From a virus (taxonomy: Duplodnaviria > Heunggongvirae > Uroviricota > Caudoviricetes), in the IMG/VR virus record IMGVR_UViG_3300017747_005082, positions 73,618 through 137,617 of that record: a stretch of 64,000 nucleotides of DNA, one strand, 5' to 3'. The position numbers were made by a program, and so were the translations under genes. The notes beneath the pieces are model-generated. The model was not told the DNA's origin and ran no database searches. It saw only the letters and a program-made list of their open reading frames with translations. Shown here piece by piece: positions 1 to 64,000 of this stretch (positions within the stretch are counted from its first letter, which is position 1; the number at the start of each line of letters is the position of its first letter).

Positions 1-18
1 ACATAACTTTGTTTTTAA

Positions 19-378
19 TTAATTTAATTGATTTGTTTTCTTTAAATATTTTTGAACATCAAATTCAGTTATCTTATATTTAATACCATCATTAGCTTGA
101 ACAACAATTGGATATTTATGACTTTTAGGAGTAATTCCTACAATTTTACAATAAGTTCCATCCTCCAATTCAATCTCAATATTATAATGTTTTTGTTCTA
201 AACCAAAAAGTGAGCAATAAGTAATAAAAGAATTATTATCTTCAATACCTCTATATTGTACTTTGGGTTTAATATTTAGAGAAACACTACCTGTATAATG
301 ATTTATTTTCCATTTCTTTTTTAAACTACTAACAGACATAGTTTTAAAATCAGATTTAAAAACTTCTAAAATATCCAT
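19..378 (-). CDS. hypothetical protein (119 aa)
   Basis: ORF track; promoter-like motif 395-408 just upstream of ATG. Confidence 0.5.
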   Translation of the reverse strand: MDILEVFKSDFKTMSVSSLKKKWKINHYTGSVSLNIKPKVQYRGIEDNNSFITYCSLFGLEQKHYNIEIELEDGTYCKIVGITPKSHKYPIVVQANDGIKYKITEFDVQKYLKKTNQLN

Positions 379-394
379 AACTATTTTTTAACGA

Positions 395-408
395 TGTAAA
401 TATATGAA
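395..408 (-). promoter_or_regulatory. conserved promoter-like motif (coding strand TTCATATATTTACA)
   Basis: + strand tgtaaatatatgaa, 17 nt upstream of the 19..378 ATG. Confidence 0.5.
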
Positions 409-519
409 AATATTTTTAATAATCAAGTACCTTATTAAGGTCTCTGTTTATCACATTTATCTAAACTATCATCTAATATTTTTCTAATAAATAATGATTC
501 TTCAGTTGATTCCTGTTGT

Positions 520-840
520 TTATTTATTTCTGTTATTTTCATTATATATTAAATTTGCTTGTTTTATACCTTCTTCTTCAAAAGATGTTCTACTATTAAA
601 ATTATTTGATATATCTTGTCTTGTTATTGTTGATTTAAGACAATTTAATAAATTACCAAAATATTGTTTTGATGCCCTTTCATAATCAATTTCAATTATT
701 AATCCAATTTCATCTAACCATTGAATAATATATGCCGTTTGGATAAATTTAGGTATATCATCAAACATCACCCTATATGGAGCTAAATCTTGTTTATCTA
801 ACCAATTTAGAAAATCTATTTTAGCTTTATTAGTTAACAT
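520..840 (-). CDS. hypothetical protein (106 aa)
   Basis: ORF track; promoter-like motif 860-873 upstream. Confidence 0.5.
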   Translation of the reverse strand: MLTNKAKIDFLNWLDKQDLAPYRVMFDDIPKFIQTAYIIQWLDEIGLIIEIDYERASKQYFGNLLNCLKSTITRQDISNNFNSRTSFEEEGIKQANLIYNENNRNK

Positions 841-859
841 AATTATTTATTAATTATAA

Positions 860-873
860 TGTAAATATATGAA
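860..873 (-). promoter_or_regulatory. conserved promoter-like motif
   Basis: tgtaaatatatgaa upstream of 520..840. Confidence 0.5.
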
Positions 874-901
874 TTAAAGATTAATAATCCAATACCTAAA
901 T

Positions 902-1468
902 TTATCCTTCAAATTCATAACCATATAATTCTTTAAATTGAATTTCAATATCTGAATCGAGTTTATCTTCTATCTCTTCGTTTTCATCAAGAAATTCTCT
1001 CGTATAACCTCTTTTTACCATTTCATTTATTTTTAGATGATTGAATAATTTCCCATTTTCTGTTAAATAATTATCTTCCAACAATTTTAATCCTTCTAGC
1101 AATCCGATTTCTAATGCTTTTTCATAGGTAGAATACCCACTCCAAGTAGTAACAGCTAAATTCACATAAACTTCATAATATTTCTTTATATTATTGTAAG
1201 GTAAAACATTTACATCTATATTGTGAATCTCTCTTAACCATTTTTGAAGTAATGATTGTGTTGGAGTATCAATAATTTCTGTTAACTCACTTCCCCAATG
1301 AAGTGTTTCTATATCATAAACTGTATTTAAAGACCATTCTCCATCTCCTATTCTTCCATAATTATAATACCCTGAGTATTTATAAAAATCTTCTGAATCT
1401 TCATTAAATTTAAATCCTTTTTCTTTAGCTAATTTAGCTGTTTCGAATGTTATTAGTTGTTCTTTCAT
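902..1468 (-). CDS. MKEQ mosaic-family protein, copy 1 (188 aa); paralog of 56534..56923
   Basis: Shares N-terminal MKEQLI.FETAKLAKEKGF, PTQSLLQKW(L/I)RE(I/V)HNI and YE(K/E)ALE.GLLE blocks with 56534..56923, with near-identical DNA patches. Confidence 0.6.
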   Translation of the reverse strand: MKEQLITFETAKLAKEKGFKFNEDSEDFYKYSGYYNYGRIGDGEWSLNTVYDIETLHWGSELTEIIDTPTQSLLQKWLREIHNIDVNVLPYNNIKKYYEVYVNLAVTTWSGYSTYEKALEIGLLEGLKLLEDNYLTENGKLFNHLKINEMVKRGYTREFLDENEEIEDKLDSDIEIQFKELYGYEFEG

Positions 1469-1471
1469 AAC

Positions 1472-1891
1472 TTATTTCTTTTTATACATTAATCCAGTTA
1501 GATCTCTATTTTGATAAATCATTTCAAAACCAAAGCTTTCATAAAATTTATTTAGTTTATTCTGAATTTTAGGATTTATTTTCAATGTTTCCATTGACAC
1601 CGATTCCAAAAATATACTATCATAATCTGATTTTTTATGAAAATTAAGGAAGTATGATAATAATTGTTTACCATATCCTTGATCTCTGTATTTAGGGTCT
1701 ATAATAATAGTATTAATATATAAAATATTATTATTACTAATATTTTTAGTAACCCATTTTTTATCTAAACCAAAATACTCTTGATGTTTATTAATATCAT
1801 ACCAATTCCATTCAATTCGACCTATATTAATTTCATCTTTAAATATTCTTAATATATTAGATTTGGGATTTTTAACAACAAAAGTAATCAT
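1472..1891 (-). CDS. GNAT-family N-acetyltransferase (139 aa)
   Basis: R/Q-x-x-G-x-G motif 'RDQGYGKQLLSYF' typical of the GNAT acetyl-CoA binding motif A; promoter motif 1917-1930. Confidence 0.5.
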   Translation of the reverse strand: MITFVVKNPKSNILRIFKDEINIGRIEWNWYDINKHQEYFGLDKKWVTKNISNNNILYINTIIIDPKYRDQGYGKQLLSYFLNFHKKSDYDSIFLESVSMETLKINPKIQNKLNKFYESFGFEMIYQNRDLTGLMYKKK

Positions 1892-1916
1892 AACTATATT
1901 GTTTTAATTATTATGT

Positions 1917-1930
1917 TGTAAATATATGAA
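1917..1930 (-). promoter_or_regulatory. conserved promoter-like motif
   Basis: tgtaaatatatgaa 26 nt upstream of the 1472..1891 ATG. Confidence 0.5.
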
Positions 1931-1957
1931 AGTAATCTTAGAAATCAAATTCCAAAA

Positions 1958-2473
1958 TTACTCTATTTTATCTAATTCCTCTAATGCTTTATTATAGAAT
2001 TCTTTATCACTTTCTAAAAATGATAAATTATGTAAATTAGTAATAAATATTTTTAAATTACCTTTACTTTGTGTCTCTAGTTTTGTTTGAATATATTCTT
2101 TTGGTGTTAAAAAATCAATTTCAATAATATTTTGATTGTAATTTACAATTTTTTGAAATTGATTTTTATCCATCACTTCTTTAAAATCCCTATTTTCTTC
2201 ATCAATAGTATGATCCCAACTAAAACTTAATCTAGGAAATTTAACATCTTCATAACCTAAATTATTTTTCAAATTTTCAACAACAATAATTAATAAATCT
2301 GATGAAGAAATATAATTTGCATCTTGTATAGCATTTTTAATTAAATTATCAGTAGTATTATTCATACTATTAATAACATCTTGTTTAAAATCTTCTTCGG
2401 TTTTATTTGGATGAGATAAAAACCAATCAGTGTTTCCATCATAATCCCATTCTGATAAATTAAATATTGTCAT
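1958..2473 (-). CDS. hypothetical protein (171 aa)
   Basis: ORF track. Confidence 0.45.
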   Translation of the reverse strand: MTIFNLSEWDYDGNTDWFLSHPNKTEEDFKQDVINSMNNTTDNLIKNAIQDANYISSSDLLIIVVENLKNNLGYEDVKFPRLSFSWDHTIDEENRDFKEVMDKNQFQKIVNYNQNIIEIDFLTPKEYIQTKLETQSKGNLKIFITNLHNLSFLESDKEFYNKALEELDKIE

Positions 2474-2694
2474 AATTTACTTTTAAGTAATTGTATTTCC
2501 TTTAACAAGCTTTGAATTTCTTCTGTGGATTGTGCTTCATCAGCTCGTCTTTTGATATCAAGTATCTTTTTGTAATTATTTTCGTTTTCTAGGTTTTCCC
2601 TTGACCATTTTTCTAGGTTTTCTTCTGACCATATAAACTTAATAATAATCGTTAAAATAACAATAATCAAAATAAAGATTTTTAATATATCCAT
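2470..2694 (-). CDS. small membrane-anchored coiled-coil protein (74 aa)
   Basis: N-terminal hydrophobic segment ILIIVILTIIIKFIW; promoter motif 2712-2725. Confidence 0.45.
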   Translation of the reverse strand: MDILKIFILIIVILTIIIKFIWSEENLEKWSRENLENENNYKKILDIKRRADEAQSTEEIQSLLKEIQLLKSKL

Positions 2695-2711
2695 AATTTA
2701 AATTTCTATGT

Positions 2712-2725
2712 TGTAAATATACGAA
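2712..2725 (-). promoter_or_regulatory. conserved promoter-like motif
   Basis: tgtaaatatacgaa upstream of 2470..2694. Confidence 0.5.
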
Positions 2726-2735
2726 AAACAATTTA

Positions 2736-3101
2736 TTAGTCTACTACCTTAGTATAATGTCCTATCCTTTTCCTTATTTGATCTTCCAATACAACTTCCA
2801 CTACAATTTCTGTATTAGTTGTTTTATAAAAACCAAATTCCATTTCATTATAATAAACAATATATTTAAATTCATTTTCAAATACATCATCTAGTGTTAA
2901 AACATAAATATTATCAAATAATTCTAAAGAAATATTATGTTTAGTTACTACTAATGGTGTATGAAGATATACTGAGATAAAATCTCCCTGTAACCATTTT
3001 GGTGTTTCTTGTATAATTTCTGTTTTTGATTGATGATGGAACTCTTCTGTTTCACAACTTATCAAAAACAAAGTTAATAACAATAGTTGAAATATTTTCA
3101 T
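2736..3101 (-). CDS. putative lipoprotein (121 aa)
   Basis: Signal peptide ending LFLISC (lipobox-like Cys). Confidence 0.45.
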   Translation of the reverse strand: MKIFQLLLLTLFLISCETEEFHHQSKTEIIQETPKWLQGDFISVYLHTPLVVTKHNISLELFDNIYVLTLDDVFENEFKYIVYYNEMEFGFYKTTNTEIVVEVVLEDQIRKRIGHYTKVVD

Positions 3102-3373
3102 ATTTTTTCTTTTTTAATATAAAACCAATAATATAAAATTTTATTTTGTTTCTACTTTAATTAAAAATAATTTATTATCAAAATTACTATTATCAACCAT
3201 ATTTTTAATAGTATTCGCAACCTTTTCATGATTATCTCCAAATACTTCAATAATATATTTAGCTTTCCCTAAATATTTTCCATCTTTGATAAAATATTCC
3301 CTAGGATTATCTTTAATAGGATAAATTTTATTACTTTTAGAACTTACATAAAATGTTTCTGATGTTGGCATAA

Positions 3374-3865
3374 TTAATTCAGTTTAAATCCAATTTTAAT
3401 TTCCCCAGACCATTGTATTTTAGGTTTTGCACCGGAGAATATAAAGTCTTCTCTCCAATCTCCACTTCCTCTTACTCCTATAATTACAACATCTCCCCAT
3501 TGAAAATCAATTCCTGCTTCTACCCCAGCTCCAGGGTATTTTTCATCACCTCTCCAAATAAATCCTAATTTCCCTCCAGCATAATATCTCCATTCATCAA
3601 AGGTACCATAATTTAGACTTACTCCCATTCCGGTCATCCAATCAGTATATCCACCCTTTAATTTATCAAAATTTCTTATACCTGAATGGATATAAAACCA
3701 ATAACACTGATATTCAATTTCAACTCCTATATTCACTCCTTCTTCTTTAATAGAAGAAAAAGGGTCTGAAATTATATTAAAATTAGCTCTTTCAGTGTCT
3801 CCAAATTTAATTTGTGCTGTGCTACTTACTGTAGTTAATAAAATAGCAAATAGTAGTTTTTTCAT
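3374..3865 (-). CDS. secreted/outer-membrane beta-barrel-like protein; true start probably the internal Met (MKKLLFAILLTTVSSTAQ)
   Basis: Bacteroidetes-type signal peptide; alternating aromatic/Gly-rich strands; C-terminal ...GFKLN; promoter motif 3900-3913 sits inside the longer track ORF 3374..3928, supporting the shorter start. Confidence 0.45.
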   Translation of the reverse strand: MKKLLFAILLTTVSSTAQIKFGDTERANFNIISDPFSSIKEEGVNIGVEIEYQCYWFYIHSGIRNFDKLKGGYTDWMTGMGVSLNYGTFDEWRYYAGGKLGFIWRGDEKYPGAGVEAGIDFQWGDVVIIGVRGSGDWREDFIFSGAKPKIQWSGEIKIGFKLN

Positions 3866-3899
3866 AACCTTAATTTTTAATAATTTATAATTTATATAT

Positions 3900-3913
3900 T
3901 GTAAATATATGAA
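3900..3913 (-). promoter_or_regulatory. conserved promoter-like motif
   Basis: tgtaaatatatgaa upstream of the internal Met of 3374..3928. Confidence 0.5.
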
Positions 3914-4302
3914 AAATAATTTAACCAACCAATTCCATATTTACTTTGATAATTTATATGTTGTTGAACATCCAGCAATACCTACAAATTGTTTCTTTTT
4001 AAGTTTACATTTATTACAATGATATTTAGAAACAGAACCTGAATATCCGTAATAACTATAAGTCTTTTTCCATTTATGTTTACAAAACAATATTTTGGAT
4101 ATTTTTCTTATAAAATTATACATAAATTATTCTGGTAGAATTACCTCGAGCTTCTGCTAAAATCATTCTTCTTTGTTTCATTTGGGTAATTTCCAAAGTA
4201 TCCCAATCAGTATACTCAACTTTCATCATAGTTTGAGTAAAAACTCTATAATGACCATCGATTTCTTGGATTCTAAATTTTCTTCTTAATTTTTTTAATA
4301 AT

Positions 4303-5061
4303 TTAGCTTTCATAATTTCTATGTTGTTTAATTATTCTATAACTTCTTGAATCATATTTATTTTCAGAATCCATCAGTTTTCCTGATAGTAATAAATCCA
4401 TTATTTCATATCTTATTGAATTAGTTTCACAAGCTAAATTACTTTCAATAACATAATCAATTTTTCCATATGGATTATATTTTTGTAACCATTCATCATG
4501 AAATTTAAAATTATATTCTCCAGTTTCCTCATTATATGCATATGTTGACCAATTTAATTTATCAATTTGGGAAATTACAAACATATAGGATATAAATGAA
4601 GGAGAAAATATATTCCAAGGTAAATCTCCATCATTATGTGCTCTATATTCTATATATTGTAAAGCTCTAAATATTTCACCTATTAAAGTATTAGATTCTC
4701 CACTCTCAGGGATATTATTTTTAATAAATTTATCCGTTTGAATTTTTAAATCTTCCGATACAGGAAATAATGGATTTCTTTGTTCCATTTTATGATGAAA
4801 TTTAGGTTCTATCTTATTTATTTTAGTAAATAATCTTGATTCTAATTCCTCAATTGTAATTTGAATATACTCTCCTATATCCACATATCCACATTCTCTG
4901 TTAGAGGAAATAGAAATTTTAGATTTTTTAGCTATTTTAATTAATAAATCATTATTATTATATTTATCTACATATAAAAAATCTTTATTTGGAATTTCTT
5001 TTAATTCATTAATAACTTGAACTATTATTCGTAATTTTTGAATATTTGATAATTGTTTCAT
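4303..5061 (-). CDS. hypothetical protein (252 aa)
   Basis: ORF track; promoter motif 5087-5100. Confidence 0.5.
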   Translation of the reverse strand: MKQLSNIQKLRIIVQVINELKEIPNKDFLYVDKYNNNDLLIKIAKKSKISISSNRECGYVDIGEYIQITIEELESRLFTKINKIEPKFHHKMEQRNPLFPVSEDLKIQTDKFIKNNIPESGESNTLIGEIFRALQYIEYRAHNDGDLPWNIFSPSFISYMFVISQIDKLNWSTYAYNEETGEYNFKFHDEWLQKYNPYGKIDYVIESNLACETNSIRYEIMDLLLSGKLMDSENKYDSRSYRIIKQHRNYES

Positions 5062-5086
5062 AACCTTAATTTTTAAATTTCTATAT

Positions 5087-5100
5087 TGTAAATATACGAA
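5087..5100 (-). promoter_or_regulatory. conserved promoter-like motif
   Basis: tgtaaatatacgaa upstream of 4303..5061. Confidence 0.5.
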
Positions 5101-5353
5101 ATATTGTTTAATATATCAATTCAGATAGTAAATTATTTTAAACAAAACATTTATTTTCGAAATTTAATACCTTTATTCCAATTTTCAATTAACCAATTCA
5201 AAAGTAGAATAAGAAAATAAAATAATAAAAGTACACCAAACAATCCCAATGATAAGCTAGCACCTATTTGTAAATCTACTTCAAAATGAATTAATAAAAA
5301 CATTGTTACTAAATATACTATAGAACAAACAGATAAAATAATGTGTTTTACTT

Positions 5354-5584
5354 TCATAACTCTTTTTTTAAAAATTTATTTATATCCTTTTCAGTTAAAA
5401 ATGGAGTTGTAATTATAGGAAATTCCTCATCAAATCCAAAATATTGTTTTTCTGCTTTACGATTTCCACATCTACACTCATAAACTATTTGTCTAGTTCC
5501 AAATGTAATGTAACGACTCACTATTGGTTTATTATACCAACATATATGCGTTTTTTTAAATAACTTTAATATAAATCGTATCAT
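5354..5584 (-). CDS. small Cys-rich (zinc-ribbon-like) protein (76 aa)
   Basis: C-W...C-R-C-G arrangement. Confidence 0.35.
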   Translation of the reverse strand: MIRFILKLFKKTHICWYNKPIVSRYITFGTRQIVYECRCGNRKAEKQYFGFDEEFPIITTPFLTEKDINKFLKKEL

Positions 5585-5919
5585 AATTCATTGTTTTAAA
5601 ATATTAAAAAACAAATCGTCCAGATAATAAAAAAAAAGAATATTACTAGCCCGATTGCAACCCCTTCATTGTCTTGATTATCTTTCATTGTTTCCTGATT
5701 AATAGTTAGAAGCAAAAGGAATATTAGGATATTTCCAATGTGTAGGAAATAATTCAATTGATTCATCAGAAACATCATAAAATTTTCCTTTTTTGAATAT
5801 CGCAATTTTAGGAGCCATTGGTTTTGAATCCATTCCAACAAAAACCTTTTCGTTTTCTTTTGGTTTGCTTAAATTTAAATCTGTATACATAGTTTTTTAT
5901 TTTAGGGTTTATTTCCTGA

Positions 5920-6147
5920 TTAATGGTTAGTATTTGCGGATAAATCTTTTGCGATTAGATAGGCACAATCAGGCTTGTGTTTTATTTTTGACATTTCTGT
6001 CTGTTTATTGCCGTAGCCTATTATTTCCATTTCATAACAAAAAGGGCATGTTGTTTCATAATAATTTGGAATGATATTTATGACTTTTTTACATAATTCC
6101 TGAACATCCTTTTCTCTTTGTTCAGAATGATTTACATTTACTTCCAT
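5920..6147 (-). CDS. small protein, member 1 of a tandem trio with a shared leader (75 aa)
   Basis: Start context TAATCATTAAGAGTAATGG also precedes 6160..6330; local G+C higher than surroundings. Confidence 0.45.
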   Translation of the reverse strand: MEVNVNHSEQREKDVQELCKKVINIIPNYYETTCPFCYEMEIIGYGNKQTEMSKIKHKPDCAYLIAKDLSANTNH

Positions 6148-6159
6148 TACTCTTAATGA

Positions 6160-6330
6160 TTAGTGTGGATTAATTTTGTTGTACATTTCTACTATAAATT
6201 TAGCATCTTCTACGTTTTCACATACACATATAACTGCATATCTTGCTTCTTCATTCCAACCCTTAACGGAAATTATTTCTTTCGGGTTGTTTTTGTCCTG
6301 TTGCCATCGGCCTAATGTTGGAATTGCCAT
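6160..6330 (-). CDS. small protein (56 aa, below the track cutoff), member 2 of the trio
   Basis: Translated by eye: MAIPTLGRWQQDKNNPKEIISVKGWNEEARYAVICVCENVEDAKFIVEMYNKINPH; preceded by TCATTAAGAGTATGGCAATT. Confidence 0.4.
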   Translation of the reverse strand: MAIPTLGRWQQDKNNPKEIISVKGWNEEARYAVICVCENVEDAKFIVEMYNKINPH

Positions 6331-6351
6331 ACTCTTAATGATTAAAGATTG

Positions 6352-6570
6352 TTATCTAAATCTTACATCTGCTGTTCCGTTACCACCATCATATACTCCT
6401 CTAGTTTCACAACCATTAGAAATACAATATTCATCAAATTTTTTAGCATCTTCATGAGATTTAAAACCCATTGCCCAAATCCAATTGATACCATTTTCTA
6501 TAATAATATCTGGATTAATTGTTTTAGCAAATTCTATTGCTTGTTGACAGTGTATATCTATAATTGCCAT
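6352..6570 (-). CDS. small protein, member 3 of the trio (72 aa)
   Basis: Shares the ATGGCAATT start with 6160..6330. Confidence 0.45.
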   Translation of the reverse strand: MAIIDIHCQQAIEFAKTINPDIIIENGINWIWAMGFKSHEDAKKFDEYCISNGCETRGVYDGGNGTADVRFR

Positions 6571-6853
6571 AATATTTAATCAGTTTATTACATGATTAGG
6601 TAGCTTTTAGTTAGTTAATTTTATTCAGAAATATACAAAGCAATATGTCTAGTTATACCATTATCATCAAATCTATCCATAATTTCTGTTAATGTAATAC
6701 TTTTTATATATGTATCAATTACAGTATTCTTAAGTATATTACCATTTGGTTCATATAATATATTTTCTAATATAAACCATACATTATAAGGTTTATCATT
6801 AAACCAACGATTACCTGATTTTTCATCTTTACTAGGTATATAAAATATTGTCT

Positions 6854-7288
6854 TCATATTATTACAGAATAAATAGTATAAACTAATATATATTTAACAG
6901 TAAATTCTTCATCATCTAAATATTCATATTGTGGGTTAAGATTCCCAATATATTTTCCCCATTTATGCCATCTCCAACCTCCCCCTTTTCCTCGATTTTC
7001 CTTGTTTTGAAATACTGGAGTTATTGATACTATATAAAATTTTTGTAAATCTTTAGTAATATCTTTATAATAATCTGTAATTTGTTCAACTGAATCTGCT
7101 ATTCCATATTCATATGGGGTAAGAGTTTCTAAAAATTCTCCTTTGGGAAAATTAAAATCAAAAATATCTCTATATACTCCTCTTAAAAGAGTATTTTTAA
7201 ATTGAGGGGTATATTCAAAATTATTTTCTTTGGCTACTATCTTTCTTCTTTCAATTTCTTCTATATTTGGAGTTAAATTTATTAACAT
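6854..7288 (-). CDS. hypothetical protein (144 aa)
   Basis: ORF track; promoter motif 7314-7327. Confidence 0.5.
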   Translation of the reverse strand: MLINLTPNIEEIERRKIVAKENNFEYTPQFKNTLLRGVYRDIFDFNFPKGEFLETLTPYEYGIADSVEQITDYYKDITKDLQKFYIVSITPVFQNKENRGKGGGWRWHKWGKYIGNLNPQYEYLDDEEFTVKYILVYTIYSVII

Positions 7289-7313
7289 AATTTCTAATTA
7301 TTAATTTTATATT

Positions 7314-7327
7314 TGTAAATATACGAA
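7314..7327 (-). promoter_or_regulatory. conserved promoter-like motif
   Basis: tgtaaatatacgaa upstream of 6854..7288. Confidence 0.5.
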
Positions 7328-7622
7328 ATAATTATAATAAATATTATACCTTATTGATAAGCTATCCACCAATCCCCTTTAACAAAAATAATTTGAAATT
7401 TATCAAATTCCTCTATCCCTATAGATTTTGATTTTATAGATACATTATATAATATTAATAAAGTTGCAGTTTTATCAACAGTAATAGTATAATTATTAAA
7501 ATCTAATAATTCGATTTTGTTTTTATTTCCTTCATTTTGTGAAGCACTATTAATATATTCCTCAAATTTTTCCTCTTCAATTGAAGGGAAACTATTTTTA
7601 AACTGATTATATTCTTCTATAT

Positions 7623-8147
7623 TCATAACGGATTTAAATGATAATTTGGGTTAAACATTTTAATATGTGGAATTAATATATCAATAATAAAATTAGAAGA
7701 TGGAATTGAATCTTTTTTATTATTGTTACAAGTTTTACATAATGTCATTAAATTATATATACTACTGTTTTTGGATTTTGAATATGGTATTATATGATCA
7801 ACAGTTAAATTTTCTTCAGTATTACAAAATATACAACATTTATCCCTATCTATAATAGTTCTCCTCTTTCCCGGTTTTATTGTACATGATTTCTGTGTCT
7901 GTAATTGAAAATTATTTTTATACCAAAGATAATATGAAATGGAAGGATATAAAAATTTATAAAAATTATTATATTCAATTAATTCATTATCTTCAACTTT
8001 TTTATATGTTGTAAATTGACTAGCATGACCTTGAATACAATATATTTTTGATTTAGTTATAGATTTACTTAAAATATCTTGTAATAATTGATATTTTCTC
8101 CCATGTAATAACTTTCTTTTTCTTGTAATATAATTTGCTAATGTCAT
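7623..8147 (-). CDS. HNH endonuclease (174 aa), free-standing
   Basis: C-x2-C ... VDHIIPYSK ... N..NL..LC..CN..K, a canonical HNH/zinc-finger arrangement. Confidence 0.7.
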   Translation of the reverse strand: MTLANYITRKRKLLHGRKYQLLQDILSKSITKSKIYCIQGHASQFTTYKKVEDNELIEYNNFYKFLYPSISYYLWYKNNFQLQTQKSCTIKPGKRRTIIDRDKCCIFCNTEENLTVDHIIPYSKSKNSSIYNLMTLCKTCNNNKKDSIPSSNFIIDILIPHIKMFNPNYHLNPL

Positions 8148-8153
8148 GAATTC

Positions 8154-8360
8154 TCAATAAATATCATAATAAGGATTTTCAATTACTTTCCAAGTTCCAT
8201 CATTAAAAAGTGAAAGTACATTTTCAATATTATAAATAGTAGAACCATTATTCCAAGTTATATATATTTTTTTAGGCTCAATAATATTACCAACTTTATA
8301 TACAGTTTTTGAATTAGCATTAAATGAAACTCCTATTAAATCATTTATATTTTTATACAT
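8154..8360 (-). CDS. YEIY-family small protein (C-terminus ...YYDIY)
   Basis: C-terminal Y-D-I-Y before stop; promoter motif 8388-8401. Confidence 0.5.
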   Translation of the reverse strand: MYKNINDLIGVSFNANSKTVYKVGNIIEPKKIYITWNNGSTIYNIENVLSLFNDGTWKVIENPYYDIY

Positions 8361-8387
8361 AATTTTAAATTTTACCTTGTAAATATA

Positions 8388-8401
8388 CGAATTATATTTT
8401 A
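8388..8401 (-). promoter_or_regulatory. conserved promoter-like motif
   Basis: tgtaaatatacgaa upstream of 8154..8360. Confidence 0.5.
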
Positions 8402-8482
8402 TATATTATTTACCTAAATTAAAAAATGCTTGGAATGATATTTCTATCTTCCCAAGCATTAATTTATTATATTATATATTAA

Positions 8483-8899
8483 TTAGCAACCACTACCTGC
8501 TGGAGCTGAAGTACCTTCAAAATGAGCTGCAACTATAGTTTTGTTAGAACTATTTATAAACCAAGAATATGTAAAATAATAGGTTGAACCATCTCCTAAT
8601 TTTACTTCAGCATATCCACCTCCGCTAGTTCCTGAAAAGGATGGATTTCCACAAAATCTGATTATATTTCTTGAATTAACTTCATTAGGGTGTTCTGTTA
8701 AATATTCTACTTCAGTAGTAAGAACACTTGTAGCTTCTTTGATTTGTGCTTCTGTTGGCGCTTGAGGAATATTTGGATTTCCATCATCACCTTTTGCTAC
8801 GGTTACTGTTTTTTGTTGGTATTTGTTAGTTGTATCATCTGAACTACATGAAAATAGTGTTGATGAAATTAAAAATAATCCTAAAATTAATCTTTTCAT
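8483..8899 (-). CDS. putative lipoprotein (138 aa)
   Basis: MKRLILGLFLISSTLFSCSSDD lipobox. Confidence 0.5.
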   Translation of the reverse strand: MKRLILGLFLISSTLFSCSSDDTTNKYQQKTVTVAKGDDGNPNIPQAPTEAQIKEATSVLTTEVEYLTEHPNEVNSRNIIRFCGNPSFSGTSGGGYAEVKLGDGSTYYFTYSWFINSSNKTIVAAHFEGTSAPAGSGC

Positions 8900-9556
8900 T
8901 TTTGGTGTAAGTATATTTGATTTTAAATTTTTGTCTACTCTATTCAGTTTTCGACTACCCTGTTAATAAATTTGTTTTTGGCCAATTTAATTTATTTAGC
9001 ACCCTTTATCTTTTCAGTACATCAACGCTACACCACCATTTCTGGATTTACATAAGCTGTCTATAGCACAACATCAAGATAATTAGGGTCACATAGTTAA
9101 TATACTTAACGATTTTAAGTCTGTGTGGTTAAGCATTAAGGTACTGACTAACTTCCTCCCATATTAACTATTTGCTGAGAATTGCATAAAAGCAACCAAG
9201 TCCTCACGGATACTTGCTCATTTGTGTTGTAGCCATTAATACTAATAGACTCTTGTACTTTATTCCTTTCTCAAGGGAACAACACATCTAACATTTCTGC
9301 ATTAACACCATAGACCTGTATTCGATGGAAGACACTACCTTTTTTCCACCAACTGAGTTAGCAACTATACTCAATGCGAATTACTTCTTAGTGACATGTT
9401 AACATCCTGTCAATTCAGGATTAGTATCTTTATGTAAATTATTAGATAAAGCATTTCTTTTCTGGATGTAAAATCTCCATTTATTATGAAACATATTTAT
9501 AATCTCCTTTTCTAATATATTTACAAAGGTATTCAATGTTTAACCTTTTATTTTGT

Positions 9557-9613
9557 TGGGAGAAAAGGATTCGAACCTTTAAGTAATATGCTCTACCAAT
9601 TGAGCTATCTCCC
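9557..9613 (-). tRNA. tRNA-like element (57 nt), apparently lacking a complete anticodon arm; possibly a degenerate tRNA or attachment-site remnant
   Basis: Minus strand GGGAGAT-AG-CTCA-ATTGGTA-GAGC-A...AAAGG-TTCGAAT-CCTTT-TCTCCC-A: acceptor, D-arm and T-arm (GGTTCGAATCC) are recognisable, but only about 8 nt lie where a 17-nt anticodon arm should be. Confidence 0.3.
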
Positions 9614-9625
9614 TATTTTTATTTT

Positions 9626-9832
9626 TTAAATATCTCCAAGACAATCATTATAATGAGAATGTCCACAAGTACAAGTTCCATATCTATCATATATTTCTAC
9701 ATCAAAAGGACAATCCATACCTTTTCCAAATTCTTTTTTATGAATTAACTTAGGAATATTTCTGTTTAAATTTCTTTGATATCTTTTATGGGCTCTTTCT
9801 TTTTTCTTTAAGATCTTATCCTGTCTATTCAT
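9626..9832 (-). CDS. small basic Cys/His-rich protein (68 aa)
   Basis: Lys/Arg-rich N-terminus, then CPFD...CTCGHSHYNDC. Confidence 0.35.
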   Translation of the reverse strand: MNRQDKILKKKERAHKRYQRNLNRNIPKLIHKKEFGKGMDCPFDVEIYDRYGTCTCGHSHYNDCLGDI

Positions 9833-10136
9833 AATAATAAATTTATTTAAAAATCCTCTAATCCATTTCCATGTGGACTATTATTTATCTGACTCTTGTA
9901 CAGATAGTAGTAACTGGAAATAATAGCTTACAATAAACAACCTACTCATGGCAGTAGTGTAATAAAACTTAGATATATTTATAATCTTAATTCTTAACGT
10001 GAGCGGGCTTTACTTACACCGTCATTTCTTCCATGCAAGCTTATATTAACTCCTTGGGATTATAACATCTTAGAGCACTCACTACAGATGTATCATATTT
10101 TATTACTGTTTATCTTCAGTTAGAGGATTTATTATT

Positions 10137-10556
10137 TTAATATGGACATAAAACAGATATTGGAGTCATACTAATTGACCACTGACTTGATGTAATTCCA
10201 TTAACTGTTGTAGTAGTAAATACAAAATGAAATGCTAAACCAACATTATATACCTTATGTCCCATCTTTGGTGTACCATGTTGGCATGTAGGTTGTCTTG
10301 GTGTATCTTCATAACTTTCTGTTGAAAAATAAATAGCTTCAGATTCCACTAACATTTCAAATTCATTTGTTAAATCAGTAATATTTAATGTATATTCCGT
10401 TGCGAGTTTCTCTAAATCAATATTAGATATATCTTGATTTAAAGTTTTTATATTTTTTGATTCAAGATTATTTTGTTTTTCCTGATTATCCTCAACGGAA
10501 CAAGATGTAATACTTATTGTAAATATACATAATAGACTTAAAAATAATTGTTTCAT
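10137..10556 (-). CDS. putative lipoprotein (139 aa)
   Basis: MKQLFLSLLCIFTISITSCSVED. Confidence 0.5.
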   Translation of the reverse strand: MKQLFLSLLCIFTISITSCSVEDNQEKQNNLESKNIKTLNQDISNIDLEKLATEYTLNITDLTNEFEMLVESEAIYFSTESYEDTPRQPTCQHGTPKMGHKVYNVGLAFHFVFTTTTVNGITSSQWSISMTPISVLCPY

Positions 10557-11640
10557 TTTATTTAATTGGTTTTATGGCTGTTTTAGCCGGTTTGTAATTT
10601 AATTTTAAAAATATTCCTGTCAAGATTACAGTCTCGAAATAATAGTGAAGTACCAAACCACTCCACACCCTATTTAATCATACCATTGATACTGTATCTG
10701 TATGATGTTTTATTACCTCTCCAATAAATAACAGATCTGTAAATCTTGTAATAATGTTATGTTTTAAATCATTAGCGGGATTAATGCCCAAGTCACATTT
10801 GAAAATACATATCCTAACTATACTTATCATTCTATTACTATTTATTTTCAAGCAGGAATATTTATATTGTTAATCAGATAATTCTTTTATTTCGAATAAA
10901 TTATGTTTTTCACTATATGGAATTGTTAATTCTCCTTTTTGATATTTTTCTATATCCTGTAAATTAAAGATTTTAGGATAAATAAAAGAAGATTTAGTAA
11001 ATTTATTTATAATAAGTATACAATACATAATATTTAATTTAATTCATATTCTTCAAAAAGTAAATAATTAACATACCCTATAGCTTCTTCTCGACTTCCA
11101 CTCCCTGTATGTTGAAGATAATCAATTATATTTTCAACTGTATTACATTCTCCAATATTTCGGGTCATTTCAAAGAAATCAGCTTCTCTATTATAAACAG
11201 CATTTATTTCTTCTTGTAGCAATTCTTTTTTAATTTTATCTAGTAAGATCATGAGGGATATTTGTGTTTTAAGTTATAAGGTAAATATATAAACTTTATC
11301 TTAAAATTCCAAATTTTTTAAGACCCTCAAATCATTTAGAAAAAACTATTTATATTAATTATATTGATGTGTTATTTCAAAATATAAGTCACCTATATAA
11401 TTTCCAACTTCATGTTCTTCTATTCCACCCCCTCTACATAAATGTTGTTTCAATTCTTCAACAGTTTCAAGATTAATAATATCGCTCATTATAACAGCTT
11501 CATTAACATTTCTTTCATGTGATGAAAATCTAAACTCTTTAGCTACTTCGTTTAGAGCTTTTAACTCTTCTACTAATAGTGTAGGTTTTAATACTTCAAT
11601 AATTATATTTCTCATAACCTTTTATTTTTTAATCTTACAT

Positions 11641-11654
11641 TGTAAATATATGAA
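11641..11654 (-). promoter_or_regulatory. conserved promoter-like motif
   Basis: tgtaaatatatgaa upstream of 11355..11615. Confidence 0.5.
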
Positions 11655-11730
11655 TTTATTTTTAATAATCCTATTCCTAAATTAAAAACGCTCAGATTTT
11701 CATCCAAGCGTTTTTATAAAAATATTAAAA

Positions 11731-12216
11731 TTATTTTACTGTTGCAACTAACTTTTGAATAATATCTGGGTTAGCTTCTTCGATCTTATGAGCTAACTTT
11801 TCAGCAGCTTTATCAATTACTTCTTCTACAATAATAGGATTTAATTCAGAAATAGAACCTACTGGTCTACCTCTTTTTACAGTACCTATTTTAGATAAAC
11901 GTTCTTGTCTTGCGGAATTCGGGTCCACCGGTCTTCCCAATTTCAAAGTCCCCTCTTTTCTTTTTTCTTCCAATTCCATTTTACGTTTATGGAATTCAGA
12001 ATTTGGATCAATTGGACGTCCTCTATGTCCTTGTTTTTGTTTTGCTAATCTTTGTTGTCTTACACTGTTTGGGTCTACTTTACGACCTCTTGTTTCAGTG
12101 TTTGGAGCTTCTTCAATTTTAGCAATAATCTCCTCTTTTTTAAGCCCTTTGGTATTAATCCCTAATCCTTTGGCTTGAGTACGTAACTCTTGATAATCAT
12201 TTGATTTAATTTTCAT
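11731..12216 (-). CDS. AT-hook-like repeat protein (161 aa), candidate DNA-binding/nucleoid protein
   Basis: Four repeats of (R/K)GR(P/K)(V/I)DPNS.RQ.RL.K with a GRP core; promoter motif 12264-12277. Confidence 0.45.
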   Translation of the reverse strand: MKIKSNDYQELRTQAKGLGINTKGLKKEEIIAKIEEAPNTETRGRKVDPNSVRQQRLAKQKQGHRGRPIDPNSEFHKRKMELEEKRKEGTLKLGRPVDPNSARQERLSKIGTVKRGRPVGSISELNPIIVEEVIDKAAEKLAHKIEEANPDIIQKLVATVK

Positions 12217-12263
12217 AACTAATTAATTTTGATTTAACAATTGAATTTTTTAAAATTCTTATA

Positions 12264-12277
12264 TTGTAAATATACGA
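12264..12277 (-). promoter_or_regulatory. conserved promoter-like motif
   Basis: tgtaaatatacgaa upstream of 11731..12216. Confidence 0.5.
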
Positions 12278-13220
12278 ACAAATTTACTAAGAATCACTTA
12301 ATCACTCATAAAGTTTTATTAAAATTAAATTATATTGATTTTCTAAGTACTAAAAGTTTTTCGTTTGGTTTTAATTCTATATCTTTGGACTTAACAAAAG
12401 ATAAAAATGAATCTTTTATTGTTGGAAATACCCAACTTCTTAAATCATCAGGAAATTCACTACAATAATCTTTAAAAACATACTCATTATTTTTCCCAGG
12501 TCTCAAATTTCTAATACCCCCTCTTATAATATTTTTACAATCAAATGTTATTTCCTTTTCGGATGCGATGCCTAGTATTTCCATTCCAAGAAGTGAAACC
12601 GACTTATGTTTGCATATATTATTCAAACTGTCCTTATAAAACAACGCATTTCCAAAATTTGCCTTCTCAAAGCTATGTGTCTCTATTGGCATTACCACAA
12701 CAAATATATTTGGTATTATTTCTTTCATAAGATTTTATTAATTTCTTTATCTTCAAAATATTGTTTTATTAAATTATTTTTATAATTATATATTATTCCA
12801 ATATAAATAAACAAAAATCCAATATCTAAAGAAGGTGGACTCCAACTATTTGTTTTAATTAAATTAGTATTTAATACCATATAAGGTAAAAGACTTAAAC
12901 TATTAGGATTTAAATGAAATCCAAAGATAAAATGAGCTATTGTAAAAGATATATAATAATAATCTTTTTCTTTGGTTTGTTCTATAATTAGCCATTGGCT
13001 CTCAAATAATATTTTATACATTTTTATTAATATTTAATAAATATCGTCATCTGAGCTGTCACCATTAAATATAGTATAAAATACACCATATAAACAAGCT
13101 AATGTTGCTGTAATAATTATTCCTATAAACAAATAAACCCACAAATTAAAATAACTAAAAATAAATAATAATAATATAAATATTATCATTGCAATCAAAG
13201 GTTTCTTATGTTTTTCCATT

Positions 13221-13910
13221 TTATTTAATTTTAGTTGGGACATTATAATTTTCTTTTAACCAATTTTTAAGATACGCAATATAATGACTTTCTTCATCAA
13301 AATCTTTAGGTGTATAAGTAAAATTATTAATAACTTCATCCCAAGTTTCTTGAATTGGTTTAATATTGATAGTATTATCAGAATTTACTTTAAGTAATTC
13401 TTTTAAAATAAAAGAACCTTTAAAAACATTATTACTGTAATACTCTCTTTCTTTTACTTCCTCATACTCAACATTAACCAATTCAATAATATTATCTTTA
13501 TTGTATTCTTCAATATAATATTTAATCCATTCTTCTGAAGGTTTAGGTAAATTAAGTTCAGGATTAGTTGTAGCTGTAATTTTCTTACAATATTGAACAT
13601 ACATTTCTCCACAATATGTATAAGTTTCTCCTTCTTTTGTATCTGAAATTAATTCTTTTATACTATGTGCTTCAAATCCTGCTTTACTTCTAAATTTACC
13701 TACTCTAAAAATACTTTCTGTCCTAGTAGTATAAATATAATCTCCTTCTTTAATTTCATCATCTGATAAGAAATAAAGATGTAAATGGTCTACACCTCCA
13801 TAAGAACGCATAATTTCATCATACTCTAATTTATTATCCAAATTTAAACATAAAGGGCTTGATTTATCAGTAGCTAACATAACTACTTGTATTTTTTTAT
13901 CTTGTGTCAT
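13221..13910 (-). CDS. hypothetical protein (229 aa)
   Basis: ORF track. Confidence 0.5.
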   Translation of the reverse strand: MTQDKKIQVVMLATDKSSPLCLNLDNKLEYDEIMRSYGGVDHLHLYFLSDDEIKEGDYIYTTRTESIFRVGKFRSKAGFEAHSIKELISDTKEGETYTYCGEMYVQYCKKITATTNPELNLPKPSEEWIKYYIEEYNKDNIIELVNVEYEEVKEREYYSNNVFKGSFILKELLKVNSDNTINIKPIQETWDEVINNFTYTPKDFDEESHYIAYLKNWLKENYNVPTKIK

Positions 13911-13914
13911 ATTA

Positions 13915-14181
13915 TTAATCTTTAGAAATTATATATCTGCGAATATTTAAATAGATTACATCTCCTATTGCAAAATTAAAATCTTTTACTTTAGCATTAA
14001 ATGTATATGTTTGTGTGTCAGTTTGTACATAAATAGTATTTGAAGTACATATATTACCCATAAAAGAATTACATTCTACTTTAGATACTTTAGCTTTTAT
14101 AGTAAATTCACTATCAAGACCTACTTTTTTACAAGATATATAACATAATCCTAATAATAGGATAAATAAATATTTTTTCAT
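13915..14181 (-). CDS. putative lipoprotein (88 aa)
   Basis: MKKYLFILLLGLCYISCKK. Confidence 0.45.
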   Translation of the reverse strand: MKKYLFILLLGLCYISCKKVGLDSEFTIKAKVSKVECNSFMGNICTSNTIYVQTDTQTYTFNAKVKDFNFAIGDVIYLNIRRYIISKD

Positions 14182-14213
14182 TTTGTTTTAATTTAGTTTT
14201 ATTATTTATATAA

Positions 14214-14330
14214 AAACTAGATAACTAAGAATACTGTAAGTAGAGTTACTTCTTCGCATCTTATTATCTTAACATTAACTTTATCTACGTACTATTAATG
14301 CAAGTACTAAATAAGAGAGTTATCTAGTTT
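14214..14330. repeat. 13-bp perfect inverted repeat (AAACTAGATAACT / AGTTATCTAGTTT) enclosing 91 nt in an intergenic region
   Basis: Arms at 14214-14226 and 14318-14330; between the stop of 14350..14808 and the start of 13915..14181. Confidence 0.6.
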
Positions 14331-14349
14331 ATTATTTGGAAAATATATA

Positions 14350-14808
14350 CTAATATTTATAAATTCCTACTAATTCTTCTTTACCTTCTGAATTAGTGGT
14401 TATTTTTAATCTTCTTTTCACATCTGGAAGCTCAGGAATATCCTTATACCAAAAACCATAACCATCTTTATATTGAACTTGAGAAATAAACTCTTTAGGT
14501 AATTGTTGTTTATATTTTGATTGAATATGTTGTTTAAAATTATTTATACAACTATCTTCAAATTTATGTTCAGGAAATGATGTAGTATCTCTAAATTCAT
14601 ACCCATATTTAGCAGCTCCAATCATATCTTCTAATGTAAATTGTTTGGATTGTGATATTTTATAACCAGTGACAAAAGCTTTAATCCATCTTTTTAATCC
14701 TTTTGGAGGATTAGATAATTTAGCTGTATGATATTGAACTCCTCTATTATGAATTTTAAATGGTAATGGAAATTTTTTCTTTGGCAAGTTTTTCAATATC
14801 TTTTTCAA
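14350..14808 (-). CDS. hypothetical protein (152 aa)
   Basis: ORF track. Confidence 0.45.
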   Translation of the reverse strand: MKKILKNLPKKKFPLPFKIHNRGVQYHTAKLSNPPKGLKRWIKAFVTGYKISQSKQFTLEDMIGAAKYGYEFRDTTSFPEHKFEDSCINNFKQHIQSKYKQQLPKEFISQVQYKDGYGFWYKDIPELPDVKRRLKITTNSEGKEELVGIYKY

Positions 14809-15016
14809 ATGGATTAGGAAGTAATGGAATTCCTTCTAATTCTTTGGATTCTTTTGTTAGAGGATAATAACCCAAAATAGTTTTACAACATTCATCTTTT
14901 TCAAATCCTGAATATTCATTAATATTTCCTGAATACTCACAATAGAAAAATTTTTTGAGTTCTATTTTATTACTAATAAAGAGTAAATAATCTTTCGTTT
15001 GTATTAATTCCATAAC

Positions 15017-15331
15017 TTATTTTATTATAAATAAAGTATATGTCCCTTTTGGAAATTTCTCCATAGCTTCTTTGCTACCATAAGCGTAATGATTGATTTC
15101 ACATCTTAATGGTTGTTTAAACTTAGTTGTTTTATTTCCATCATCAATTAAAGTCATATATTCTTTACCTTCTTTTATATATTCTTTAGGATTTCCACAC
15201 CCTGCAATTATATATTTATCATTTAATAAAAAATATGAAGTATCATCACCCCAAACTTTTACAAATTCATTTTGATTAAATTTAGATAATAATACTTTAT
15301 TTTCTGCTTTAAGTATAGAAACTTTATTCAT
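15017..15331 (-). CDS. hypothetical protein (104 aa)
   Basis: ORF track; promoter motif 15350-15363. Confidence 0.5.
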   Translation of the reverse strand: MNKVSILKAENKVLLSKFNQNEFVKVWGDDTSYFLLNDKYIIAGCGNPKEYIKEGKEYMTLIDDGNKTTKFKQPLRCEINHYAYGSKEAMEKFPKGTYTLFIIK

Positions 15332-15349
15332 AACTATTTAATTTTATAT

Positions 15350-15363
15350 TGTAAATATATGAA
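15350..15363 (-). promoter_or_regulatory. conserved promoter-like motif
   Basis: tgtaaatatatgaa upstream of 15017..15331. Confidence 0.5.
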
Positions 15364-15390
15364 TTATAATTAAATAATCCTATTCCAAAA

Positions 15391-15954
15391 TTATTTAATT
15401 AAATTTTTTAATTTTTCAAAATGTTTTTTATCTTGAGGAGTACCAGCCCAATTAATAAGCTCGAACCAACGAATCATATCCTCATCAGATACCTTTTGAT
15501 CAAAATACTCATAAACAATATTAAAACGTAAATCACAACCCCAAATTGATCTTTTTAATTCAGAATCAAAATCATTATAAAAATATTCATTTCCTTTAAA
15601 TAGAATAGGGAATTCATTATTCATAAAGGCTTGAATAGTTGAAAGTCTTTGCTTACCATCAATAATTTTAAAGATTTTATCTTGCTCTAATTTTAATTTA
15701 CCTTTCTGATCATCTTCATAGACAATTGCAGCAAATCGTGGAAGTAATATTCCCTTAATGATTGATATGATTAATTCTTGTTTTTGTTGAAGTGTCCAAA
15801 CAAAATCTCTTTGTAAAGAAGTTCCATCTGATAATCGAACATCATAATCAATTTTATAACCATAATTACGTTCAAAAAAGTAAGAAGGTTGATAAGATAC
15901 TTCTTGACGAATATCTAAATTGATTGGTTTTACTATATCTCTAAATTTCAACAT
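15391..15954 (-). CDS. DUF262-like (ParB/GmrSD N-terminal nuclease-fold) protein (187 aa)
   Basis: IIDGKQRLSTI matches the DGQQR signature of the DUF262 / ParB-like NTPase-nuclease domain. Confidence 0.5.
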   Translation of the reverse strand: MLKFRDIVKPINLDIRQEVSYQPSYFFERNYGYKIDYDVRLSDGTSLQRDFVWTLQQKQELIISIIKGILLPRFAAIVYEDDQKGKLKLEQDKIFKIIDGKQRLSTIQAFMNNEFPILFKGNEYFYNDFDSELKRSIWGCDLRFNIVYEYFDQKVSDEDMIRWFELINWAGTPQDKKHFEKLKNLIK

Positions 15955-15961
15955 TATTTAA

Positions 15962-16480
15962 TTAGGTTTTTATTGATTCAACTTTTATAGCATCCAGTAT
16001 CTTTTTTACTTCAATAACATCCATTATTTTGGCTCTCATTCTTTTTGCATCTGTTTTATTTCCTATAACAACACCATCTTTAATGGTAAAAGCATGTTTG
16101 TTAATTAAAACTAAATAAGTTCCTATAGGATATTTTTCCAAAAACATTTTAACTGTTATTTTACATGCTCCTTTACCTTTACCTTGATGAGTAAGACTAC
16201 CAGGATATGTTATTTCTTTACTATCAATATAATTAGGAATTTTCCCATTTATTATAGGATGGGAAGAAAAAAATTGATGAATTTGAAAATTTTTAGTACC
16301 TTTTCGGTTTTGTCTATTTAATTGTTCTGAACATATATTATGTGATAAATCATAATCAATATCAAATGCTGTTGATAAAGCTCTAACAAAACAATCGTTA
16401 GTTTCTTTCTTTATCTTATTTGATTGTAATATATTGCTTGATACAACATATTTTACTCCTTTATCAGTAGTATTATACAT
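15962..16480 (-). CDS. hypothetical protein (172 aa)
   Basis: ORF track; promoter 16506-16519 directly after hairpin 16520-16537. Confidence 0.5.
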   Translation of the reverse strand: MYNTTDKGVKYVVSSNILQSNKIKKETNDCFVRALSTAFDIDYDLSHNICSEQLNRQNRKGTKNFQIHQFFSSHPIINGKIPNYIDSKEITYPGSLTHQGKGKGACKITVKMFLEKYPIGTYLVLINKHAFTIKDGVVIGNKTDAKRMRAKIMDVIEVKKILDAIKVESIKT

Positions 16481-16505
16481 AACCTATATTTTAATTATTT
16501 ATATT

Positions 16506-16537
16506 AGTAAATATACGAAAGGCCCCTTGAGGGGCCT
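16506..16537 (-). promoter_or_regulatory. terminator-promoter cassette: hairpin AGGCCCCTTGAGGGGCCT (16520-16537) fused to motif variant agtaaatatacgaa (16506-16519)
   Basis: GC hairpin straight after the stop of 16543..16818, followed on the coding strand by TTTCGTATATTTACT upstream of 15962..16480. Confidence 0.5.
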
Positions 16538-16821
16538 ATACCTTATTCTATAATAACTAAATCTTCCTTTTTATCAATTGGTTTTACCTCTATACCAAGC
16601 CCTTCATATTTTAATAATGAATTACTTACATATCTATATAATCCAACTATATTTTTTTGATCTTTTGTTTTCTGTATAATTAATTTTTTATCAGTCTCTT
16701 TTATATCTTTTGTTTGAATAAATTCAATTATAAAATCTTGAGCTAACTTTAAATCTGAAATGTTAAACAAATGGGAGGCAATTTGTTCAAATATGCTTTT
16801 AATGGGGAATTTAGACATAGT

Positions 16822-17067
16822 TTAATAAATTTCGTAGTTTAACGAAGATATTATTTCCGCAAATTTTTCAGATGAATATACGCAAACAGTTAATTCACCA
16901 TTTTGTTTCTCTTTAAGATCAATATACGCATAATCAATATCATTATCAAATTGAGTAAAATCCCATTCCTTTATGTTAGAAATATTATATATCTTACCAT
17001 CGCTCAGACATTTAACTTCTTTAGCATTTTTGAAATGGGATTTTATTTGTTTTTTGGAAATTTTCAT
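16822..17067 (-). CDS. YEIY-family small protein (...LNYEIY); paralog of 17080..17322, which lacks the tail
   Basis: C-terminal NYEIY; both ORFs share HF..(A/V)K.V.CLS.G. Confidence 0.5.
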   Translation of the reverse strand: MKISKKQIKSHFKNAKEVKCLSDGKIYNISNIKEWDFTQFDNDIDYAYIDLKEKQNGELTVCVYSSEKFAEIISSLNYEIY

Positions 17068-17349
17068 AAAAACAAGATTCTAGAAAACATTATATTCTCT
17101 TGTATCATTATTTTTATACTCACTAGTAGGAGCCAATTTTTCTAAAGATGAATCATACAAACGTACTAAATTGTTTGTTTTATCATCTCTACACCAAATA
17201 GTTCCATCATCATCTTGGGTGAGATCATTTAACTGTGTAATTACTGATACACCTCCACTAGATAGACATCTCACTTTTTTTACACTAGCAAAATGTTTTC
17301 TGATATCGTTTAATGTTTTCATAAATATAAAATATTTTTAGCCACCAAA

Positions 17350-17372
17350 AGCCTCAACTTTCGATGAGGCTT
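17350..17372 (-). terminator. intrinsic terminator-like hairpin after 17394..17855
   Basis: AGCCTCA-(8 nt loop)-TGAGGCT followed by TTTTGG on the minus strand. Confidence 0.5.
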
Positions 17373-17393
17373 TATGATTTTTTGTTTGGATTT

Positions 17394-17855
17394 TTATTCT
17401 TGTCCTCCAATAGCACTTACCAATTTCTTGAAGAACATTTCTTTTTGATCTTCTTGAGAAAGGAATTTTGTTGCTTCTTCTTCAAGAGCTTTGTATTTAT
17501 CCAACTCTTCTTTATGAGTAATAATTTGAATTCTCAAATTAATATCATGTTTCCAATCCGAAGCAGTACCTCCATCAAGAACGAATTCTGGGAATGTATC
17601 TACTCCAAGATCTTTTGCAGCTGCTGCATAAGCTTCAGATCTACCTTTAACTGATGAATAAGCTTTGATCAAATTATCCACTTTTGTTTCAGTATTGATA
17701 TCACCAAATCCTGATAGCTTTCCAGCTGTTTTGAATTTTGTTGTTTCAATCCCTTTGAATGATTTGATTTTTTCCTTAATCATTTCTAATACATCAGGAA
17801 TTGAACCTGTGAATTGACCTGCTACAGAAACCGCGTTTTCTTTTTGTGTTGACAT
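17394..17855 (-). CDS. hypothetical Ala/Lys/Glu-rich protein (153 aa) on its own promoter-terminator unit
   Basis: Promoter motif 17928-17941; terminator hairpin 17350-17372 straight after the stop. Confidence 0.55.
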   Translation of the reverse strand: MSTQKENAVSVAGQFTGSIPDVLEMIKEKIKSFKGIETTKFKTAGKLSGFGDINTETKVDNLIKAYSSVKGRSEAYAAAAKDLGVDTFPEFVLDGGTASDWKHDINLRIQIITHKEELDKYKALEEEATKFLSQEDQKEMFFKKLVSAIGGQE

Positions 17856-17927
17856 AATCTTTGTTGTTTTAAATTTAAAATTGTTTAATGAATTATTATT
17901 GTTTATTAATTTTACTTTGTAAATATA

Positions 17928-17941
17928 CGAAATTTAAATCT
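17928..17941 (-). promoter_or_regulatory. conserved promoter-like motif
   Basis: tgtaaatatacgaa upstream of 17394..17855. Confidence 0.5.
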
Positions 17942-18035
17942 CAAATCCAAATATTTTTATAATAATCTTTTTAAAATTAAATTTTTTTAAAAATATAATT
18001 GTAAGAGCCATTATTGAGTATCTACCAACTATAGT

Positions 18036-18135
18036 AAAAATTCATTAATGAGAACTGCCCGTTCTAATGAATTCTAAAACTCGAACCTGTTTAATTTTAG
18101 AAAGATTATTATTTCAATATTTCAAATAGCTTTAA
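18036..18135 (-). ncRNA. candidate small RNA: ORF-less segment between promoter motif 18145-18158 and a hairpin + U-run terminator (18036-18074)
   Basis: Full promoter motif with no ORF over 25 aa downstream; imperfect 13-17 bp stem (TTCATTAATGAGAAC / GTTCTAATGAATT) followed by TTTTT on the minus strand. Confidence 0.35.
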
Positions 18136-18144
18136 ATCTTATAT

Positions 18145-18158
18145 TGTAAATATACGAA
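18145..18158 (-). promoter_or_regulatory. conserved promoter-like motif (drives the ORF-less segment)
   Basis: tgtaaatatacgaa. Confidence 0.5.
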
Positions 18159-18420
18159 TTAAAAATTAATAATCCAAATTTCTTTTTAAAAAATTTCATA
18201 AATTGGATTTACTAATTTTATTTTACTTGTTGGTATATTCCACCCAAATCCCTTTTCACAAATACCTCCACAATCATGATTCTTTTCATGTCCTTTATCC
18301 CATTTTACTGATATGTAGTTATTTTTTGTTTTATTACAGTACCATAATCACCTACATTTAAATGATTATACTCTGATATTACTTCTATACGATCTCCTGT
18401 TTTAAATTCTCCTTCCATAA

Positions 18421-18711
18421 CTAATATATTTCATATGTTGTAGTTATTTCAATTACATTGAAGGGTTTATTTAATTTATCATATTCAAGAATTTCTTGAG
18501 GAGTAGCATACCTCCAATCATTAAGACCTTTCACACTGGAGAAAGATTTGTTATAAAGATGAGCTTGGAAACCATTATTTGTAGAACCATTAATATCTTT
18601 ATAAACTTTTAAATAATTATCATCACATCTTTGTTTATAACAAAAATTTAATTTAAAACCTATACTTTCCAATCCTTTTAAGATTACAATATATTCTCCC
18701 TTTTTAAACAT
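18421..18711 (-). CDS. YEIY-family small protein (...TTTYEIY)
   Basis: C-terminal tail; homologous to 27470..27766 (NDWRYA(T/S)PQEI.EYDK). Confidence 0.55.
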   Translation of the reverse strand: MFKKGEYIVILKGLESIGFKLNFCYKQRCDDNYLKVYKDINGSTNNGFQAHLYNKSFSSVKGLNDWRYATPQEILEYDKLNKPFNVIEITTTYEIY

Positions 18712-18974
18712 AATTTTATATTTTATTTTAAATATTCTATTAAATTAGTTTTTAAATTTAATACCATATCATTTCCAATCATAATACATGGTTTTCCCGC
18801 AATAATCACTTGTTTACCATTATGTTTTTCTTTTTTAATGGTATTATACATAGATGAAGAATCCTCACAATATATACGTTGTTTTTTAATCGCCATCAAG
18901 TAATTTCTTTAATTTTGCCTCTGTTTCCTCTATCTTTTTATAGATAATTTCCAACATTTCTAATATCCCCATAA

Positions 18975-19268
18975 CTAATATATTTCATAATTATTTTTTA
19001 TGATATCTTCATATGGTATAAATTTATCTTCTTTTAAACAAGTATTATACCATAATTTTTCTTCATAAGTGGCTTCCCTTAATTTATATTTACTAGGGTT
19101 TCGATAACTACTACCACTCCAACTTTGAATACTAACACGTAATACACATTTATCACCAATAATATCATCATTATCCCCAATATGAGAAAAGCGGATTAAA
19201 TATTCATATTGAGTTTTATGAAAATAAATTTCTCCAGGAATTAAATCTTCTATTTCAATATATGTCAT
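18975..19268 (-). CDS. YEIY-family small protein (...NNYEIY)
   Basis: C-terminal tail; LIPGEIY and R.AT.EEK.W motifs shared with neighbours. Confidence 0.55.
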   Translation of the reverse strand: MTYIEIEDLIPGEIYFHKTQYEYLIRFSHIGDNDDIIGDKCVLRVSIQSWSGSSYRNPSKYKLREATYEEKLWYNTCLKEDKFIPYEDIIKNNYEIY

Positions 19269-19545
19269 AACTTTCTACTTTAGGTAATTTTTCATAAGAT
19301 ATATAATCATTTATCTCAATACAATAATTTAACCATCTTTTTTCTTCATCAGTAGCTAATCGAATAGTACTTCCACTTTCACTATTTATATAACCTGTAT
19401 CAAAATATGATATTTTTGTATTTATAAAATATTTTCCGCATGCCCTTTTTTCATTATAATGAGTAAATAAAAAAATATATTCATTTTTAGATTCTTCATA
19501 TTTCTGACAATAAATTTCTCCAGGAATTAATTCAGTATATTTCAT
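19255..19545 (-). CDS. YEIY-family small protein (...ESYDIY)
   Basis: C-terminal tail; 14-nt overlap with the next gene, whose ATG lies inside the TATGAC tail codons. Confidence 0.55.
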   Translation of the reverse strand: MKYTELIPGEIYCQKYEESKNEYIFLFTHYNEKRACGKYFINTKISYFDTGYINSESGSTIRLATDEEKRWLNYCIEINDYISYEKLPKVESYDIY

Positions 19546-19547
19546 AA

Positions 19548-19775
19548 TTAATATATTTCGTATGTATTTTCTACTTTTGTTAAATATTCCCTAAAAACCC
19601 ACCAACAATAACCATCTTTTCCTCTTCCATCACCATTATGAAAATGAGAACGATATTCATCAAATTCAATTAATAAATTATTTTCATCATCAAATAATAC
19701 AGTCCCAATTCCACTTCTAATATCACCATTTCGGTATACTCTATCACCAATTTCAATTTTATTAATAGATTTCAT
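19548..19775 (-). CDS. YEIY-family small protein (...NTYEIY)
   Basis: C-terminal tail. Confidence 0.55.
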   Translation of the reverse strand: MKSINKIEIGDRVYRNGDIRSGIGTVLFDDENNLLIEFDEYRSHFHNGDGRGKDGYCWWVFREYLTKVENTYEIY

Positions 19776-19995
19776 ATGAAAATGGATTTATTGGATATCT
19801 TTCATAAAATTCTTCAAATTCTCCATTAGATATTTTACTCCAAAAACTATATCCTTCTTCTGTTCTATTCCAATGAAAATTTTTATCACCTGTTCCAAAA
19901 TCTAGTGATACATTTTCATTGGGAGTATTTCCAGCTTCAATTTGTTTTTCAAATACTTTTTGTTTAATCTCATAGGGTAAATCTTTTACTTGCAT
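19762..19995 (-). CDS. YEIY-family small protein (...FSYEIY)
   Basis: C-terminal tail; promoter motif 20028-20041. Confidence 0.55.
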   Translation of the reverse strand: MQVKDLPYEIKQKVFEKQIEAGNTPNENVSLDFGTGDKNFHWNRTEEGYSFWSKISNGEFEEFYERYPINPFSYEIY

Positions 19996-20027
19996 AATTA
20001 AATTTCTTAAAATAATTGAATTTATTC

Positions 20028-20041
20028 TGTAAATATACGAA
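20028..20041 (-). promoter_or_regulatory. conserved promoter-like motif
   Basis: tgtaaatatacgaa upstream of 19762..19995. Confidence 0.5.
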
Positions 20042-20063
20042 CTATAATTTATAAAGAAAATTC

Positions 20064-20624
20064 CTAATATATACTATATAAAGATGTTTCTAGATTTTCT
20101 TTTTTAGATATTATTTTTAGATAACTTCCTTTTTTATATTCTTCTCTTACCACAAGATTAGCTCCACATAATATTTGAACCTGATCACCATCTATTCCTG
20201 TTACAATACCTTCATCCCCAAATTCCATTATATAATTTTCATCAAATTTTAATTTAGAAGATGTACAATGACCTCTAACTGTAGCTTGTACTCTATCACC
20301 AATATTATATCCAAATGAAGATGATGAAATAATTCCACATCCTAAAGTTTTAAGAGAAATATCTTCATCTATATTTTCATAAACTTCTAAAAATTTACCT
20401 TTTCTATTTTCGCATCTAGTAACAAATTTATTATCTTTTGTTAAAAGTATTTCAGTATAATATCCTGATACTCCAGTAATAATACCTTTTTCTCCTTCCC
20501 TCATAGGTCTTTCATGTTTAAGGGATGAATTTGTACTACCCCCAGTAACAGTGGCAAATACTTCTTGTCCTATTTTATATCCATGTGTAGATGGTGATAC
20601 CACCCCACTTCCTTTCTTATCCAT
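20064..20624 (-). CDS. YEIY-related protein with internal tandem domain duplication (...LYSIY)
   Basis: Two ~80-aa repeats (G(Y/H)(K/N)IG(Q/D)(E/R)V.ATV.G...SS.LK...); tail Y-S-I-Y. Confidence 0.5.
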   Translation of the reverse strand: MDKKGSGVVSPSTHGYKIGQEVFATVTGGSTNSSLKHERPMREGEKGIITGVSGYYTEILLTKDNKFVTRCENRKGKFLEVYENIDEDISLKTLGCGIISSSSFGYNIGDRVQATVRGHCTSSKLKFDENYIMEFGDEGIVTGIDGDQVQILCGANLVVREEYKKGSYLKIISKKENLETSLYSIY

Positions 20625-21010
20625 ATTAAAGTTGGGTTATTTGTTCAGTTAATATTTTTACAGTATTATTATAATGAGTTTTAAATATATCAATATTTAT
20701 TTTACCAGTTTCATTATTTTCGATAATCCATTTTAGCACCTTAATTTCTAAGGTATCTTTATACTCAATTTTATCCATTTTCAATAAAAGACTTTCTAAA
20801 CTAGTTTTGGAAATATTAAACCATGATGTTATAATTTGGGGATAATCAGTATGGATTTGAATAATTTTTAATTTATAGAGCTCTCCATTACTCATAAATT
20901 GGGGTAAAAGTAAAGTTAACTTTGAACCATTATATTCTTGATAAGCAATATTTTCTTCAGGAATATTTAATTCAACATTCTTAACTAATACTTTAGAATA
21001 CTCATATTTA

Positions 21011-21463
21011 TCAATTTTTATTTTCATCTTTTACAATTTCAATTAATTTTTCTAGACAAGCATGTCTTGCTTCTTCATAAGAATTTACTACTTGATAAAA
21101 AGGTTTTTCTATATAAGGATGTCCATCAGCAATACCTATCCAATGATTTAATATTTCACCATAACCGCTGTATCCATTTTCTTCACACCCAATTGACCAT
21201 GAATATAGTAATCTATCTCCTATTTTATCAGGATTATATCTTGGAAGTATTTCAGCGTGTAAATTATATTTCTCTCTAAACCAATCAAAAGCCTGTTGCC
21301 ATAGTGGTGCTTTAACAATATCACTTAAAGGTTCTCCAAATGTTCTATTGTTAATACCTCTCATTACAAATTCACCTCTTAGATATTCAGCAAGACAACG
21401 TTCATCAAATCCTAAATCTTTTAGGTCTGAAGATAATGTGGAAGGTACAAATTGTTTTTCCAT
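21011..21463 (-). CDS. MKEQ mosaic-family protein, copy 2 (150 aa); paralog of 51685..52086
   Basis: [12 protein letters not shown](E/K)K and [14 protein letters not shown](V/I)K blocks; about 50 nt of near-identical DNA at the 3' end. Confidence 0.6.
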   Translation of the reverse strand: MEKQFVPSTLSSDLKDLGFDERCLAEYLRGEFVMRGINNRTFGEPLSDIVKAPLWQQAFDWFREKYNLHAEILPRYNPDKIGDRLLYSWSIGCEENGYSGYGEILNHWIGIADGHPYIEKPFYQVVNSYEEARHACLEKLIEIVKDENKN

Positions 21464-21466
21464 AAT

Positions 21467-21745
21467 TTAATATATTTCGTAATTATTTCCTTTTTCATCA
21501 TTTGACCAAATTCCTTTCTCATATATAACAAACCTTCCATAACCAGTACTATATAAGGTATCTGTTTCTTTATTATATCTAAAACTACCTCCAAATATAG
21601 CATATTCTTTTTTATAATTACTACCATCAATTTCTTTTATACTATCTCTTAATGCAATAAAGTTCTCACCTGTTTTAAATCTTTTATATCCTTCTTTATA
21701 TAATGGATGAGAATTATCTATATATGGAAAACCAAAATAACTCAT
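21467..21745 (-). CDS. YEIY-family small protein (...NNYEIY)
   Basis: C-terminal tail. Confidence 0.55.
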   Translation of the reverse strand: MSYFGFPYIDNSHPLYKEGYKRFKTGENFIALRDSIKEIDGSNYKKEYAIFGGSFRYNKETDTLYSTGYGRFVIYEKGIWSNDEKGNNYEIY

Positions 21746-21747
21746 AA

Positions 21748-21999
21748 TTATGCTATATTAATTATATTACCATTTTTATCTTCAACAATAGTAACATCAA
21801 ATTTTTTATCCAAATGCTCAAAAATCGGACCTGGAATGAATTGTAATGCTAATGAAAAAGCTTGTGCGAATTGTTGTCCACTTACACATTCTTTTTCTAA
21901 ATCTCTATTTTGTAAATAGTATTGGTAAAACCAATTTAGATCAAATTTAAAACCTTCTTTCAAAGAATTTCTTCTCATTTGAATATATTGCTCTCTCAT
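21748..21999 (-). CDS. hypothetical protein (83 aa)
   Basis: ORF track. Confidence 0.45.
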   Translation of the reverse strand: MREQYIQMRRNSLKEGFKFDLNWFYQYYLQNRDLEKECVSGQQFAQAFSLALQFIPGPIFEHLDKKFDVTIVEDKNGNIINIA

Positions 22000-22002
22000 A
22001 AC

Positions 22003-22314
22003 TTAGTATATTTCGTAATTATTTTTAATTTGTTTATCAAAATGGATAAATTCATTTTCTTGAATACAATATTTTAACCAATTTATTTCATCCTCAGTAG
22101 CTTTTCTAAGATTTTCTCCTGGTAAATTAAAAAAAGACATACTATTACCTTTAAGAAAACACCTTTTACTTTTAGGAAATATAGCATATAGATAAGTAAT
22201 TAGAGGTCCTTGTATTTCAAAAAATTGAAAAATAATAGGATAAAATTTACTACCAGATAGAAAAGATCCATAATAATATTCATTTTTAATCATTTCATGA
22301 TTCCCTACATCCAT
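22003..22314 (-). CDS. YEIY-family small protein (...NNYEIY)
   Basis: C-terminal tail; LRKATEDEINWLKYCI motif. Confidence 0.55.
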   Translation of the reverse strand: MDVGNHEMIKNEYYYGSFLSGSKFYPIIFQFFEIQGPLITYLYAIFPKSKRCFLKGNSMSFFNLPGENLRKATEDEINWLKYCIQENEFIHFDKQIKNNYEIY

Positions 22315-22316
22315 AA

Positions 22317-22604
22317 CTAATATATTTCGTATGTTTGTGAATTATTCTCTAATCTTTCTAACATTTCTTTAAATGTCAAAGGTATTGCAATATTATCTAT
22401 TGAAAAAGAAAATTGTAATTTATAATCTTTGCGATCCCATCCCCAACCATTTCCTAAAGAATTTTCACTCATTTTCCATCCAACGGAAGAAGGATAACCT
22501 AATTCAATTAATTTTTTTCTAATTATATTTCTTTCTTCTAAGGTAGAATTATCACTAGACATTCCTTCCCCAGTTTTAAATTGATATAGATTATTTTTTA
22601 ACAT
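22317..22604 (-). CDS. YEIY-family small protein (...QTYEIY)
   Basis: C-terminal tail. Confidence 0.55.
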   Translation of the reverse strand: MLKNNLYQFKTGEGMSSDNSTLEERNIIRKKLIELGYPSSVGWKMSENSLGNGWGWDRKDYKLQFSFSIDNIAIPLTFKEMLERLENNSQTYEIY

Positions 22605-22971
22605 TTTCTAAAATTTTATCAAGAATATTATATTTTCGATCAAAAATTCGATCAATTTTTTTAGTAGTATTAGTAGAGATAATAATTTTAACTCTAGTTA
22701 TAACCTTTTCTAAAACTTTATCATTAACTTCTATATTAATAATATCTTTAGTATTAACTAATAATGCTTTTGTGGGAGTTAATATTAAATCATAATGAGA
22801 TAATGGATTTGATACAACATAACGATTTAATAAAGGATCACTATCAGCAACAGAATTATTATTAATAATATGACCTATAATTATTTTATAACCTTGAATA
22901 TCTGTTTCAGTAATTTTAGTTCTAAAACATCTTTTGGTTTGGTTTTTTAATCTATTTAAATATTTATTCAT
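22591..22971 (-). CDS. hypothetical protein (126 aa)
   Basis: ORF track; promoter motif 22990-23003. Confidence 0.5.
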   Translation of the reverse strand: MNKYLNRLKNQTKRCFRTKITETDIQGYKIIIGHIINNNSVADSDPLLNRYVVSNPLSHYDLILTPTKALLVNTKDIINIEVNDKVLEKVITRVKIIISTNTTKKIDRIFDRKYNILDKILENVKK

Positions 22972-22989
22972 AACCTTAATTTTATATTT

Positions 22990-23003
22990 TGTAAATATAC
23001 GAA
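22990..23003 (-). promoter_or_regulatory. conserved promoter-like motif
   Basis: tgtaaatatacgaa upstream of 22591..22971. Confidence 0.5.
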
Positions 23004-23019
23004 TTATAATTTATAAATC

Positions 23020-23352
23020 CTAATAAATATCATAAAGTATATTATTTCCATTATATATCATTATTTCTTCAAGTGTAGCTTCTCTAAAATGATCAAGATG
23101 AGGAAACCAATAATAGTTATTAATATCTGATTTACATAAATTATGAAATTCATAATAAAAATGACCAGGATAAACTTCTGATGGTTGTTTAAGTGTAATT
23201 TTACATATACAATTTTTGAAAGAATTCATACTATGATTGAAATTCTGATTACTAGAAGTTATAACAACTATATCTCCGATATTATATTCTTTTTTCATAA
23301 CTTTTTTATTATTAAGACACATAAATAAGGCCAAATTAAAATTAAGACACAT
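23020..23352 (-). CDS. YEIY-family small protein (...ILYDIY)
   Basis: C-terminal tail. Confidence 0.5.
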   Translation of the reverse strand: MCLNFNLALFMCLNNKKVMKKEYNIGDIVVITSSNQNFNHSMNSFKNCICKITLKQPSEVYPGHFYYEFHNLCKSDINNYYWFPHLDHFREATLEEIMIYNGNNILYDIY

Positions 23353-23452
23353 CTATCAAAATATGTTAATTTTACCTGTCTTTTTGAAATAGATTCACTT
23401 ATACTTGTAATTATTATACCAATAATTATATATGTTATAAAATATACCATAA

Positions 23453-23713
23453 TTAATAAATTTCATAGATATTGTCTTCCAATATTTCTAATATATTTCT
23501 AATTCCTCTATGATATGCAATATTTTCCATTTCTGTAGCTAATCTCCAAGTATCTACATTATCAGTAACTTTTCCTGATTTATACCTGAAAGAAAATTTT
23601 GTAAAATCATCAACTACAAACATTTCCCCAATATTTCTAGCATCATCTACATATTTTAAAGAAACTAAAATATCACCTTCTTGATATTTATCCCAAAGTT
23701 TAATAGATTTCAT
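23453..23713 (-). CDS. YEIY-family small protein (...NIYEIY)
   Basis: C-terminal tail; WRLATEMENIAYH motif. Confidence 0.55.
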   Translation of the reverse strand: MKSIKLWDKYQEGDILVSLKYVDDARNIGEMFVVDDFTKFSFRYKSGKVTDNVDTWRLATEMENIAYHRGIRNILEILEDNIYEIY

Positions 23714-23734
23714 ATAATTCGTTTTTAAATTCTT

Positions 23735-24181
23735 CTAATGTTTTAAATCTCCACATACTCCTACTTTTTTTATTATTTTTAAATGGTTGGATATATAAGT
23801 ATCTTGGGAAAATAAAGTATTACAAACTAAAAATTCTGAATTTTTAGGGATAATACATTCATAAATAGAATAATTTGTAATCTTTTTATGTTGAATAAAC
23901 CTATATAAACTTGGTAAACTTATAAAAGAAGAATACCCTCCTTTTATATTTACCCCATAATTATCACGACTCCAAATACAAATTGTTCTTTCTTTTTGAG
24001 GAATGTTAATTAAATATAAATTATTAGATGTAGATTTAATTATTCCAGGAATTTCTGTTTCTTCAAATAACTTATAACATATAATATTTTTCCTATTTAT
24101 TTTTACTTTTAATTTGGGAGTTATATTAAATATTCTTTGGAATAAATTCTTTTTAATATCTTCATTAAGTATTTTTTTCAT
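23735..24181 (-). CDS. hypothetical protein (148 aa)
   Basis: ORF track. Confidence 0.45.
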   Translation of the reverse strand: MKKILNEDIKKNLFQRIFNITPKLKVKINRKNIICYKLFEETEIPGIIKSTSNNLYLINIPQKERTICIWSRDNYGVNIKGGYSSFISLPSLYRFIQHKKITNYSIYECIIPKNSEFLVCNTLFSQDTYISNHLKIIKKVGVCGDLKH

Positions 24182-24183
24182 AA

Positions 24184-24435
24184 TTAATAAATTTCGTATA
24201 TATTTGTATCCTCTTCAAAATGTTTTACTGCAAAATATCTAACTCCGTTTTCACCCTTAGGCCATAATATTATATCATCCCCTCCAAAATCTTCTAAGGT
24301 ATCAATAATAAACTTTTTACCAGGGAAATAACCTGCTCCAGCCCTTTTAAGTTGGTCTTTATTTTGAGACAATTGATCTAACTCAATACATATAACAGTA
24401 TCTCCTTTTTTGAAATTATGTTTCATGATTTTCAA
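24184..24435 (-). CDS. YEIY-family small protein (...NIYEIY)
   Basis: C-terminal tail; terminator-promoter cassette 24444-24475 upstream. Confidence 0.55.
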   Translation of the reverse strand: MKIMKHNFKKGDTVICIELDQLSQNKDQLKRAGAGYFPGKKFIIDTLEDFGGDDIILWPKGENGVRYFAVKHFEEDTNIYEIY

Positions 24436-24443
24436 TTTATATT

Positions 24444-24475
24444 CGTAAATATACGAAAGGCCTCTTAAGAGGCCT
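24444..24475 (-). promoter_or_regulatory. terminator-promoter cassette: motif cgtaaatatacgaa (24444-24457) fused to hairpin AGGCCTCTTAAGAGGCCT (24458-24475)
   Basis: Near-identical cassettes at 35617-35647 and 61313-61344. Confidence 0.55.
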
Positions 24476-24593
24476 AATAATTTTAATAAATCGTAATTTT
24501 TGGTTTTTGTGAAACATTTTTAAGTTTCAACCATTCCATTAAGTTTTGAACTTTGCTTTTGTTACTTGTTTTGCTCATTTTATTTTATATTAA

Positions 24594-24857
24594 TTAATAA
24601 ATTTCATATATTTTATTATAATTTATAATATCTACTTCTTCAAAAAATGATTTATTAAAATTACCCTTATATCTATTTCCTTCAGGGAAAAAATAAAAAT
24701 CACTATTATAAGTTCCTTTTATATTTGCCCAAGTTATATCTCCTACTTTCATATTTTCAGGAAAATGTGATTTATAATCTCCTTCATATGGTTTAATTAA
24801 TTTTATCCATATAATTTCTCCTTTTGGAGGATAATATTTATATTCTTGATTATTCAT
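24594..24857 (-). CDS. YEIY-family small protein (...KIYEIY)
   Basis: C-terminal tail. Confidence 0.55.
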   Translation of the reverse strand: MNNQEYKYYPPKGEIIWIKLIKPYEGDYKSHFPENMKVGDITWANIKGTYNSDFYFFPEGNRYKGNFNKSFFEEVDIINYNKIYEIY

Positions 24858-25956
24858 AATCTTCTCTTGCTATATTAATAATTTTGGGAAATCTTAAAGA
24901 TAAATCTGAGGTTTTTTCAAAATATTTACAAGTGCATGTTTTTCCTATTAGATTTTCTCTATCCCTCCATACTTCTTCTAGATATTGCATAGTACCATTT
25001 ATAGTAGCGTCTACTTTTATCCCATCTTGTGTTGTAAATGAAATTGTTGCTGCTTTGTTAGCAAATTTTCCAATACCTTCATTTATATTTTCAATTATAA
25101 ATTCCTCATCAAAAAATTCCTTATGTTTTAATAATCCTTTAGATCGTTTAGATTCATATAAAGAATCCAAAACTCTTAACATTTGTCCCTCATAGCCTTC
25201 GAAAATATATTGAGCTAATTTTTCTTGTAATTCTTCTTTATTATTGACTATTTCATAACCCACTAATACTAATTCAGGGATATCATTAATTATAGAACGT
25301 AATATATTAATTCGTTCCATATAAACATAATCATTTCCATCAAAATTAGGTATATCATAAACATAATATTTGATATATTGTTTAGATAAATCTAAATCTA
25401 TTAAATTAGGTTTAGTTTTTCTTACACAAGATACTATTGTATTAAAATCACAAGTATCTTTTTCAGCATATAATTCCCCATCAAGAACTAAATCAGGATA
25501 TTTTTCAAATAAAGGTTTTAATGCCTCATTTATATGAGGAGCAGATATAATTTCTTTTCCATTTCGTGAAAATACTCCATTTATATGACTAATGGCTCTA
25601 ATTCCATCTAATTTTTTACTTGAACCTAAAGGATATTTAATTTTTTCTTTAAGGAAATCTTTTGCAAGCATAGGTTCAAAAAATACTTTTTTATCACAAT
25701 CATTAATATCTTCCCAATATCCTAAAGACTTTCTTTTAGTCCAAAGAGCCTTGGCTTCTGCTAATGCTTGTTCTTCAATAGTAGTAGCATTCTTTTTCCC
25801 AATATTTTTTTCTGAACATTTAGTCCAATCTCCAGTAAATAATTTCATTCCTACAAATCCTGTTATAGTTCTAAAGCTATCTCCTTCGATTTCTATTTCC
25901 CATTGGTTTATATGATCTTTAGAATTACTTCTTTTATAAAGTATTGGTAATTTCAT
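24850..25956 (-). CDS. ATP-dependent DNA ligase (368 aa)
   Basis: Nucleotidyltransferase motif I KLDGIR (KxDGxR), LDGELY, FEGYEGQMLR and LLKHK (motifs III-V); size matches T7-type ligases. Confidence 0.75.
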   Translation of the reverse strand: MKLPILYKRSNSKDHINQWEIEIEGDSFRTITGFVGMKLFTGDWTKCSEKNIGKKNATTIEEQALAEAKALWTKRKSLGYWEDINDCDKKVFFEPMLAKDFLKEKIKYPLGSSKKLDGIRAISHINGVFSRNGKEIISAPHINEALKPLFEKYPDLVLDGELYAEKDTCDFNTIVSCVRKTKPNLIDLDLSKQYIKYYVYDIPNFDGNDYVYMERINILRSIINDIPELVLVGYEIVNNKEELQEKLAQYIFEGYEGQMLRVLDSLYESKRSKGLLKHKEFFDEEFIIENINEGIGKFANKAATISFTTQDGIKVDATINGTMQYLEEVWRDRENLIGKTCTCKYFEKTSDLSLRFPKIINIAREDYE

Positions 25957-25961
25957 TTATA

Positions 25962-26237
25962 TTATTTAATTATTATAGTTCCTTCTTTTATACCATATGG
26001 AGACTTCTCTTGAAAATAATTTATTCCTGTTATAGTATCTTTGGTTAGAATCCATAATGAAGTTTCTTTCCAAGTTACTGTTATTAAAGTATGATTTTTC
26101 TTTAATTTTACCTCTTCAGTCCCTCCCCAATTTCTTGCTCTTTCATTATCAGTACAACTGTATATAAATAATATACTTAATAATATTAAAAAAATATTAA
26201 TATATTTCATAATTTGAAATTTTTGTTGTTTTTTCAA
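25962..26237 (-). CDS. small secreted/membrane-anchored protein (91 aa)
   Basis: N-terminal hydrophobic segment ending ...IYSC. Confidence 0.4.
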   Translation of the reverse strand: MKKQQKFQIMKYINIFLILLSILFIYSCTDNERARNWGGTEEVKLKKNHTLITVTWKETSLWILTKDTITGINYFQEKSPYGIKEGTIIIK

Positions 26238-26478
26238 TTTTGCAGGGATTTGAATTTTCTTGTATCATTTTTTCAAATTCCTCTCCAGATATCATTAATT
26301 CAATATAAGGTTCAGAACTATCCATTTCCAAACACATCACTTTTCCCTCTATTACTCCATAGTAAGAGCTTAATAAAGCATTCCAATTAAAAGAATGGTT
26401 ATAATTTTTATTTATAAAATTTCTTACATATTGGAAATTCTTATCACCAAAACTCACTAAAAAATTATTCTTATCCAT
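26197..26478 (-). CDS. YEIY-family small protein (...SNYEIY)
   Basis: C-terminal tail. Confidence 0.55.
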   Translation of the reverse strand: MDKNNFLVSFGDKNFQYVRNFINKNYNHSFNWNALLSSYYGVIEGKVMCLEMDSSEPYIELMISGEEFEKMIQENSNPCKIEKTTKISNYEIY

Positions 26479-26480
26479 AT

Positions 26481-26705
26481 TTAATATATTTCATAATTAT
26501 TTTCAGGTAAAGATATTATACTATAATGAATTTGATTATTTAAATATGCACAAATTTCAATAATTGTATGATCATAATATACAGTTCCGTCTTTTTTTAA
26601 CAGATCAACTGTTTCTAAGTTTTGTGATTTTGGAAATAAAATTTCATAAGTTTCATGTTTATTTCCAAATTTTATACCTATAATTTCTTGTTGAGTAGTA
26701 TACAT
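26481..26705 (-). CDS. YEIY-family small protein (...NNYEIY)
   Basis: C-terminal tail; promoter motif 26724-26737. Confidence 0.55.
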   Translation of the reverse strand: MYTTQQEIIGIKFGNKHETYEILFPKSQNLETVDLLKKDGTVYYDHTIIEICAYLNNQIHYSIISLPENNYEIY

Positions 26706-26723
26706 AACTAATATTTTTATTTA

Positions 26724-26737
26724 TGTAAATATATGAA
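26724..26737 (-). promoter_or_regulatory. conserved promoter-like motif
   Basis: tgtaaatatatgaa upstream of 26481..26705. Confidence 0.5.
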
Positions 26738-26744
26738 TTTTAAA

Positions 26745-27278
26745 TTATAAATCCAAATAAGATTTGATAATTTTTACTTGTTTTCTTAGTTTTGTTTCGT
26801 ATTTTTTTGTTATCGCATATCTTCTTTTGGAACAGTTAACAAAATTATTGAGGAGTTTTGTTAATGAAGAACAGGATAAATAAGAGGATGCTATTATAAA
26901 ATAATAGGCTTCAACCCCCTCTTTTATTGAATTATATTTTACGTAACCTTTTTTACTATTAATAGAATATGGATTATTTTTCTTTTTTCCTACTCCTTCA
27001 TTTCCTAATGATGTTTCAATTATTGCTTGTGATATTGCCAATTCATAAGGAACAATAATATCAAGTGAATCATAAACCTTTATTGCATTATCATACAAAT
27101 CTTCTGCTGTTATTTGTGATTTTGGATAATGTTCTAATATTCTTGCAGAATTATAATAATAGGTACTATCAATTTGACTATAAGTTTTAAATGAACAAAA
27201 CAATATAAATAATAACAATATTTTTCTCATATTAATAAATTTCGTAAATATTCTCTTTTTGGGAAACCAATCCCTCAT
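26745..27278 (-). CDS. secreted glucosaminidase-like peptidoglycan hydrolase (177 aa)
   Basis: Signal peptide MRKILLLFILFCSFKTYSQ; ISQAIIETSLGNEG resembles the FlgJ/glucosaminidase AQAALESGWG motif. Confidence 0.4.
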   Translation of the reverse strand: MRDWFPKKRIFTKFINMRKILLLFILFCSFKTYSQIDSTYYYNSARILEHYPKSQITAEDLYDNAIKVYDSLDIIVPYELAISQAIIETSLGNEGVGKKKNNPYSINSKKGYVKYNSIKEGVEAYYFIIASSYLSCSSLTKLLNNFVNCSKRRYAITKKYETKLRKQVKIIKSYLDL

Positions 27279-27492
27279 TATCTATAAATAATATTATATC
27301 TGTTGTAACATGCCAATTTCTTTGATATTCCCTTCCAGGTACAAGAACTTGAATATTATAAACACAATCATTAAAACTTTCCATATTAGATATTATACCA
27401 ATATCCCCAATCTGATTACAGCTATATGAATCATTTTTTATAATTTTAACTTTATCTCCTATTTTATATTCAATATATCTCATATCTGTCAT
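27232..27492 (-). CDS. YEIY-family small protein (...ENIYEIY)
   Basis: C-terminal tail. Confidence 0.55.
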   Translation of the reverse strand: MTDMRYIEYKIGDKVKIIKNDSYSCNQIGDIGIISNMESFNDCVYNIQVLVPGREYQRNWHVTTDIILFIDNEGLVSQKENIYEIY

Positions 27493-27766
27493 AACTGGTA
27501 GTTATTTTAGTTACATCAAAAGGTCTGTTATTTTTATCATATTCTTGGATTTCTTGGGGAGAGGCGTATCTCCAATCATTTCTTTGGGATTTATCAAATG
27601 GAAGTATACTCCATCCATTTTCTCCTCCTTTAGCATCGTTTTCTACAGTTAAATAACTACTATCATAAGATATTTTATAACAAAAATTTATAGGAAAATT
27701 TACATCCTTTGGATGTTTGGAAGATAAAAGTACTATATAATCTCCTTTTTCAAATTTATTTTTCAT
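27470..27766 (-). CDS. YEIY-family small protein (...DRYEIY)
   Basis: C-terminal tail; homolog of 18421..18711. Confidence 0.55.
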   Translation of the reverse strand: MKNKFEKGDYIVLLSSKHPKDVNFPINFCYKISYDSSYLTVENDAKGGENGWSILPFDKSQRNDWRYASPQEIQEYDKNNRPFDVTKITTSYDRYEIY

Positions 27767-27777
27767 AAATCAGCGTA

Positions 27778-28044
27778 TTATTCACCAGGTCTTTTTTTAC
27801 TCACCCAGTTATGTTCAATTATAGAGTTTGGCGTTATATTCGCTTTTACTAATTTATTAGTACCATATTTGTATATAGGACCAATATATTCTTTTTCATT
27901 AATTCTTCTTTTATATGAAGAAGAACGAAATTCACGAGCAGTTTGTCTATACCACCCATTTAAATTGGGAATAAATGATTCTAAATTAGCCGCAGTTTCA
28001 AAATCATATATTAATTTTTCGGTATTACCTGTTTTTTCTTTCAT
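27778..28044 (-). CDS. hypothetical protein (88 aa)
   Basis: ORF track. Confidence 0.45.
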   Translation of the reverse strand: MKEKTGNTEKLIYDFETAANLESFIPNLNGWYRQTAREFRSSSYKRRINEKEYIGPIYKYGTNKLVKANITPNSIIEHNWVSKKRPGE

Positions 28045-28332
28045 TTAATATATTTCGTAATTTTCCATAATATTCCCATTATCCCCGTAAAGAATTAAAT
28101 TTTTTAAATCTTGAAAAGAATAAAATTCACGTATTTCAGATAAATTACAAGATCCCCAAACTATACCAGTTTTAGTATCCCAAAACATAAACACAAAATC
28201 AGTTTTATCCCCATAACAATATGTAGGTTGAGCACAATGATAATTTTTTATCATTAATTCCCAAATCTCTCTTTTTTCTGATGGAGTTGCTTTTGGATCT
28301 AAACCATCACCTTCTTTAAATTGGTATTTCAT
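28045..28332 (-). CDS. YEIY-family small protein (...ENYEIY)
   Basis: C-terminal tail. Confidence 0.55.
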   Translation of the reverse strand: MKYQFKEGDGLDPKATPSEKREIWELMIKNYHCAQPTYCYGDKTDFVFMFWDTKTGIVWGSCNLSEIREFYSFQDLKNLILYGDNGNIMENYEIY

Positions 28333-28334
28333 AT

Positions 28335-28634
28335 TTAATATATTTCGTATGTTTTGTTAATTTTATCAAATGTTTTATTAATTGATTCTTCAGAAATATA
28401 TTTTCCTTTAGCCTCACAAGACTCTAACCAAAATTTTTCAAATTCACTAGATTGATATATTTTATTCCAACTATGAGTTGCATCTTTTTCAAATTTTTTC
28501 CTAACAATTCGTGATTCATAATGTAAAGTACTGTTATATTTTGCTCTCCATATAAAATATTCATTATTGTCTATTGAAGTATAAATTTCTCCTTTTCTTA
28601 TTTCTCCTACAGTTATTTTAATTCTATTTACCAT
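28335..28634 (-). CDS. YEIY-family small protein (...KTYEIY)
   Basis: C-terminal tail. Confidence 0.55.
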   Translation of the reverse strand: MVNRIKITVGEIRKGEIYTSIDNNEYFIWRAKYNSTLHYESRIVRKKFEKDATHSWNKIYQSSEFEKFWLESCEAKGKYISEESINKTFDKINKTYEIY

Positions 28635-28873
28635 ATATCATAAAAATTATCTTGTTCTAAATCAATCTCTAAATCTATAGGCCTATATGAATTATTTGAA
28701 CCATCTTCCCAATCCACATAATAATAAAAATAGTCAGGTTTTAATTTATAATGCTTTTCAGATACTTTTCTTACTACTCCTACCATTGGAACTCCATTTC
28801 CATCTAATCCTTGATCTTTATATTCTGACTTCAGATTTATCCTAACTTTTTGTCCTTGTTGTAAATATTTCAT
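28628..28873 (-). CDS. YEIY-related small protein (...FYDIW)
   Basis: Variant tail Y-D-I-W. Confidence 0.45.
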   Translation of the reverse strand: MKYLQQGQKVRINLKSEYKDQGLDGNGVPMVGVVRKVSEKHYKLKPDYFYYYVDWEDGSNNSYRPIDLEIDLEQDNFYDIW

Positions 28874-29469
28874 TATTGTTTTATATTTGGTCTAAAACTT
28901 GTTATTTTGTCAAATCCTTTATTTTCCAATTTTTGTATATCAGATAAACTATCATTTCTTCCTTGTTCACTATCAACTTGTTCAGCTAACCAAGTAATTA
29001 ACCATTGATAAATTTCTTCTGCAGGAATAAATGAAGCCAAATTTAGTTTAGATAAATTAGGATATTTACTTAAATTTAATTTACTTCCCTCTAATTGCTC
29101 TCCATAATGATTAACCAATAATATTGGACAATTATATAATTTATTATAGTAATTATTTGGAATAGGAGCCATTTCAACTAAACTAAATAATCTTCCTCCT
29201 TTTTCATCTATTCTTACTTTATTTTTATTTGCTTTATAATTCCAACTAGTTGAAGGTACTTTATAACCAATTTCTAATAATTTACGTCCATAATAAAATA
29301 CTCCATTTAATTCATAACCTTCAACTTGATAACCAGCTATAAATAAAATAATATGTTTATAAACATATTCTCCTCCATTATCTCTTCTATCTAAAATTAA
29401 TTTAGGATCTTCTCCATAAATACCTCGTAGATAATCATAATAATCTTTATATTTGGATAATATTTTCAT
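28873..29469 (-). CDS. hypothetical protein (198 aa)
   Basis: ORF track. Confidence 0.5.
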   Translation of the reverse strand: MKILSKYKDYYDYLRGIYGEDPKLILDRRDNGGEYVYKHIILFIAGYQVEGYELNGVFYYGRKLLEIGYKVPSTSWNYKANKNKVRIDEKGGRLFSLVEMAPIPNNYYNKLYNCPILLVNHYGEQLEGSKLNLSKYPNLSKLNLASFIPAEEIYQWLITWLAEQVDSEQGRNDSLSDIQKLENKGFDKITSFRPNIKQ

Positions 29470-29480
29470 AACCTTTTATT

Positions 29481-29729
29481 TTAATATATTTGATATATAT
29501 CTATATTAAATTTTGAAATATTAGAAGTATTTATTAAAGTAGTTAAATCCCATCCATAATCTCCTGCTTTCATTGCTATATAATCTTCATCATTATATAG
29601 ATCTTCTATTATACATTCAAATGGAAAAATACATTCATCTAAAGGATTATTTTGACATAATCTAGAAGCCCAATGGGTAGGTTTTATTCCAATAAGGATT
29701 TTATCTCCAATTTTAAATTGATGTTTCAT
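29481..29729 (-). CDS. YEIY-related small protein (...IYQIY); N-terminus MKHQFKIGDKILI like 35126..35377
   Basis: Variant tail; shared N-terminal block; promoter motif 29750-29763. Confidence 0.5.
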   Translation of the reverse strand: MKHQFKIGDKILIGIKPTHWASRLCQNNPLDECIFPFECIIEDLYNDEDYIAMKAGDYGWDLTTLINTSNISKFNIDIYQIY

Positions 29730-29749
29730 AACTTTATAATTATTTATTT

Positions 29750-29763
29750 AGTAAATATACGAA
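29750..29763 (-). promoter_or_regulatory. conserved promoter-like motif (variant agtaaatatacgaa)
   Basis: Upstream of 29481..29729. Confidence 0.45.
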
Positions 29764-30390
29764 AAAATATTTATTCATCAAAGCTTTTTATATAATCTTG
29801 CAATTCTTGTCTTTCTTTATCTAGCTGTTGTTGTACTTTTTTAGGTATTTTAGGTAAATCTGTTGTTTTACCTTTAAGAAAAGTTTTATCAATATTCCAA
29901 TCTTTACAATCAAGTATATCTTTATCTAAAATACCTCTAAATACCATAAAATCTTCAATAATATTACCTTCTTCCTCTTCCTCGAATATAAATTGGGGAG
30001 AGTGAAAAAACTGTATTATTTCTTCTTTAGAAGCCATTACTCCTGGAGTATTAGCTAATAATTTAGCAATTTCTAATTTAGTCATGTAAAAGGGCATTCT
30101 TTTGAAACTTCATCTATAGAATTATATCCTAACATATAATGAAATTGTGATTTATAAATTTTATATGATTTCCTATATTTAGTAATAGTTTTTGAACCAG
30201 TATACTCTTGTCCATATACTCTTAGAAAAACATAATAATAATGAATATATTTATAATCAGGTAATTTTAAATTCCATATAAAATATAATAGTGTTAAAAA
30301 TATATAATATGGTAAAATTATTATAAAAATTATAGTTGTGTAAAGTAATTTTAAAAATGGTATAATAATATATTTCATTTTATTTTTATT

Positions 30391-30401
30391 TAATATACGA
30401 A
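30391..30401 (-). promoter_or_regulatory. promoter-like motif variant (taatatacgaa)
   Basis: Between terminator 30411-30440 and the 30082..30378 ATG. Confidence 0.35.
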
Positions 30402-30410
30402 AAATATTTA

Positions 30411-30440
30411 GATAAAAAAAGACCTCAATTGAGGTCCTTT
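30411..30440 (-). terminator. rho-independent terminator after the thioredoxin gene
   Basis: Minus strand AAAAGGACCTC-AATT-GAGGTCTTTTTTT: 6-7 bp GC stem, 4-nt loop, U7 tail. Confidence 0.7.
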
Positions 30441-30442
30441 TA

Positions 30443-30700
30443 TTACATACTTGTTATTGCTTCTCGGAGTTGAGACTCTGATACTAATCCCACAGTTCGA
30501 TTAACTTCTTTATCATCTACCAAATATACTATTGTAGGTACTCCTTTTACTTGAAAACTTCTAGCTATTTCTGGTGTTTCATGACAATCAATAGATTCAA
30601 ATTGAGTATCTTCAATTTCTTCAGAAATTTTTTCATAAATAGGTGCTAAACTTCGACATGGACCACAACTCTTTGTGGAGAATTTAATTACTTTTTTCAT
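30443..30700 (-). CDS. thioredoxin (85 aa)
   Basis: C-G-P-C active site in a thioredoxin-sized protein; strong intrinsic terminator 30411-30440 after the stop. Confidence 0.8.
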   Translation of the reverse strand: MKKVIKFSTKSCGPCRSLAPIYEKISEEIEDTQFESIDCHETPEIARSFQVKGVPTIVYLVDDKEVNRTVGLVSESQLREAITSM

Positions 30701-31542
30701 TTTTTATTATTTGATTTATCTTCCCAATGTATTATAGGACATTGTTTCTTATAAATATTATAAACCATATCAACACAAACACAAAATATTTCTCCTAATA
30801 TAATAAAGAAATTCTTTATATATAACCATAATTTAGTTTTACATAATTTACAAGTGTAACCTGGTAAACAACTAAGATATGAGAAAAATGGTTTGATTAT
30901 ATATTTACAAAGTAAAATTACTAATATACCTATAAGTGAAATAATTCCCAAATTAATAATAACACGAAGAACTCGTTCCCAATCAGTATTTAAATAAGTA
31001 AAATTACATAATTGATATATAACATAAGCAAATGTTAATATTAATGCTACAGCTACAATAATAGCAATAAACTTAACTATAATATTTTCTTTAATATTAG
31101 TTAAAGTTTGTTTTCTAATTGTTTTCTTCTTTGCCTCCTCTTCTAATAAAGTTTTACCATAAATCCTGGCTCTAAGATTAATATTTTCTTTATTTTCTTC
31201 TTTTAGATAATATGCCCATTCATACCAACATGAAGTATATCTAATAGAAAAACATTCTTTATCAGTCAATATTGAAGGATTATTATATTTTATAAGAAAT
31301 AATTTATATCTTTTGTTATATTTATTATTTTTATATTCATGAAGATAATTCATAAATTTTGTTCCACTTTTACCAAATAATTTTATAACTAAAATTAAAG
31401 GTAAAAATAAAATAGTTAAAACATATGACCAAAAATAAGGACACATACTTTTAAAACGATAAACAGGATTTATTCCATAAATCCAAAGAAAGAACTTGAC
31501 ATGCCAAGCATCTTTATTAAAATTGTATAAATTTTTAAACAT
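30697..31542 (-). CDS. integral membrane protein (281 aa)
   Basis: Several long hydrophobic segments. Confidence 0.5.
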   Translation of the reverse strand: MFKNLYNFNKDAWHVKFFLWIYGINPVYRFKSMCPYFWSYVLTILFLPLILVIKLFGKSGTKFMNYLHEYKNNKYNKRYKLFLIKYNNPSILTDKECFSIRYTSCWYEWAYYLKEENKENINLRARIYGKTLLEEEAKKKTIRKQTLTNIKENIIVKFIAIIVAVALILTFAYVIYQLCNFTYLNTDWERVLRVIINLGIISLIGILVILLCKYIIKPFFSYLSCLPGYTCKLCKTKLWLYIKNFFIILGEIFCVCVDMVYNIYKKQCPIIHWEDKSNNKK

Positions 31543-31564
31543 ATTTTATTTAATTTAAATAGAA

Positions 31565-31584
31565 TGAACGCCTTTCGGCGTTCA
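31565..31584 (-). terminator. terminator-like hairpin after 31598..32392
   Basis: TGAACGCC-TTTC-GGCGTTCA stem-loop; weak U-tract. Confidence 0.4.
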
Positions 31585-31597
31585 TATCTTTAGTTAA

Positions 31598-32392
31598 TTA
31601 TTGACCTAAAATGATTGGTGTTTTACCATCAGTTATAATGACTTTATTGTTAGTATTTCTAATAGCCTCAATCCATTGTTGTTGAAGAATTTTATTATCT
31701 AAACCATCAGCTTTTATTCTATTAGTTGCAGCATCAATAACAGCTTTTTCTTTTAAATTTCTAGCCGTCTCTAATTGATTTTTAACTTTATTGGCTTCTT
31801 GGATAGCAACGTTTCTATCTTCAATAGCTTTTGTCATAGATGGAGGAGGGTTAAGACCTGATGTTAATGTTTCAAGATTAAAATACTTAGATGTAAATTC
31901 TGTTTTTAATCTTTCATTTACCTTAGTTTCATAAGATTCAACATTATTCATTAAAGAGTCTGCAGTAGCGTATCTTCTAGCTTCTTCTCGATAAGCATCT
32001 GTTACTCTTTTATTTAATACATTTAACTCTACTAAATCATAAAAAGTATCAGGAGATTGAACATCATAATTTTTATATTCTAATACAATATTAGGGCCTT
32101 TACCTCTTAATGCTCTATAAGTATAAGTAGGATCTACTGTAAATTTAGAACCATCTTTAGTAAGAACCTCTACCTTATTAGCATCTCCAGTTTGTTCCCA
32201 CATAGGAACTTGATACAACTCACTTCCAGGACCTAATGGACCTTGAGCTCCTGTTACAACAGCAAATGATTTAATACCATCCCTACCATAATCAGTCATT
32301 AATACTCCTTCGTAATTTGATTCAGGTCTGTTACAAGACACCATAAATAAGGCCATTCCAGCCAATAACATAACTTTTCTTAATTGTTTCAT
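31598..32392 (-). CDS. putative lipoprotein (264 aa), locally G+C-richer; possibly SPFH/band-7-like
   Basis: MKQLRKVMLLAGMALFMVSC lipobox; Ala/Arg/Glu-rich helical C-terminal half; hairpin 31565-31584 downstream. Confidence 0.35.
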   Translation of the reverse strand: MKQLRKVMLLAGMALFMVSCNRPESNYEGVLMTDYGRDGIKSFAVVTGAQGPLGPGSELYQVPMWEQTGDANKVEVLTKDGSKFTVDPTYTYRALRGKGPNIVLEYKNYDVQSPDTFYDLVELNVLNKRVTDAYREEARRYATADSLMNNVESYETKVNERLKTEFTSKYFNLETLTSGLNPPPSMTKAIEDRNVAIQEANKVKNQLETARNLKEKAVIDAATNRIKADGLDNKILQQQWIEAIRNTNNKVIITDGKTPIILGQ

Positions 32393-32424
32393 AATCTTTG
32401 TTTAAAATTTATTAATTATTTTTA

Positions 32425-32781
32425 TTAATCACATGAACATGATGAATCACTTGAAGAACAATCACTTGAAGAATCGCTCCCATAATCACTTGGTATATCG
32501 AAAGAAGCTCCAGCTCCTCCTCCACTAAAACCGCCACCTCCAAAATCCATACTTGAATGAGTATTATTTTCAGAGTTTGTAAAAATTTCAGATTGTAGTG
32601 AAGACATAATTAGTGGATTTAAAATACTATCTTCAATATTTACAGACTCATAATTTTTCCTAGGAGAAATTGGAGAATATACTTTTAGTCTAATAGTATT
32701 TGAATTTGAATTGATATTTTTAAAGTTATTTAACTCCTCCACTTTCTTTTTCTTCGGAAAGAAAAATCTAAAAATATTCAT
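32425..32781 (-). CDS. low-complexity Gly/Ser/Cys-rich protein (118 aa)
   Basis: C-terminus GGGGFSGGGAGASFDIPSDYGSDSSSDCSSSDSSCSCD. Confidence 0.4.
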   Translation of the reverse strand: MNIFRFFFPKKKKVEELNNFKNINSNSNTIRLKVYSPISPRKNYESVNIEDSILNPLIMSSLQSEIFTNSENNTHSSMDFGGGGFSGGGAGASFDIPSDYGSDSSSDCSSSDSSCSCD

Positions 32782-33844
32782 TATTTGAAATATTTTTTAT
32801 AAGGAAAACAAATTAAACCAATAACACTTAATGTAGAAGTAATAAACCAAAGAGTAGGATATGGACTTCTAAATACCATCATATTTAAAATAACCAATAT
32901 AACTATCATTATTATAAAAATAATAATCCTTACAGCTAATTTTTTCATACTATTATAGTACTTTTAAGAATTTAGTTTCTTTAACATTTACTACAGTAAA
33001 ATCCAAATTATCACCTTCATCAGTGAACATTTTATTTACTTTAGTTTCAGCATCTAAACAAGAAATAGCATCTACTAAATATTTCTCTTTAGTAACTTGA
33101 ATTTTACCTTTGTCATTTTCTATTTTAGTGTTGACATTCACTTCATAAAATTTATTCATATTATATTTGATTTTTTAATTATTTTAAATATATGAAAAAA
33201 TATTTAAGATTCCAAATCTAAAATTTGTTTTTCTAAATCTCTAGCAGAAACTGCCAATTCATAATATTGGAAAGTACATGCCCAATCTTTTATTTCTTTA
33301 AGCATATCTAACCAATTATCAATATAAACTGACATATATTTCTTTTCTTTAGTTTGGAATGTTACTTCAAATATATCAATTGTAGCTAATTTTTTATTTT
33401 TATCTAGGTGTTTTTGTAATTCAACTAGAGTATATTCATATAATTCTTTTTTATTTGAGTTATAGTAATCTACTAGTTCATCTTCATCAAATACTTTAAT
33501 TTTTCGCATTCTTTCTTGTTTTAATTTGTGGACGATCTTCAGGGAAATGATTATAATGTTCTTCTTCTAATTGATATTGAAGGGATTCCATTAATTCTTT
33601 ATCGGCTTTAGTAATTCTAGGTTTTCTTTCTTGATTTTTGGGATTATATTTATTTTCTAATTCTTGAAGTTGTTTTATTAATCTATCAGATTTATTATAA
33701 ACGGGATCATGAATTTCCACAAATAAAGGAGATCCTTTGGAAATATTCTTATCCCAAACCCATTTATATGTTATTCCATTATGGTCTTGAAAATTTTGTG
33801 TATATGATAAAATTGGTGTAATATTATCACTAGGTCTTCCTTGT

Positions 33845-34168
33845 TTAGTAGATTTCATAAGACAAATTTTTAATTCTTGAAAATGGAATAAATCTTCCTA
33901 ATTCAATACATTCTAGTAACCATTGTTTTTCTTCCCAAGAAGCTATTTCAAATCTTCTGTCTTTAGAAGCATAACACCAACTTCTATTATGATAAAATAT
34001 TCTTTCTGAGGATATAAAAGTCGCGTTTCCTCTTTGATTAAACTTATCATTATCTCCATTATTAGGGATAAGAACTTTTCCAATCATCCAAAAATTTTCA
34101 CCTTCACTTGGATCAGTTATTTTATAAATTTCACCTTCAACTAATTTATGTAATTTCATATATTCCAT
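33845..34168 (-). CDS. YEIY-family small protein (...LSYEIY)
   Basis: C-terminal tail; SWEEKQWLLECIE motif. Confidence 0.55.
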   Translation of the reverse strand: MEYMKLHKLVEGEIYKITDPSEGENFWMIGKVLIPNNGDNDKFNQRGNATFISSERIFYHNRSWCYASKDRRFEIASWEEKQWLLECIELGRFIPFSRIKNLSYEIY

Positions 34169-34892
34169 TGTTTAGAGAATTCCTGTTTATATTTTCCACA
34201 AGGACATATCCATCCTTCCAAAGTAGCTGTTAATATTCCTTCATTATCTTTATTATATTCTATAATTTCTCCATTTTGTCTTTTATTATAAGATAATTGT
34301 CTTTTACATTCCTTAATATCAGATGGAGAACAACAAGTATAAGGATGATATGATCCCCTTTCTTGTTGCTTATTCATAAAATCTATTGTTTCTTGTGTAG
34401 TTATTTTTTTCATTTTAAAATATACTCTTCATTCCATGTAGACTTTTTTGTTTTACTATCTATCCAACCCCAAGTTTCTCTTGCCTTATTTAAATCTTTA
34501 TCAGAATAATATAAGTACCATAATATCATTTCCCAATAAGTATCATCTCTTTTCAAATCAGGACTTCTGTAAAAGATACAAAATTGCCATTTAAAAAAGA
34601 AAATTATAAAAGAAGGATTCCATTCATGTCTTGGGCTATTATATTTATCTTTCCAACCTAATCTCCCTTGATGAATAAATATAGGAGTTCCATAAGATAT
34701 ATTAAAACCTAAAAAATTAAAACTATTATTTCTATTATATTTTATTTTTTCTTTTTTTATTTGTAATATAGTAGGATTAAATTTTCTAGGATACATATAA
34801 GGTGTACCATATTGTAATTCTCCAAAATAGTATTGTTTTTTTGGAGATTTAAATATATTTTTAATATATTTTATTTCAGATTTCTTCATAAC

Positions 34893-35123
34893 TTAATAAA
34901 TTTCTTCCTCTTTTTCTTTACCACAATTCCTGCATTTATAATAATTAATATTCCAAGAACCTCTTATTCCAAATCCTAAATCTCCAGTCCTACCTTTACT
35001 ATTATAATTAAAATACCAATCATGTGTTTTATTTTTAATACATGGTTCTTCTTTTAAACTTATAAATATCCCAATTATGGATATTATAAATAAAATTAGA
35101 GGTCCTATTATTAATATTTCCAT
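34893..35123 (-). CDS. small membrane-anchored protein with a partial tail (...EEEIY)
   Basis: N-terminal TM segment; EIY terminus. Confidence 0.4.
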   Translation of the reverse strand: MEILIIGPLILFIISIIGIFISLKEEPCIKNKTHDWYFNYNSKGRTGDLGFGIRGSWNINYYKCRNCGKEKEEEIY

Positions 35124-35125
35124 AA

Positions 35126-35377
35126 TTAATAAATTTCATACATCATTAAATTATTTTCATAAAGTTCTATATCGTTTATGCTAAAAGAACTTGCTCTTTC
35201 ATCTAAACGAGTTCCTAATACCACTTCATCATGTCTGGTAATATCTGAAATAAAACAAAAATCTTGGTCTTCAGGTAAATATCGTATTAGGGCACAAGCT
35301 GTTAGAGAAATTTCAGTGTCTTTTGTTTTTTGAGTTGGAATTTTTACTTTGTCCCCAATTTTAAATTGATGTTCCAT
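35126..35377 (-). CDS. YEIY-family small protein (...MMYEIY)
   Basis: C-terminal tail; MEHQFKIGDKVKI N-terminus. Confidence 0.55.
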   Translation of the reverse strand: MEHQFKIGDKVKIPTQKTKDTEISLTACALIRYLPEDQDFCFISDITRHDEVVLGTRLDERASSFSINDIELYENNLMMYEIY

Positions 35378-35379
35378 AT

Positions 35380-35595
35380 TTAATATATTTCGTATATTTC
35401 GTAATTATTTTCTTGAACTAATTCATCAAAAGGAATCCATACAGTAGTATCTCCCATTAATATAAAAGAATTATTTTTAATATCTCTTATTTCTCTATTT
35501 ATTAGAACTGTTTTTCTAAACTTCCCACGACTAGAATTAACCATTTCATTTTTACAATCTTCATCTTTAATAATATATCCAATTTTATATTTCAT
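35380..35595 (-). CDS. YEIY-family small protein with a duplicated tail (...NNYEIYEIY)
   Basis: Tandem duplication of the TACGAAATA unit at the 3' end. Confidence 0.55.
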   Translation of the reverse strand: MKYKIGYIIKDEDCKNEMVNSSRGKFRKTVLINREIRDIKNNSFILMGDTTVWIPFDELVQENNYEIYEIY

Positions 35596-35616
35596 AATTC
35601 GTAATTTTACTTCCTA

Positions 35617-35647
35617 GTAAACATACGAAAGGCCTCTTAAGAGGCCT
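35617..35647 (-). promoter_or_regulatory. terminator-promoter cassette (agtaaacatacgaa + AGGCCTCTTAAGAGGCCT)
   Basis: Near-identical to 24444-24475 and 61313-61344; upstream of 35380..35595. Confidence 0.55.
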
Positions 35648-35668
35648 AATAATTTTTATAATTTATTT

Positions 35669-36070
35669 TTAATCAAACGTATTTGGGAATAGCTTTATTA
35701 TTACATCATAGAGCTCTTCAGGACTTTCAATAAAAATTTCTTCTAAATTTGGTCCTATCATAAAATTAGGATTTCCATCTTCACTAAACCTCTCATAGAA
35801 ATAAAATGAAATTAATCTTGAAACATCCTCACCCCAAGATAATAATATCATGTTATCAATTATATGATATAAAGGATCATTAAATTTAGATATATCTATT
35901 TGAAAATTAGTCTCTAATAATAAAGATTTATTTAATTCTTCATCATATTTTTTAATTATATCTAAAAATAAATTTCTTTTTTGGTTTTTTTGAGTAAGTC
36001 TTTTTCTTCTAATGATAGTATCCACTCCTAACATTTTATTAAATCCTTCTTGTAAATATTCTTTATTCAT
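35669..36070 (-). CDS. hypothetical protein; start probably the internal Met (MNKEYLQEG...)
   Basis: The longer track ORF overlaps the GIY-YIG gene; the internal Met removes most of the overlap. Confidence 0.4.
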   Translation of the reverse strand: MNKEYLQEGFNKMLGVDTIIRRKRLTQKNQKRNLFLDIIKKYDEELNKSLLLETNFQIDISKFNDPLYHIIDNMILLSWGEDVSRLISFYFYERFSEDGNPNFMIGPNLEEIFIESPEELYDVIIKLFPNTFD

Positions 36071-36752
36071 TTTTGTATTTCCATTTAAATTTACCACATT
36101 TATTAGTTTTTCCAGAACAACAGCTAGATATCCCACCTCCATTTAAATTTAATTTATTAGATGCTTCTTTTATACTATTCCATTCTTTTATAAATTTATT
36201 ACTAATATCATATTGTAGAACAGGTTTAATGGATTTATGGAAGGGAAAAGTATAATTTATAGGTAAAGGATTATTTTTATATCTCCAAATAAATCCATTA
36301 GATTTTTTAATTTTTCCAACCAAACAATTGCTTATAGAATTTTTATTAATTTTTAGAATTTTAGATGATTCAACAATACTATTCCATTCTTTAATAAAAT
36401 TTCCATTTAAATCATATTGTAATATTGATTTAGATATTTTATTAACTATTTTTTGTTTGGATATTTCATTATGGGTTATAACTCCACCACCTCCATTATT
36501 TTTATTTTGGATATCAAATCCCCATTGTCGAAATTGTTCTATCCAAAAAGTTTCTAAAGGTTCCCAATATAATTTAGATAATGAATTAATTTCATCAATA
36601 TAACCAAAATAAATATTTTTCCCAAATCTTTTTCTATGATTATATAATCTTTTTGTGGTTTTAGGATATTTTTCTTTTCCTATATATATTTTATTAGGAT
36701 CTTCATAGCAATTAGTAACAAGATATATTCTAGTTTTTTCATTACTATTCAT
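36063..36752 (-). CDS. GIY-YIG homing endonuclease, free-standing (229 aa)
   Basis: N-terminal RIYLVTN...KIYIGKEK...R..NHRKR (GIY...YIG...R...H); two C-terminal ~45-aa repeats (QYD.NG.FIKEWNSI.E(S/A)SK.L.(I/L)N...IS.C..GK.....F.W.YK) like the DNA-binding modules of Seg/I-TevI-type enzymes. Confidence 0.65.
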   Translation of the reverse strand: MNSNEKTRIYLVTNCYEDPNKIYIGKEKYPKTTKRLYNHRKRFGKNIYFGYIDEINSLSKLYWEPLETFWIEQFRQWGFDIQNKNNGGGGVITHNEISKQKIVNKISKSILQYDLNGNFIKEWNSIVESSKILKINKNSISNCLVGKIKKSNGFIWRYKNNPLPINYTFPFHKSIKPVLQYDISNKFIKEWNSIKEASNKLNLNGGGISSCCSGKTNKCGKFKWKYKNE

Positions 36753-37049
36753 TTATTCTTTAATTTTAGTGGCTAAATCTCTTAATAATACACAATTATC
36801 AAAATTTTCTTTTGAAAGATAATATTTTTCTAATGTATTAATTACCTGCTTATATTCAGATTTGGGAACTATTATTTGAAATTCATCAACAATACAAACA
36901 ACACATTCTTTTCTATTTTTTTCAACTGCTTCTTTTATTATAGGAACTATTCTATTAAAAACCCCTTCTTGAACTTGGGACTGATTTAATCCCACCAAAA
37001 TAGTATCTAAAGAATTATCCCTAAATGTTACCCTAGGTATTTTGTTCAT
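36753..37049 (-). CDS. hypothetical protein (98 aa)
   Basis: ORF track. Confidence 0.45.
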   Translation of the reverse strand: MNKIPRVTFRDNSLDTILVGLNQSQVQEGVFNRIVPIIKEAVEKNRKECVVCIVDEFQIIVPKSEYKQVINTLEKYYLSKENFDNCVLLRDLATKIKE

Positions 37050-37052
37050 AAA

Positions 37053-37424
37053 TTATTGTTTTAATACTAAATCTCTTATCATTGTAAAGACTGAATCTAA
37101 TGGAATCCAAAAATTCGCTGCAGATTTATCTGGAGCATCTACATCTCTATCTATTTCTAATTTAAATTTAGAAAATTTTGGGCCTAATGCTGTTGCTAAA
37201 GAATTTTGTAACGTATCTACTTCCTCTGGTGATAAGTTTTGAATCATATCTCCTTCGGGATTGGAAGGGAAAAATTTAATTTTAATTCCTTTTTTAGATG
37301 GATTTTTACCAACATCAACAGTTACTTTAAAATTTTCACCTCCTAAATTAGCAGTATAATTTAATTCACCATCTTCTTTTAATAAATCTTCACTAAGGAT
37401 ACTTTTTAAGGATATTTTTTTCAT
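37053..37424 (-). CDS. hypothetical protein (123 aa)
   Basis: ORF track. Confidence 0.45.
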   Translation of the reverse strand: MKKISLKSILSEDLLKEDGELNYTANLGGENFKVTVDVGKNPSKKGIKIKFFPSNPEGDMIQNLSPEEVDTLQNSLATALGPKFSKFKLEIDRDVDAPDKSAANFWIPLDSVFTMIRDLVLKQ

Positions 37425-37433
37425 TATTTATTT

Positions 37434-38564
37434 TTATATAAATATTAATTCAGGATAATAATTTTCAATATTTATTACATTAATGGTAAAAATATCCATT
37501 TCATAATTCCCAGGTTCTTTAATATCTCCTAATATATTTTGTATATTTCTAATTATATGAAAATTATTATTATTTAATTGATTACCATCAAAATATATTA
37601 AAATATCATTATCCCTTTCTAATTCTGAAGATGATATTCTTCTTGACAAATTAAAAGATGTATTTTTTTGTTCCGCTTCAATATATTCTTGTATTATACT
37701 TTCTTTATCACATTCAAGATATATGTCAGATGCCCAAGGTTCCATATTTTTTAGTATATCAATATTACAGTTTTTAATTACAAATCCAATATCAAACAGA
37801 TTATTTGAATCATATGAACCCCATTTTCTAATATATGTTCTATTTGAATTTTCTTCTATTCTTTGAGTATTTTTTATTCCTTCTTCTGAAAAACGAGAGG
37901 TTTTAGATACAAAATGATAAACAATAGAATCTAATGAAGTAAGACATTTTAATCCTCTTCCTTTTAAACGTCTAATTAAATCATCATCTTCACAATAATA
38001 TGGATTGAATATATTATCAAAACCTCCCATATCCAAAAGAACTTGACGAGAAAGTGACATAAAAAATGTAATTCCATCTTGTGTAGTATTTTTCTTTGAT
38101 AATTTTTCATTTAAAGCAAATTCAACAAATTTATCTCTTTCAAAATTATTAAAATCACTACCAAAATCTCTAATTATTTTACCGGGCCTTTCATGTCCAG
38201 CAAAAATAGGGGGTTCTACTGTAGTATAAGAAATAACTCTATCTTTATGTAAATATTTTTCAAGATTTTCTAAAAATTGAGAAGATACTACCATATCATT
38301 ATGAGCAAATACTACAAAATCTTTAGTAGCAATTTCTATAGCTTTATTATAAGTATCGGAAAATGTTTTTTTATTATAATCAAAGAAAGCTTTTACATTT
38401 GGATCTGTCAATCTTAAATCACATAACCATCCATGGGTTCCATCAGTACTTCCATAAGAAACAAAAATTAACTCTTCTTCAGGATATATTTCCCTAAAAG
38501 TCTTATAAAAATTTTTAGAATATTCTAAATTATCTTTTAATCCTACTAATGTACTAATATTCAT
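37434..38564 (-). CDS. family-2-like glycosyltransferase (376 aa)
   Basis: FVSYGSTDGT matches the GT2 DDGSTD-type nucleotide-sugar motif; FAHNDM downstream. Confidence 0.5.
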   Translation of the reverse strand: MNISTLVGLKDNLEYSKNFYKTFREIYPEEELIFVSYGSTDGTHGWLCDLRLTDPNVKAFFDYNKKTFSDTYNKAIEIATKDFVVFAHNDMVVSSQFLENLEKYLHKDRVISYTTVEPPIFAGHERPGKIIRDFGSDFNNFERDKFVEFALNEKLSKKNTTQDGITFFMSLSRQVLLDMGGFDNIFNPYYCEDDDLIRRLKGRGLKCLTSLDSIVYHFVSKTSRFSEEGIKNTQRIEENSNRTYIRKWGSYDSNNLFDIGFVIKNCNIDILKNMEPWASDIYLECDKESIIQEYIEAEQKNTSFNLSRRISSSELERDNDILIYFDGNQLNNNNFHIIRNIQNILGDIKEPGNYEMDIFTINVINIENYYPELIFI

Positions 38565-38851
38565 TGTTTAAACGATAAGGTTTAATTATTGAAATAGGAG
38601 AATTTTTAGAATATTGAAATTCATCTAAGAGATAAAAATATTTCCCTATTATTTCTAAATCTTGAAAATCTTCAATAATTTCCCATTTATTATTAAATGT
38701 GGATAAAATTTCCCTATATTTGATATCTGAATCTAAATCTTTTAAATAAATTGTAGTATTTGTTAATTCTAGTACTTTTCCTTTGAAAACAGTAGGATAT
38801 GAAGTATGTTTTTGTTTAAAGATATATGTGCTGTTTTGTTTTAATTTCATA

Positions 38852-39331
38852 TTATCTAAGTTGGTTTATATCTATTCGTTTTATTGATTTACTTTTTTGT
38901 TTTGCATATTTAACACAATTAGCAGTACCTCCTGAAGTTCCATCCCATACAGCAATTAACAAATCACAATTGTCTACCATCCATTCATTTCTCTTTTGCA
39001 TACAAAATGGAGTATATTCAGTTTGAGTAACGTAATGTATATCAGTAAACTCAGAATGTAATATTTTGTTATATCTAATTTTAGATTTCTCAGGCCACAT
39101 TTTATCTTGATTAAAGCATGGTATAGCAGCTATTAATGGGATTTTATTTTCAATAGCTAATTCAGCCCATAATATATCAATTCCTAAAGCCATTCCACTA
39201 ATGAGAGCATTCGGATTAGTATAGTCAATATAATCTTGGAGTTGAGATTTAATTTTAATAATTAAAGGACTAATTAAATCATAATCATTCCCTAATTTAC
39301 TTGGTCTATGTCCAGTTATTGCTATTTTCAT
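38852..39331 (-). CDS. SLOG/YpsA(DUF1273)-like Rossmann-fold protein (159 aa)
   Basis: MKIAITGHRP...GMALGIDILWAE...LIAVWDGTSGGT pattern. Confidence 0.4.
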   Translation of the reverse strand: MKIAITGHRPSKLGNDYDLISPLIIKIKSQLQDYIDYTNPNALISGMALGIDILWAELAIENKIPLIAAIPCFNQDKMWPEKSKIRYNKILHSEFTDIHYVTQTEYTPFCMQKRNEWMVDNCDLLIAVWDGTSGGTANCVKYAKQKSKSIKRIDINQLR

Positions 39332-39633
39332 TTAATATGACTTTGAACTCCATTAATATCAGGTTTTCCCCATTTTCTTTTTCGATTAATTTCCATTTTC
39401 TCAGAAACTGCATTCGATATATCTTCAAAAGTCATACCATCAGAATGAGCTCCTCCAAATAATAAAATAAAACAATCAGCCCATTCTAATCTTTTATTTT
39501 TAGAACCTGTTTTAATATCATTAATTAATTCCTTTATTTCTTCATTTAAATGAGATAATTTAGGTAAAGGGTTTTGTTTACCAAATGTTTCTTCTTGCCA
39601 TTTAGTAACAGCTAAAAATTGATCTTTAGTCAT
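39328..39633 (-). CDS. MazG-like nucleotide pyrophosphohydrolase; start probably the internal Met (MTKDQF...)
   Basis: EEIKELINDIK...RLEWADCFILLFGGA...EKMEINRKRKW, an all-alpha MazG/dimeric-dUTPase-like pattern; the longer track ORF overlaps 39635..40399. Confidence 0.45.
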   Translation of the reverse strand: MTKDQFLAVTKWQEETFGKQNPLPKLSHLNEEIKELINDIKTGSKNKRLEWADCFILLFGGAHSDGMTFEDISNAVSEKMEINRKRKWGKPDINGVQSHIK

Positions 39634-39634
39634 A

Positions 39635-40399
39635 TTATCTACCTTTAAATTCTGGATATAATTCTTTACCTGAATCTGATTGCCAAAATTCTTTAGTTTT
39701 AATATCCATAATAGATACATAACCATGCCATCCACCACCTGTATCAAGATTCCATATATTAGCAGCATTCATAGGTTCATTTTTTTTCCAAAATTGAGTT
39801 GAAGTATGTCCTATAAATACTTCTTTAAAATCCCCTACCATTTTAAATTTAGGTCTCCAACCTGGAGTATATTCTGGTAAATCTAAATTAGTCATAGTAC
39901 CATAAGATAATGCTTGACTCCATAAATCTCTATCCCAATAAAATATAAATTCTTCCTGATCTTCTAATTTTTCATGTCTATTAAATCCACCATGTACAAA
40001 TAGATTATTTTCATCATCTATATAATATGGTAATTGGTTTTTGAAGAATTCAACATGAGTATTTGGAATATGTCCATATATTATTGTATTTTCACCTGGA
40101 TATTTCTCAAGATAAGATAATGCTGTTGCTTTTGCACCTTGAGACCATCCAGAACCGTGCCTTCCAGAACATAACCAATCATTAAACCATTCGTCATGGT
40201 TACCTTTAATAGGAATCAAATTTTTTATTTTAAGTAATTCTTCAATAACTTCAAATGATTGACTATGACCATCTACTACATCTCCTAATGAAATGAGAGT
40301 ATCATTTTTATAATCAAAATTACTTCTCTCTAAGGCTTGTATTAAACCTTTATAATTTCCGTGGATATCTCCTATTACTAATATTCTATTTGTTTTCAT
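39635..40399 (-). CDS. calcineurin-like metallophosphoesterase / PPP-family phosphatase (254 aa)
   Basis: VIGDIHGNY, GDVVDGH and GNHDE motifs. Confidence 0.7.
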   Translation of the reverse strand: MKTNRILVIGDIHGNYKGLIQALERSNFDYKNDTLISLGDVVDGHSQSFEVIEELLKIKNLIPIKGNHDEWFNDWLCSGRHGSGWSQGAKATALSYLEKYPGENTIIYGHIPNTHVEFFKNQLPYYIDDENNLFVHGGFNRHEKLEDQEEFIFYWDRDLWSQALSYGTMTNLDLPEYTPGWRPKFKMVGDFKEVFIGHTSTQFWKKNEPMNAANIWNLDTGGGWHGYVSIMDIKTKEFWQSDSGKELYPEFKGR

Positions 40400-40572
40400 T
40401 ATATAATCCTTTAATTAAATGAGTTAATTGATTAATATCTTCTATTATAGGAAGATCTTTCCCACAATATCTAAAGAAAATATAATCCTCGTAAATGGCA
40501 GCTTTTAGAGATTTAAATTCAAAAATATTCTTTTTAATTTCTATAAATCCTAATTCTTTTATTTTTTCTAAA

Positions 40573-41463
40573 TTACTTATTTGCATATAATATTTGTTTA
40601 TATAGTTCTAAATGTTGTTTAGCAACAACATTTCTTTTAAATCTTTCTATTTTTGGAGGATATTTTAATTGAACATCTAAAATATTTCCTTGATAATCAA
40701 CTTTATAGATATAACTAGGTATTCCACACATCCATCCCTCAATCGTAGTTCTTCCACCAATTCCTACGGTAAAATCTGCGTATTTAACGTGGATCTCTGT
40801 ACCATAACATGGATCTATAATTTCAATTAGTTCATTATTAAAATTACGTTTACTTCGAGATATAATAGTTAATCTGTGATTATTTTCAATACAATTTTGA
40901 ACGGCATGTTCAATCATATGGGAACGTAATGGATCATTTATCTCTCCAATTAAAATACCAGTTGTCTTTGCTCTTTTAGAAAATGATCTACCTAAATTAG
41001 GTTTAAATCTTTCTTCATTAATTGGATTATAAATTAAAGAAATATCTTTTGTTTTTATTCTATATTGATTTTTTAAACATCTGTAAATATCAGGTTGGAC
41101 TGCTATATAATGTTTTATAGAATCATGTTTTACTGCATCTTCACTCCTTAAAGCTGAATGGATAATAGAAATTTTAGGAATTGATGGATATTTTTGACAT
41201 AAAATAGAATTTGGTAGTGGTTGAGATGCAATAATTAAATCAAAAGAGATGTTATAATTTGATATTAATTCTTCTAATCCAATACATTTTATTCCTTGGT
41301 TTAATAATTTATCAAATAAATGAAAATCTAAATTTGGTTTGGTATAAGTAGCAAAATATATATCTAATTCCTTAAATTTAGATAAACCCATTAATAGCTC
41401 ATAGTGATATAATTCACTACCACCATAGGCGTTCATATTTTGACAACTAATTAAAATTTTCAT
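40573..41463 (-). CDS. glycosyltransferase-like protein (296 aa)
   Basis: Rossmann-like MKILISCQNMNAYGGSE N-terminus typical of GT-B enzymes; weak. Confidence 0.35.
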   Translation of the reverse strand: MKILISCQNMNAYGGSELYHYELLMGLSKFKELDIYFATYTKPNLDFHLFDKLLNQGIKCIGLEELISNYNISFDLIIASQPLPNSILCQKYPSIPKISIIHSALRSEDAVKHDSIKHYIAVQPDIYRCLKNQYRIKTKDISLIYNPINEERFKPNLGRSFSKRAKTTGILIGEINDPLRSHMIEHAVQNCIENNHRLTIISRSKRNFNNELIEIIDPCYGTEIHVKYADFTVGIGGRTTIEGWMCGIPSYIYKVDYQGNILDVQLKYPPKIERFKRNVVAKQHLELYKQILYANK

Positions 41464-42009
41464 ATTTTATTAACTAATTCTATAATTTCTCTTAACTGAT
41501 TGTAAATCTCTTGTTCTGTAATTAATTCACGAGGGCTATCAGGATTACTTAATTTATATTCTAATGAATGAGATAATAATGCTAATTTTAAATTAATAGG
41601 TCTAAATGAACTTATATCTATTATTCTTAAATTTTTAGTTTCCATAATTAAAATTTTTCTTTAATAAAGTCTTCTATTTTATTCTCTAACCAATCTTGAT
41701 GTTCTTGATCTCCATGTTTTATTTCTTGGAATAATTCTCTTAAATAACTTTTACACAATCTTTCAAAAGGGATAGGATATTTTCTATATTTTAAATGTTG
41801 AAGATATTTATATGTTTCTGTTAAACTACAACTAAATTCAGTATTATTTGTTTTATTTTCTATTATCAATCTAGGTACATATCCTTGAGTAGTTATCTTA
41901 GTTATAGGCATATTAATTATAAGAATATCTTCTATCGAGATATTTTTCCAAAAATCAAACTTTGTTCTTCCTTTATATTTTTCTTCAATTATAATATAAA
42001 GAGCTAATT

Positions 42010-42615
42010 TTAATCCTTCCATAATTGAAATATTATTCCTTGTGAATATTTTCGATATACTCTATATCCTTCATCCTCCATTAATCTAACTACATCTTTC
42101 CATCCATATTCTAATTTATGAGTTGAAATATCACCTTCCCAAGTTTGCCCATCCTCTGTAATAGGACATTCAAAATAAACCCAATTAACTCCACTACAAT
42201 ATTTTACCAATTGTTCAAAATGTTGATTTGATAAATGCTCAATAAAATGAGTAGCAAAAATTATATCAGCTTCTTCTGTTCTTTTATCTTCAAACCAATT
42301 AAATTTAGAAGGAAAAATATAACTAAATTTGGGATTATTACAGTTTATTTTTTTAATAGCGGCTTTACATATTTCAATACCTTTCCATTGTTTTATATCT
42401 TTAAAAATAGATAAAGCTTGTTGAGCCATATCTCCTTTCCAACAACCAAATTCTAATATTTTATCATTTTTAGCTATTGTCAATAATTCATTTACAATAG
42501 GAAATGTATAGTGAGCTTGATTAGGATACCTGGATTCTAAATCATTATGATATTCTACTTGTTCTTCTAAAGTCATAGTCTCATAAGACTTTCTCCAATT
42601 ATCAAATTCATTCAT
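42010..42615 (-). CDS. class I SAM-dependent methyltransferase (201 aa)
   Basis: ILEFGCWKGDMA resembles methyltransferase motif I (E/DxGxGxG). Confidence 0.5.
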   Translation of the reverse strand: MNEFDNWRKSYETMTLEEQVEYHNDLESRYPNQAHYTFPIVNELLTIAKNDKILEFGCWKGDMAQQALSIFKDIKQWKGIEICKAAIKKINCNNPKFSYIFPSKFNWFEDKRTEEADIIFATHFIEHLSNQHFEQLVKYCSGVNWVYFECPITEDGQTWEGDISTHKLEYGWKDVVRLMEDEGYRVYRKYSQGIIFQLWKD

Positions 42616-43283
42616 TATTTAAGATTTTTATGTATATTTATAGTTTCTTCGTATTCTTCAATTAAATCATCCATACCCCAAACGGTATTATATCCATTTG
42701 CTCTAGTTAATCCAATAGTATTTTCTTTTAAATGTTTAACAGGATTTCCAACATATATTTGTCCTGGTAATATTTTAGATTTCTTAGTAACTACTCCTCC
42801 CATTCCTATCATAGAAAATCCTCCTAAAATAGAAAATTGATGACATATAGAACCTAATCCCATATTTACTCCATCTAATATTTCTGAATGTCCTCCAACT
42901 AATACATTACAAGATAATGTAATTTCATTATTTAAAATACAATCATGTCCTAGATGAGAACCTCTTAACATTATATTATTGTTGTATATTTTTGTATGTC
43001 TTGATGAACCTGAATTAATAGTAACATATTCTCTAAAAACATTATTACTTCCAATATCAACTGAATATTTAGATTCTGTGTTATGGAATAATCCCTTATA
43101 TTCAGGGTTAGTACCAATAGAACAGTATGCTTCAAATCTGTTGTTATCTTCCATTCCTACTCCTTTTTTTATAATACAAAAAGGGCCAATATAATTATTT
43201 TTACCCATTATTACACCTTCTTCTACAATAGCAGTATGGTGGATAAAGTTACTTTTATCATGAATTGTTTTAAATAATTTCAT
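42615..43283 (-). CDS. hexapeptide-repeat (left-handed beta-helix) acyl/acetyltransferase (222 aa)
   Basis: Repeated [LIV]-G-x-x-x-x hexads (IGSNNVF, LGHDCILNNEITL, VLVGGHSEILDGVNMGLGS, IGMGGVV). Confidence 0.6.
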   Translation of the reverse strand: MKLFKTIHDKSNFIHHTAIVEEGVIMGKNNYIGPFCIIKKGVGMEDNNRFEAYCSIGTNPEYKGLFHNTESKYSVDIGSNNVFREYVTINSGSSRHTKIYNNNIMLRGSHLGHDCILNNEITLSCNVLVGGHSEILDGVNMGLGSICHQFSILGGFSMIGMGGVVTKKSKILPGQIYVGNPVKHLKENTIGLTRANGYNTVWGMDDLIEEYEETINIHKNLK

Positions 43284-43928
43284 TTATAATTTAGAATATA
43301 ATTCATTTTGTTTTTCCTGTTTATCTATTTTTTTAATATGAAGTAATTCATATTCACTCTCTGTAGGTAATTCAGTTCTTAAAGTAAATCCTAATATAGT
43401 TTCATGAACTTTACCTTCCCAATTTAATTTAGATATATTTTTACATATACGATATTGAAAATCAGGATAATTTATTCGATTTTTAGAATCTATTCTCCAT
43501 CCCCATTTTTGAATATGTTCAGGGGTTATTCCTTTAACAAAATTAGATCTAGCAATTCCAAAAACATCAACATTTGGATTTAATTCTAATATTAATGGTA
43601 AATCTGCTATTAATTGTGGATTTGGATTTTCATCAGCATCTATAAAAAATATGTAATCTTTACATAAAGGATGGTTTTTTAATTTATTTTTCCATTCAGC
43701 AAAATTACCATTAAAATTATCAGATATTAATTTAATATATCTTGCTCTATGTAAATCAAATAAAAAATCCCAAAATTCACAAGATTCAGGACACTTATTA
43801 TTATCTACTAAAACAATAATATTATCTTCTTCTCTTTTATTAATTTGAAGGGTTTTAAAAAGTAATTTAAATTCCTCAAACTCATCGGCAACTGTTATTG
43901 CATATGTTATTCTCATATTAATAATCAA
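43284..43928 (-). CDS. GT-A-fold glycosyltransferase with DxD motif (214 aa)
   Basis: IIVLVDNN ... YIFFIDADE (DxD). Confidence 0.45.
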   Translation of the reverse strand: MIINMRITYAITVADEFEEFKLLFKTLQINKREEDNIIVLVDNNKCPESCEFWDFLFDLHRARYIKLISDNFNGNFAEWKNKLKNHPLCKDYIFFIDADENPNPQLIADLPLILELNPNVDVFGIARSNFVKGITPEHIQKWGWRIDSKNRINYPDFQYRICKNISKLNWEGKVHETILGFTLRTELPTESEYELLHIKKIDKQEKQNELYSKL

Positions 43929-44802
43929 TATGAATTAAAAAGGTAGTATTAATTAATTCAGGATATGTTGTTCTTAACCAATCTTGCAGTTCTCCTTCTT
44001 CTTCTTCCAATAAATTGTATTCAGTATAGACATCACAACCTAATTCATCTAACCAACCTTTATCAATTTCTTCAGGTATATCACAATAGGATACTACCTT
44101 CATATTTAATATTTTTAACATATAACTTTTTTATTTAAATATACAAACTTAATTTATTAAATCCAAATAATCTAAAGAATCTATAAATCCTTCTTTACCA
44201 AACTTAGTTAATGTTGATGGATCATTTTTATATTTAATATATTCTCCTGTTGTTGGATTTTTAAATTTTTCTTTTTCTTCTTCCCTAACTTTAATGGATT
44301 TAATAGCTGCCCATTCCCAATCATCTCTACTAGTACCTAATACAAAGATAATACCTACCCCTTCTATATTTATTGTTTGTGGATACCAAACTCTTTTATC
44401 ACTATCTACTTGTTTAATATCTTTATACAACTCAGGTAAAGTTTCTTCAAAAGTTTCAAAATCAAATTCATCTAATTTCATTAAATCATTTGTTTCAAAA
44501 CCAGTAACTAAACATTTATATGATTTTAATGTTTCGTTAATAGGAGTTATATATGCGCTTTCTTCTAATCCACATAATGGAGAAAATCCTAATTCATCTT
44601 TCATTTTATTTTTTTATTAAAGGTAATATATTAATTTCTTTATATTCAAAAACTACAACTTCATAATCATCCAAACATATTATATGTTTATTATTTTTAA
44701 TAGCTTCTGAGGGGAATACATGCCATGTATATTTATTCGAATACCCAAGTGTAATAAATTCTTGGGTTTTCTTATTTCTAATTTTATATATTTTATTTCT
44801 CA

Positions 44803-46080
44803 TTATACTTTTTTTAATGGAGGTAAAACAACTGAATATGGTAATTTTATATTTGAATCAATTATTGTTTGGATTTTTTCTTTCATTTTATCAAATGAAA
44901 AATTAGTTTTACAATAATATCCTAATCTTAAACCTAAATCTTTATATTTGGGATAATTCTCAAAATAATCTCTTAAAGTAGCACCCGCTATTCCATAATC
45001 AGGGGTAAACCATTTACTTCCTTCAATTAACATATCTTTTATTTGTGCAGATGGGTGAATTGGAGTTAAATTTCCAGGTAATAAAGAAGTAAATTCAGGG
45101 TTACAAAAATCAATATGTCCACTCCAATTAGATACTATCAATGGTTTTTTAGATTGAGTAAATTCAAGTAATGGTTTTCCAAATCCTTCACCTTTAGTTA
45201 AAGATACCATTGCTTTTATTTTTGGATGATTATATAATTCATTCATTTCAATATCTTTTATTTCTCCATGAAGTAAATATATATTAGGTAAATTTGCTGA
45301 GTTTACAGATTCTCTAATTTGCTGAATTTTATCTAAAATAAATTCTCTATCTGTAATAGAACAAGGACCTGACATAGTTTTTAATACTAGTGCAGGTTTG
45401 GTTTTTTTATTTTTAAATGTCTCAAAAAATAATTTAACAAGTCCTCCAACGTTTTTTCTGTCCTCTCCTATATCTCCTTGTAACCAATGACCTGCAAATA
45501 GAAAACAGAAATTTTCTTCAATAGAATCTAATTCTGTTTTAATGGAGCTGTTTTCTAGTTTTGGTAAATATTTATAAACATTTGTAATAAAACCTTCATG
45601 AATTACTTCAATTGGTTTTTCTACTTTTATTCTACCTACAATTTGTTGGGTTTGATCATTTTTTTTATCAAATTGAGAATTTAAAAATACAGACTTAGAA
45701 TGTTCTGATGGAACAATAGTTAAATCCATTGTATTTATAGCCTCAATCCATTGAGGTGCACATAAATCTGTTTCTATTCCAGCAGTAAATAAACAATTCC
45801 ATTTTCCTATAGGTTTTGCTTCAACAGGAATTGTAAACCATAACATAATATCAGGTTGGTATGTTAAATTTTCTAATAGAATATAATCATTTAAGAAACT
45901 CCATTCAGAATTGTTATCTATAAATCCATTTGGAGTATTACCCCAACCACAAGATAATATTTTAATATCCCATTTATCTCCATATAATTCAATTAAGGCT
46001 TTTATTCTTTCTCTTGATGCTCCTCCATAACCAGAGAAAGTATCAATAGGAGCGTACATAACGCATTTTGGTTTATTCAT
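44803..46080 (-). CDS. GT-B (GT4/GT1-type) glycosyltransferase (425 aa)
   Basis: TKGEGFGKPLLEFTQSKKPLIVSNWSGHIDF matches the E-x7-E/GxG donor-binding motif of GT4 enzymes. Confidence 0.6.
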   Translation of the reverse strand: MNKPKCVMYAPIDTFSGYGGASRERIKALIELYGDKWDIKILSCGWGNTPNGFIDNNSEWSFLNDYILLENLTYQPDIMLWFTIPVEAKPIGKWNCLFTAGIETDLCAPQWIEAINTMDLTIVPSEHSKSVFLNSQFDKKNDQTQQIVGRIKVEKPIEVIHEGFITNVYKYLPKLENSSIKTELDSIEENFCFLFAGHWLQGDIGEDRKNVGGLVKLFFETFKNKKTKPALVLKTMSGPCSITDREFILDKIQQIRESVNSANLPNIYLLHGEIKDIEMNELYNHPKIKAMVSLTKGEGFGKPLLEFTQSKKPLIVSNWSGHIDFCNPEFTSLLPGNLTPIHPSAQIKDMLIEGSKWFTPDYGIAGATLRDYFENYPKYKDLGLRLGYYCKTNFSFDKMKEKIQTIIDSNIKLPYSVVLPPLKKV

Positions 46081-46253
46081 TATTTCTAAATTGGTCAGTT
46101 AAAGTTTTTATTTCTTCTCTTAATTTGTTTCCTTCTTTTATAACATCTTCAGAACATGACCATCCATGAATATATAATAAAGGAGAGGTTTTTGTTATTT
46201 GATTTTCTAAAAATTCTATATATTCCTTTTGTTTTAAATATAATTCTTTCATA

Positions 46254-47678
46254 CTAATAAGTTAATGGATGTAATATTTTTTTCTCAGATCTATTTACTG
46301 ACTTAACTAATTCAAATGATTTTCTTGGTTGAAATTTAGTTAATACTTTGTCTACTCCACTTATAATATTTTTACACATATTATTAGATGACATCATAGA
46401 TTCTTCAGACATTACCCATTCTCTACCACTTAGTCCAAATTTTTGTCTTTGTTCTGATTCTAAATTATATACTTCAGTAATGGTTTTTGCTAAGTCTCTA
46501 AAATCTAATTTTGTATCCCAAATATATGGAGTTTGAGGAGATCCAATTAATGATATATTATTTGGAAAAACAGGTTTTGCCCACTCTCCACATTTTTTAT
46601 ATGTACCAAAATGGTTTGAAGGGAATTTTTCATTGAACTTAATCCATTCTCCATTTTCATCTTCAAATCTCATTTGATCTTGCATACCCCCAGTAACATT
46701 GGCTATAATCATAGTTCCAGCCATCATAGATTCAGTAAGTGATAATCCCCAACCTTCATTAGAGGAAGGTAAAATTGTTACATCAGCAAGATTATACAAT
46801 TCATTCATTTCAGGTGTACCCATTTTTTTACTAGTAAAATATACATTCGATTTTTTACCAAATAACATTTCTCTAACAGCACCTAAATCAGTTCCATTTC
46901 CATCTACAACATCTGTATGTAATAATAATGCGGTGTCTTTTTGTTGTTCAGGAGTTAATTTTTCTTGAAATAATTGCCAAGCAACTAACAAATCAGGTAC
47001 ACTTTTCCTCCTTATATTTCTTGAATTAAAAAATGAAACAAATTTAGGATTAGAACCTCCTAAATATTTTTGTTTTAATTCAGTGATTTTAGAACTTTCT
47101 AATGGATAAAAATCATTTTCATTAATACCATGAGGTACATATTCAATTATTTTATCTTTAGCTAATTCTCCTAATACTAATTTATTAATATTTTCTGTTT
47201 GTCTTGAAATAGCTAATAAACCATCACAAGATTCATAATAAGATTTATTATAAAGTGGAGCAGGATATTCATCCCATATATTATAATAAATTATAGGACA
47301 TTGTTTTCTTACCTCATTTTCAATTTGAAATAACCAAGTAAAATACCTTGGATCAGTAAATATTATTATTGCATCAGGTTTTTCTGTTTTTAACAAATAT
47401 CTCATAATTCTAGCATCTCCATATCCATTAAAAGGATATAAAATTACTGAAGAATCTTCATTTCCTGTTTGTTCATCAATAGTTTTGGATACATCTATTC
47501 TTTGTCCTTGATGAGGATGATTTACACCTGAAGCTAAATTAACCCAATTAAAATAATGGCTTGTACCTTTTACAATTTCTCTGGCCATTGTAGATACTCC
47601 TGAAAATAAGAATATATCATCAGATAATAGTAGTATTTTTTTACGTTCTTCTTTTGGCTTATAACCTTCTTTATGCAT
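46254..47678 (-). CDS. GT-B (GT4/GT1-type) glycosyltransferase (474 aa)
   Basis: LPSSNEGWGLSLTESMMAGTMIIANVTGG conserved donor-binding motif. Confidence 0.6.
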   Translation of the reverse strand: MHKEGYKPKEERKKILLLSDDIFLFSGVSTMAREIVKGTSHYFNWVNLASGVNHPHQGQRIDVSKTIDEQTGNEDSSVILYPFNGYGDARIMRYLLKTEKPDAIIIFTDPRYFTWLFQIENEVRKQCPIIYYNIWDEYPAPLYNKSYYESCDGLLAISRQTENINKLVLGELAKDKIIEYVPHGINENDFYPLESSKITELKQKYLGGSNPKFVSFFNSRNIRRKSVPDLLVAWQLFQEKLTPEQQKDTALLLHTDVVDGNGTDLGAVREMLFGKKSNVYFTSKKMGTPEMNELYNLADVTILPSSNEGWGLSLTESMMAGTMIIANVTGGMQDQMRFEDENGEWIKFNEKFPSNHFGTYKKCGEWAKPVFPNNISLIGSPQTPYIWDTKLDFRDLAKTITEVYNLESEQRQKFGLSGREWVMSEESMMSSNNMCKNIISGVDKVLTKFQPRKSFELVKSVNRSEKKILHPLTY

Positions 47679-47974
47679 ATACTTAATTTAAACTTTTTAT
47701 GATTTAATATATAAAACCTTTATTACAAAACCAAATAATTTTATTCTTTTTCTTTAAATTCTAAATTTGTTGTATTATGAAGTTTACTTTGAAATTCTTC
47801 ATCAGAAAGATATAAAAATAAGGCTCTATCTACTAATTTCTGTAATGAGAATTTTGATTTTATACAAGCTATTTTGAATTTTTCAAATACTTCAGTATCT
47901 ACTTTGACACTTGTAAGACTTTGGTTGATTTTTTTCATGATATTTTATTTTGTATATATAAATATATACAATTT

Positions 47975-48949
47975 TTAAAATATCTCAAATGGGTTTCTCC
48001 ATTTTGCAGGTGTTTTACCTTTTGGACATAATTTATCATCTTCTTTATAAGGACAAAACTGACAACTAGAAGGACTAATATGTTTTTTAAATGGATCCGT
48101 TTTTATTTTTCCAAATTGATCAAAGGCAGAATGAGCAAAATTTTCTAATAATGTAAAAGCTTTCTTAAGTTTTACTTTACCCGAAGCTGGAATAAATTCT
48201 TGTATTCTTTTTTCTGGGAAATCACCATCTTCCTTTATTTTTCTTTTTAATATCATAAATTTGATACTAATATTGTCAATAGGAAAGTTAAATTGTTCTG
48301 AAAATAATTTTTTATAAAGAACTAATTGTGATAATTTATTTTCATCTTTTTTGGATTTATCATACCAAGCTCTTGTGGATGATTTTAAATCTATAATTTC
48401 TACTGTATTAGTAGGTTCATGATATAAAACTAAGTCTAATGCTCCCTTATATAAAACATTAGGAAGAATATCATAAGATACAGGGATTTCACAACCAAGT
48501 AAAAACCAACCTTTTTTGGAAAAATATTCACCTCTTTTTCTTTTAAAATATCTTATTATTTCTAATCCATCAAGACAATATTCATCTAATTCTGCTGGGT
48601 TAGAAAAATGGATTTTGTTATTTTTATTATATTGGACTACATATTCTTGCTTTAATTTTAATTTAAATAAACTTTCTAAGTCTATTCTATCAGCTTCTGC
48701 TCCACTTTTTTCATAAAAAGTAGTTAAATAATGTTGTATTACTTCATGTAACACAATCCCAAATAATAAGTTTATATTATAATTAGGTATTTTATGGCCA
48801 TCTCGATAAGTTAATCCCCATCGAAACTCACAACCATTAAATATTGTCATTTGAGTATGACTTATAACTTTTTGTTTGGAAAAATCAATAAATGGTGGTT
48901 TGTAGGCTTTTACTTGTTTTACTAGGGCTGGTATTTTTTTCTTGGCCAT
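47975..48949 (-). CDS. PD-(D/E)xK nuclease, Cas4/RecB-like, with Cys cluster (324 aa)
   Basis: D...EIIDLKSS (D-x(n)-E-x-K) core; one N-terminal and three C-terminal Cys (CQFCPYKEDDKLC), as in Cas4/AddB Fe-S nucleases. Confidence 0.5.
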   Translation of the reverse strand: MAKKKIPALVKQVKAYKPPFIDFSKQKVISHTQMTIFNGCEFRWGLTYRDGHKIPNYNINLLFGIVLHEVIQHYLTTFYEKSGAEADRIDLESLFKLKLKQEYVVQYNKNNKIHFSNPAELDEYCLDGLEIIRYFKRKRGEYFSKKGWFLLGCEIPVSYDILPNVLYKGALDLVLYHEPTNTVEIIDLKSSTRAWYDKSKKDENKLSQLVLYKKLFSEQFNFPIDNISIKFMILKRKIKEDGDFPEKRIQEFIPASGKVKLKKAFTLLENFAHSAFDQFGKIKTDPFKKHISPSSCQFCPYKEDDKLCPKGKTPAKWRNPFEIF

Positions 48950-49170
48950 ATTTTAGCATCTTTCTTTTGGAAGAAAAGTTGGAATAGTATTATGAATTTT
49001 ATTTAGTTCATCTTGATGTTTACTATCTCCCATACTAGGATCTATTTCATGTTTAAAAACTAAATTTAAATGTTTTTTAATTAATTCTGTTTTTTTCCAA
49101 TCTATTTCTTTTGGATTTTCTAATTCAAAAAATCCTTGTAGCCAATATGCAAAATCTCTACTTGTCATAA

Positions 49171-49431
49171 TTAATATATTTGATAATTTTCTTTTTGTAC
49201 TACTACAAACCCTGTTTTTGGAGTATCACAATAATTTATAATGTCTCCATTTTCTTCATTACATTCTTTTAAAGATTCTTCAATATCTTCTATATCAATG
49301 ACCTTAGGTAAACCAGATTTAGCAAACCCTAATACTCTAGCAATTACAATTCCTTTTACATAAGGTGGATTATAAGCAATTAAATCACCTACTGAAGGAA
49401 TTTGATTCAACATATCTTTTCTTATATTCAT
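49171..49431 (-). CDS. YEIY-related small protein (...ENYQIY)
   Basis: Variant tail. Confidence 0.45.
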   Translation of the reverse strand: MNIRKDMLNQIPSVGDLIAYNPPYVKGIVIARVLGFAKSGLPKVIDIEDIEESLKECNEENGDIINYCDTPKTGFVVVQKENYQIY

Positions 49432-49857
49432 AATTTAAGAAATTTAAAATTAACTGAATTAAATAATTTTCCTGGAAATTCCTCTAACTCTATTGTACTA
49501 GAAAATTTATCCACTTTCATTATTTTTAATGTATAAGGTTTATTTATTTCTAAATGTTTTTTAATTTGTTCAGAATCTAATGAGTAACCGTTATTAATAG
49601 TTTTTTCTGTTACTATTACTCTAAATTTATTTTTTAGATATAACTCTTCATCCTCATTTAGTTTATATATTCCTGGGTATATATGAAGGTGTTGTAATTT
49701 ATAATAAATTCCTATTAATTTAGTAGATATTTCACATTCTTCATCTAATACAATTTCTAATGGGTTTCCTAGTTGAGGAGAAAAAACATCTTGTGTTGTT
49801 ATTCTATTATCTTCATCAAAAGGATCTTCCATAGAACCTATAATTATTGAAAATATT

Positions 49858-50289
49858 TTATTTTCCATTTAACATTGTTTTAATCTTTTTACTATCAACC
49901 CCCATTCTTTCTAAAATATATATAATATTTTCTTGCGATAGTAATTCTAAATTATCATATATTTCGCGTTTAGAAACGGTAAAAAAGCGAGATAAATTAT
50001 TAATCACATCATCCCCATAAACTTTTTTACTTGACTTGATATAACGTGAAAATTGCTTTCCTTTTGGTATTATTTTTAAATAAAAATTATATAAATACTT
50101 AGAGGGAACTTGGTAAGATTGAGCCTCATTTACATACTCAATATATCTAGAATTCATACTAATAATCCTATTTAATATATAAGCATTAAATGTTTTTTGT
50201 TCATCTTGTGAGAATTTTTCCCAAGGGGTTTTAAACTCTGTTAAATGTTTAAACCAATCAAATGGACTAAGATTTTTGTTTTTATTCAC
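49858..50289 (-). CDS. hypothetical protein (143 aa), possibly regulatory (helix-turn-helix-like C-terminus)
   Basis: FTVSKREIYDNLELLSQENIIYILERMGV resembles an HTH region; weak. Confidence 0.3.
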   Translation of the reverse strand: MNKNKNLSPFDWFKHLTEFKTPWEKFSQDEQKTFNAYILNRIISMNSRYIEYVNEAQSYQVPSKYLYNFYLKIIPKGKQFSRYIKSSKKVYGDDVINNLSRFFTVSKREIYDNLELLSQENIIYILERMGVDSKKIKTMLNGK

Positions 50290-50541
50290 ACTATATTATT
50301 TTTATTAAACTATTAATTATCAATATTATCTAATTTTTGTTTAATAATTTGTCTAACTTTTTCCCAATAATTAGTTCTATTACTCCATTCAGCATTTTGA
50401 CCTTTATTGGAAATATAAATAGCTTCATTAGCAACAATTAATGCACTTGATAAACAAAAATAATCTCTATCAAGTTCAAATTCAATAAATAATTTTTTAT
50501 ATTTATTAATTAAATATTCTGCTGTTTTTTCTGGTGTATAA

Positions 50542-50784
50542 TTACTTTTCGGCATCTTGTGATAATAATAATTCTTTTAATTCTGGCGGCAATCCTTCCT
50601 CACATATTTCTCCTGTTTCAGGATCATAAAATACATCAATAGGTATAACTGCATCTATAGGACCTCCTGTTAAAAATCTACTTGCTTTTCTTAAAATTAC
50701 TCCTGTTTGCCAAATTTTTCCTCCAGAAGGAGTTAAAATTGGAGTTGTTTTTCTAATATCAAGGTTTATTTGTGGTTTTTCCAT
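50542..50784 (-). CDS. small protein straight after the clamp loader (80 aa); possible clamp-loader accessory subunit
   Basis: Position only (start overlaps clamp-loader stop), analogous to T4 44-62. Confidence 0.25.
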   Translation of the reverse strand: MEKPQINLDIRKTTPILTPSGGKIWQTGVILRKASRFLTGGPIDAVIPIDVFYDPETGEICEEGLPPELKELLLSQDAEK

Positions 50785-51692
50785 TATTTATTATTTAAAA
50801 TTTTACTAATTAGTGCTATAAATTGTATTTCTCTATCAGGAGCAGTAACAGCTTTATATTGAGATTCAGCAATCATCCATGGTATTGTAATATTATCTGA
50901 ATATTCATCTAGTTTATCAAATAATAATCTATATAATTCAGAATATTCTTTTAAATCTAAATCTGCTACTATTTGTCTTATTTTATTAAAATCTTTTGGG
51001 TTTTTACCCTTTAATAATTTAATTATCTCTTCTCCTTCTTTTTCAATATTTTTAGAAGTATCTGTTATTATTAACTTACCTGTTTTGGAAAATGATTGTA
51101 ATTTAATTAAACATTGTCTAGTATCAGGGTATGTTAAATTCACTACTTTAGCTAGTTCAGTATTTTCAAATTTAATATTTTCTTGTTCTAAGATATATTT
51201 ACATTTAGCTGCTAATTCTGATTTTGTAGGAGGTTTTAATTCATATCGTTCTAATCTACTTTGAATAGGTTCTAACATCCTCTCAAAATAATTACAAGTA
51301 AATATAAAACGAGTAGTACTACTAAAAGTCTCAATAATATTTCTTAAAGCAGATTGTGCTGCTGGTGTTAAAAAATCTGCTTCATCTAATACTATGATTT
51401 TCAAAGTCATAAAACTAGCTGTAGAAGCAAATGATTTAACTTTTTCTCTAATAGTATCAATTCCATTTTCATCAGAAGCATTTATATAAAGACTATCACA
51501 GGGAATAGAAGAAGTAATTACTTTCGCTGCAGTTGTTTTCCCTGATCCTGCTCTACCACTTAATATAATATTAGGAATAGAACCTTCTTCAATCCATTTT
51601 TGTAAATCTGCTCTAAATAATGGGTTTCCTATATATCCCTCGAGACTTGTTGGAGAGTATTTTGCCCAATATAAATTATGTTCGTTATTCAT
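50784..51692 (-). CDS. clamp-loader AAA+ ATPase (RFC small-subunit / T4 gp44-like, 302 aa)
   Basis: Walker [10 protein letters not shown], Walker [12 protein letters not shown]-type QSRLERY motif. Confidence 0.75.
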
Positions 51693-52086
51693 TTCCTTTT
51701 ATAATTTCAATTAATTTTTCTAGACAAGCTTGTCTTGCTTCTTCATAAATTTGTTTAGTTTTTCCTAAATCATCATTATCAACAAGTATATTAGAATTTT
51801 TTTCACTTCCACATATAGTATAAAAATAATAATCAAAATTATCACCTATATAATCTTTTCGTTCTATATTAGAATCTATTAATTTATTTTTTCTAAACCA
51901 ATCAAAGGCCTGTTGCCATAGTGGTGCTAATATCCAATAAATTTCTTTTTCAGGCTGTTTTTTAAACTCCCCAAATATTTTGATAATTTCTTTAGTTTTA
52001 GTATGATAAGTGGACAAACAAGGTTCATCAAAACCTAAATTTTTAAGTTCTAGTGCTAATTCATAAGGTATAAATTGTTCTTTCAT
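51685..52086 (-). CDS. MKEQ mosaic-family protein, copy 3 (133 aa)
   Basis: Paralog of 21011..21463 with near-identical DNA patches. Confidence 0.6.
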
Positions 52087-52283
52087 ATAAAATTATTATA
52101 TATTTCTTCAATATACCAACCAAAATTATTTTTACTACATATTACTATTTGATAAGGAGGAAGATATTTTTTGTTATTTATAGCTTTTTTTGCTTCTTCA
52201 ATTGAAGAAAAAACTTTATCATTAATAAATAACTTTTTTAAAATACAATTCCCTTTATCAAAATAATATACTTTATATTTCAT
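52083..52283 (-). CDS. hypothetical small protein (66 aa)
   Basis: ORF track; hairpin 52301-52318 and AT-rich motif variant upstream. Confidence 0.45.
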   Translation of the reverse strand: MKYKVYYFDKGNCILKKLFINDKVFSSIEEAKKAINNKKYLPPYQIVICSKNNFGWYIEEIYNNFI

Positions 52284-52287
52284 AATT

Positions 52288-52318
52288 AGTAATATATAAA
52301 AGGCCTTTTACAAGGCCT
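52288..52318 (-). promoter_or_regulatory. hairpin AGGCCTTTTACAAGGCCT with an AT-rich motif variant, upstream of 52083..52283
   Basis: Same GGCCT...AGGCC hairpin type placed after the groEL stop; motif degenerate (agtaatatataaa). Confidence 0.4.
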
Positions 52319-52323
52319 AATAT

Positions 52324-53949
52324 TTAATATAATGAAGGTTGTTCTTTTTGTTCTTCTCTTTTTTCAATAACTAAATTATTTGTTGTTAAAATAGTTCCAG
52401 CTACTGAAGAAGCATTTAGTAATGCATATCTAGTTACTTTTACAGGATCTAAAATACCTTTAGTTCTCATATTAACAATAGATTCAGAAACTAAATCATA
52501 TCCATTCCAAATATCAGGTTTTTTAGTTAAATCAGATATTAATTTTTTAATATCTTCACTATCATAACCAGCATTTTCAAGAATTCTAGTAAATGGAGCA
52601 GAACAAGCATCATATACAATTTGCTGTCCTAATTTAATATCTTTATCTATTTCATTAAAAATGATTCCTTCTCTAGCATATAATAAAGCAGAACCTCCTC
52701 CAGGTAATACTCCTTCTTCTATGGCAGCACGAGTAGCATGTAATGCATCATCTACCCTATCTTTTTTCTCTTCAATTTCTACTTCAGAATTACCCCCAAT
52801 AGAAACTACAGCAACTCCTCCTACCATTCTTCCTAAACGTTCTTGAAGTTTTTCTTTCTCGAATGGAGATGATGCTTTATCAATTTGAGTTTTAATTTCC
52901 TCAGTTCTCTTTTCTATTTCTGCTGGTTCACATTCTCCATCTACTATTGTAGTATTTTCTTTAGTAATAGTTACAGTACGAGCATTACCTAAATATTTAT
53001 TCCATTCATTTGGATTTATTTTATCCAATTTCATTCCTTTTTCAGTAGATATAACTTGTCCTCCTGTTATAATTGCTAAATCTTCTAACATAGATAATCT
53101 TCTATCTCCAAAATCAGGAGCTTTGACAGCAACTGAATCAACAACTCCTCTAACTTTATTTACAATTAAAGTTGATAAAGCTTCTCCGTCAATATCCTCA
53201 GCAATAACTAATAATGATCTTTGTTCAATATTAGCTTTATTCATAACTCCAACTAAATCTTGGGCTGATGTTATTCTTCCACTATATATAAGAATTAATG
53301 GTTTTTCTAAAGTAGCTTGCATTGTATTGTTATCAGTAACAAAATATGGAGATTTATAACCTCTGTCAAACTGCATTCCTTCTACAACATCTAAACTGGT
53401 TTCTCCAAATTTAGATTTTTCAACCGAAATTATACCTTCTCTACCTACTTTATCTATAGCTGTAGAAATTAATGTTCCGATTTCAGGATCATTATTACCA
53501 GATATAGTTGCTACTTCTTGGATTTGGGAATTTTCTGTTATATCTGCTTTATTTTCTTTCAGTTTTTCAATAACTTGTTTAACAGCTAAATCAATACCTT
53601 TCTTAACAGAAACAGAATTAGATCCTTTTTCCATAACTTTGAAACCTTCTTTTATAATACTAGTAGCTAGTAATGTTGATGTCGTAGTACCATCACCTGC
53701 TTTATTATTAGTATCTTCCGATACTTTTTTAACAAGTTGTGCACCCATATCTTCAATTTGATCTTCCAATTCAATAAAACCTTTCGCTACAGAAACACCA
53801 TCCTTAGTAGTTTTAATTTTACCATATTGGTCTTTAAGCAGAACTGTTCTTCCATAGGGACCTAATGTATCAGATACTGCATTATTTAATTTCTCTATTC
53901 CTCTTAATAAACCGGCTTGTAATTTTTCTCCGTTTTCTGTTTGTGTCAT
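52324..53949 (-). CDS. groEL: chaperonin GroEL / Cpn60 (541 aa)
   Basis: Collinear GroEL blocks: TKDGVSVAK, AGDGTTTSTLLA, VVEGMQFDRGY.SPYF, AVKAPDFGDRR, GGVAVVSIGG, DALHATRAAIEEGV.PGGG, GILDPVKVTR. Confidence 0.9.
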   Translation of the reverse strand: MTQTENGEKLQAGLLRGIEKLNNAVSDTLGPYGRTVLLKDQYGKIKTTKDGVSVAKGFIELEDQIEDMGAQLVKKVSEDTNNKAGDGTTTSTLLATSIIKEGFKVMEKGSNSVSVKKGIDLAVKQVIEKLKENKADITENSQIQEVATISGNNDPEIGTLISTAIDKVGREGIISVEKSKFGETSLDVVEGMQFDRGYKSPYFVTDNNTMQATLEKPLILIYSGRITSAQDLVGVMNKANIEQRSLLVIAEDIDGEALSTLIVNKVRGVVDSVAVKAPDFGDRRLSMLEDLAIITGGQVISTEKGMKLDKINPNEWNKYLGNARTVTITKENTTIVDGECEPAEIEKRTEEIKTQIDKASSPFEKEKLQERLGRMVGGVAVVSIGGNSEVEIEEKKDRVDDALHATRAAIEEGVLPGGGSALLYAREGIIFNEIDKDIKLGQQIVYDACSAPFTRILENAGYDSEDIKKLISDLTKKPDIWNGYDLVSESIVNMRTKGILDPVKVTRYALLNASSVAGTILTTNNLVIEKREEQKEQPSLY

Positions 53950-53964
53950 ATATCTTTTTAATTA

Positions 53965-54258
53965 TTATTTAATAGCAGCTAATAAATCAGAAATAGAAGC
54001 TACAAAATAGTCTACTCTATCTAATGTCACTTTTTGTGCTCCCATTGATGGGAAAACTACAATATCTCCTTCATTAAACATGCAAGGAACTATAGTTCCT
54101 GTATTATAATTGTATATTGGAGCTAATTTAATAATCTCAGCTTGAGAAGCTCTTGTATTTTCTATATCAGGAATAATTATATTTCCCTGAAATTGTTCTC
54201 CTTCTTCAATAGGTTTTAAAATAGCTTGTCCATAATTAGGGACTAATTGTTTACTCAT
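53965..54258 (-). CDS. groES: co-chaperonin GroES/Cpn10-like (97 aa)
   Basis: GroES length and pattern (L.P..D..I.K...E......G.I.......), C-terminal EGDIVVF...VTLD....F; directly downstream of... upstream of groEL in transcript order. Confidence 0.65.
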   Translation of the reverse strand: MSKQLVPNYGQAILKPIEEGEQFQGNIIIPDIENTRASQAEIIKLAPIYNYNTGTIVPCMFNEGDIVVFPSMGAQKVTLDRVDYFVASISDLLAAIK

Positions 54259-54554
54259 AAAAATTGTTGGTTTAATGTATTTACTATTAATTTATATTCA
54301 TCTATATATTCTTTTAATGAAAATGTCTTATATTTTTCATTAGTTTGTAATTTAGCTATTTTACCTAAAGCTCCTCCTAAAGTTGTAAAATATCCCATAT
54401 TCTTTTCCTTTGCAACAGATGAAGTTTGAGAAACTTCAAAAATATTATCTTTTATAACAATATGATATTTCCCTAATAATGGATCTTTTATATATGTTAT
54501 ATTATCAGTTCCTTTAGGTCTACCTGCTCCAAATGGTTTTTTTGCTGTCTCCAT
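54255..54554 (-). CDS. hypothetical protein with AT-hook-like PFGAGRPKG (99 aa)
   Basis: GRPKG core. Confidence 0.35.
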   Translation of the reverse strand: METAKKPFGAGRPKGTDNITYIKDPLLGKYHIVIKDNIFEVSQTSSVAKEKNMGYFTTLGGALGKIAKLQTNEKYKTFSLKEYIDEYKLIVNTLNQQFL

Positions 54555-54653
54555 AATCTTTATTTATATATTATTTTTCTGTTTAAGTTTTAAATTTACC
54601 TCCATAACTTTAGTTTTTATTTCTCTTTATAAATCTATTATAGAGATAATAGT

Positions 54654-55379
54654 TTATATATTCTTATTTGGGACTAAGTAGTATTGGACATTAATATCAT
54701 CTTCTTTAGTAATTAAGGAAACTATCCCCATAGAATATACTATCATTTCACATTCTGAATTTTTTGAATTAGATAAGATTTCTCTAAAATTAGATACTCT
54801 ATAAGTAAATTTTTCTAATTCACTATAAGTTTCTACAGGTTGAGAAAATGTAATTTTATTTGCGTATCTTTCATTTAAACCAATTGTAAATTTTAGGTTT
54901 TTTGATTTAGTTTTGTCTATTTCGGATTTTATTGTAAACGTTTCAACTTTTTCTAAAGCATTATGAGCTTTAATAAAACGATTTATGAATTCTGTATCTA
55001 ATGTAAGTTTTATTGAAGGAGGGGGCATGGAATTTTGCAATTTTCCTTCAGAAATTAATCCTAAATCACCTAAATTATAAGATAAATCATATTGATTATC
55101 TTTTATTTCAAGTCTTAAAGCAGTTTCTCCAGCTTTTTCAACTGTTAATTGAATAGGATCATTAGTAATATTTACTAATTTATATAATTGGGTAGTATCA
55201 TAAATACCTAACTCTACATCTTCCATATCCATAGGAGCACTTAATTCTCCAATACAGTCTTTTAAAGCTGTAGCAAAATTAATAGTTAATTGATTATCTT
55301 TTATTTTAAATTTAACTTGCTCTGTTAAACCTCCCAAGTAATATTTCTCAATTACTTTTACTAAATCTTTTTTATTCAT
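54654..55379 (-). CDS. candidate sliding clamp (gp45-like, 241 aa)
   Basis: Size, acidic two-subdomain character and position between polymerase and chaperonin/clamp-loader genes; no motif seen. Confidence 0.35.
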   Translation of the reverse strand: MNKKDLVKVIEKYYLGGLTEQVKFKIKDNQLTINFATALKDCIGELSAPMDMEDVELGIYDTTQLYKLVNITNDPIQLTVEKAGETALRLEIKDNQYDLSYNLGDLGLISEGKLQNSMPPPSIKLTLDTEFINRFIKAHNALEKVETFTIKSEIDKTKSKNLKFTIGLNERYANKITFSQPVETYSELEKFTYRVSNFREILSNSKNSECEMIVYSMGIVSLITKEDDINVQYYLVPNKNI

Positions 55380-55617
55380 TTAAATATTCTTTCTATTATC
55401 TAATTCTAATAAAAGTTTTTCTGCTATTTTATGAAGTTCAGGATATTCATCTTCATTATAATCTTCTAGATAAGTATATATATAATCCTCAGTATCTTCC
55501 GCATAAAACATAGGAGTATTATATATATCATATAACTTTTTTATCTCAGGGGATAATTTCATAATCTTTTTTATTTATATTAATATACATTAATTTATTA
55601 AAATATCCAAATTTTAT

Positions 55618-56523
55618 TTAAGAGAAATTAAAATAATCAGTTATATAAGAATTAAATACAACAGAACCATATTTTAAATCTTCATAAATTTTTTCTATCT
55701 TTTTTTGGAGTACTGTTTCAAATAATTTATTTTTATCAATATATTCTTCTACTAAATCTACTATTTCTGGGGGATCATCATATCCTTTAAATGCTATCAT
55801 ATCTAACATATATGGATTTTTCTTTAAATAAGCTAAATATATTTTATCTCCTAATTGGATTTGGGAATATTGTTTATCCCAACCTTTAAATTTTAATATA
55901 TCATTATATTTAATGGAACCTTTTGTATTGGGTGGTGCTTTCTTTTGTAAAGTTGAAAACATTTTTCCTGGGGGTGGTGGAGAAGCAATATATTCTTGTA
56001 TTTTTTTAATACCTGTAGGTTTACATAATTTCCTCCAATTTACTTCATTTATTGAATCTCTAAAATCAATAATAAATTTATCTACTTCTGTTTTAGAAGT
56101 AGCAAATAATATTTTTTTAATTAATTCTTCTCCAAAACCTCTAAAATGTGGAGGGAAATTAGATTTCATAATATCTAATCCCATTACTACAAGTTTTTCT
56201 ATGGGAATACCTTCTTTATCAACTTGCCATTGAGCATATCTTCTTTTTCCTGACCAATAAGCAGATTGAAGAATAAATTCAGGTTTTAAATCGAAATAAT
56301 GTTCATCACAATTTAAAATATTTTTAGCAAGTATAGTTTGTTGTTTATTTAATACTGCCCCTACATCTTTTTGTAATGTTTTAACCTTAGGTAATACTTC
56401 TTCTTTATCAGTTAAATCTAAAGTAGGATAAAGTTTAGTTAATACAGGTTCAAAACAAATAAAACATGAATCTGTATCACTAGCAGCAATATGTTTATTT
56501 ATTTTATGGACATCAAAATTCAT
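55618..56523 (-). CDS. family-B DNA polymerase, C-terminal fragment (palm motif C + thumb, 301 aa)
   Basis: HIAASDTDSCFICF contains motif C (DTDS); lies downstream of the N-terminal fragment. Confidence 0.75.
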   Translation of the reverse strand: MNFDVHKINKHIAASDTDSCFICFEPVLTKLYPTLDLTDKEEVLPKVKTLQKDVGAVLNKQQTILAKNILNCDEHYFDLKPEFILQSAYWSGKRRYAQWQVDKEGIPIEKLVVMGLDIMKSNFPPHFRGFGEELIKKILFATSKTEVDKFIIDFRDSINEVNWRKLCKPTGIKKIQEYIASPPPPGKMFSTLQKKAPPNTKGSIKYNDILKFKGWDKQYSQIQLGDKIYLAYLKKNPYMLDMIAFKGYDDPPEIVDLVEEYIDKNKLFETVLQKKIEKIYEDLKYGSVVFNSYITDYFNFS

Positions 56524-56533
56524 ACTTTTATTT

Positions 56534-56923
56534 TTATATAATTTTTAATGCTTCTAATAGTCCTGTTTCCAATGCTTCTTCGTAGGTTTTATAATAATTT
56601 TGTAAATCATATTCTTGAAAATTATTATGTTTATCAAGATATACCATTATTATAAAATAATTTGTTTTAGATGGTGAAATTAATATATTAATATTATGAA
56701 CTTCTCTTATCCATTTTTGAAGTAATGATTGTGTTGGAGCATTATAACAATCTTTTAATCTAAAAGCTGATGAAAAAATAGCTTTTTCTAAACTAAATAA
56801 ATTACCTTCAGGACTATAAACGTTTTGTTGAGATATTCTTATTTCTCCATTAGATGTTTTATCAAAAAACTCTTTTTCTTTAGCTAACTTGGCTGTTTCG
56901 AATGATATTAGTTGTTCTTTCAT
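56534..56923 (-). CDS. MKEQ mosaic-family protein, copy 4 (129 aa), inserted within the split polymerase gene
   Basis: Paralog of 902..1468: first ~50 nt and the PTQSLLQKW region near-identical at DNA level. Confidence 0.6.
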   Translation of the reverse strand: MKEQLISFETAKLAKEKEFFDKTSNGEIRISQQNVYSPEGNLFSLEKAIFSSAFRLKDCYNAPTQSLLQKWIREVHNINILISPSKTNYFIIMVYLDKHNNFQEYDLQNYYKTYEEALETGLLEALKII

Positions 56924-56931
56924 ATTAATTG

Positions 56932-57588
56932 TTATTTAACGTAATCTTTATAAGCAATAAAATCATTATCTTCATCTCCTTTATCTTCATCATCCATAAG
57001 ACCTAAGTCTTTTAAATGTTCCTTCATATAAGGATCTAAATCCCAAGTAACTTCATTGGTTTTCGAAGTATCAACATGAGATTCTATATCTTGGATTTGT
57101 CTTTTAGTAAATACATCTCCTACAGTTAAATAATAACAATTATAACAAATTAATTCTAAATTAGGTTGTCTCCAATTTTTTCTATTTCCATCTTTAAAGT
57201 TAATTAATAATGGTACTTTATAATCAAGAACTCTTGCCTCATCAAAACCACAACGATTGCATCTTTCAAAGAATATTAAATCTCTAATTAAAGCAGTTTT
57301 GAATTTTTCGATATCATAATTATCGATAGTGGTAATTTCTCCTTTTAAAATCATTTGAAGATCACCTCCTTTTCCTTTATTATTATAAAATTTAGGAACA
57401 CCTTTACCACTTTGGTTCTTATGTTTTTCCCATAATGTTTTTCCTGTTTCTTTATCTATATATAATTTGGCATATTTTCTATATGTCCAAAAACTTACAT
57501 TAAGATATTTAGCAGCTGCTATATTTGATTTAGTAACAGCCATAGCTCTTAAAATATCTTGTTCTGTTCTAATTTTCGCTGCAGGCAT
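56932..57588 (-). CDS. HNH-like homing endonuclease inserted in the DNA polymerase gene (218 aa)
   Basis: N-terminal HTH-like segment (AAKYLNVSFWTYRKYAKLY); C-terminal C-x2-C ... INFKDGNRKNWRQPNLELIC-x2-C zinc-finger/HNH-like core (the His is not canonical); ATG overlaps the upstream stop. Confidence 0.5.
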   Translation of the reverse strand: MPAAKIRTEQDILRAMAVTKSNIAAAKYLNVSFWTYRKYAKLYIDKETGKTLWEKHKNQSGKGVPKFYNNKGKGGDLQMILKGEITTIDNYDIEKFKTALIRDLIFFERCNRCGFDEARVLDYKVPLLINFKDGNRKNWRQPNLELICYNCYYLTVGDVFTKRQIQDIESHVDTSKTNEVTWDLDPYMKEHLKDLGLMDDEDKGDEDNDFIAYKDYVK

Positions 57589-57591
57589 AAT

Positions 57592-59445
57592 TTATTTTTT
57601 TAAATAGGTTTCTTCAATATGTTCATTAGCATATTTAATTGTTTCGCAAACCATTCTTTGTCCAGTACAAGTAATAGCTGATGATAATATTTTGAAACCA
57701 TCTGTAAATCTCCAAGCATTAATTGCAAATGCTCCATAAACGGCATTTAATAGAATTTTGAATGAGTGTTGTTGAGAATCATATAATTTTCCTAAAACTT
57801 CATCACCTTCTTTATAGGCAATTTCCATTTTATGTTTATATTCCTTTCTTAATTTAAACCAATCTGTTAATACTTTAGCTACTACACTTTGAGTATCTGT
57901 TCTAAATATAACCCCATTAGCAGAAATAGTCCAGTTTTTATCTTCTATATTTTTTACTATTTTACCAATGGTAGTATTATGAGTAGTAAAAGTATATGTT
58001 TCCTTATCAAGAATTTCAAATTGGATTTCTTCATTTTGGTTTTTATTCTTTAAATCTTCTAACCCCCACCAAATATTTCTAGTTGGATTATCAATTGCTA
58101 TTCTTCCTATTAAAGTTTCAATACCTAAATTTAAAGATCTAATAATTGATGGATATAGGGAAGCATAATCAAAATCACTCAACCATCTATATATTCCTGG
58201 AATAGGTTCTAATAAAAATCCTCCAGCATATGATTCTTTTTTACGAATAGTTTTAATTCCTCGTAATTTTAATTCTCCTAACGCTGTTTTTACATAAACT
58301 TCCTCTCCTTCAACAGAATGTACCTCTCCTTCAATAGTTGGAGTACCTCTTTGATGAACAACTATATCTCCTTCGTTTAATTCACGAATTTCTTTATTAA
58401 TAGTAGTAGGTTTATTATGAACTATTATTCCTTCACGTTTTAAATAAGTAAGAATAGCTCCCTCATTTAAAACTGTATTATAATAAATAGATTCATAAGA
58501 AGTATGACATAAATGTGAAATTAAAATAGTTAATTGAACAAATTGTAAGTTTTTCTCCAATTCTTCAATAATTTCAACATCACGAATATTATAATCAATA
58601 TATTTTTCAGGGTCTTCCTCAAATAATTGATCTAAATTTCCTTTATATTCAATTTTACCAAGTTTAGCATATTTAATACCAATATCATGCAATTTATATG
58701 ATGGTTCTTCTTTTGTAATATATTTTTTAGTCAACCTCATGAAATCTAAACAATTTATACCACCTATAGTGATAGGATTATCAGGATTTGCAGGTTGATT
58801 AATTACTTTTTTTATTGGAGATAATAAATTAGCTGTTTCTTCACCAAATACTTTTAAAATCCTACAATACAAATAAGGCATATCGAAATAATCACTATTC
58901 CAGCCAACAACTATAGTAGGATCTAATTCTCTCCATTTCTTTAAAAATTTAGAAATTAAATCTCTTTCACTATAACATACTATAATTTGTTTTCCTTCTT
59001 TTTGTAAATCTGTTAATTTAGATTTTCCATCAACAATAAAACATATCTTTTGTTTAGTAGTTATATCTATTAAAGCTATTGAAGTTAATTCTGCTGGAGC
59101 AGCTTGTATATAACTAGGTGTTAAAGAACCCAACAACTGAATCTCAATATCTAAATAAAGTATATTATGATATGAAGGTTGTGAATCATCTTTATAATAG
59201 AAATCTCTTAAAACTGCTATTTCTTTTTGGATATCCTTTTCAAGAATGTGGTTATCAAACCAATCATACTTTCCTTCTACTTTGGATACTCTTTTTCCAA
59301 ATAAAGTACTATACTCCCCTTCAGGATTTACTTCATAAACTGGTGGAGAATATTTAAATCTTTTCCATTTTTCAATATCATCTCTGAGGTAAATATATCC
59401 TTTATCTGGGTTCTTCCTTCTTTCAAAAAAAATTGCTTGGTACAT
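57592..59445 (-). CDS. family-B DNA polymerase, N-terminal fragment (3'-5' exonuclease + palm/fingers, 617 aa)
   Basis: Exo I YLDIEIQ, Exo II WNSDYFDMPYL, Exo III YNIRDVEII, Pol motif A DFDYASLYPSII, motif B KILLNAVYG. Confidence 0.85.
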   Translation of the reverse strand: MYQAIFFERRKNPDKGYIYLRDDIEKWKRFKYSPPVYEVNPEGEYSTLFGKRVSKVEGKYDWFDNHILEKDIQKEIAVLRDFYYKDDSQPSYHNILYLDIEIQLLGSLTPSYIQAAPAELTSIALIDITTKQKICFIVDGKSKLTDLQKEGKQIIVCYSERDLISKFLKKWRELDPTIVVGWNSDYFDMPYLYCRILKVFGEETANLLSPIKKVINQPANPDNPITIGGINCLDFMRLTKKYITKEEPSYKLHDIGIKYAKLGKIEYKGNLDQLFEEDPEKYIDYNIRDVEIIEELEKNLQFVQLTILISHLCHTSYESIYYNTVLNEGAILTYLKREGIIVHNKPTTINKEIRELNEGDIVVHQRGTPTIEGEVHSVEGEEVYVKTALGELKLRGIKTIRKKESYAGGFLLEPIPGIYRWLSDFDYASLYPSIIRSLNLGIETLIGRIAIDNPTRNIWWGLEDLKNKNQNEEIQFEILDKETYTFTTHNTTIGKIVKNIEDKNWTISANGVIFRTDTQSVVAKVLTDWFKLRKEYKHKMEIAYKEGDEVLGKLYDSQQHSFKILLNAVYGAFAINAWRFTDGFKILSSAITCTGQRMVCETIKYANEHIEETYLKK

Positions 59446-59577
59446 TATTTATTTGATTTATTTCTATTTCCTATTTGATATGAATAACCAAATAATTTTG
59501 CTATTTCTGTTGTTTTAAATAATGGTTGATGATTTGTGAAGTGGAAACATTTCTGTTGTTCTTCTAAAATAATTAAA

Positions 59578-60138
59578 TTAAAAGAAGAGCATGGAATTAT
59601 ATGGTCTATTTTTCCCATTTAAAATTTTAATTGCTTTTTCAGCACATATTCTAGTTAAACCATATCCAATATCAATACAATCTTCATGGTTATTATTTTT
59701 ACTACATATTACAAAGTTATCTTTTTGTGAAAATAACATATCATTATCATCATCTAAAATAACATAATTATCTACTTTATTTTCTTTTAACCAATATTCG
59801 ATTTCACAACCTCTTGGGATTGAATAACCCCTTATTTTAGGAGTGGGTTTTTCTAATAATTTATTATTCCAAAATCGTATACTCCCCCCCTTTTTTAAAT
59901 ATAAACTAGGAGTAGTATCAATTAATTCACCAGGTAAATTTCTATCTAACCACATAGATTTCATTTCCTCTAATCCGTTTTTTCTCCAAGAAGAAGAAAT
60001 TACAATTTTAGCTCCTGTTGAATCTATAATCCATTTTAAATTATCTTCAAAATGTTTATGAAATATTTTACCATATTTATCATGACCTTGTCCTATAACA
60101 TTCAAAACACCATCAATATCTAAAAATATTACTTTCAT
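59578..60138 (-). CDS. HAD-superfamily phosphatase (186 aa)
   Basis: N-terminal FLDIDGVLN (DxDG[T/V]) motif. Confidence 0.55.
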   Translation of the reverse strand: MKVIFLDIDGVLNVIGQGHDKYGKIFHKHFEDNLKWIIDSTGAKIVISSSWRKNGLEEMKSMWLDRNLPGELIDTTPSLYLKKGGSIRFWNNKLLEKPTPKIRGYSIPRGCEIEYWLKENKVDNYVILDDDNDMLFSQKDNFVICSKNNNHEDCIDIGYGLTRICAEKAIKILNGKNRPYNSMLFF

Positions 60139-60563
60139 ATCAATTGATTTAATAGTTTTTTAATATGTAAATTAGGAGTTATATTAGGGTTTCTTTTCTT
60201 AAAGTCTTGATAAGATTCAGTTCCTAGTATATCTTGAATAAATTCTCCTACAGCTCCGCTTCTAGAAATACCAGCACTACAATGAACAAAACATCTTTTT
60301 TTATCCTTATTTGATTTTATAAATTGATAAATTTCCTCAGCTTGTTTTTCATTCATAGGTTTATAGTTACCAATTTCATATTCTAAATCATAAAACCACC
60401 AAGTTTTATAATTATCGCAATCATTAAATAATCTATCTGGAAAATCAGGATCTAATATACTAATAAAAAATATATCATCAAACATTTCAGGACTGCTTCC
60501 TTTTTGTTTAAAAGAATCCAACATTTGTTGGAAAACATGTTTTGGAAAAATATTAATTATCAT
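60135..60563 (-). CDS. dual-specificity / tyrosine phosphatase (CX5R, 142 aa)
   Basis: VHCSAGISRSG P-loop signature. Confidence 0.7.
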   Translation of the reverse strand: MIINIFPKHVFQQMLDSFKQKGSSPEMFDDIFFISILDPDFPDRLFNDCDNYKTWWFYDLEYEIGNYKPMNEKQAEEIYQFIKSNKDKKRCFVHCSAGISRSGAVGEFIQDILGTESYQDFKKRNPNITPNLHIKKLLNQLI

Positions 60564-60615
60564 TATTTGTCATTAAGTGAATTATAAATTCAGAAGGTAA
60601 ATATATATTTTCATA

Positions 60616-61032
60616 TTAATTTTTGGTTGTATAATTAACCATTAATTTATGCCAAAATTTTTTAGGAAGATGTATATTATCAATATTAATAGCGTTTTCA
60701 AATAAAGGTGCTACTTCTTTAGGTTGTAAACCAGCTAACCCACAACCTATTTCAGTCACAAGAAATGTTAAATTTGGATTAGCTTTAGCAAATTCAATAA
60801 ATTCATCTACATAATATTGAATTTTAGGAAGTGTTAATGTTTTTGTTATAGAAGCATTTTTTGTTGGAATTCCGTATGTTTTTCCTTGGAGTCCTTTAGG
60901 TTGTCCCCAAATAGCTCCCCAAGTCAAAGCTTGACGAGCAGCTCCAGCCCCATGTCTTCCAGATTCATTAGAACCAAAAACAAAAACTTCATTATCTTTT
61001 AATATTTGTATATTATTTTCTGTTACTCTCAT
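60616..61032 (-). CDS. Rossmann-like protein of unknown function (138 aa)
   Basis: VFVFGSNESGRHGAGAARQA glycine-rich loop. Confidence 0.3.
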   Translation of the reverse strand: MRVTENNIQILKDNEVFVFGSNESGRHGAGAARQALTWGAIWGQPKGLQGKTYGIPTKNASITKTLTLPKIQYYVDEFIEFAKANPNLTFLVTEIGCGLAGLQPKEVAPLFENAINIDNIHLPKKFWHKLMVNYTTKN

Positions 61033-61312
61033 ATTAATATAAAATAACTTTGTATATCATTTCTCTCAAAAAAACCTAATTTTCTTAAATATCCGTTATT
61101 ATATACCTCAAAATATTCTGTATCTTCCATAATTTTATTATTAATCACTATTTCTTTAGTATATTTTCGATATACTTTTTTATATGATGTCCAAAAAAAT
61201 TTATATTGTATATATAATTCAGTATAATTTTCCTCTTGATTATGATAAAGTATCTTAATTTTATCTATATTATTTGTATTTAATAAAGGCATAATTTGTA
61301 ATTTTATTTATT

Positions 61313-61344
61313 AGTAAACATACGAAAGGTCTCTTAAGAGGCCT
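61313..61344 (-). promoter_or_regulatory. terminator-promoter cassette (agtaaacatacgaa + AGGTCTCTTAAGAGGCCT)
   Basis: Near-identical to 24444-24475 and 35617-35647; after the MazG-like gene and upstream of 61029..61292. Confidence 0.55.
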
Positions 61345-61348
61345 AATA

Positions 61349-61825
61349 TTATTCAAAAAACTGTTTTAAATTTGGTTTAAAATATGTAATAGATTTTTGA
61401 ACTTTTCTATCTGAAGAACGATATACTACCCAATGTTCTTCCACTTTTTCATAATGACATGGTTGTCCTAGCATTATTTCTCTATCTTTTACTGTAGCTA
61501 TAGCATCTTCTTCAGATAAACAAATTTTAGACATATTAGATATTTGTATTTCTTTATATACATCTTCTATCTTATCTTTCATTCCATGTAACATAATTCC
61601 ATTACATAAAACATACATAATATCACCTAAAGCATCTGCTACTCCAACTAAATCATTAGTTTCACATGCCTCTTTATATTCATCTAATTCTTCTTTAATA
61701 AAATTATATATAAATTCCCATTGCCATTTTTCTTTAGGTATATTTGGAATATATGAATTCGGTTTACCCATAGCTTTATTAAAAGCTTCTACTTCACTTA
61801 CAAAAGGTACAAAACTCATACTCAT
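61349..61825 (-). CDS. MazG-like nucleoside triphosphate pyrophosphohydrolase (158 aa)
   Basis: EELDEYKEA ... VGVADALGDIMYV (E-E-x-x-E ... D-x-x-D metal-binding helices); terminator-promoter cassette 61313-61344 downstream. Confidence 0.55.
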   Translation of the reverse strand: MSMSFVPFVSEVEAFNKAMGKPNSYIPNIPKEKWQWEFIYNFIKEELDEYKEACETNDLVGVADALGDIMYVLCNGIMLHGMKDKIEDVYKEIQISNMSKICLSEEDAIATVKDREIMLGQPCHYEKVEEHWVVYRSSDRKVQKSITYFKPNLKQFFE

Positions 61826-62064
61826 TATTCTAAATCTATTTTAGAGATGGCTAACATAATTTTTTCTCTGATAATTTTTGCTTGATCTTCATCTATTCTA
61901 TTCTGGTATGAAGAGACTAAAGTTTTATCACCATTAATAGTATTTATATAGTATGATTTTACTTTCAGTAATTGATTTAGTTGCAAAATTGTACTTAGTA
62001 AGTTTTGGTTTTTGAAATGTTTTATTTCTTCTACTTGTTGTTGAATTGTCTGTGACATAATTAT

Positions 62065-62700
62065 TTATATTAATTTTATTATACTTGTTATTGCTATTCT
62101 ATAATCATCAGTTAAATTGGGAGAGGAAAAGTGCATACAATCTTTATCATGTACTAATATTTCTCCAACTTTCATTGGAACTTTTACAAATTCTCTATTT
62201 TTATAATAATCGGAATATAATGAAAAACCAGTTTTACCTGTTCTTGTTCTAACATTTGTTCCAATAGCTTTATGTTCTACTAAACCATTTTTATGGCTTC
62301 CTGGTACATAAAACATACATGAATTTATTAAATCAACATCTTGTAAAGGAATCCAAAATGTAAAAACTTTTTCTTTACTATCAAAATAAGCATTATCTTG
62401 ATGGGCTGAGGTCATTTTGTAATTAGGAGGTTTACAAAAATATTGATTATTAAGTACTTGATAATTACCATCCCAAATTAATCTAACTAATTGTTCATTC
62501 AAATTACCAAAATTTAGATTTTGAATTTGCTTAATATCTCCTAATTTGGTTCTAAAAACATCAGTATTAATACTATATTTGGCTACTTCTTCTAAATCTA
62601 AAGAATAAGTATTAATAATATCTTTTATAAAAGGGTTATTAAATACTTGAAATCCATCTTCCTCTAATGTTTCACTTCCTATGTAATTTTTGAATTCCAT
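62065..62700 (-). CDS. PhyH-like 2-oxoglutarate/Fe(II)-dependent dioxygenase (211 aa)
   Basis: HQD (H-x-D) ... HKA... H...R arrangement. Confidence 0.45.
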   Translation of the reverse strand: MEFKNYIGSETLEEDGFQVFNNPFIKDIINTYSLDLEEVAKYSINTDVFRTKLGDIKQIQNLNFGNLNEQLVRLIWDGNYQVLNNQYFCKPPNYKMTSAHQDNAYFDSKEKVFTFWIPLQDVDLINSCMFYVPGSHKNGLVEHKAIGTNVRTRTGKTGFSLYSDYYKNREFVKVPMKVGEILVHDKDCMHFSSPNLTDDYRIAITSIIKLI

Positions 62701-63198
62701 TTAATATATACTTGTGTTTAAATTTAATAATTTTGGTTTCTTAAAATTAGAATGTATGAAATATAAATATTCATTCCAAATCTTTTCTAAACCTTTATTA
62801 AAACCTAAGGCTCTTGTAATTTTATAACCTTCTCCATCTTTATTATAAAAATGAGTTATAGTTGCTTCATTACATTGAGTTTTTATTATTAAATCAGGAA
62901 CTATATAACCATCTTTAGCTAATTTTCTAAGTAATCTAAATCCTAATATTCCTTCTACAATTATTGGGGTAACTGAATAATAATATTGTTGGAGTTCATT
63001 TTCTAAATATGTTATAGCATCTTCATGTCCATATTTTTCAATAAATTCATCAGAAATTAGTAAAGTTCTATTTAATTCTTTTGCTAGTTTACGAGCTATA
63101 GTGATTTTTCCTGTTTTTGTATAACCTATTACAAAAATAATATTCAGAGGTTCACAATATTCAACTATTTTTTCTGTAATTAAATCTTCTAAATTCAT
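62701..63198 (-). CDS. P-loop kinase/NTPase (165 aa)
   Basis: Walker A GYTKTGKIT near the N-terminus. Confidence 0.5.
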   Translation of the reverse strand: MNLEDLITEKIVEYCEPLNIIFVIGYTKTGKITIARKLAKELNRTLLISDEFIEKYGHEDAITYLENELQQYYYSVTPIIVEGILGFRLLRKLAKDGYIVPDLIIKTQCNEATITHFYNKDGEGYKITRALGFNKGLEKIWNEYLYFIHSNFKKPKLLNLNTSIY

Positions 63199-63445
63199 TT
63201 TCTTTTAAAATATTCAGTCCCATTTTCATCTACTAACATACCATGATGAAATTTATCAAGTGGTATTTCTTCAAAAGATAATTTATTATCATAATATGAA
63301 GAAATATATAGTATATCCTTTGTACCATGTCTACATTCTACAAGATCAGTACCATCATCCCATAATAAAATTCTAATAGTATAAGAACATTTGGGAAATT
63401 TACTCCTTATATCATCTATAACTAATTGGATTTTTTCTTCTTGTG

Positions 63446-63805
63446 TCATTCTTTAGTTATTAATCCTAAATTATAATAAACTTGGAAATCATTAAAATTT
63501 GGATTTGATTTTTCTAATAATATTTTATCTCCAATTTTATAATTAAAAATTTCTCCATTTCGAGTAATTACTAAATTATTATTAATATAATAAGTACCTT
63601 CTACGAGTAATTCTGTATTATTTTTTGGTTGTTGTATATTTGGCTGAGAATAAGGAAATAATTCATTTAATACGTTTTTTCTACGTGTACATCCACAATT
63701 TTCTATACCAAGTATATCGGTAGTTTTTTCAACTACCGATTTTATACCTGTTACTTTAAATATTTTTTCAAGACTATCTCCTAATCCTTTAGATTTCTTT
63801 TCCAT
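63446..63805 (-). CDS. hypothetical protein (119 aa)
   Basis: ORF track. Confidence 0.45.
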   Translation of the reverse strand: MEKKSKGLGDSLEKIFKVTGIKSVVEKTTDILGIENCGCTRRKNVLNELFPYSQPNIQQPKNNTELLVEGTYYINNNLVITRNGEIFNYKIGDKILLEKSNPNFNDFQVYYNLGLITKE

Positions 63806-64000
63806 CTTTATCTAATTCCCAAATATCATAATAAAACCAGTTATTTTTCCCAAACTTGGAATTCACTAATTCAGTTATATTCTCTCTATTATCATGATCT
63901 GTTATGATTTCTGACGATTTAGAATAATCTTCCTCTAACCATACTACAATTTTATTCATTTAATATATTTTTTATACTCCACGTAAATCATCAAAGGAAA

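Follow-up and report, generated by a model that had tools for sequence, protein, structure and literature searches.

A C-terminal Tyr-Glu-Ile-Tyr tail, conserved as a peptide and probably a docking tag, on small early proteins of a large uncultured phage

Here we describe a short C-terminal tail, Tyr-Glu-Ile-Tyr (YEIY), that recurs on small proteins encoded in a 64-kb stretch of phage DNA (hereafter the window, meaning all 64,000 nt analysed). All features given below are on the minus strand. The gene at 35380-35595 ends AAT TAC GAA ATA TAC GAA ATA TAT TAA, that is, N-Y-E-I-Y-E-I-Y-stop (protein end NNYEIYEIY), with the tail TAC GAA ATA TAT and its TAA stop at 35380-35394. A preliminary description of this DNA had reported a tandem duplication giving YEIYEIY, and direct reading bears this out: the 9-nt unit TACGAAATA stands in two perfect copies, 35395-35403 and 35386-35394 (together 35386-35403), and the duplication is in frame, adding YEI and retaining the terminal YEIY. 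The ATG of the next gene, 35126-35377, lies at 35375-35377, 2 nt past the stop (an AT spacer), with the last purine of the stop at -3. This second gene encodes an SH3-like protein and has a tail of its own, TAT GAA ATT TAT TAA (35126-35140), followed by the TT-ATG of 34893-35123.

Most of the other tails of the window lie at lower coordinates. The tail TAT GAA ATC TAC TAA of 33845-34168 (33845-33859) contains, at 33856-33858, the ATG of backbone gene 33496-33858 (MKST...), a dual-coded overlap of 14 nt. Then come the tails of 28335-28634 (TACGAAATATATTAA, 28335-28349), of 28045-28332 (28045-28059, directly adjoined by the next ATG), of 27470-27766 (TATGAGATATATTGA, 27470-27484, with an inner ATG that opens the next tail gene, MRYIEYKIGD...), of 27232-27492 (27232-27246), of 26481-26705 (26481-26495) and of 26197-26478 (26197-26211), in which an inner ATG starts 25962-26210 (MKYINIF...). 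The tail of 24594-24857 (24594-24608) precedes a spacer of 158-167 nt with a hairpin and a promoter-like motif and without a coupled gene; it is followed by the tail of 24184-24426 (24184-24198), by a remnant 18-codon ORF, MWRFKTLEEFKNELYEIY* (23700-23756), whose tail overlaps the start of 23453-23713, and by the tail of that gene itself (23453-23467). Further along are the tails of 22317-22604 (22317-22331, with a TAG-TT-ATG junction), 22003-22314 (22003-22017), 21467-21745 (21467-21481), 19762-19995 (19762-19776, where an inner ATG starts 19548-19775, MKSINK...), 19548-19775 (19548-19562), 18975-19268 (18975-18989), 18421-18711 (18421-18435) and 16822-17067 (16822-16836), the last with a paralogue, 17080-17322, that ends YNVF.

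Several tails are variants. YDIY ends 23020-23352 (TAT GAT ATT TAT TAG, 23020-23034, followed by a promoter-like motif), 19255-19545 (TATGACATATATTGA, 19255-19269, where an inner ATG starts 18975-19268) and 8154-8360 (8154-8168); YSIY ends the two-domain protein 20064-20624 (TAT AGT ATA TAT TAG, 20064-20078, again followed by a promoter-like motif); YQIY ends 29481-29729 (29481-29495) and, away from the main array, 49171-49431 (49171-49185); and YDIW ends 28628-28873 (28628-28642). A tail-like C-terminus, NPFEIF, is carried by a PD-(D/E)XK nuclease, 47975-48949 (47975-47989). Together with YNVF, FEIF and HELW these variants are conservative replacements, and the general form of the tail is aromatic-[E/D/Q/S]-[I/V]-aromatic at the extreme protein C-terminus. 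Looser tail-like ends, EEIY and DDIY, occur on two proteins that by the appearance of their sequences are membrane-spanning. A full-text literature search for the word YEIY gave no relevant paper.

All 22 matches to TAYGARATHTAYTRR in the 64-kb window are on the minus, coding strand; shuffles predict 0.14. Of these, only two fall outside the ends of called genes: the match at 19532 is a gene start region (ATGAAATATAC) and that at 23700 is the end of the 18-codon remnant ORF. At the protein level, YEIY ends 20 of the 149 ORFs of the window and -IY ends 29, and internal YEIY is absent from the ~19,800 residues of the window proteins. The preliminary description had given the coding as TA(C/T) GA(A/C) ATA TAT TA(A/G), always on the coding strand; the strand holds, but the codons are more varied: GAG, GAT or GAC, ATT or ATC, a last Tyr written as TAC and TGA as the stop are also found. 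Similarly, the resemblance that it saw to the promoter motif is confined to the hexamer TACGAA/TTCGTA, the flanks being unlike.

Comparison of homologues shows that selection on the tail targets amino acids, not nucleotides. Information content drops to background right outside the four tail codons and the stop. In 45 homologous pairs the tail has 91% amino-acid identity, as against 28% for the protein bodies; 16 of 180 tail amino acids differ between homologues, and 66 of 164 codons (40%) differ synonymously, which is about the saturation level that we estimate from random draws from the tail codon frequencies. Synonymous variation is found at every tail codon, with GAA/GAG and ATA/ATT/ATC at background usage, and the sole codon excess is that of TAC at Tyr. 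Where an amino acid is replaced, the change is conservative and relies on different codons. The appearance of a conserved 15-nt string is due to the extreme AT codon bias, which makes four codons seem one DNA string.

The tail proteins comprise many different small domains of 65-190 residues, each with a short linker of variable length before the tail; 26197-26478, for example, has a 10-residue insertion there. The tail is found on at least 18 sequence families without detectable homology to each other. When 19 tail-bearing families were stripped of their tails and compared profile against profile with hhalign, 170 of 171 pairs were unrelated and one was related, the profiles being shallow; given this shallowness the tail proteins may share a very remote common ancestry. 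Several of the families are plausibly small beta-barrels. Pfam gave no match for ten tail proteins or for ten multi-domain homologues, a word-indexed search with one tail protein recovered only the protein itself, and a Megablast search with 18 kb of the window against GenBank phages found no match. Two loci, L001 and L002, match the window at 100% identity and therefore provide no polymorphism data.

A profile search with one family found 760 proteins. Among the best 150 of these, YEIY ends 34 of 78 stand-alone members and close variants end most of the rest; the same domain is internal in 72 long multi-domain proteins, all of them tail-less. Across 37.6 kaa, the multi-domain homologues never have YEIY at an internal position. 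A second family likewise retains its tail in database homologues, and in a related locus, chosen without bias, the tail ends 34 of 64 ORFs. In relatives the tail takes the form Glu-Pro-[Gln/Asn/Thr]-Tyr-Glu-Ile-Tyr, with E at -7 in 62%, P at -6 in 71%, [QNT] at -5 in 85%, and then Y in 100%, E in 96%, I in 94% and Y in 97%. Of 103 tails in relatives, 41 have Q at position -5, 32 have N and 15 have T; in the window phage Q is outside the six commonest residues at this position. A likeness of 'ENNY-' to the ssrA tags of Bacteroidia was dropped, since EPQ stands there in relatives.

In an AlphaFold2 model of 18975-19268 (pLDDT 82), the last seven residues have pLDDT ~57 and no secondary structure. 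The model for the SH3-like family is poor (pLDDT 58) and adds no weight. Three features expected of short linear motifs (SLiMs) are found here: the tail is extremely C-terminal and absent internally, it sits outside the folded domain on a flexible stretch whose length varies, and it is portable across domains that appear unrelated at the resolution of shallow profiles.

The junctions with the next gene are stereotyped. The preliminary description had the next ATG following after 2-3 nt at 19545, 21463, 24181, 26478, 35123 and 35377, and within the TATGAC tail codons at 19268; all of these are as described, except that the tail, given the usual spacer of 2 nt, extends from -3 to -17 relative to the start that follows and not from -4 to -18. 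In pooled data, 35 of the 71 tail junctions with a nearby downstream start have the form stop-2nt-ATG, versus 3 of ~120 non-tail junctions in the window, and for 17 of the pooled tails the ATG within T-ATG-AA is itself the start codon of the gene that follows, a 14-nt overlap that is true dual coding.

Tail codons do lie within initiation regions, as had been proposed for a dual-coded initiation element, but the data do not support coupling as the reason for their conservation. A nearby downstream start is absent for 25 of 96 pooled tails, and these tails are equally intact; a check on members without a following gene, such as 24594, had been suggested, and the tail is kept there. Single families retain the tail across all junction classes. 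Starts that follow non-tail genes, and free-standing ones, share the context (A/G)(A/G)TT-ATG with those after tails and have little information upstream. Folding energy is low to the same degree in all three classes, which are equally unstructured, and non-tail genes are also equally tightly packed. The proposal that the string is conserved as a driver of coupling or re-initiation is therefore not upheld: synonymous sites are freely recoded, the tail persists without a downstream gene and the start context is generic. The two outcomes named beforehand as arguing against such a role, an equally intact tail where no gene follows and tolerance of recoding, are both observed. Overall, YEIY is shown to be strictly terminal, to occur on families without detectable homology and to be kept with or without a following gene.

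A DNA-level effect is nevertheless visible in codon choice. At the first Tyr, TAC is used in 10 of 26 window tails versus a background of 6.8% (p=4e-6), and in 36 of 68 tails of relatives versus 14.5% (p=1e-13); a comparison of first and last Tyr of the same tails gives 34:6 discordant cases (p=8e-6). Where the next codon starts without G, TAC is found in 0 of 4. The ATG/GAT ratio is 0.50 upstream of starts versus 0.95 mid-gene, a pattern matching the under-representation of AUG around starts in Bacteroidetes (PMC6847099). With TAC as the first Tyr codon, the initiation region of the following gene has one AUG fewer, a real but secondary effect. Avoidance of AUG cannot account for the whole codon bias, because TAC is still in excess at the first Tyr of tails without a nearby downstream start (11 of 24) and, in relatives, also at the last Tyr (21 of 66), where the enrichment is milder yet significant. 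The TAC-to-other ratio at the first Tyr is 35/19 with a near downstream start versus 11/13 without one, a trend that is not significant (p=0.14). Synonymous codon choice at the 3' ends of non-tail genes shows no sign that NAT-G pairs are avoided in general (28 T and 2 C, as in gene interiors); by hand tally, about half of the ATGs in these pairs are real downstream starts.

The large, AT-rich phages that carry these tails form an uncultured clade, with Flavobacteriia as probable hosts; they have a T4-type replication module, and the tail genes are located in their variable arrays of early genes. These genes are the changeable cassettes of a collinear backbone, and a given tail family can occupy different places from one phage to another. 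Four different cassettes are found upstream of backbone gene 33496-33858, whose start lies in each case within the cassette's tail, and in one relative (L017) all that is left upstream of it is a remnant, NEPQYEIY*; in two remnants, the tail DNA still precedes the downstream gene after loss of the upstream cassette. Thus the tail is a possible recombination joint of swappable cassettes. Extended identity tracts across tail junctions were not found among the phages compared, which include no close relatives; the longest was 22 nt, with 5-11 nt in typical pairs.

A clue to a receptor may come from the PD-(D/E)XK nuclease. Its PFEIF end corresponds to PF[EDSTQ]I[FY], kept in most close homologues, and the tail is intact although a 36-nt spacer separates the gene from the next. 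The nuclease and polymerase tails of one relative (L122), KFTFY and KFFTFI, are alike. The polymerase tails of the window phage (DYFNFS) and of another relative (DYFSFD, L125) are only loosely like YEIY and FEIF; the points in common are aromatics three positions apart (i and i+3) and an acidic character. No sliding-clamp gene was recognised in the window, and a 241-aa ORF adjoining the polymerase, examined as a clamp candidate, had no detectable similarity. The flanks of three nuclease homologues end short of their small-gene arrays.

Known systems offer partial parallels. T4 gp43, gp55 and gp33 carry common, interchangeable C-terminal clamp epitopes on divergent linkers (PMC2988020). Like these, the YEIY tail consists of a few hydrophobic and acidic residues at the very end of the protein, behind a divergent linker of variable length, and is common to unrelated proteins of one T4-type phage; it is the T4 epitopes for which interchangeability is a feature (PMC2988020). 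Here, too, a DNA nuclease bears a similar tail, which in a relative is polymerase-like. Unlike the T4 epitopes, the tail is present on dozens of small accessory proteins and not on a few replication and transcription factors, and, while the T4 epitopes are highly alike among themselves, YEIY differs from the DYFNFS polymerase tail of its own phage. The Q-Y-E-I-Y of relatives also fits the clamp-binding pattern Q-hydrophobic-[S/D]-hydrophobic-aromatic. Bacterial QL[SD]LF motifs and PIP boxes make up the broader class of clamp-binding peptides; unlike in QL[SD]LF, the Q is not conserved in the window phage, which also has no recognised clamp in the window. A further parallel is NWETF, the pentapeptide at the C-terminus of chemoreceptors that tethers CheR and CheB; it is likewise aromatic-Glu-x-aromatic-COOH on a flexible linker and purely a docking handle. 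The YEIY tail differs in having no CheR/CheB context and in being spread over many families of a virus.

At the DNA level, the tight junctions, in which the stop codon supplies the -3 purine, are like stop/start coupling (ATGA, TAATG) and SD-independent initiation. The hyperplastic regions of T4-type phages contain mobile regulatory cassettes made of a promoter plus a stem-loop (PeSL); as in those regions, small fast-turnover early genes are arrayed here between conserved backbone genes, hairpin-plus-promoter units are present, and short repeats at cassette borders could mediate shuffling. In contrast to PeSL, the repeat is within coding sequence and conserved as a peptide, with no recombination tracts seen. 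The removal of an AUG by the first-Tyr codon and the reuse of the tail AUG in the 14-nt overlaps resemble the AUG depletion of Bacteroidia (PMC6847099). Unlike coupling signals proper, the features of tight junctions are seen in all genes of the phage, and YEIY codons are not needed for them; such generic initiation features explain the TAC bias and the spacing, and not the conservation of the motif.

We consider it probable that what the conserved 15 nt encode is a C-terminal docking peptide, Tyr-Glu-Ile-Tyr-COOH, serving as an address tag for one common receptor. The tail would be a short linear docking motif whose free C-terminus binds this putative receptor; by analogy with T4, the likeliest class would be a hub such as the sliding clamp, with a protease adaptor or a virion-loading site as possible options. 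As the genes are packed stop-TT-ATG, the tail falls in the initiation region of the next gene. Because Bacteroidia-type ribosomes choose starts without Shine-Dalgarno pairing, the AUG arising from TAT-GAA is either avoided, where the first Tyr is TAC, or itself opens the following gene with a 14-nt overlap. The common tail end may incidentally act as microhomology during cassette exchange.

Three alternatives place the function of the string in nucleic acid or in translation. That the 15 nt are a dual-coded RNA element, conserved for coupling or re-initiation without Shine-Dalgarno pairing, would agree with the position of the tail at -3 to -17 in the commonest junction, the 35 stop-2nt-ATG cases, the 17 inner starts, the two remnants that keep tail DNA before a downstream gene and the first-Tyr TAC bias, which shows initiation constraints acting on tail codons. 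We regard it as highly improbable, since amino acids are fixed while synonymous sites are saturated, conservative changes are made through unrelated codons, the tail is intact on the 25 of 96 without a nearby start and on the nuclease with its 36-nt spacer, and starts without tails have the same context, little upstream information, the same low folding energy and equally tight packing. A nascent YEIY peptide that slows termination or recycling inside the ribosome, favouring re-initiation at the neighbouring start, would account for both the amino-acid conservation and the stereotyped junction, but is scarcely credible: genes at operon ends, and the nuclease, have the tail as well, non-tail junctions are equally tight, and the upstream E-P-Q/N/T and the aromatic-for-aromatic swaps suit a binding motif better. 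It is also very unlikely that the string is kept as a recombination joint, with ~15-24 nt of microhomology at cassette ends for swaps or duplication. The variable cassettes between collinear backbone genes, the families that change position, the four cassettes and the L017 remnant at 33496-33858, the remnant ORF 23700-23756 and the 9-nt slippage duplication all speak for it; however, junction pairs share at most 22 nt and typically 5-11 nt, third positions are not homogenised, the amino-acid pattern is left unexplained, and at the present divergence any gene boundary would resemble a breakpoint.

Two other alternatives are at the protein level. The tail could be a structural or self-assembly element, a last strand or a subunit-docking peptide, of one old and diverged paralogue superfamily, without a separate receptor. 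Several families do resemble small beta-barrels with a common GD/GEIY start and an R-x-AT-x-EE helix motif, rings are frequent among Sm-like folds, and tandem gene arrays are typical of duplication. We think this unlikely, given that structure prediction leaves the tail flexible and unpaired, the linker varies in length, the tail is missing where the same domain sits in multi-domain proteins, 170 of 171 family pairs lack profile similarity, the domains have no conserved pocket residues, and tail-like ends are found on the nuclease and, more loosely (EEIY, DDIY), on two seemingly membrane-spanning proteins. A special case of the docking motif is a timing degron or protease-adaptor tether, in which a host or phage AAA+ protease or adaptor would recognise YEIY-COOH, so that early proteins are removed later in infection or targets are delivered for degradation. 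The strictly C-terminal, flexible and portable motif on many accessory early-type proteins would suit this, and there are established precedents for C-terminal degrons and tethering peptides in ssrA and the XB peptide of SspB; with no sequence likeness to known C-terminal degrons, and with a replication/repair nuclease whose similar tail fits a replisome hub better, we judge it decidedly unlikely.

Beyond the window, we tentatively raise a broader possibility, for which we would claim rather less than an even chance: the docking tag may be a clade-wide C-terminal address code, (EP[QNT])YEIY-COOH, probably of Flavobacteriia phages, that tags dozens of unrelated effector domains and, loosely, a nuclease, with the peptide tag, initiation region and cassette border co-evolved as one module. 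Under such a code, up to half of the small accessory genes in places end with the tag, and the effector domains are fast-evolving; the tag codons would double as a universal joint and, by way of the 14-nt overlap, as a dual-coded start for the gene that follows; a clamp tool-belt, a protease and a virion-loading site would be the receptor candidates.

Most small early genes of large phages are without known function and without a handle for study. A common terminal tag, if true, would mark many orphan early proteins as clients of one receptor, and this receptor would be a single experimental entry to dozens of them. The locus is also a clean natural case in which SD-free initiation shapes the codons of the upstream gene, the AUG being removed or reused, and it shows how a "DNA string" conserved in an AT-rich genome can turn out to be purely a protein-level signal.

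Of the 149 ORFs in the window, 20 have YEIY as their last four residues and 29 terminate in -IY, and no internal YEIY occurs in the proteins of these ORFs. The pattern TAYGARATHTAYTRR has 22 matches in the window against 0.14 expected, in every case on the coding strand. We refer to the four C-terminal residues (YEIY or a close variant) plus the stop as the tail. Re-reading confirmed all of the gene junctions cited in the preliminary description, as well as a tandem duplication at the end of gene 35380-35595, where TACGAAATA stands twice; the C-terminus is N-Y-E-I-Y-E-I-Y-stop, coded AAT TACGAAATA TACGAAATA TAT TAA, and the next ATG follows after 2 nt. Codon use in the tail proved more variable than was described there.

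Information content drops to background immediately beyond the four tail codons and the stop, all five of these positions vary synonymously, and codon usage for Glu and Ile matches the background. Across 45 homologous pairs from the window and related phages, amino-acid identity is 91% in the tail versus 28% in the body. Synonymous differences affect 66 of the 164 tail codons in these pairs, compared with ~0.39 estimated for random draws from tail codon frequencies, so that the synonymous sites are saturated. Tail variants are conservative (YDIY, YQIY, YSIY, YDIW, YNVF, HELW and FEIF). These comparisons show that selection on the tail acts at the protein level.

With tails stripped, no profile-profile similarity was detected among 19 tail-bearing families, except for one pair; in a second family (SH3-like) the tail is kept in database homologues. 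The linker ahead of the tail is variable in length. An AlphaFold2 model of 18975-19268 (pLDDT 82) predicts a small Sm/Tudor-like beta-barrel with two helices, the final residues being of low confidence and without structure. A profile search with five window paralogues against 1.84 billion representatives matched 760 proteins. The best 150 of these comprise 78 stand-alone proteins of ~100 aa, of which 34 end in YEIY and most others in close variants, and 72 long multi-domain proteins with an internal copy of the same domain, after which the tail never occurs. Long matches, P0005-P0020 among them, span 300-1200 aa with one to four copies of the 18975-19268 family domain, and also carry KVGDKV (SH3-like) and YPVGT modules; their C-termini are often basic, and none has the tail. 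When viral contigs were scanned for the DNA pattern, several further ones, also AT-rich, proved to carry tail genes in arrays. In a related locus reached by protein match, and thus unbiased for the DNA pattern, 34 of 64 ORFs bear tails. The motif is longer in relatives, E-P-[Q/N/T]-Y-E-I-Y.

The preliminary description had proposed that the tail DNA may be an element for translational coupling to, or re-initiation at, the next gene. A stop-2nt-ATG junction is indeed far commoner after tail genes than after other genes. However, free-standing starts have the same (A/G)(A/G)TT-ATG context (e.g. TAGTTATG), so this spacing simply places the purine of the stop at -3, and the initiation regions that follow tails show no lower degree of structure than the rest; initiation therefore does not require the conserved peptide codons. 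Initiation constraints nonetheless act on the tail codons. TAC encodes the first tail Tyr in 10/26 window cases (background 6.8%; 6/74 in internal Tyr-Glu pairs) and in 36/68 cases in relatives (background 14.5%). Discordance between first and last Tyr is 34:6, making TAC specific to the first, and it is absent (0/4) where the following codon starts with a non-G. TAC at this position abolishes the AUG of T-AUG-AA, which fits the AUG depletion around starts, both as seen in this analysis (0.50 against 0.95) and as reported for Bacteroidetes (PMC6847099). AUG avoidance is not the whole explanation, since TAC still occurs at 11/24 first Tyr with no start nearby and is mildly enriched at the last Tyr in relatives. 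Among pooled tails, the last Tyr is TAC in 14/40 cases with Ile ATA versus 5/39 with ATT, which looks like avoidance of ATATAT runs and may be linked to slippage, as in the 9-nt duplication. In 17 pooled cases the AUG of T-AUG-AA is instead where the next gene begins, the two genes overlapping by 14 nt. Overlaps of 14 nt are also common between non-tail genes (40386-40399, 40573-40586, 33496-33509, 22591-22604 and 50542-50555), so this length seems to be favoured genome-wide.

The window and three relatives have their backbone genes in collinear order, whereas the tail genes lying between these as cassettes differ in family and number. The backbone gene 33496-33858 always starts within the tail of the preceding cassette, whichever one that is. 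A remnant 18-codon ORF, MWRFKTLEEFKNELYEIY* (23700-23756, minus strand), overlaps the start of the next gene; in the related locus L017 (~6431, minus strand) a non-genic NEPQYEIY* directly follows a promoter and overlaps the next start. In both, the upstream cassette seems to have been lost down to its final codons. The longest sequence shared by any two junctions is 22 nt. Recombination at the tail, also suggested in the preliminary description, is thus no more than a possibility. On the coding strand, ~15 copies of a promoter-like motif, TTCGTATATTTAC(A), precede ATGs by 20-45 nt (35617-35647, minus strand; TTCGTA at 61326, 30401, 29763, 24457, 23003, 20041, 18158, 17931, 16519, 12278, 8391, 7327, 5100 and 2725). 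The motif is present in related loci too; a GC hairpin, AGGCCTCTTAAGAGGCCT, often immediately precedes it, giving terminator-promoter units.

The window is 25% G+C, with close-packed genes nearly all on the minus strand, and carries a T4-type replication module. Its family B DNA polymerase (55618-59445 overall) is in two pieces, 57592-59445 and 55618-56523, separated by an HNH endonuclease (56932-57588) and a 129-aa ORF (56534-56923), all on the minus strand; in the relatives L122-L124 it is also two ORFs, without the HNH gene. That 129-aa ORF, adjoining the HNH gene, is one of four minus-strand paralogues starting MKEQ[FL]I.[FY]E.A (also 902-1468, 21011-21463 and 51685-52086), with homologues in L017, L020 and L027. 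The module further includes a gp44-like clamp loader (a gp62-like match is weak), a PD-(D/E)XK nuclease, an ATP-dependent ligase, several glycosyltransferases and, on the minus strand, GroES-like (53965-54258) and GroEL-like (52324-53949) genes that are kept in relatives. Rfam matches a 59-nt tRNA (9556-9614, minus strand, 43.8 bits), not called by ARAGORN, in a 726-nt inter-ORF gap. A word-indexed search located one window protein on a 180.5 kb contig; two identical 3.7-kb contigs are from JGI sample 3300017707 and run SRR10520816. The closest cultured relative, Flavobacterium phage immuto (nuclease identity 39.5%), has GroES/GroEL, thioredoxin and DUF4494 genes in common with the window phage; no tails occur within its first 50 kb. 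Shine-Dalgarno sequences are absent from the window, starts lie in a purine-TT-ATG context and AUG is depleted near them, from which we infer a Bacteroidia-type host (PMC6847099).

We read the tail as a putative docking motif, by which the C-termini of different proteins would bind one shared receptor. Tethering to a protease or tagging for loading into the virion are other possible roles. For the docking motif, the closest precedent is in T4, where the unrelated proteins gp43, gp55 and gp33 have clamp-binding epitopes at their C-termini; these are hydrophobic and acidic, can replace one another and sit on linkers that diverge (PMC2988020). The clamp analogy is favoured by the tail-like end (NPFEIF) of the PD-(D/E)XK nuclease (47975-48949, minus strand), most close homologues of which terminate in PF[EDSTQ]I[FY], and by the likeness of nuclease and polymerase tails in L122 (KFTFY and KFFTFI). 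Two observations speak against it: in phages of the YEIY type the polymerase tails (DYFNFS, DYFSFD) resemble YEIY only loosely, and no sliding clamp was found in the window. The two C-termini covary in some relatives: PFEIF accompanies DYF[NS]F[SD] in the window and L125, and TFAFFQPT accompanies KFFTFE in L124, while in L123 the nuclease lacks a tail and the polymerase ends in MFFNI.

Follow-up and report, generated by a model that had tools for sequence, protein, structure and literature searches.

A candidate glycan-assembly operon with a conserved core and a hypervariable island in a T4-like water phage

In mycobacteriophages, capsid and tail-tube subunits are reportedly glycosylated (Freeman et al. 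2023, Cell Host Microbe, as cited in PMC12619734). To our knowledge, a layout of conserved core and hypervariable island has not been described for them. The locus analysed here resembles theirs, which also carries methyltransferases, in being a small glycosyltransferase (GT) operon outside the structural module and differs in phage lineage and in hosts, and no mycobacteriophage homologue of its enzyme GT4a was found at E<1e-5.

In chloroviruses, soluble transferases that are expressed early act on the capsid protein within the cytoplasm (PMC5408694), and the resulting glycans combine five conserved core sugars with decoration that differs between strains (PMC7826918). The chlorovirus machinery (PBCV-1 A064R, A075L and A111/114R; NY-2A B736L/A546L) shares with the present locus soluble, virus-encoded transferases and tailoring by methyltransferases, and its conserved inner glycan with variable decoration is mirrored here by the gene layout of conserved core and variable island. 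The chlorovirus genes are, however, scattered in eukaryotic giant viruses whereas a single phage operon is concerned here, and no sequence-level orthology is detectable (17% identity in a structural alignment); the acceptor of the present system is, moreover, a predicted one. Clade-specific glycosylation gene clusters are likewise described for the Megavirinae, in which genes for nucleotide-sugar synthesis (aminotransferase, dehydratase, acetyltransferase) are clustered with transferases in sets that vary between otherwise syntenic viruses and the particle is decorated (PMC10117803); these clusters belong to giant viruses of amoebae, target fibril proteins, bear no sequence relationship to the present locus and hold nucleotide-sugar synthesis genes which the phage described here lacks. 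Pelagimyophages and cyanomyophages offer a further parallel, being T4-like aquatic phages whose hypervariable islands abound in transferases and deoxysugar enzymes, but GT8 enzymes dominate those islands, which form part of the tail-fibre 'host recognition cluster' (PMC7029224). The present locus lies in the replication module and, unlike theirs, has a core of three transferases that does not vary, together with an orphan protein and a conserved element upstream.

The current study concerns a 64-kb stretch of phage DNA (hereafter the window), one region of which we tentatively read, at a little short of even confidence, as a phage-encoded cytoplasmic glycan-assembly operon whose acceptor would be a phage (virion) protein.

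Gene content and layout of the locus

A preliminary description had called ten ORFs on the minus strand between positions 37434 and 47678 as a sugar-modification cluster, probably an operon, of a virulent phage, and these calls proved essentially right, since all ten were found where they had been placed, co-oriented and tightly packed, in what is a large, uncultured T4-like phage of virulent type (Table 1). They encode a pair each of GT4 and GT2/GT-A enzymes, a GT-B for which support is weak, a hexapeptide acyltransferase of the LpxA-like type and a SAM-dependent methyltransferase. Genes for a metallophosphatase and for a MazG-like and a SLOG protein are interspersed with these. Two gene starts required adjustment: the GT-A gene, originally called at 43284-43928, probably starts at 43916 and encodes 210 aa, and the MazG-like gene, originally called at 39328-39768, probably starts at the ATG at 39633 and encodes 101 aa. 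Intergenic gaps do not exceed 62 nt and gene overlaps are frequent, a seeming gap of 173 nt between GT4a and GT4b being filled by a 59-aa ORF, and this very tight packing supports the proposed operon. Sigma-70-like matches (122 versus 120.5 expected) and occurrences of TATAAATA (44 versus 41 expected) are about as frequent as chance predicts for DNA of 25% G+C. The operon is placed among replication genes, not structural genes, and no virion structural gene was found within the window. The PhyH, DUF262/GmrSD_N and PD-(D/E)xK genes reported elsewhere in the window are all present.

Table 1. Positions of the features of the locus and the observations on which their assignments rest.
Feature	Position	Strand	Basis
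h123 and h98, conserved downstream flank genes	36753-37424	-	homologues in several relatives
GT2, 376 aa, closes island	37434-38564	-	PF00535 E=3.8e-10, 40.4 bits (cut-off 23.3)
98-aa ORF	38554-38850	-	L003 homologue at 57% identity; no Pfam match
Whole insertion	38852-40586	-	four ORFs; no homologue in related loci
YpsA/SLOG protein	38852-39331	-	PF06908 E=1e-13
MazG-like dATP/dGTP pyrophosphohydrolase	39328-39633	-	PF04447 E=7e-13
Calcineurin-like (NinI/ApaH-like) metallophosphatase	39635-40399	-	PF00149 E=1e-16; NinI-like phrog_246 E=1e-45
66-aa ORF of insertion	40386-40586	-	ORF call
Probable GT-B, 296 aa, basic	40573-41463	-	PF13439 (GT4 N-domain) E=1.7e-4, below cut-off
61-aa ORF	41460-41645	-	no Pfam match, no homologue among related loci
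124-aa ORF	41648-42022	-	no Pfam match, no homologue among related loci
SAM-dependent methyltransferase	42010-42615	-	PF13489 E=2.6e-5, below cut-off; motif-I ILEFGCWKG present
LpxA-like left-handed beta-helix sugar O-acyl/acetyltransferase, first island gene	42615-43283	-	PDB 8e62 E=3e-34
GT-A/GT2 with DAD motif, last core gene	43284-43916	-	phrog_37334 E=3.6e-10
67-aa very acidic ORF, pI 4.05	43918-44121	-	no Pfam match; called on identical JGI/Logan contigs
h151, orphan-fold core protein	44149-44604	-	core gene in related loci
65-aa basic ORF	44606-44803	-	ORF list; no Pfam match; called on identical JGI/Logan contigs
GT4b, paralogue of GT4a	44803-46080	-	PF00534 E=3.8e-5, 23.7 bits, just under cut-off; phrog_2170 E=1.7e-15
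59-aa ORF	46073-46252	-	read from sequence; also called as gene on identical JGI and Logan contigs
GT4a, retaining GT-B, family GT4	46254-47678	-	Glycos_transf_1 53.4 bits (cut-off 26.4); EX7E
s65, small protein heading operon	47741-47938	-	homologue in 81/81 loci, median 57% identity
Near-palindromic cis element TTGTATATATTTATATATACAA	47950-47971	-	10-bp arms, 2-nt spacer
PD-(D/E)xK (RecB-family) exonuclease	47975-48949	-	phrog_69 E=9e-17

Conserved core and upstream flank

Relatives of GT4a occur on at least 600 IMG/VR contigs and in at least 8000 protein clusters, and the related loci display an invariant order of PD-(D/E)xK nuclease, s65, GT4a, GT4b, h151 and GT-A, after which comes a hypervariable sugar-gene island of 4-8 kb. 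The two large GT4 enzymes were confirmed as Glycos_transf_1 paralogues with the two-Rossmann GT-B fold, each carrying an EX7E motif that was read directly in the sequence (EGWGLSLTE in GT4a and EGFGKPLLE in GT4b); GT4b shares a BLAST cluster with GT4a and is found in 69 of the 81 loci. Most orthologues of h151 begin with a CxxC...CxxC zinc ribbon, of which the window copy has a degenerate version, and we propose that h151 may assist the core transferases as an adaptor or specificity factor. The GT-A enzyme, present in 52 loci and always immediately after h151, contains the expected DxD motif in the form DAD, and while the 210-aa protein itself has no Pfam match, the majority of its 1365 homologues carry PF00535.

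This core is common to Flavobacterium phage immuto and Microcystis phage Mel-JY01, and Rhodothermus phage RM378 possesses the GT4 pair only, without tailoring genes. Immuto is the closest cultured relative, its three core transferases being 46-56% identical and its h151 34% identical, and it has a larger island. Because the hosts of these phages belong to different phyla, an acceptor that is universal or encoded by the phage is favoured over a host-specific surface glycan.

Among the close neighbours of GT4a in structure are sucrose-phosphate synthase, the phosphatidylinositol mannosyltransferase PimA and BshA, whose substrates are small molecules or lipids. Together with the isolated GT4 pair of RM378, these neighbours would be consistent with some other cytoplasmic acceptor, such as a glycoconjugate, either free or bound to lipid (for example a glycolipid, a storage oligosaccharide or a glycoside resembling compatible solutes), or a host protein that is glycosylated for takeover. 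A metabolite product would, however, give no reason for the extreme turnover of the island or for five to eight transferases acting in series, and we regard this explanation as decidedly improbable.

At the head of the operon, the alignment of s65 displays a beta-strand/helix/helix pattern; it has no Pfam match and a search of PDB profiles gave nothing below E=0.8. The element TTGTATATATTTATATATACAA lies approximately 12 nt 5' of the s65 start codon, and its core TATATTTATA is found at most 80 nt upstream of s65 in 61 of the 81 loci. These 61 sites represent most of the 89 occurrences of TATATTTATA across 1.1 Mb of related loci, compared to a background of 0.0065 per 80 nt, and the exact 12-mer of the conserved element occurs a single time in the window. 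TTGTATATATTTATATATACAA probably acts as an operator and/or promoter of the operon, and the strand-helix-helix pattern and the conserved palindrome upstream would fit s65 being a ribbon-helix-helix (CopG/Arc-like) DNA-binding regulator, an assignment which is probable from the sequence pattern only. The adjoining PD-(D/E)xK exonuclease, located 5' of the GT genes in 76 of the 81 loci and recorded with PF12705 in its L085 orthologue, probably serves replication or recombination and not glycan synthesis.

Variable island and insertion

Thirty-two distinct island gene sets were observed among 38 loci, and GT4a is 94-97.5% identical between phages whose islands are completely disjoint. The islands of the relatives hold enzymes that tailor nucleotide sugars as well as additional transferases, namely epimerase/dehydratase, DegT aminotransferase, RmlC, C-methyltransferase, HAD-nucleotidyltransferase, GT10/GT11-like and GT2 families. 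In the islands nearest to that of the window (L003, and L085, whose contig is 175 kb long), the same GT/acyltransferase set is found without phosphatase, MazG or SLOG.

The hexapeptide acyltransferase of the preliminary description is, more specifically, LpxA-like: it matches E. coli LpxA at E of about 1e-20, and its HDC, GGH and CHQF histidines and its beta-helix can be read as aligning with those of LpxA. It nevertheless scores only 122.5 bits with the NCBIfam LpxA model, for which the cut-off is 226 (NeuD/PglB/VioB E=4e-19), and the match stops near residue 196 of 222, which indicates that the C-terminal helical domain of LpxA is missing. Assignment as a true LpxA (acyl-ACP:UDP-GlcNAc 3-O-acyltransferase) was rejected on these grounds, and the protein is predicted to work like a sugar-nucleotide O-acyl/acetyltransferase; its orthologues among the related loci are restricted to L003, L004 and L085. 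The methyltransferase, present as claimed with an intact motif I and a weak Pfam match, also weakly matches the pseudaminic-acid-associated methylase family TIGR03587 and is probably a sugar O-methyltransferase; it is missing from L003 and L085, and analogous methyltransferases occupy the same position in immuto and Mel-JY01. The GT-B assignment of the 296-aa protein is plausible from its PF13439 match and orthologues with 40-65% identity occur at the same position in L002, L003, L081 and L085, but no PDB profile match was obtained and an hhalign comparison to GT4a, co-linear as it was, gave a non-significant probability of 0.4%. The 376-aa GT2, whose family was upheld by PF00535, has just an ND variant at the DxD position; its orthologues in immuto (30% identity), L003 (53%) and L085 are always the last enzyme gene of the island, and homologues of h123/h98 come after the closing GT2 in immuto, L003, L009, L025, L056 and L081.

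The SLOG/YpsA-like, MazG-like and PPP-family phosphoesterase genes are present with family matches. No homologue of them was found in 80 related IMG/VR loci, and because they are lacking there and in the orthologous islands of L003 and L085, the trio is on comparative grounds an insertion unrelated to the glycan pathway and not the part of that pathway for which it had been taken.

Acceptor of the glycan

Hypermodification of the phage's own DNA had been proposed for the cluster, whereby the transferases would place a sugar or oligosaccharide on a modified base while MazG and the phosphatase shape nucleotide pools. Phage DNA glycosylation is well known, and the T-even alpha- (GT72) and beta-glucosyltransferases (GT63), both of which need 5-hydroxymethylcytosine, resemble the present enzymes in their GT-B fold and as early genes near replication/recombination genes. 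The thymidine of Yersinia phage YerA41, which possesses several genes with GT motifs, bears a substituent of approximately 1 kDa that is apparently an oligosaccharide (PMC9023294), and the window has a GmrSD_N/DUF262 gene besides the cluster, which adjoins a nuclease amid replication genes. In immuto, which shares the core genes, nucleoside LC-UV-MS nevertheless revealed canonical dA, dC and dT, with dG fully replaced by non-glycosylated fdPreQ1 (PMC10516641), so that the DNA of the closest relative, in contrast to that of the T-even phages, is free of sugar. Furthermore, immuto ThyA is a true thymidylate synthase by its matches (E=6e-72), no hydroxymethylase is annotated in the 160-kb immuto genome, and neither a hydroxymethylase nor a thymidylate-synthase-like gene was found among window ORFs of at least 150 aa. 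A T-even-type or hmU-based DNA glycosylation system was rejected, as no pyrimidine hydroxymethylase partner was found among these window ORFs and immuto nucleosides are sugar-free (PMC10516641). T4 DNA alpha-glucosyltransferase (1y6f) ranks only 42nd among the structural matches of GT4a, and the MazG, phosphatase and SLOG genes are those of the insertion. Just beyond position 64000, as seen on contig L087, lie a QueE homologue (51% identical to immuto QueE) and the end of a FolE homologue (62%), and a PRA-PH hydrolase at 61349-61825 is syntenic with immuto gp208; QueE and FolE suggest that the phage probably carries 7-deazaguanine DNA. Of the full set for this modification (FolE, QueD, QueE, QueC and DpdA), QueD, QueC and DpdA fall beyond the sequence covered. 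The phage most likely modifies its DNA by a separate 7-deazaguanine system whose genes lie just upstream, and this would also better explain the modification/anti-restriction theme of the preliminary description, and DNA as the acceptor appears highly improbable.

No protein of the cluster has more than one hydrophobic segment. In the related loci, seven of 1158 ORFs (of at least 100 aa) have at least three such segments; most of these are holin-like proteins or others encoded upstream of the glycan genes, and nothing among them looks like a flippase, a polymerase or a priming transferase. A Wzx/Wzy- or ABC-dependent O-antigen/capsule locus was thus rejected for want of a priming phosphoglycosyltransferase, flippase/transporter, polymerase and ligase, as was a Gtr-type serotype-conversion module, which consists of the GtrA flippase, the GtrB bactoprenol glucosyltransferase and the membrane transferase GtrC; the sole link to the latter is a marginal phrog_841 match (E=0.0045) of the 376-aa GT2.

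The main rival to a virion-protein acceptor is remodelling of the host envelope, in which the soluble transferases would modify lipid-linked intermediates (O-antigen, capsule or core units) at the inner membrane face and host flippases and ligases would export the altered glycan, changing the surface of the infected cell; if true, this would block superinfection by competitor phages or re-adsorption of progeny to the infected cell. We know of no experiment showing such remodelling for any lytic T4-like phage. It is the standard view of the GT-rich hypervariable islands of pelagimyophages and cyanomyophages, although the source gives a proposal only (PMC7029224). The RmlC, DegT, epimerase/dehydratase and GT11/GT10-like proteins of the islands are typical O-antigen enzymes, the LpxA-like enzyme resembles the first enzyme of lipid A synthesis, and different islands in near-identical phages are what competition between phages would lead one to expect. 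Against this, neither the cluster nor the related sugar-gene islands contain a priming phosphoglycosyltransferase, flippase, polymerase, ligase or Gtr-type protein, and the core transferases are orthologous across host phyla whose surface glycans differ, which makes a host-specific acceptor unlikely for the core. We consider envelope remodelling unlikely on balance, while treating it as a serious contender.

Glycosylation of virion proteins, the second proposal of the preliminary description, remains a live and, in our view, the leading reading. As in other virus-encoded systems of virion glycosylation, soluble transferases are accompanied by tailoring enzymes, the putative acceptor being a virion protein. 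The enzymes are all soluble, with no polytopic membrane protein in the cluster or in related sugar-gene islands, the core is common to phages of Flavobacterium, Microcystis and (GT4 pair) Rhodothermus, and precedents exist in chloroviruses and Megavirinae (PMC5408694, PMC7826918, PMC10117803). It must be set against these points that the window encodes no virion protein of the phage, that the operon lies among replication rather than structural genes, that the island enzymes belong to the same families as bacterial O-antigen builders, that the LpxA-like enzyme could hint at lipid-linked chemistry, and that, for virions in water, no selective advantage of so variable an island is established.

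Under the virion-protein reading, expression would be regulated by s65 and the palindrome at the operon head, and GT4a, GT4b and the GT2-type GT-A, with h151, would assemble a conserved inner saccharide on an acceptor that all phages of the clade share. The island enzymes (LpxA-like protein, methyltransferase, probable GT-B and closing GT2) would then extend and decorate this saccharide in a strain-specific manner. Since the phage encodes no nucleotide-sugar synthesis enzyme, the donors would be host nucleotide sugars. The acceptor would most likely be a phage protein, probably one of the virion surface, and the particle would bear a strain-specific glycan coat like those of chloroviruses, mimiviruses and mycobacteriophages.

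It is possible, and we advance it with some doubt, that a very abundant clade of T4-like water phages (genomes of approximately 165-185 kb) coats its particles with a serotype-like, fast-exchanging glycan. Its inner saccharide would be made by a three-transferase core with an orphan-fold zinc-ribbon protein, diversity would come from a recombining island, and expression would be turned on by a dedicated ribbon-helix-helix-type regulator with a conserved operator. If true, no variable surface glycan system of this 'O-antigen-like' kind would have been described before in tailed phages that infect aquatic Gram-negative bacteria.

Gene content and probable operon structure of the glycan locus

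All ten ORFs named in the preliminary description are present in the window sequence, and secure family assignments were obtained for the 376-aa GT2 enzyme, the YpsA/SLOG protein, the MazG-like protein (a member of the dATP/dGTP pyrophosphohydrolase family, its true start probably being the ATG at 39633), the calcineurin-like, NinI-like phosphatase, the hexapeptide protein and GT4a, one of two paralogous GT4 enzymes. The preliminary gene calls stand. The proposed glycosyltransferases include GT4a; its BLAST-level paralogue GT4b, which carries the EX7E motif and scores slightly under the Pfam cut-off; the 376-aa GT2, for which a PDB sequence search gave no significant match; and GT-A, a 214-aa ORF product with a DAD motif, which had no match in its own Pfam search, PF00535 being nevertheless assigned to the majority of its 1365 homologues. 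The fifth, the 296-aa putative GT-B, is a sub-threshold match (E=1.7e-4); its profile gave nothing significant in a PDB sequence search, nor was its family significantly matched to GT4a by hhalign. The methyltransferase call is also sub-threshold (E=2.6e-5). The hexapeptide protein is LpxA-like (PDB 8e62, E=3e-34; E. coli LpxA, about 1e-20), falls far under the LpxA equivalog cut-off and is missing the C-terminal domain; tblastn with the PDB 8e62 sequence did not find a close phage relative. The small ORFs of the cluster matched no Pfam family, and NCBIfam returned zero equivalog-level matches among the cluster proteins.

The cluster is likely an operon, since its genes are tightly packed, with gaps of at most 62 nt, many overlaps and a 59-aa ORF filling the sole 173-nt gap; the earlier operon claim is supported on this ground. 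Scans for sigma-70 promoters, terminators and the T4 late-promoter motif TATAAATA returned counts at chance level for DNA of 25% G+C, and such counts define neither transcription units nor timing, for or against an operon.

Features of the window and its flank, with occurrence among the 81 compared loci and amino acid identity to phage immuto
Feature	Coordinates	Strand	Position in conserved order; loci	Identity	Remarks
PD-(D/E)xK nuclease			1; 76/81		
Near-palindromic element, 22 nt	47950-47971	minus			Core TATATTTATA; upstream of s65
s65 (65 aa)	47741-47938	minus	2; 81/81		Small protein heading the operon
GT4a	46254-47678	minus	3; 79/81	56%	
GT4b	44803-46080	minus	4; 69/81	48%	
h151 (150 aa)	44149-44604	minus	5; 60/81	34%	Orphan-fold core protein
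GT-A	43284-43928	minus	6; 52/81	46%	GT2-type
Putative GT-B (296 aa)	40573-41463	minus			Variable island
Phosphatase, MazG-like and YpsA/SLOG genes	38852-40399	minus			
Closing GT2 (376 aa)	37434-38564	minus		30%	
NUMOD1 endonuclease	36063-36752				Just downstream of the locus
DNA polymerase, two pieces	57592-59445 and 55618-56523	minus			129-aa ORF and HNH endonuclease gene (56932-57588) between them
GroEL (541 aa) and GroES (97 aa)	52324-54258	minus (GroEL)			Phage-encoded; kept in immuto and most related loci
GmrSD_N/DUF262 domain protein	15391-15954	minus			Stand-alone
HAD_SAK_2 and dual-specificity phosphatase genes	59578-60563				Adjoining; domains of 'Swiss Army Knife' RNA-repair proteins
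Glucosaminidase-domain protein	26745-27278				Probable endolysin
SPFH/Band 7 protein	31598-32392				
PRA-PH/MazG-like hydrolase and PhyH-type 2OG/Fe(II) dioxygenase	61349-62700				Side by side
QueE homologue (283 aa) and end of FolE homologue	about 63972-65062			51% (QueE), 62% (FolE)	L087 1-1091; just past the window end

Conserved core, upstream element and variable island

Among cultured phages the nearest relative is Flavobacterium phage vB_FspM_immuto, in which the gene order is that of the window, with additional aminotransferase, epimerase and acetyltransferase genes interspersed. GT4a relatives were found on at least 600 contigs in a scan of IMG/VR and make up at least 8000 protein-database clusters, on contigs of 165-185 kb. 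Comparison of 81 loci, namely the window and 80 related IMG/VR loci, revealed an invariant order of six genes (see table), followed downstream of GT-A by 4-8 kb of unrelated content which frequently ends in a GT2 of the 376-aa type followed by a pair of small genes that are likewise conserved. The same module is located after the polymerase and clamp loader genes in Microcystis phage Mel-JY01, while Rhodothermus phage RM378 has the GT4 pair only. Mel-JY01 is without h151, and its GT4a orthologue is annotated as two CDS (L091 8998-10489), suggesting a frameshift or pseudogene. The locus is thus one instance of an architecture shared across the clade. Phage glycosyltransferase clusters as such are already known, and the family to which this one belongs is very large and uncharacterised; no description of this layout (a regulator with a conserved upstream element, a three-transferase core, an orphan-fold protein and a recombining island) was found in the literature searched.

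The sequence TATATTTATA lies approximately 31 nt upstream of the s65 start codon, at fixed spacing, in 61 of the 81 loci, and the 89 copies counted across 1.1 Mb of related loci fall mostly at this spot and almost nowhere else. The 12-nt core of the window palindrome, TATATTTATATA, occurs once in 64 kb. This palindrome is probably an operator or promoter element of the operon, and s65, which has a strand-helix-helix pattern resembling CopG/Arc repressors and found no database match in Pfam or a PDB profile search, would be a dedicated regulator with its own operator. The structure of h151 is predicted very confidently and resembles no entry of the PDB or BFVD; a four-cysteine zinc ribbon, present in the orthologues, has mostly been lost from the window copy.

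In the relatives, the products of the variable part are NAD epimerase/dehydratases, DegT aminotransferases, RmlC, a sugar C-methyltransferase, HAD-nucleotidyltransferase and DUF3431 proteins, together with GT10-like, GT11-like and GT2 transferases. As many as 32 distinct island gene sets were observed among 38 loci, and pairs of loci with 94-97.5% identical GT4a (e.g. L075/L080 and L016/L017) have zero island families in common. The islands of locus L003 and of L085 (a 175-kb contig whose GT4a is 68% identical to that of the window) hold the LpxA-like acyltransferase, the 296-aa protein and the 376-aa GT2 in the order of the window, and lack both its methyltransferase gene and the genes for the phosphatase, MazG and SLOG. 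Analogous methyltransferases are present at the same position in immuto and Mel-JY01, and that of the window is a tailoring gene specific to its island. The other three genes had been counted with the sugar cluster, MazG and the phosphatase as handlers of nucleotide pools, an assignment that is not sustained: since homologues are absent from L003, L085 and all 80 IMG/VR loci, we treat the trio as an unrelated insertion, which may constitute a nucleotide-signal or nucleotide-pool module, perhaps with a role in counter-defence.

DNA, phage protein or host envelope as the acceptor

Hypermodification of the phage's own DNA, one of the targets originally suggested, is not upheld; it finds a single, uncharacterised precedent in YerA41, whose DNA bears an oligosaccharide-like substituent (PMC9023294), and it is because of this precedent that we retain it as a very improbable explanation. 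The DNA of immuto, as analysed by LC-UV-MS, contains canonical dA, dC and dT, with dG fully replaced by sugar-free fdPreQ1 of 324 Da (PMC10516641), and this phage encodes FolE, QueD, QueE, QueC, QueF, DpdA and a formyltransferase as well as a ThyA that is a true thymidylate synthase. Contig L087, which overlaps the window end, carries a QueE homologue and the end of a FolE homologue (62%) directly past position 64000, immediately upstream of the window; given these adjoining genes, guanine is probably substituted in the window phage by a 7-deazaguanine derivative, the counterpart of fdPreQ1 in immuto. Also counting against a DNA target, no hydroxymethylase-like gene was found among window ORFs of at least 150 aa, and the T4 DNA alpha-glucosyltransferase ranks 42nd among the structural matches of GT4a. 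The region is very probably an operon for assembling a glycan and not a pathway of DNA modification. A glycan borne on the deazaguanine base was ruled out because the immuto base is plain fdPreQ1. The PRA-PH/MazG-like hydrolase elsewhere in the window is 61% identical to immuto gp208, which is located between FolE and DpdA, and the PhyH-type dioxygenase beside it could be an extra tailoring enzyme of the deazaguanine pathway.

Neither the cluster nor any related sugar-gene island encodes a priming transferase, flippase, polymerase, ligase or Gtr-type protein; with all of these missing, a self-contained surface-polysaccharide pathway is excluded.

For the acceptor, we tentatively favour a phage protein, which the soluble transferases would glycosylate in the cytoplasm, over the host envelope, at somewhat below even probability. 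One reason is that orthologues of all three core transferases occur in phages of Bacteroidota and Cyanobacteria, and of the GT4 pair also in a Rhodothermus phage, a cross-phylum distribution more in keeping with an acceptor carried by the phage than with glycans specific to the host. The other of the two remaining readings, remodelling of the host envelope by transferases that would act on host lipid-linked intermediates, as proposed for pelagimyophage islands (PMC7029224), is rather less likely, and some other cytoplasmic acceptor is more doubtful still. Glycosylation of a phage protein is also favoured because chlorovirus capsids are glycosylated by soluble, early-expressed, virus-encoded transferases (PMC5408694) with methyl/acetyl tailoring, their glycans combining a conserved core with variable decoration (PMC7826918); mimivirus fibrils likewise undergo virus-encoded glycosylation (PMC10117803). 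A further reason is that the best structural match of GT4a, by a narrow margin, is the chlorovirus GT4 enzyme B736L. Mycobacteriophage capsids and tail tubes are reportedly glycosylated too (Freeman, 2023, as cited in PMC12619734).

Genomic setting and significance

All window genes of at least 120 aa lie on the minus strand, and its G+C content of 25% is below that of all 80 related loci (26-41%, median 29.5%). The replication genes are T4-like, comprising a DNA ligase, a clamp loader of the gp44 type and a DNA polymerase whose coding sequence is interrupted by a gene for an HNH endonuclease. This HNH endonuclease is 44% identical to one encoded elsewhere in the immuto genome, and homing-endonuclease genes also cluster around the glycan locus, with the NUMOD1 endonuclease just downstream and, in several relatives (L005, L009 and L016), an HNH-type gene inserted between GT4a and GT4b. 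In L085 a GmrSD_N/DUF262 family gene (5969-6529) lies between the genes for both clamp-loader subunits.

When the 10-kb region was compared with 50,697 phage records by megablast, nothing matched, and hence no near-identical GenBank phage was found; proteins identical to those of the window are encoded on metagenome contigs from JGI and Logan that reach 180,524 bp. Searching 185,579 genomes of bacteria and archaea retrieved only MAG contigs resembling mis-binned phage, one of 184.7 kb, and gave no homologue in a cellular context. Such relatives occurred in Bacteroidota MAGs (Algoriphagus and an unclassified Bacteroidetes bacterium), a weak hint as to the host.

Aquatic viromes commonly contain glycosyltransferase clusters encoded by phages, to which, to our knowledge, the labels 'LPS genes' or 'DNA modification' are routinely given untested. 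The locus makes the question of their target tractable, both through its fixed anatomy of regulator, operator, three core transferases, orphan protein and replaceable island, and through its abundance in thousands of environmental phage genomes. There is one cultured member, immuto, with DNA already known to be sugar-free, and the question is directly testable on this relative. Either outcome, a variable virion coat or host-surface conversion, would give a large set of viral 'auxiliary' genes a function and account for the pace of change in the island, which exceeds that of every other part of these genomes.

Follow-up and report, generated by a model that had tools for sequence, protein, structure and literature searches.

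A replicative family-B DNA polymerase (PolB) of an uncultured phage appears to be made as two subunits, encoded by two cistrons (polN and polC), and the break between them appears to be a hotspot for homing endonuclease genes (HEGs); we put the probability of this reading at roughly 85%. In the window analyzed here, i.e., a stretch of 64 kb taken from a 180-kb contig, ORF calling identified four ORFs on the minus strand in the order polN, HNH-like, MKEQ and polC (Table 1), and all four were found exactly where an earlier note on this DNA had placed them. The interruption between polN and polC amounts to 1.07 kb.

Table 1. Features of the split polymerase locus (positions refer to the 64-kb window)
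Feature	Position	Strand	Basis
polN, N-terminal PolB subunit, 617 aa	57592..59445	-	ORF and translation, Pfam, phrog_262
Motif A in polN, palm part 1	58147..58176	-	
Motif B in polN, fingers	57733..57759	-	
polN/HNH-like spacer, 3 nt (TAA att ATG; polN stop to HNH-like start)	57589..57591	-	Sequence read
HTH + HNH-fold zinc-finger ORF, free-standing, 218 aa; putative resident homing-endonuclease-type gene	56932..57588	-	
Spacer from HNH-like stop to MKEQ start, 8 nt	56924..56931	-	Sequence read
MKEQ-family ORF, 129 aa, phrog_12005; variable passenger gene in gap	56534..56923	-	
A-rich spacer ahead of polC ATG, 10 nt	56524..56533	-	Sequence
polC, C-terminal PolB subunit, 301 aa	55618..56523	-	phrog_262, phrog_1918
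Motif C (DTDS) in polC	56467..56478	-	

The division of polymerase motifs described in the earlier note was reproduced in full. The polN product comprises an N-terminal domain, the 3'-5' exonuclease with Exo I (LDIEI), Exo II (NSDYFDMPYL) and Exo III (YNIRDVEI), palm part 1 with motif A (DFDYASLYPS), the fingers with motif B (KILLNAVYG) and the helix after motif B, with a C-terminus that reads EETYLKK-stop; it matches the Pfam families DNA_pol_B_exo1 (2e-16) and DNA_pol_B (5e-25). The polC product starts with MNFDVHKINKHIAAS-DTDS, which places motif C exactly 15 residues in, as had been claimed, and contains palm part 2, motif C, the KKRY motif and the thumb. Among the 856 positions of phrog_262, polN aligns to 13-566 and polC, which also matched phrog_1918, to 572-838; since coverage breaks at 566/572, the halves abut and nothing is missing between them. 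The concatenated polN and polC products are also colinear with T4 gp43 through the break, which falls at ~K604/V605, 13 residues before DTDS, and identity to T4-type polymerases is <30%. The two ORFs are thus jointly colinear with uninterrupted homologs (phrog_262, T4 gp43 and fused relatives), and the placement of the break between motifs B and C is upheld by both phrog_262 coverage and the T4 gp43 alignment. The families phrog_2062 and phrog_1918 match the window halves with offset boundaries, which implies that the break lies upstream of motif B in those two families.

Selection on both halves was evident. Exo I-III, motifs A, B and C and the KKRY residues were invariant among 17 split and 39 fused homologs, and residues D16, T17, D18, S19, R94, R95 and Y96 of polC were invariant in 40 sequences; dN/dS was 0.14-0.26 for polN and 0.18-0.28 for polC. 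Both halves are under purifying selection, with all catalytic residues kept. As only 64 kb of the 180-kb contig were examined, a second polymerase may lie elsewhere, and the polymerase gene analyzed here could be a disrupted pseudogene, with replication performed by another phage polymerase or a host polymerase; moreover, in Flavobacterium phage immuto, a cultured phage related through its GroEL, the same module holds a polymerase of family A, which shows that polymerases are exchangeable in this group. We regard a pseudogene as highly improbable, since neither ORF is disrupted, the catalytic motifs are invariant throughout, dN/dS is as low as 0.14-0.28, the arrangement persists past >50% protein divergence, and the T4-like clamp-loader genes that adjoin the polymerase in relatives have been retained. 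Because its polymerase belongs to family A, immuto is unsuitable as an experimental proxy for the clade, which consists of uncultured, GroEL-encoding, myophage-like viruses that probably infect Bacteroidota.

The arrangement of the locus also bears on whether the polymerase could be restored by splicing. If the 1.07-kb interruption were an ORF-bearing group I (or II) intron, splicing would restore the polymerase mRNA, and group I introns with or beside HEGs are described as common in phage DNA polymerase genes, e.g., in 43B of Aeromonas phage 25 and in T7-like polymerases (excerpts of PMC2988022 and PMC6083498). However, a cmscan search of positions 55000-60000 (both strands, E<=1) with the Rfam covariance models yielded a spurious snoRNA match and no intron family, and the non-coding sequence, at 3, 8 and 10 nt, is too short to hold a ribozyme core. 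Each of the two inserted ORFs is a member of a family of free-standing proteins, the HNH-like ORF is under purifying selection, and the polN stop, the polC ATG and the polC N-terminal peptide are conserved across relatives that carry unrelated inserts. In two relatives (L008 and L052), polN and polC are overlapping ORFs with no intervening sequence at all. An intron, against which the earlier note had argued from the lack of spacing, is therefore very unlikely.

Protein splicing was judged to be less probable still. A fractured gene with split intein halves at the polN and polC ends, which would ligate the exteins by trans-splicing, would not be without parallel, as split inteins around a free-standing HEG are described for fractured phage replication genes in marine metagenomes (excerpts of PMC2677866), a metagenomic PolB has an atypically split intein in its motif C (PMC10189870), and motifs B and C of the relative LR756508 probably contain inteins. 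Nevertheless, polN extends only ~46 residues past motif B, all of them homologous to intact polymerases, and polC has only 15 residues ahead of DTDS; these termini are too short even for the smallest Int-N/Int-C pair known (15 + 168 aa; PMC10189870). The polN end and the polC start are homologous to the linker of intact polymerases, and the sole Pfam intein match in polN is sub-threshold and lies within the polymerase body (aa 267-397). A split intein can thus be practically dismissed, and the earlier conclusion that the locus contains no in-frame intein holds, as does the description of a true split gene. Two recoding schemes were also rejected, i.e., stop read-through fusing polN to the HNH-like ORF (in frame in the window, with TAA-ATT between), as L003 and L005 do not keep this frame relation, and ribosomal bypassing as in T4 gene 60, which is implausible across 1 kb of coding sequence.

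Homologs of polC are numerous, with at least 249 identified (nearly all of them stand-alone and 293-303 aa in length, down to 46% identity); most database copies are unnamed. Comparison with relatives that have an uninterrupted polymerase, as recommended in the earlier note, placed the break in the linker before DTDS: among 80 related viral contigs (IMG/VR loci), ~25 were split in this same linker, 7-15 codons before DTDS, and ~55 were fused. The two-gene arrangement was thus seen again in dozens of independent contigs, which is far beyond chance. A scan of IMG/VR with a single polN sequence found nothing. In a neighbor-joining (NJ) tree, the clade of the window was uniformly split, with varying occupants of the site, i.e., HNH-like genes, Zn-ribbon/DUF723 nucleases, GIY-YIG Seg-like genes, a 3.2-kb stack of such genes, or nothing. 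Relatives with 46-78% polC identity showed the same break with a gap that held one or more unrelated nuclease genes, held several genes or was empty; for example, one HNH-like ORF lies between the halves in L003 and L005 and DUF723 nucleases do so in L006 and L007, while L008 has no insert and its halves overlap by 11 nt. Empty sites could in principle include assembly frameshifts; the polC of L008 was, however, called on 6 contigs. In two further loci (L004 and L009), polC lies 1.6 kb from a contig end and is preceded by what is left of the HNH-like and MKEQ genes. By clustering, the gap ORFs fall into three nuclease families, and two of these correspond to PHROGs whose annotation is that of a homing or intron-encoded endonuclease. 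Four loci (L045, L085, L052 and L008) represent separate splits among fused lineages, with differing junction peptides, the number of independent splits being approximate as the tree is a simple NJ tree; the fused loci L032 and L033 share the flanking "YIITSDTDS" signature.

Because relatives at 46-78% polC identity keep the break with unrelated inserts or none, the split is clade-wide and older than the present occupant, rather than a recent insertion. The suggestion that the present cargo had caused the split was consequently abandoned.

Overall, these data are consistent with a model in which polN and polC would be translated separately from one transcript, expression as two polypeptides, as originally proposed, being the most likely outcome. 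The two products would have to reassemble non-covalently, so that the active site would be shared between two polypeptides, with the motif A Asp (D426) contributed by polN and the motif C Asp (D16/D18) by polC; assembly into an active enzyme is suggested by the invariant catalytic residues, dN/dS well below 1 and precedent. The break, which falls 15 codons before DTDS in a linker that varies among relatives, is probably ancestral to the clade. Free-standing genes of the homing-endonuclease type probably use it as a landing site; the window has one such gene with an HNH fold and relatives have GIY-YIG and Zn-ribbon/DUF723 types. By "intronless homing", a nuclease would cleave the conserved polB gene near motif C in a co-infecting relative without the nuclease gene, and recombinational repair would then copy this gene and its flanks into the cleaved relative. 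At least three unrelated nuclease families, along with passenger ORFs, have occupied, replaced each other at, or vacated the site, the occupants in the window being the HTH + HNH-fold gene and an MKEQ-family passenger.

A scan of the locus found no terminator-like sites between the four ORFs, and a sigma-70 promoter scan was uninformative (39 sites versus 38 expected from shuffles). As an SD-like motif precedes only 3 of the 69 ORFs in the window, the A-rich, SD-less start of polC represents a normal context. No tRNA genes were found within the 64-kb window. No match to the locus was obtained by megablast among 50,697 phage records, so there is no near-identical isolate for a DNA-level comparison of insertion boundaries; similarly, the polC profile retrieved no relatives from GTDB genomes, and thus no host could be assigned via prophages or MAGs.

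The HNH-like ORF was described in the earlier note as an "HNH-like endonuclease", and its HTH, zinc finger and HNH fold stand: the core (aa 110-155; 57124..57261) has the beta-beta-alpha topology with 4 Cys and the beta-beta-alpha-metal fold of HNH (His-Me finger) endonucleases, and neither the zinc ligands nor many of the core residues vary within the family. N143 and N150 are likewise invariant in 120 sequences; going by motif register, they are candidates for the central Asn and the distal metal-binding residue. However, the canonical general-base His at the end of beta1 is replaced by Phe (F131) in the window protein, and this position is F in 114, Y in 3 and H in 3 of 120 homologs. Because of this replacement, which the window protein shares with most of its family, nuclease activity should not be taken for granted, and homing by the HNH-like gene of the window is doubtful. 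Scores against Pfam HNH and HNH_3 (12.4 and 12.1 bits) were below the cutoffs (21.4 and 24.8), and phrog_14736 was the sole significant match. PDB sequence searches with the HNH-like ORF and with a DUF723 gap protein returned only noise; no link of the DUF723 nuclease domain to the Vsr-like/EDxHD family was found, the domain giving only weak DUF2726 matches and PHROG "homing endonuclease" labels.

Copies of the HNH-like gene in the polymerase gap form one clade, which fits vertical inheritance as well as homing and is consistent with long residence. This, together with purifying selection on the protein, the usual Phe at the general-base position and the invariant zinc ligands, raises the possibility that the HNH-like protein (and possibly also the MKEQ protein) has been domesticated as a DNA-binding regulator, an anti-HEG immunity factor or an aid to assembly of the split polymerase. 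In a related and likewise improbable reading, this family, in which Phe replaces the general-base His in ~95% of members despite strong purifying selection, is not made up of conventional homing nucleases; its members could be His-Me-finger enzymes whose catalytic residue has moved, or domesticated proteins that bind DNA site-specifically. A DNA-binder of this kind might protect or regulate the split locus, e.g., by making it immune to incoming nucleases aimed at motif C; the fixed split would in that case be retained because it leaves the polymerase gene refractory to further HEG attack. We consider domestication unlikely, as family members occupy unrelated loci in other phages, which is a hallmark of mobile genes, and three members have kept the canonical His; a role in assembly is further contradicted by conservation of the polymerase with unrelated occupants or none, i.e., the HNH-like protein is not needed. 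Domestication would be compatible with a two-subunit polymerase broken at an HEG hotspot.

The MKEQ ORF is, as proposed, a member of a real and large family (phrog_12005, ~2000 homologs), and two paralogs lie elsewhere in the window (902..1468 and 51685..52086). At the polymerase break, it is present in the window and in L011, occurs as a remnant in L004 and L009 and is absent from L003 and L005. No nuclease or DNA-mobility feature was found in this ORF, and a fold search was uninformative. The proposed link between this family and mobile-element behavior is thus weak, and the ORF is better described as variable cargo.

The break between motifs B and C represents a second natural break point in a T4-type PolB and would place the catalytic carboxylates of motifs A and C on different polypeptides. 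As this break point has been validated by evolution in a large uncultured phage clade, it may be useful for polymerase engineering and split-enzyme design. A single site offers an unusually clear view of the life cycle of free-standing HEGs, which invade, give way to unrelated families, stack up, decay and are lost, while the host polymerase gene stays fractured throughout; this lends support, with many intermediate states, to the "gene-breaking by HEG" model (Dassa et al., Edgell et al.). Annotation pipelines will label the 301-aa polC product "hypothetical".

Among known systems, split family-B polymerases of archaea likewise function from two polypeptides, the C-terminal piece of which is reportedly ~220-300 aa and holds motif C and the thumb. 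These are Methanothermobacter thermautotrophicus PolB1/PolB2 (Kelman et al. 1999) and the Nanoarchaeum equitans polymerase (Choi et al. 2006), both as cited in excerpts of PMC4104785, which attribute the splits to intein history; no HEG hotspot is involved, and the N. equitans halves are unlinked and joined by trans-splicing, whereas those in the window are linked. Functional enzymes fractured by HEGs include Aeh1 NrdA/mobE, phage 25 gp43A/B and T4 gene 39/60 (excerpts of PMC2988022), and a GOS SbcD-like gene is broken by a Vsr-like HEG (excerpts of PMC2677866).

The loci described by Dassa et al. 2009 resemble the one studied here in that replication and repair genes are broken by free-standing GIY-YIG or Vsr-like HEGs, but most depend on split inteins, of which the window locus has none; the intein-less SbcD-like example has extra terminal residues beside the break, and no PolB break in the motif B-to-C linker was found in the excerpts of this account (PMC2677866). 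Aeh1 nrdA-a/mobE/nrdA-b (Friedrich et al. 2007; Crona et al. 2011, excerpts of PMC3045599) and T4 39/mobA/60 share with the window a free-standing HNH-type HEG inside an essential gene of replication or nucleotide metabolism and tight or overlapping ORF spacing that suggests translational coupling. Their two polypeptides reassemble into an active enzyme, as the window halves are predicted to do. In contrast to these systems, the window has a different host gene and a nuclease that lacks the canonical catalytic His, its occupant families turn over, and the split outlasts loss of the insert.

The split gene 43 of Aeromonas phages 44RR2.8t and 25 (Petrov, Ratnayaka & Karam 2010, as cited in excerpts of PMC2988022 and PMC2677866), to which the earlier note had likened the locus, is the closest in kind, as a T4-type PolB is encoded by two adjacent cistrons. 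A GIY-YIG seg-like HEG lies between 43A and 43B in phage 25, only a short intercistronic spacer does so in 44RR, and the two products co-purify with polymerase activity present (excerpts of PMC2988022); empty and HEG-occupied sites among relatives of the window parallel this pair. The likeness does not extend to the position of the break, which in 44RR2.8t falls between motifs A and B (43A has 498 aa; 43B has 391 aa, starts ~45 residues before motif B, "NRKILINSLYG", and holds motifs B and C), whereas the window breaks after motif B. Compared to the Aeromonas phages, moreover, the window locus has no intron, and its split extends over a large and diverse clade in which at least three nuclease families are involved and splitting has recurred independently several times. 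The locus adds a new site to a known phenomenon, and a richer instance of it, rather than a new kind of system.

The T4-type family-B DNA polymerase (PolB) of the window is encoded by an N-terminal half (polN) and a C-terminal half (polC) flanking the HNH-like and MKEQ ORFs; the coordinates that the earlier note assigned to these four ORFs were reproduced, and all four are on the minus strand (see table). polN, which has Pfam matches to DNA_pol_B_exo1 and DNA_pol_B, carries in translation Exo I (LDIEI), Exo II (NSDYFDMPYL), Exo III (YNIRDVEI), motif A (DFDYASLYPS) and motif B (KILLNAVYG) and ends 46 residues past motif B, while polC begins 15 residues ahead of DTDS. As polN covers positions 13-566 and polC positions 572-838 of the PHROG DNA polymerase profile phrog_262, the halves abut and no block of residues is missing. 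T4 gp43 is colinear with the concatenated junction region and places the break at approx. K604/V605, 13 residues ahead of DTDS.

Features of the window at and around the split polymerase
Feature	Coordinates	Strand	Remarks
polN	57592..59445	minus	617 aa; Exo I-III, motifs A and B
HNH-like ORF	56932..57588	minus	218 aa
MKEQ ORF	56534..56923	minus	129 aa
polC	55618..56523	minus	301 aa; motif C DTDS, KKRY, thumb
57-aa ORF	59445..59618	minus	directly upstream of polN
HAD-like gene	59578..60138		3' end overlapped by 57-aa ORF
MKEQ paralog	902..1468	minus	HMM E 5e-38
MKEQ paralog	51685..52086	minus	HMM E 1e-8
MKEQ paralog, marginal	21011..21463	minus	HMM E 6e-4
GroES	53965..54258	minus	
GroEL	52324..53949	minus	best match Flavobacterium phage immuto, 52.6% identity

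The earlier note had argued against a conventional group I intron and against an intein, and both arguments held. Spacers across the four ORFs measure 3 nt (TAA-att-ATG), 8 nt and 10 nt, and a ribozyme core cannot fit into 21 non-coding bases in total; an Rfam scan of positions 55000-60000 (both strands, E ≤ 1) returned no intron family, only a spurious snoRNA match. The end of polN and the start of polC lie within sequence homologous to the linker of uninterrupted polymerases and leave no space for intein halves; among characterised split inteins of PolBs, even the smallest pair takes up 15 + 168 residues (PMC10189870). At 57586..57594, TAA-ATT is all that separates polN from the HNH-like ORF, whose start is in frame with the polN stop, such that read-through would yield a polN-HNH fusion; as this frame relation is absent in two relatives (L003 and L005), it is probably a coincidence.

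Comparison with relatives carrying an uninterrupted polymerase, which the earlier note had named as the way to locate the break, was run on 80 IMG/VR loci retrieved with a polC profile (of 424 relatives in IMG/VR), with frames and stops traced in each. Approx. 55 of the 80 encode a fused PolB of ~860-915 aa and approx. 25 a split one; the break always falls in one variable linker and puts the polC start 7-15 codons ahead of DTDS. At E < 1e-10, databases contain at least 249 homologs of polC, and almost all of the 120 best (identity down to 46%) are stand-alone proteins of 293-303 aa. The ORF between polN and polC has 225 aa in L003 (78% polC identity to the window) and 218 aa in L005 (65%), and is a DUF723/zinc-ribbon protein (306 or 371 aa) in L006 (58%) and L007 (51%); L008 (48%), whose polC protein was called on six contigs, has no insert, and its polN and polC overlap by 11 nt. 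None of the catalytic motifs varies, whether the polymerase is split (n = 17) or fused (n = 39); polC residues D16, T17, D18, S19, R94, R95 and Y96 are invariant in 40 stand-alone homologs, and dN/dS is 0.14-0.26 for polN and 0.18-0.28 for polC, rough values as dS is close to saturation. A true split gene that would give two polypeptides, as first proposed, is well supported by this comparative evidence.

In a neighbor-joining (NJ) tree of the concatenated polymerase, every member of the window's clade is split while the occupant varies, and the fracture is fixed in this clade. Separate splits, two with GIY-YIG genes (L045, L085) and two without an insert (L052, L008), are nested within fused lineages; L073, which shares the GIY-YIG junction of L045 and L085, was too incomplete and was left off the tree. 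Junction peptides read '...E(E/K)YL(K/S)'-stop and 'M(N/K)F(D/N)(I/V)...' in the main clade, '...TPPGQGNKK'-stop and 'ME(N/D)xD(Y/R)IITSDTDS' in the GIY-YIG lineage, and '...KNDIHKDYIITSDTDS' in the fused loci L032/L033, and support independence of the splits. The tree and the peptides thus indicate that the linker ahead of motif C fractured repeatedly.

A more distant 484-kb uncultured jumbo phage (LR756508.1, PolB locus 2364..10288) likewise has a PolB break past motif B, ~24 codons ahead of motif C. Its ORF 2364..5417 has a probable intein within motif B (sub-threshold Hint matches, aa 598-673) and its ORF 8423..10288 one within motif C (Intein_splicing match, aa 59-339). No recognisable homing endonuclease gene (HEG) was found in the 3-kb gap, whose ORFs are a pair of paralogs (250-270 aa), a dCMP/cytidine deaminase and one of 266 aa.

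Gap ORFs represent three mutually unrelated nuclease families, the HNH-fold one being putative as a nuclease: HTH + HNH-fold proteins of 218-228 aa (window, L003, L005, L011/12); zinc-ribbon/DUF723 proteins of 300-371 aa with a C-terminal 'IEYDGxxH' domain (16 gap ORFs in 16 loci), matching phrog_559, phrog_9084 ('homing endonuclease') and phrog_7140 ('intron encoded nuclease'); and Seg-like GIY-YIG + NUMOD proteins of 209-268 aa (L018, L045, L073, L085). L011/12 holds a 3.2-kb stack, i.e., a DUF723 nuclease, an MKEQ-like ORF, an 86-aa ORF, an HNH-like gene, two small ORFs and a second MKEQ-like ORF. The earlier note had the inserted cargo splitting the gene, but relatives show the same break with other occupants or no insert; the cargo, which was not the cause of the split, now occupies a homing-endonuclease site that is old and has been used repeatedly. 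In a 73% identical relative (L004/L009; IMGVR_UViG_3300020045_010841, 1..2569), only remnants of the HNH-like (aa 162-218) and MKEQ (aa 1-80) ORFs lie upstream of polC, followed by several tiny ORFs, after which the contig ends; the 1.6 kb next to polC showed no polN, and either the two halves have moved away from each other or the contig is interrupted at this point. The 57-aa ORF is a C-terminal remnant ('IDHIIPCS...NHQPL') of the phrog_1035 family (zinc-finger + canonical HNH/Endo VII-like, 211-252 aa), so the polymerase is flanked by a further nuclease gene in a decayed state; relatives have full-length members, one just ahead of polN in L040 (4309..4944), one in L005 and three in L011.

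The HNH-like endonuclease call of the earlier note stood as to fold: the ORF matches phrog_14736 (1.4e-9), has sub-threshold Pfam HNH and HNH_3 matches at aa 110-151, and its AF2 model (pLDDT 71) shows a beta-beta-alpha unit at aa 127-155. The general-base His is replaced. In His-Me-finger nucleases this residue sits at the end of beta1, where the window has F131 and 120 homologs have F (114), Y (3) or H (3), the three His-bearing ones showing the canonical HNH_3-type motif 'xNHKDGNKRN'. C110, C113 and C148 are conserved in the 120 homologs, position 151 is C or H, E117, D122, P126, N143, Y149 and N150 are invariant, and dN/dS is 0.12-0.54. By these patterns the domain is under selection yet non-canonical, with DNA cutting only putative. 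The family has at least 403 members (~210 aa, Tara Oceans sequences among them) that elsewhere stand free at unrelated loci, which is mobile-gene behaviour. Members with ~52% identity to the window's copy lie at unrelated intergenic positions in other large phage contigs (L090/L091, L092/L093), e.g., immediately upstream of an ATP-dependent DNA ligase or inside a glycosyltransferase/epimerase cluster, and suggest that the family targets several different genes. Polymerase-gap copies form one clade inside the family, pointing to a single colonisation of the site in the window's sublineage. The protein cannot be essential for polymerase assembly, given the relatives in which the gap has another occupant or is empty.

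The MKEQ ORF does belong to a real family (phrog_12005; ~2000 homologs, unannotated), whose fold is confidently predicted, yet unassignable, but the proposed link to mobile elements was not established: in the gap it is variable cargo. Its dN/dS against L011 is ~0.9, and we treated it as a passenger.

The four ORFs have no terminator-like sites between them, and promoter-like sites are not in excess at the locus; we infer co-transcription with independent or coupled translation of the halves. Leaders are A/T-rich overall, the A-rich polC leader being the norm in the window, and an SD-like motif precedes 3 of 69 minus-strand ORFs ≥ 100 aa. The window has 25% GC, nearly all genes on one strand and no tRNA genes in its 64 kb, features that agree with a Bacteroidota-type host. 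SD-poor starts and the nearest cultured GroEL relatives (Flavobacterium phage immuto and Bacteroides phages) suggest a Bacteroidota-type host. Immuto (NC_055915.1) shares the module order 7-deazaguanine/queuosine genes, DNA polymerase, GroES, GroEL; its polymerase there is family A, which looks like non-orthologous replacement inside a conserved module.

In archaeal split PolBs the break lies near motif C. Such enzymes (Methanobacteriales, N. equitans) are cited in PMC4104785 with intein history as the explanation. Marine phage metagenomes contain fractured replication genes according to Dassa et al.; split inteins accompany most of these, and one has none (PMC2677866). Essential genes fractured by HEGs that still give active enzymes are described in PMC2988022, including Aeh1 nrdA (split by mobE), T4 topoisomerase genes 39/60 (with mobA) and gene 43 of Aeromonas phages 25 (with a seg-like HEG) and 44RR; the Aeromonas 43A/43B products co-purify with polymerase activity. 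The likeness to 43A/43B drawn in the earlier note extends to a PolB split into two adjacent genes but not to the break site: in 44RR2.8t, checked directly, 43A (498 aa) and 43B (391 aa) are 49 nt apart and 43B starts ~45 residues ahead of motif B, i.e., between motifs A and B, whereas in the window it falls after motif B and before motif C. Searches of the open-access literature turned up no phage PolB described as broken at that point. Overall, the kind of system, an HEG-fractured essential gene, is already established; new here are where the gene breaks, the fixation of that break throughout the clade, the exchange of occupants from three or more nuclease families, and the non-canonical active site of the HNH-fold protein now in residence.
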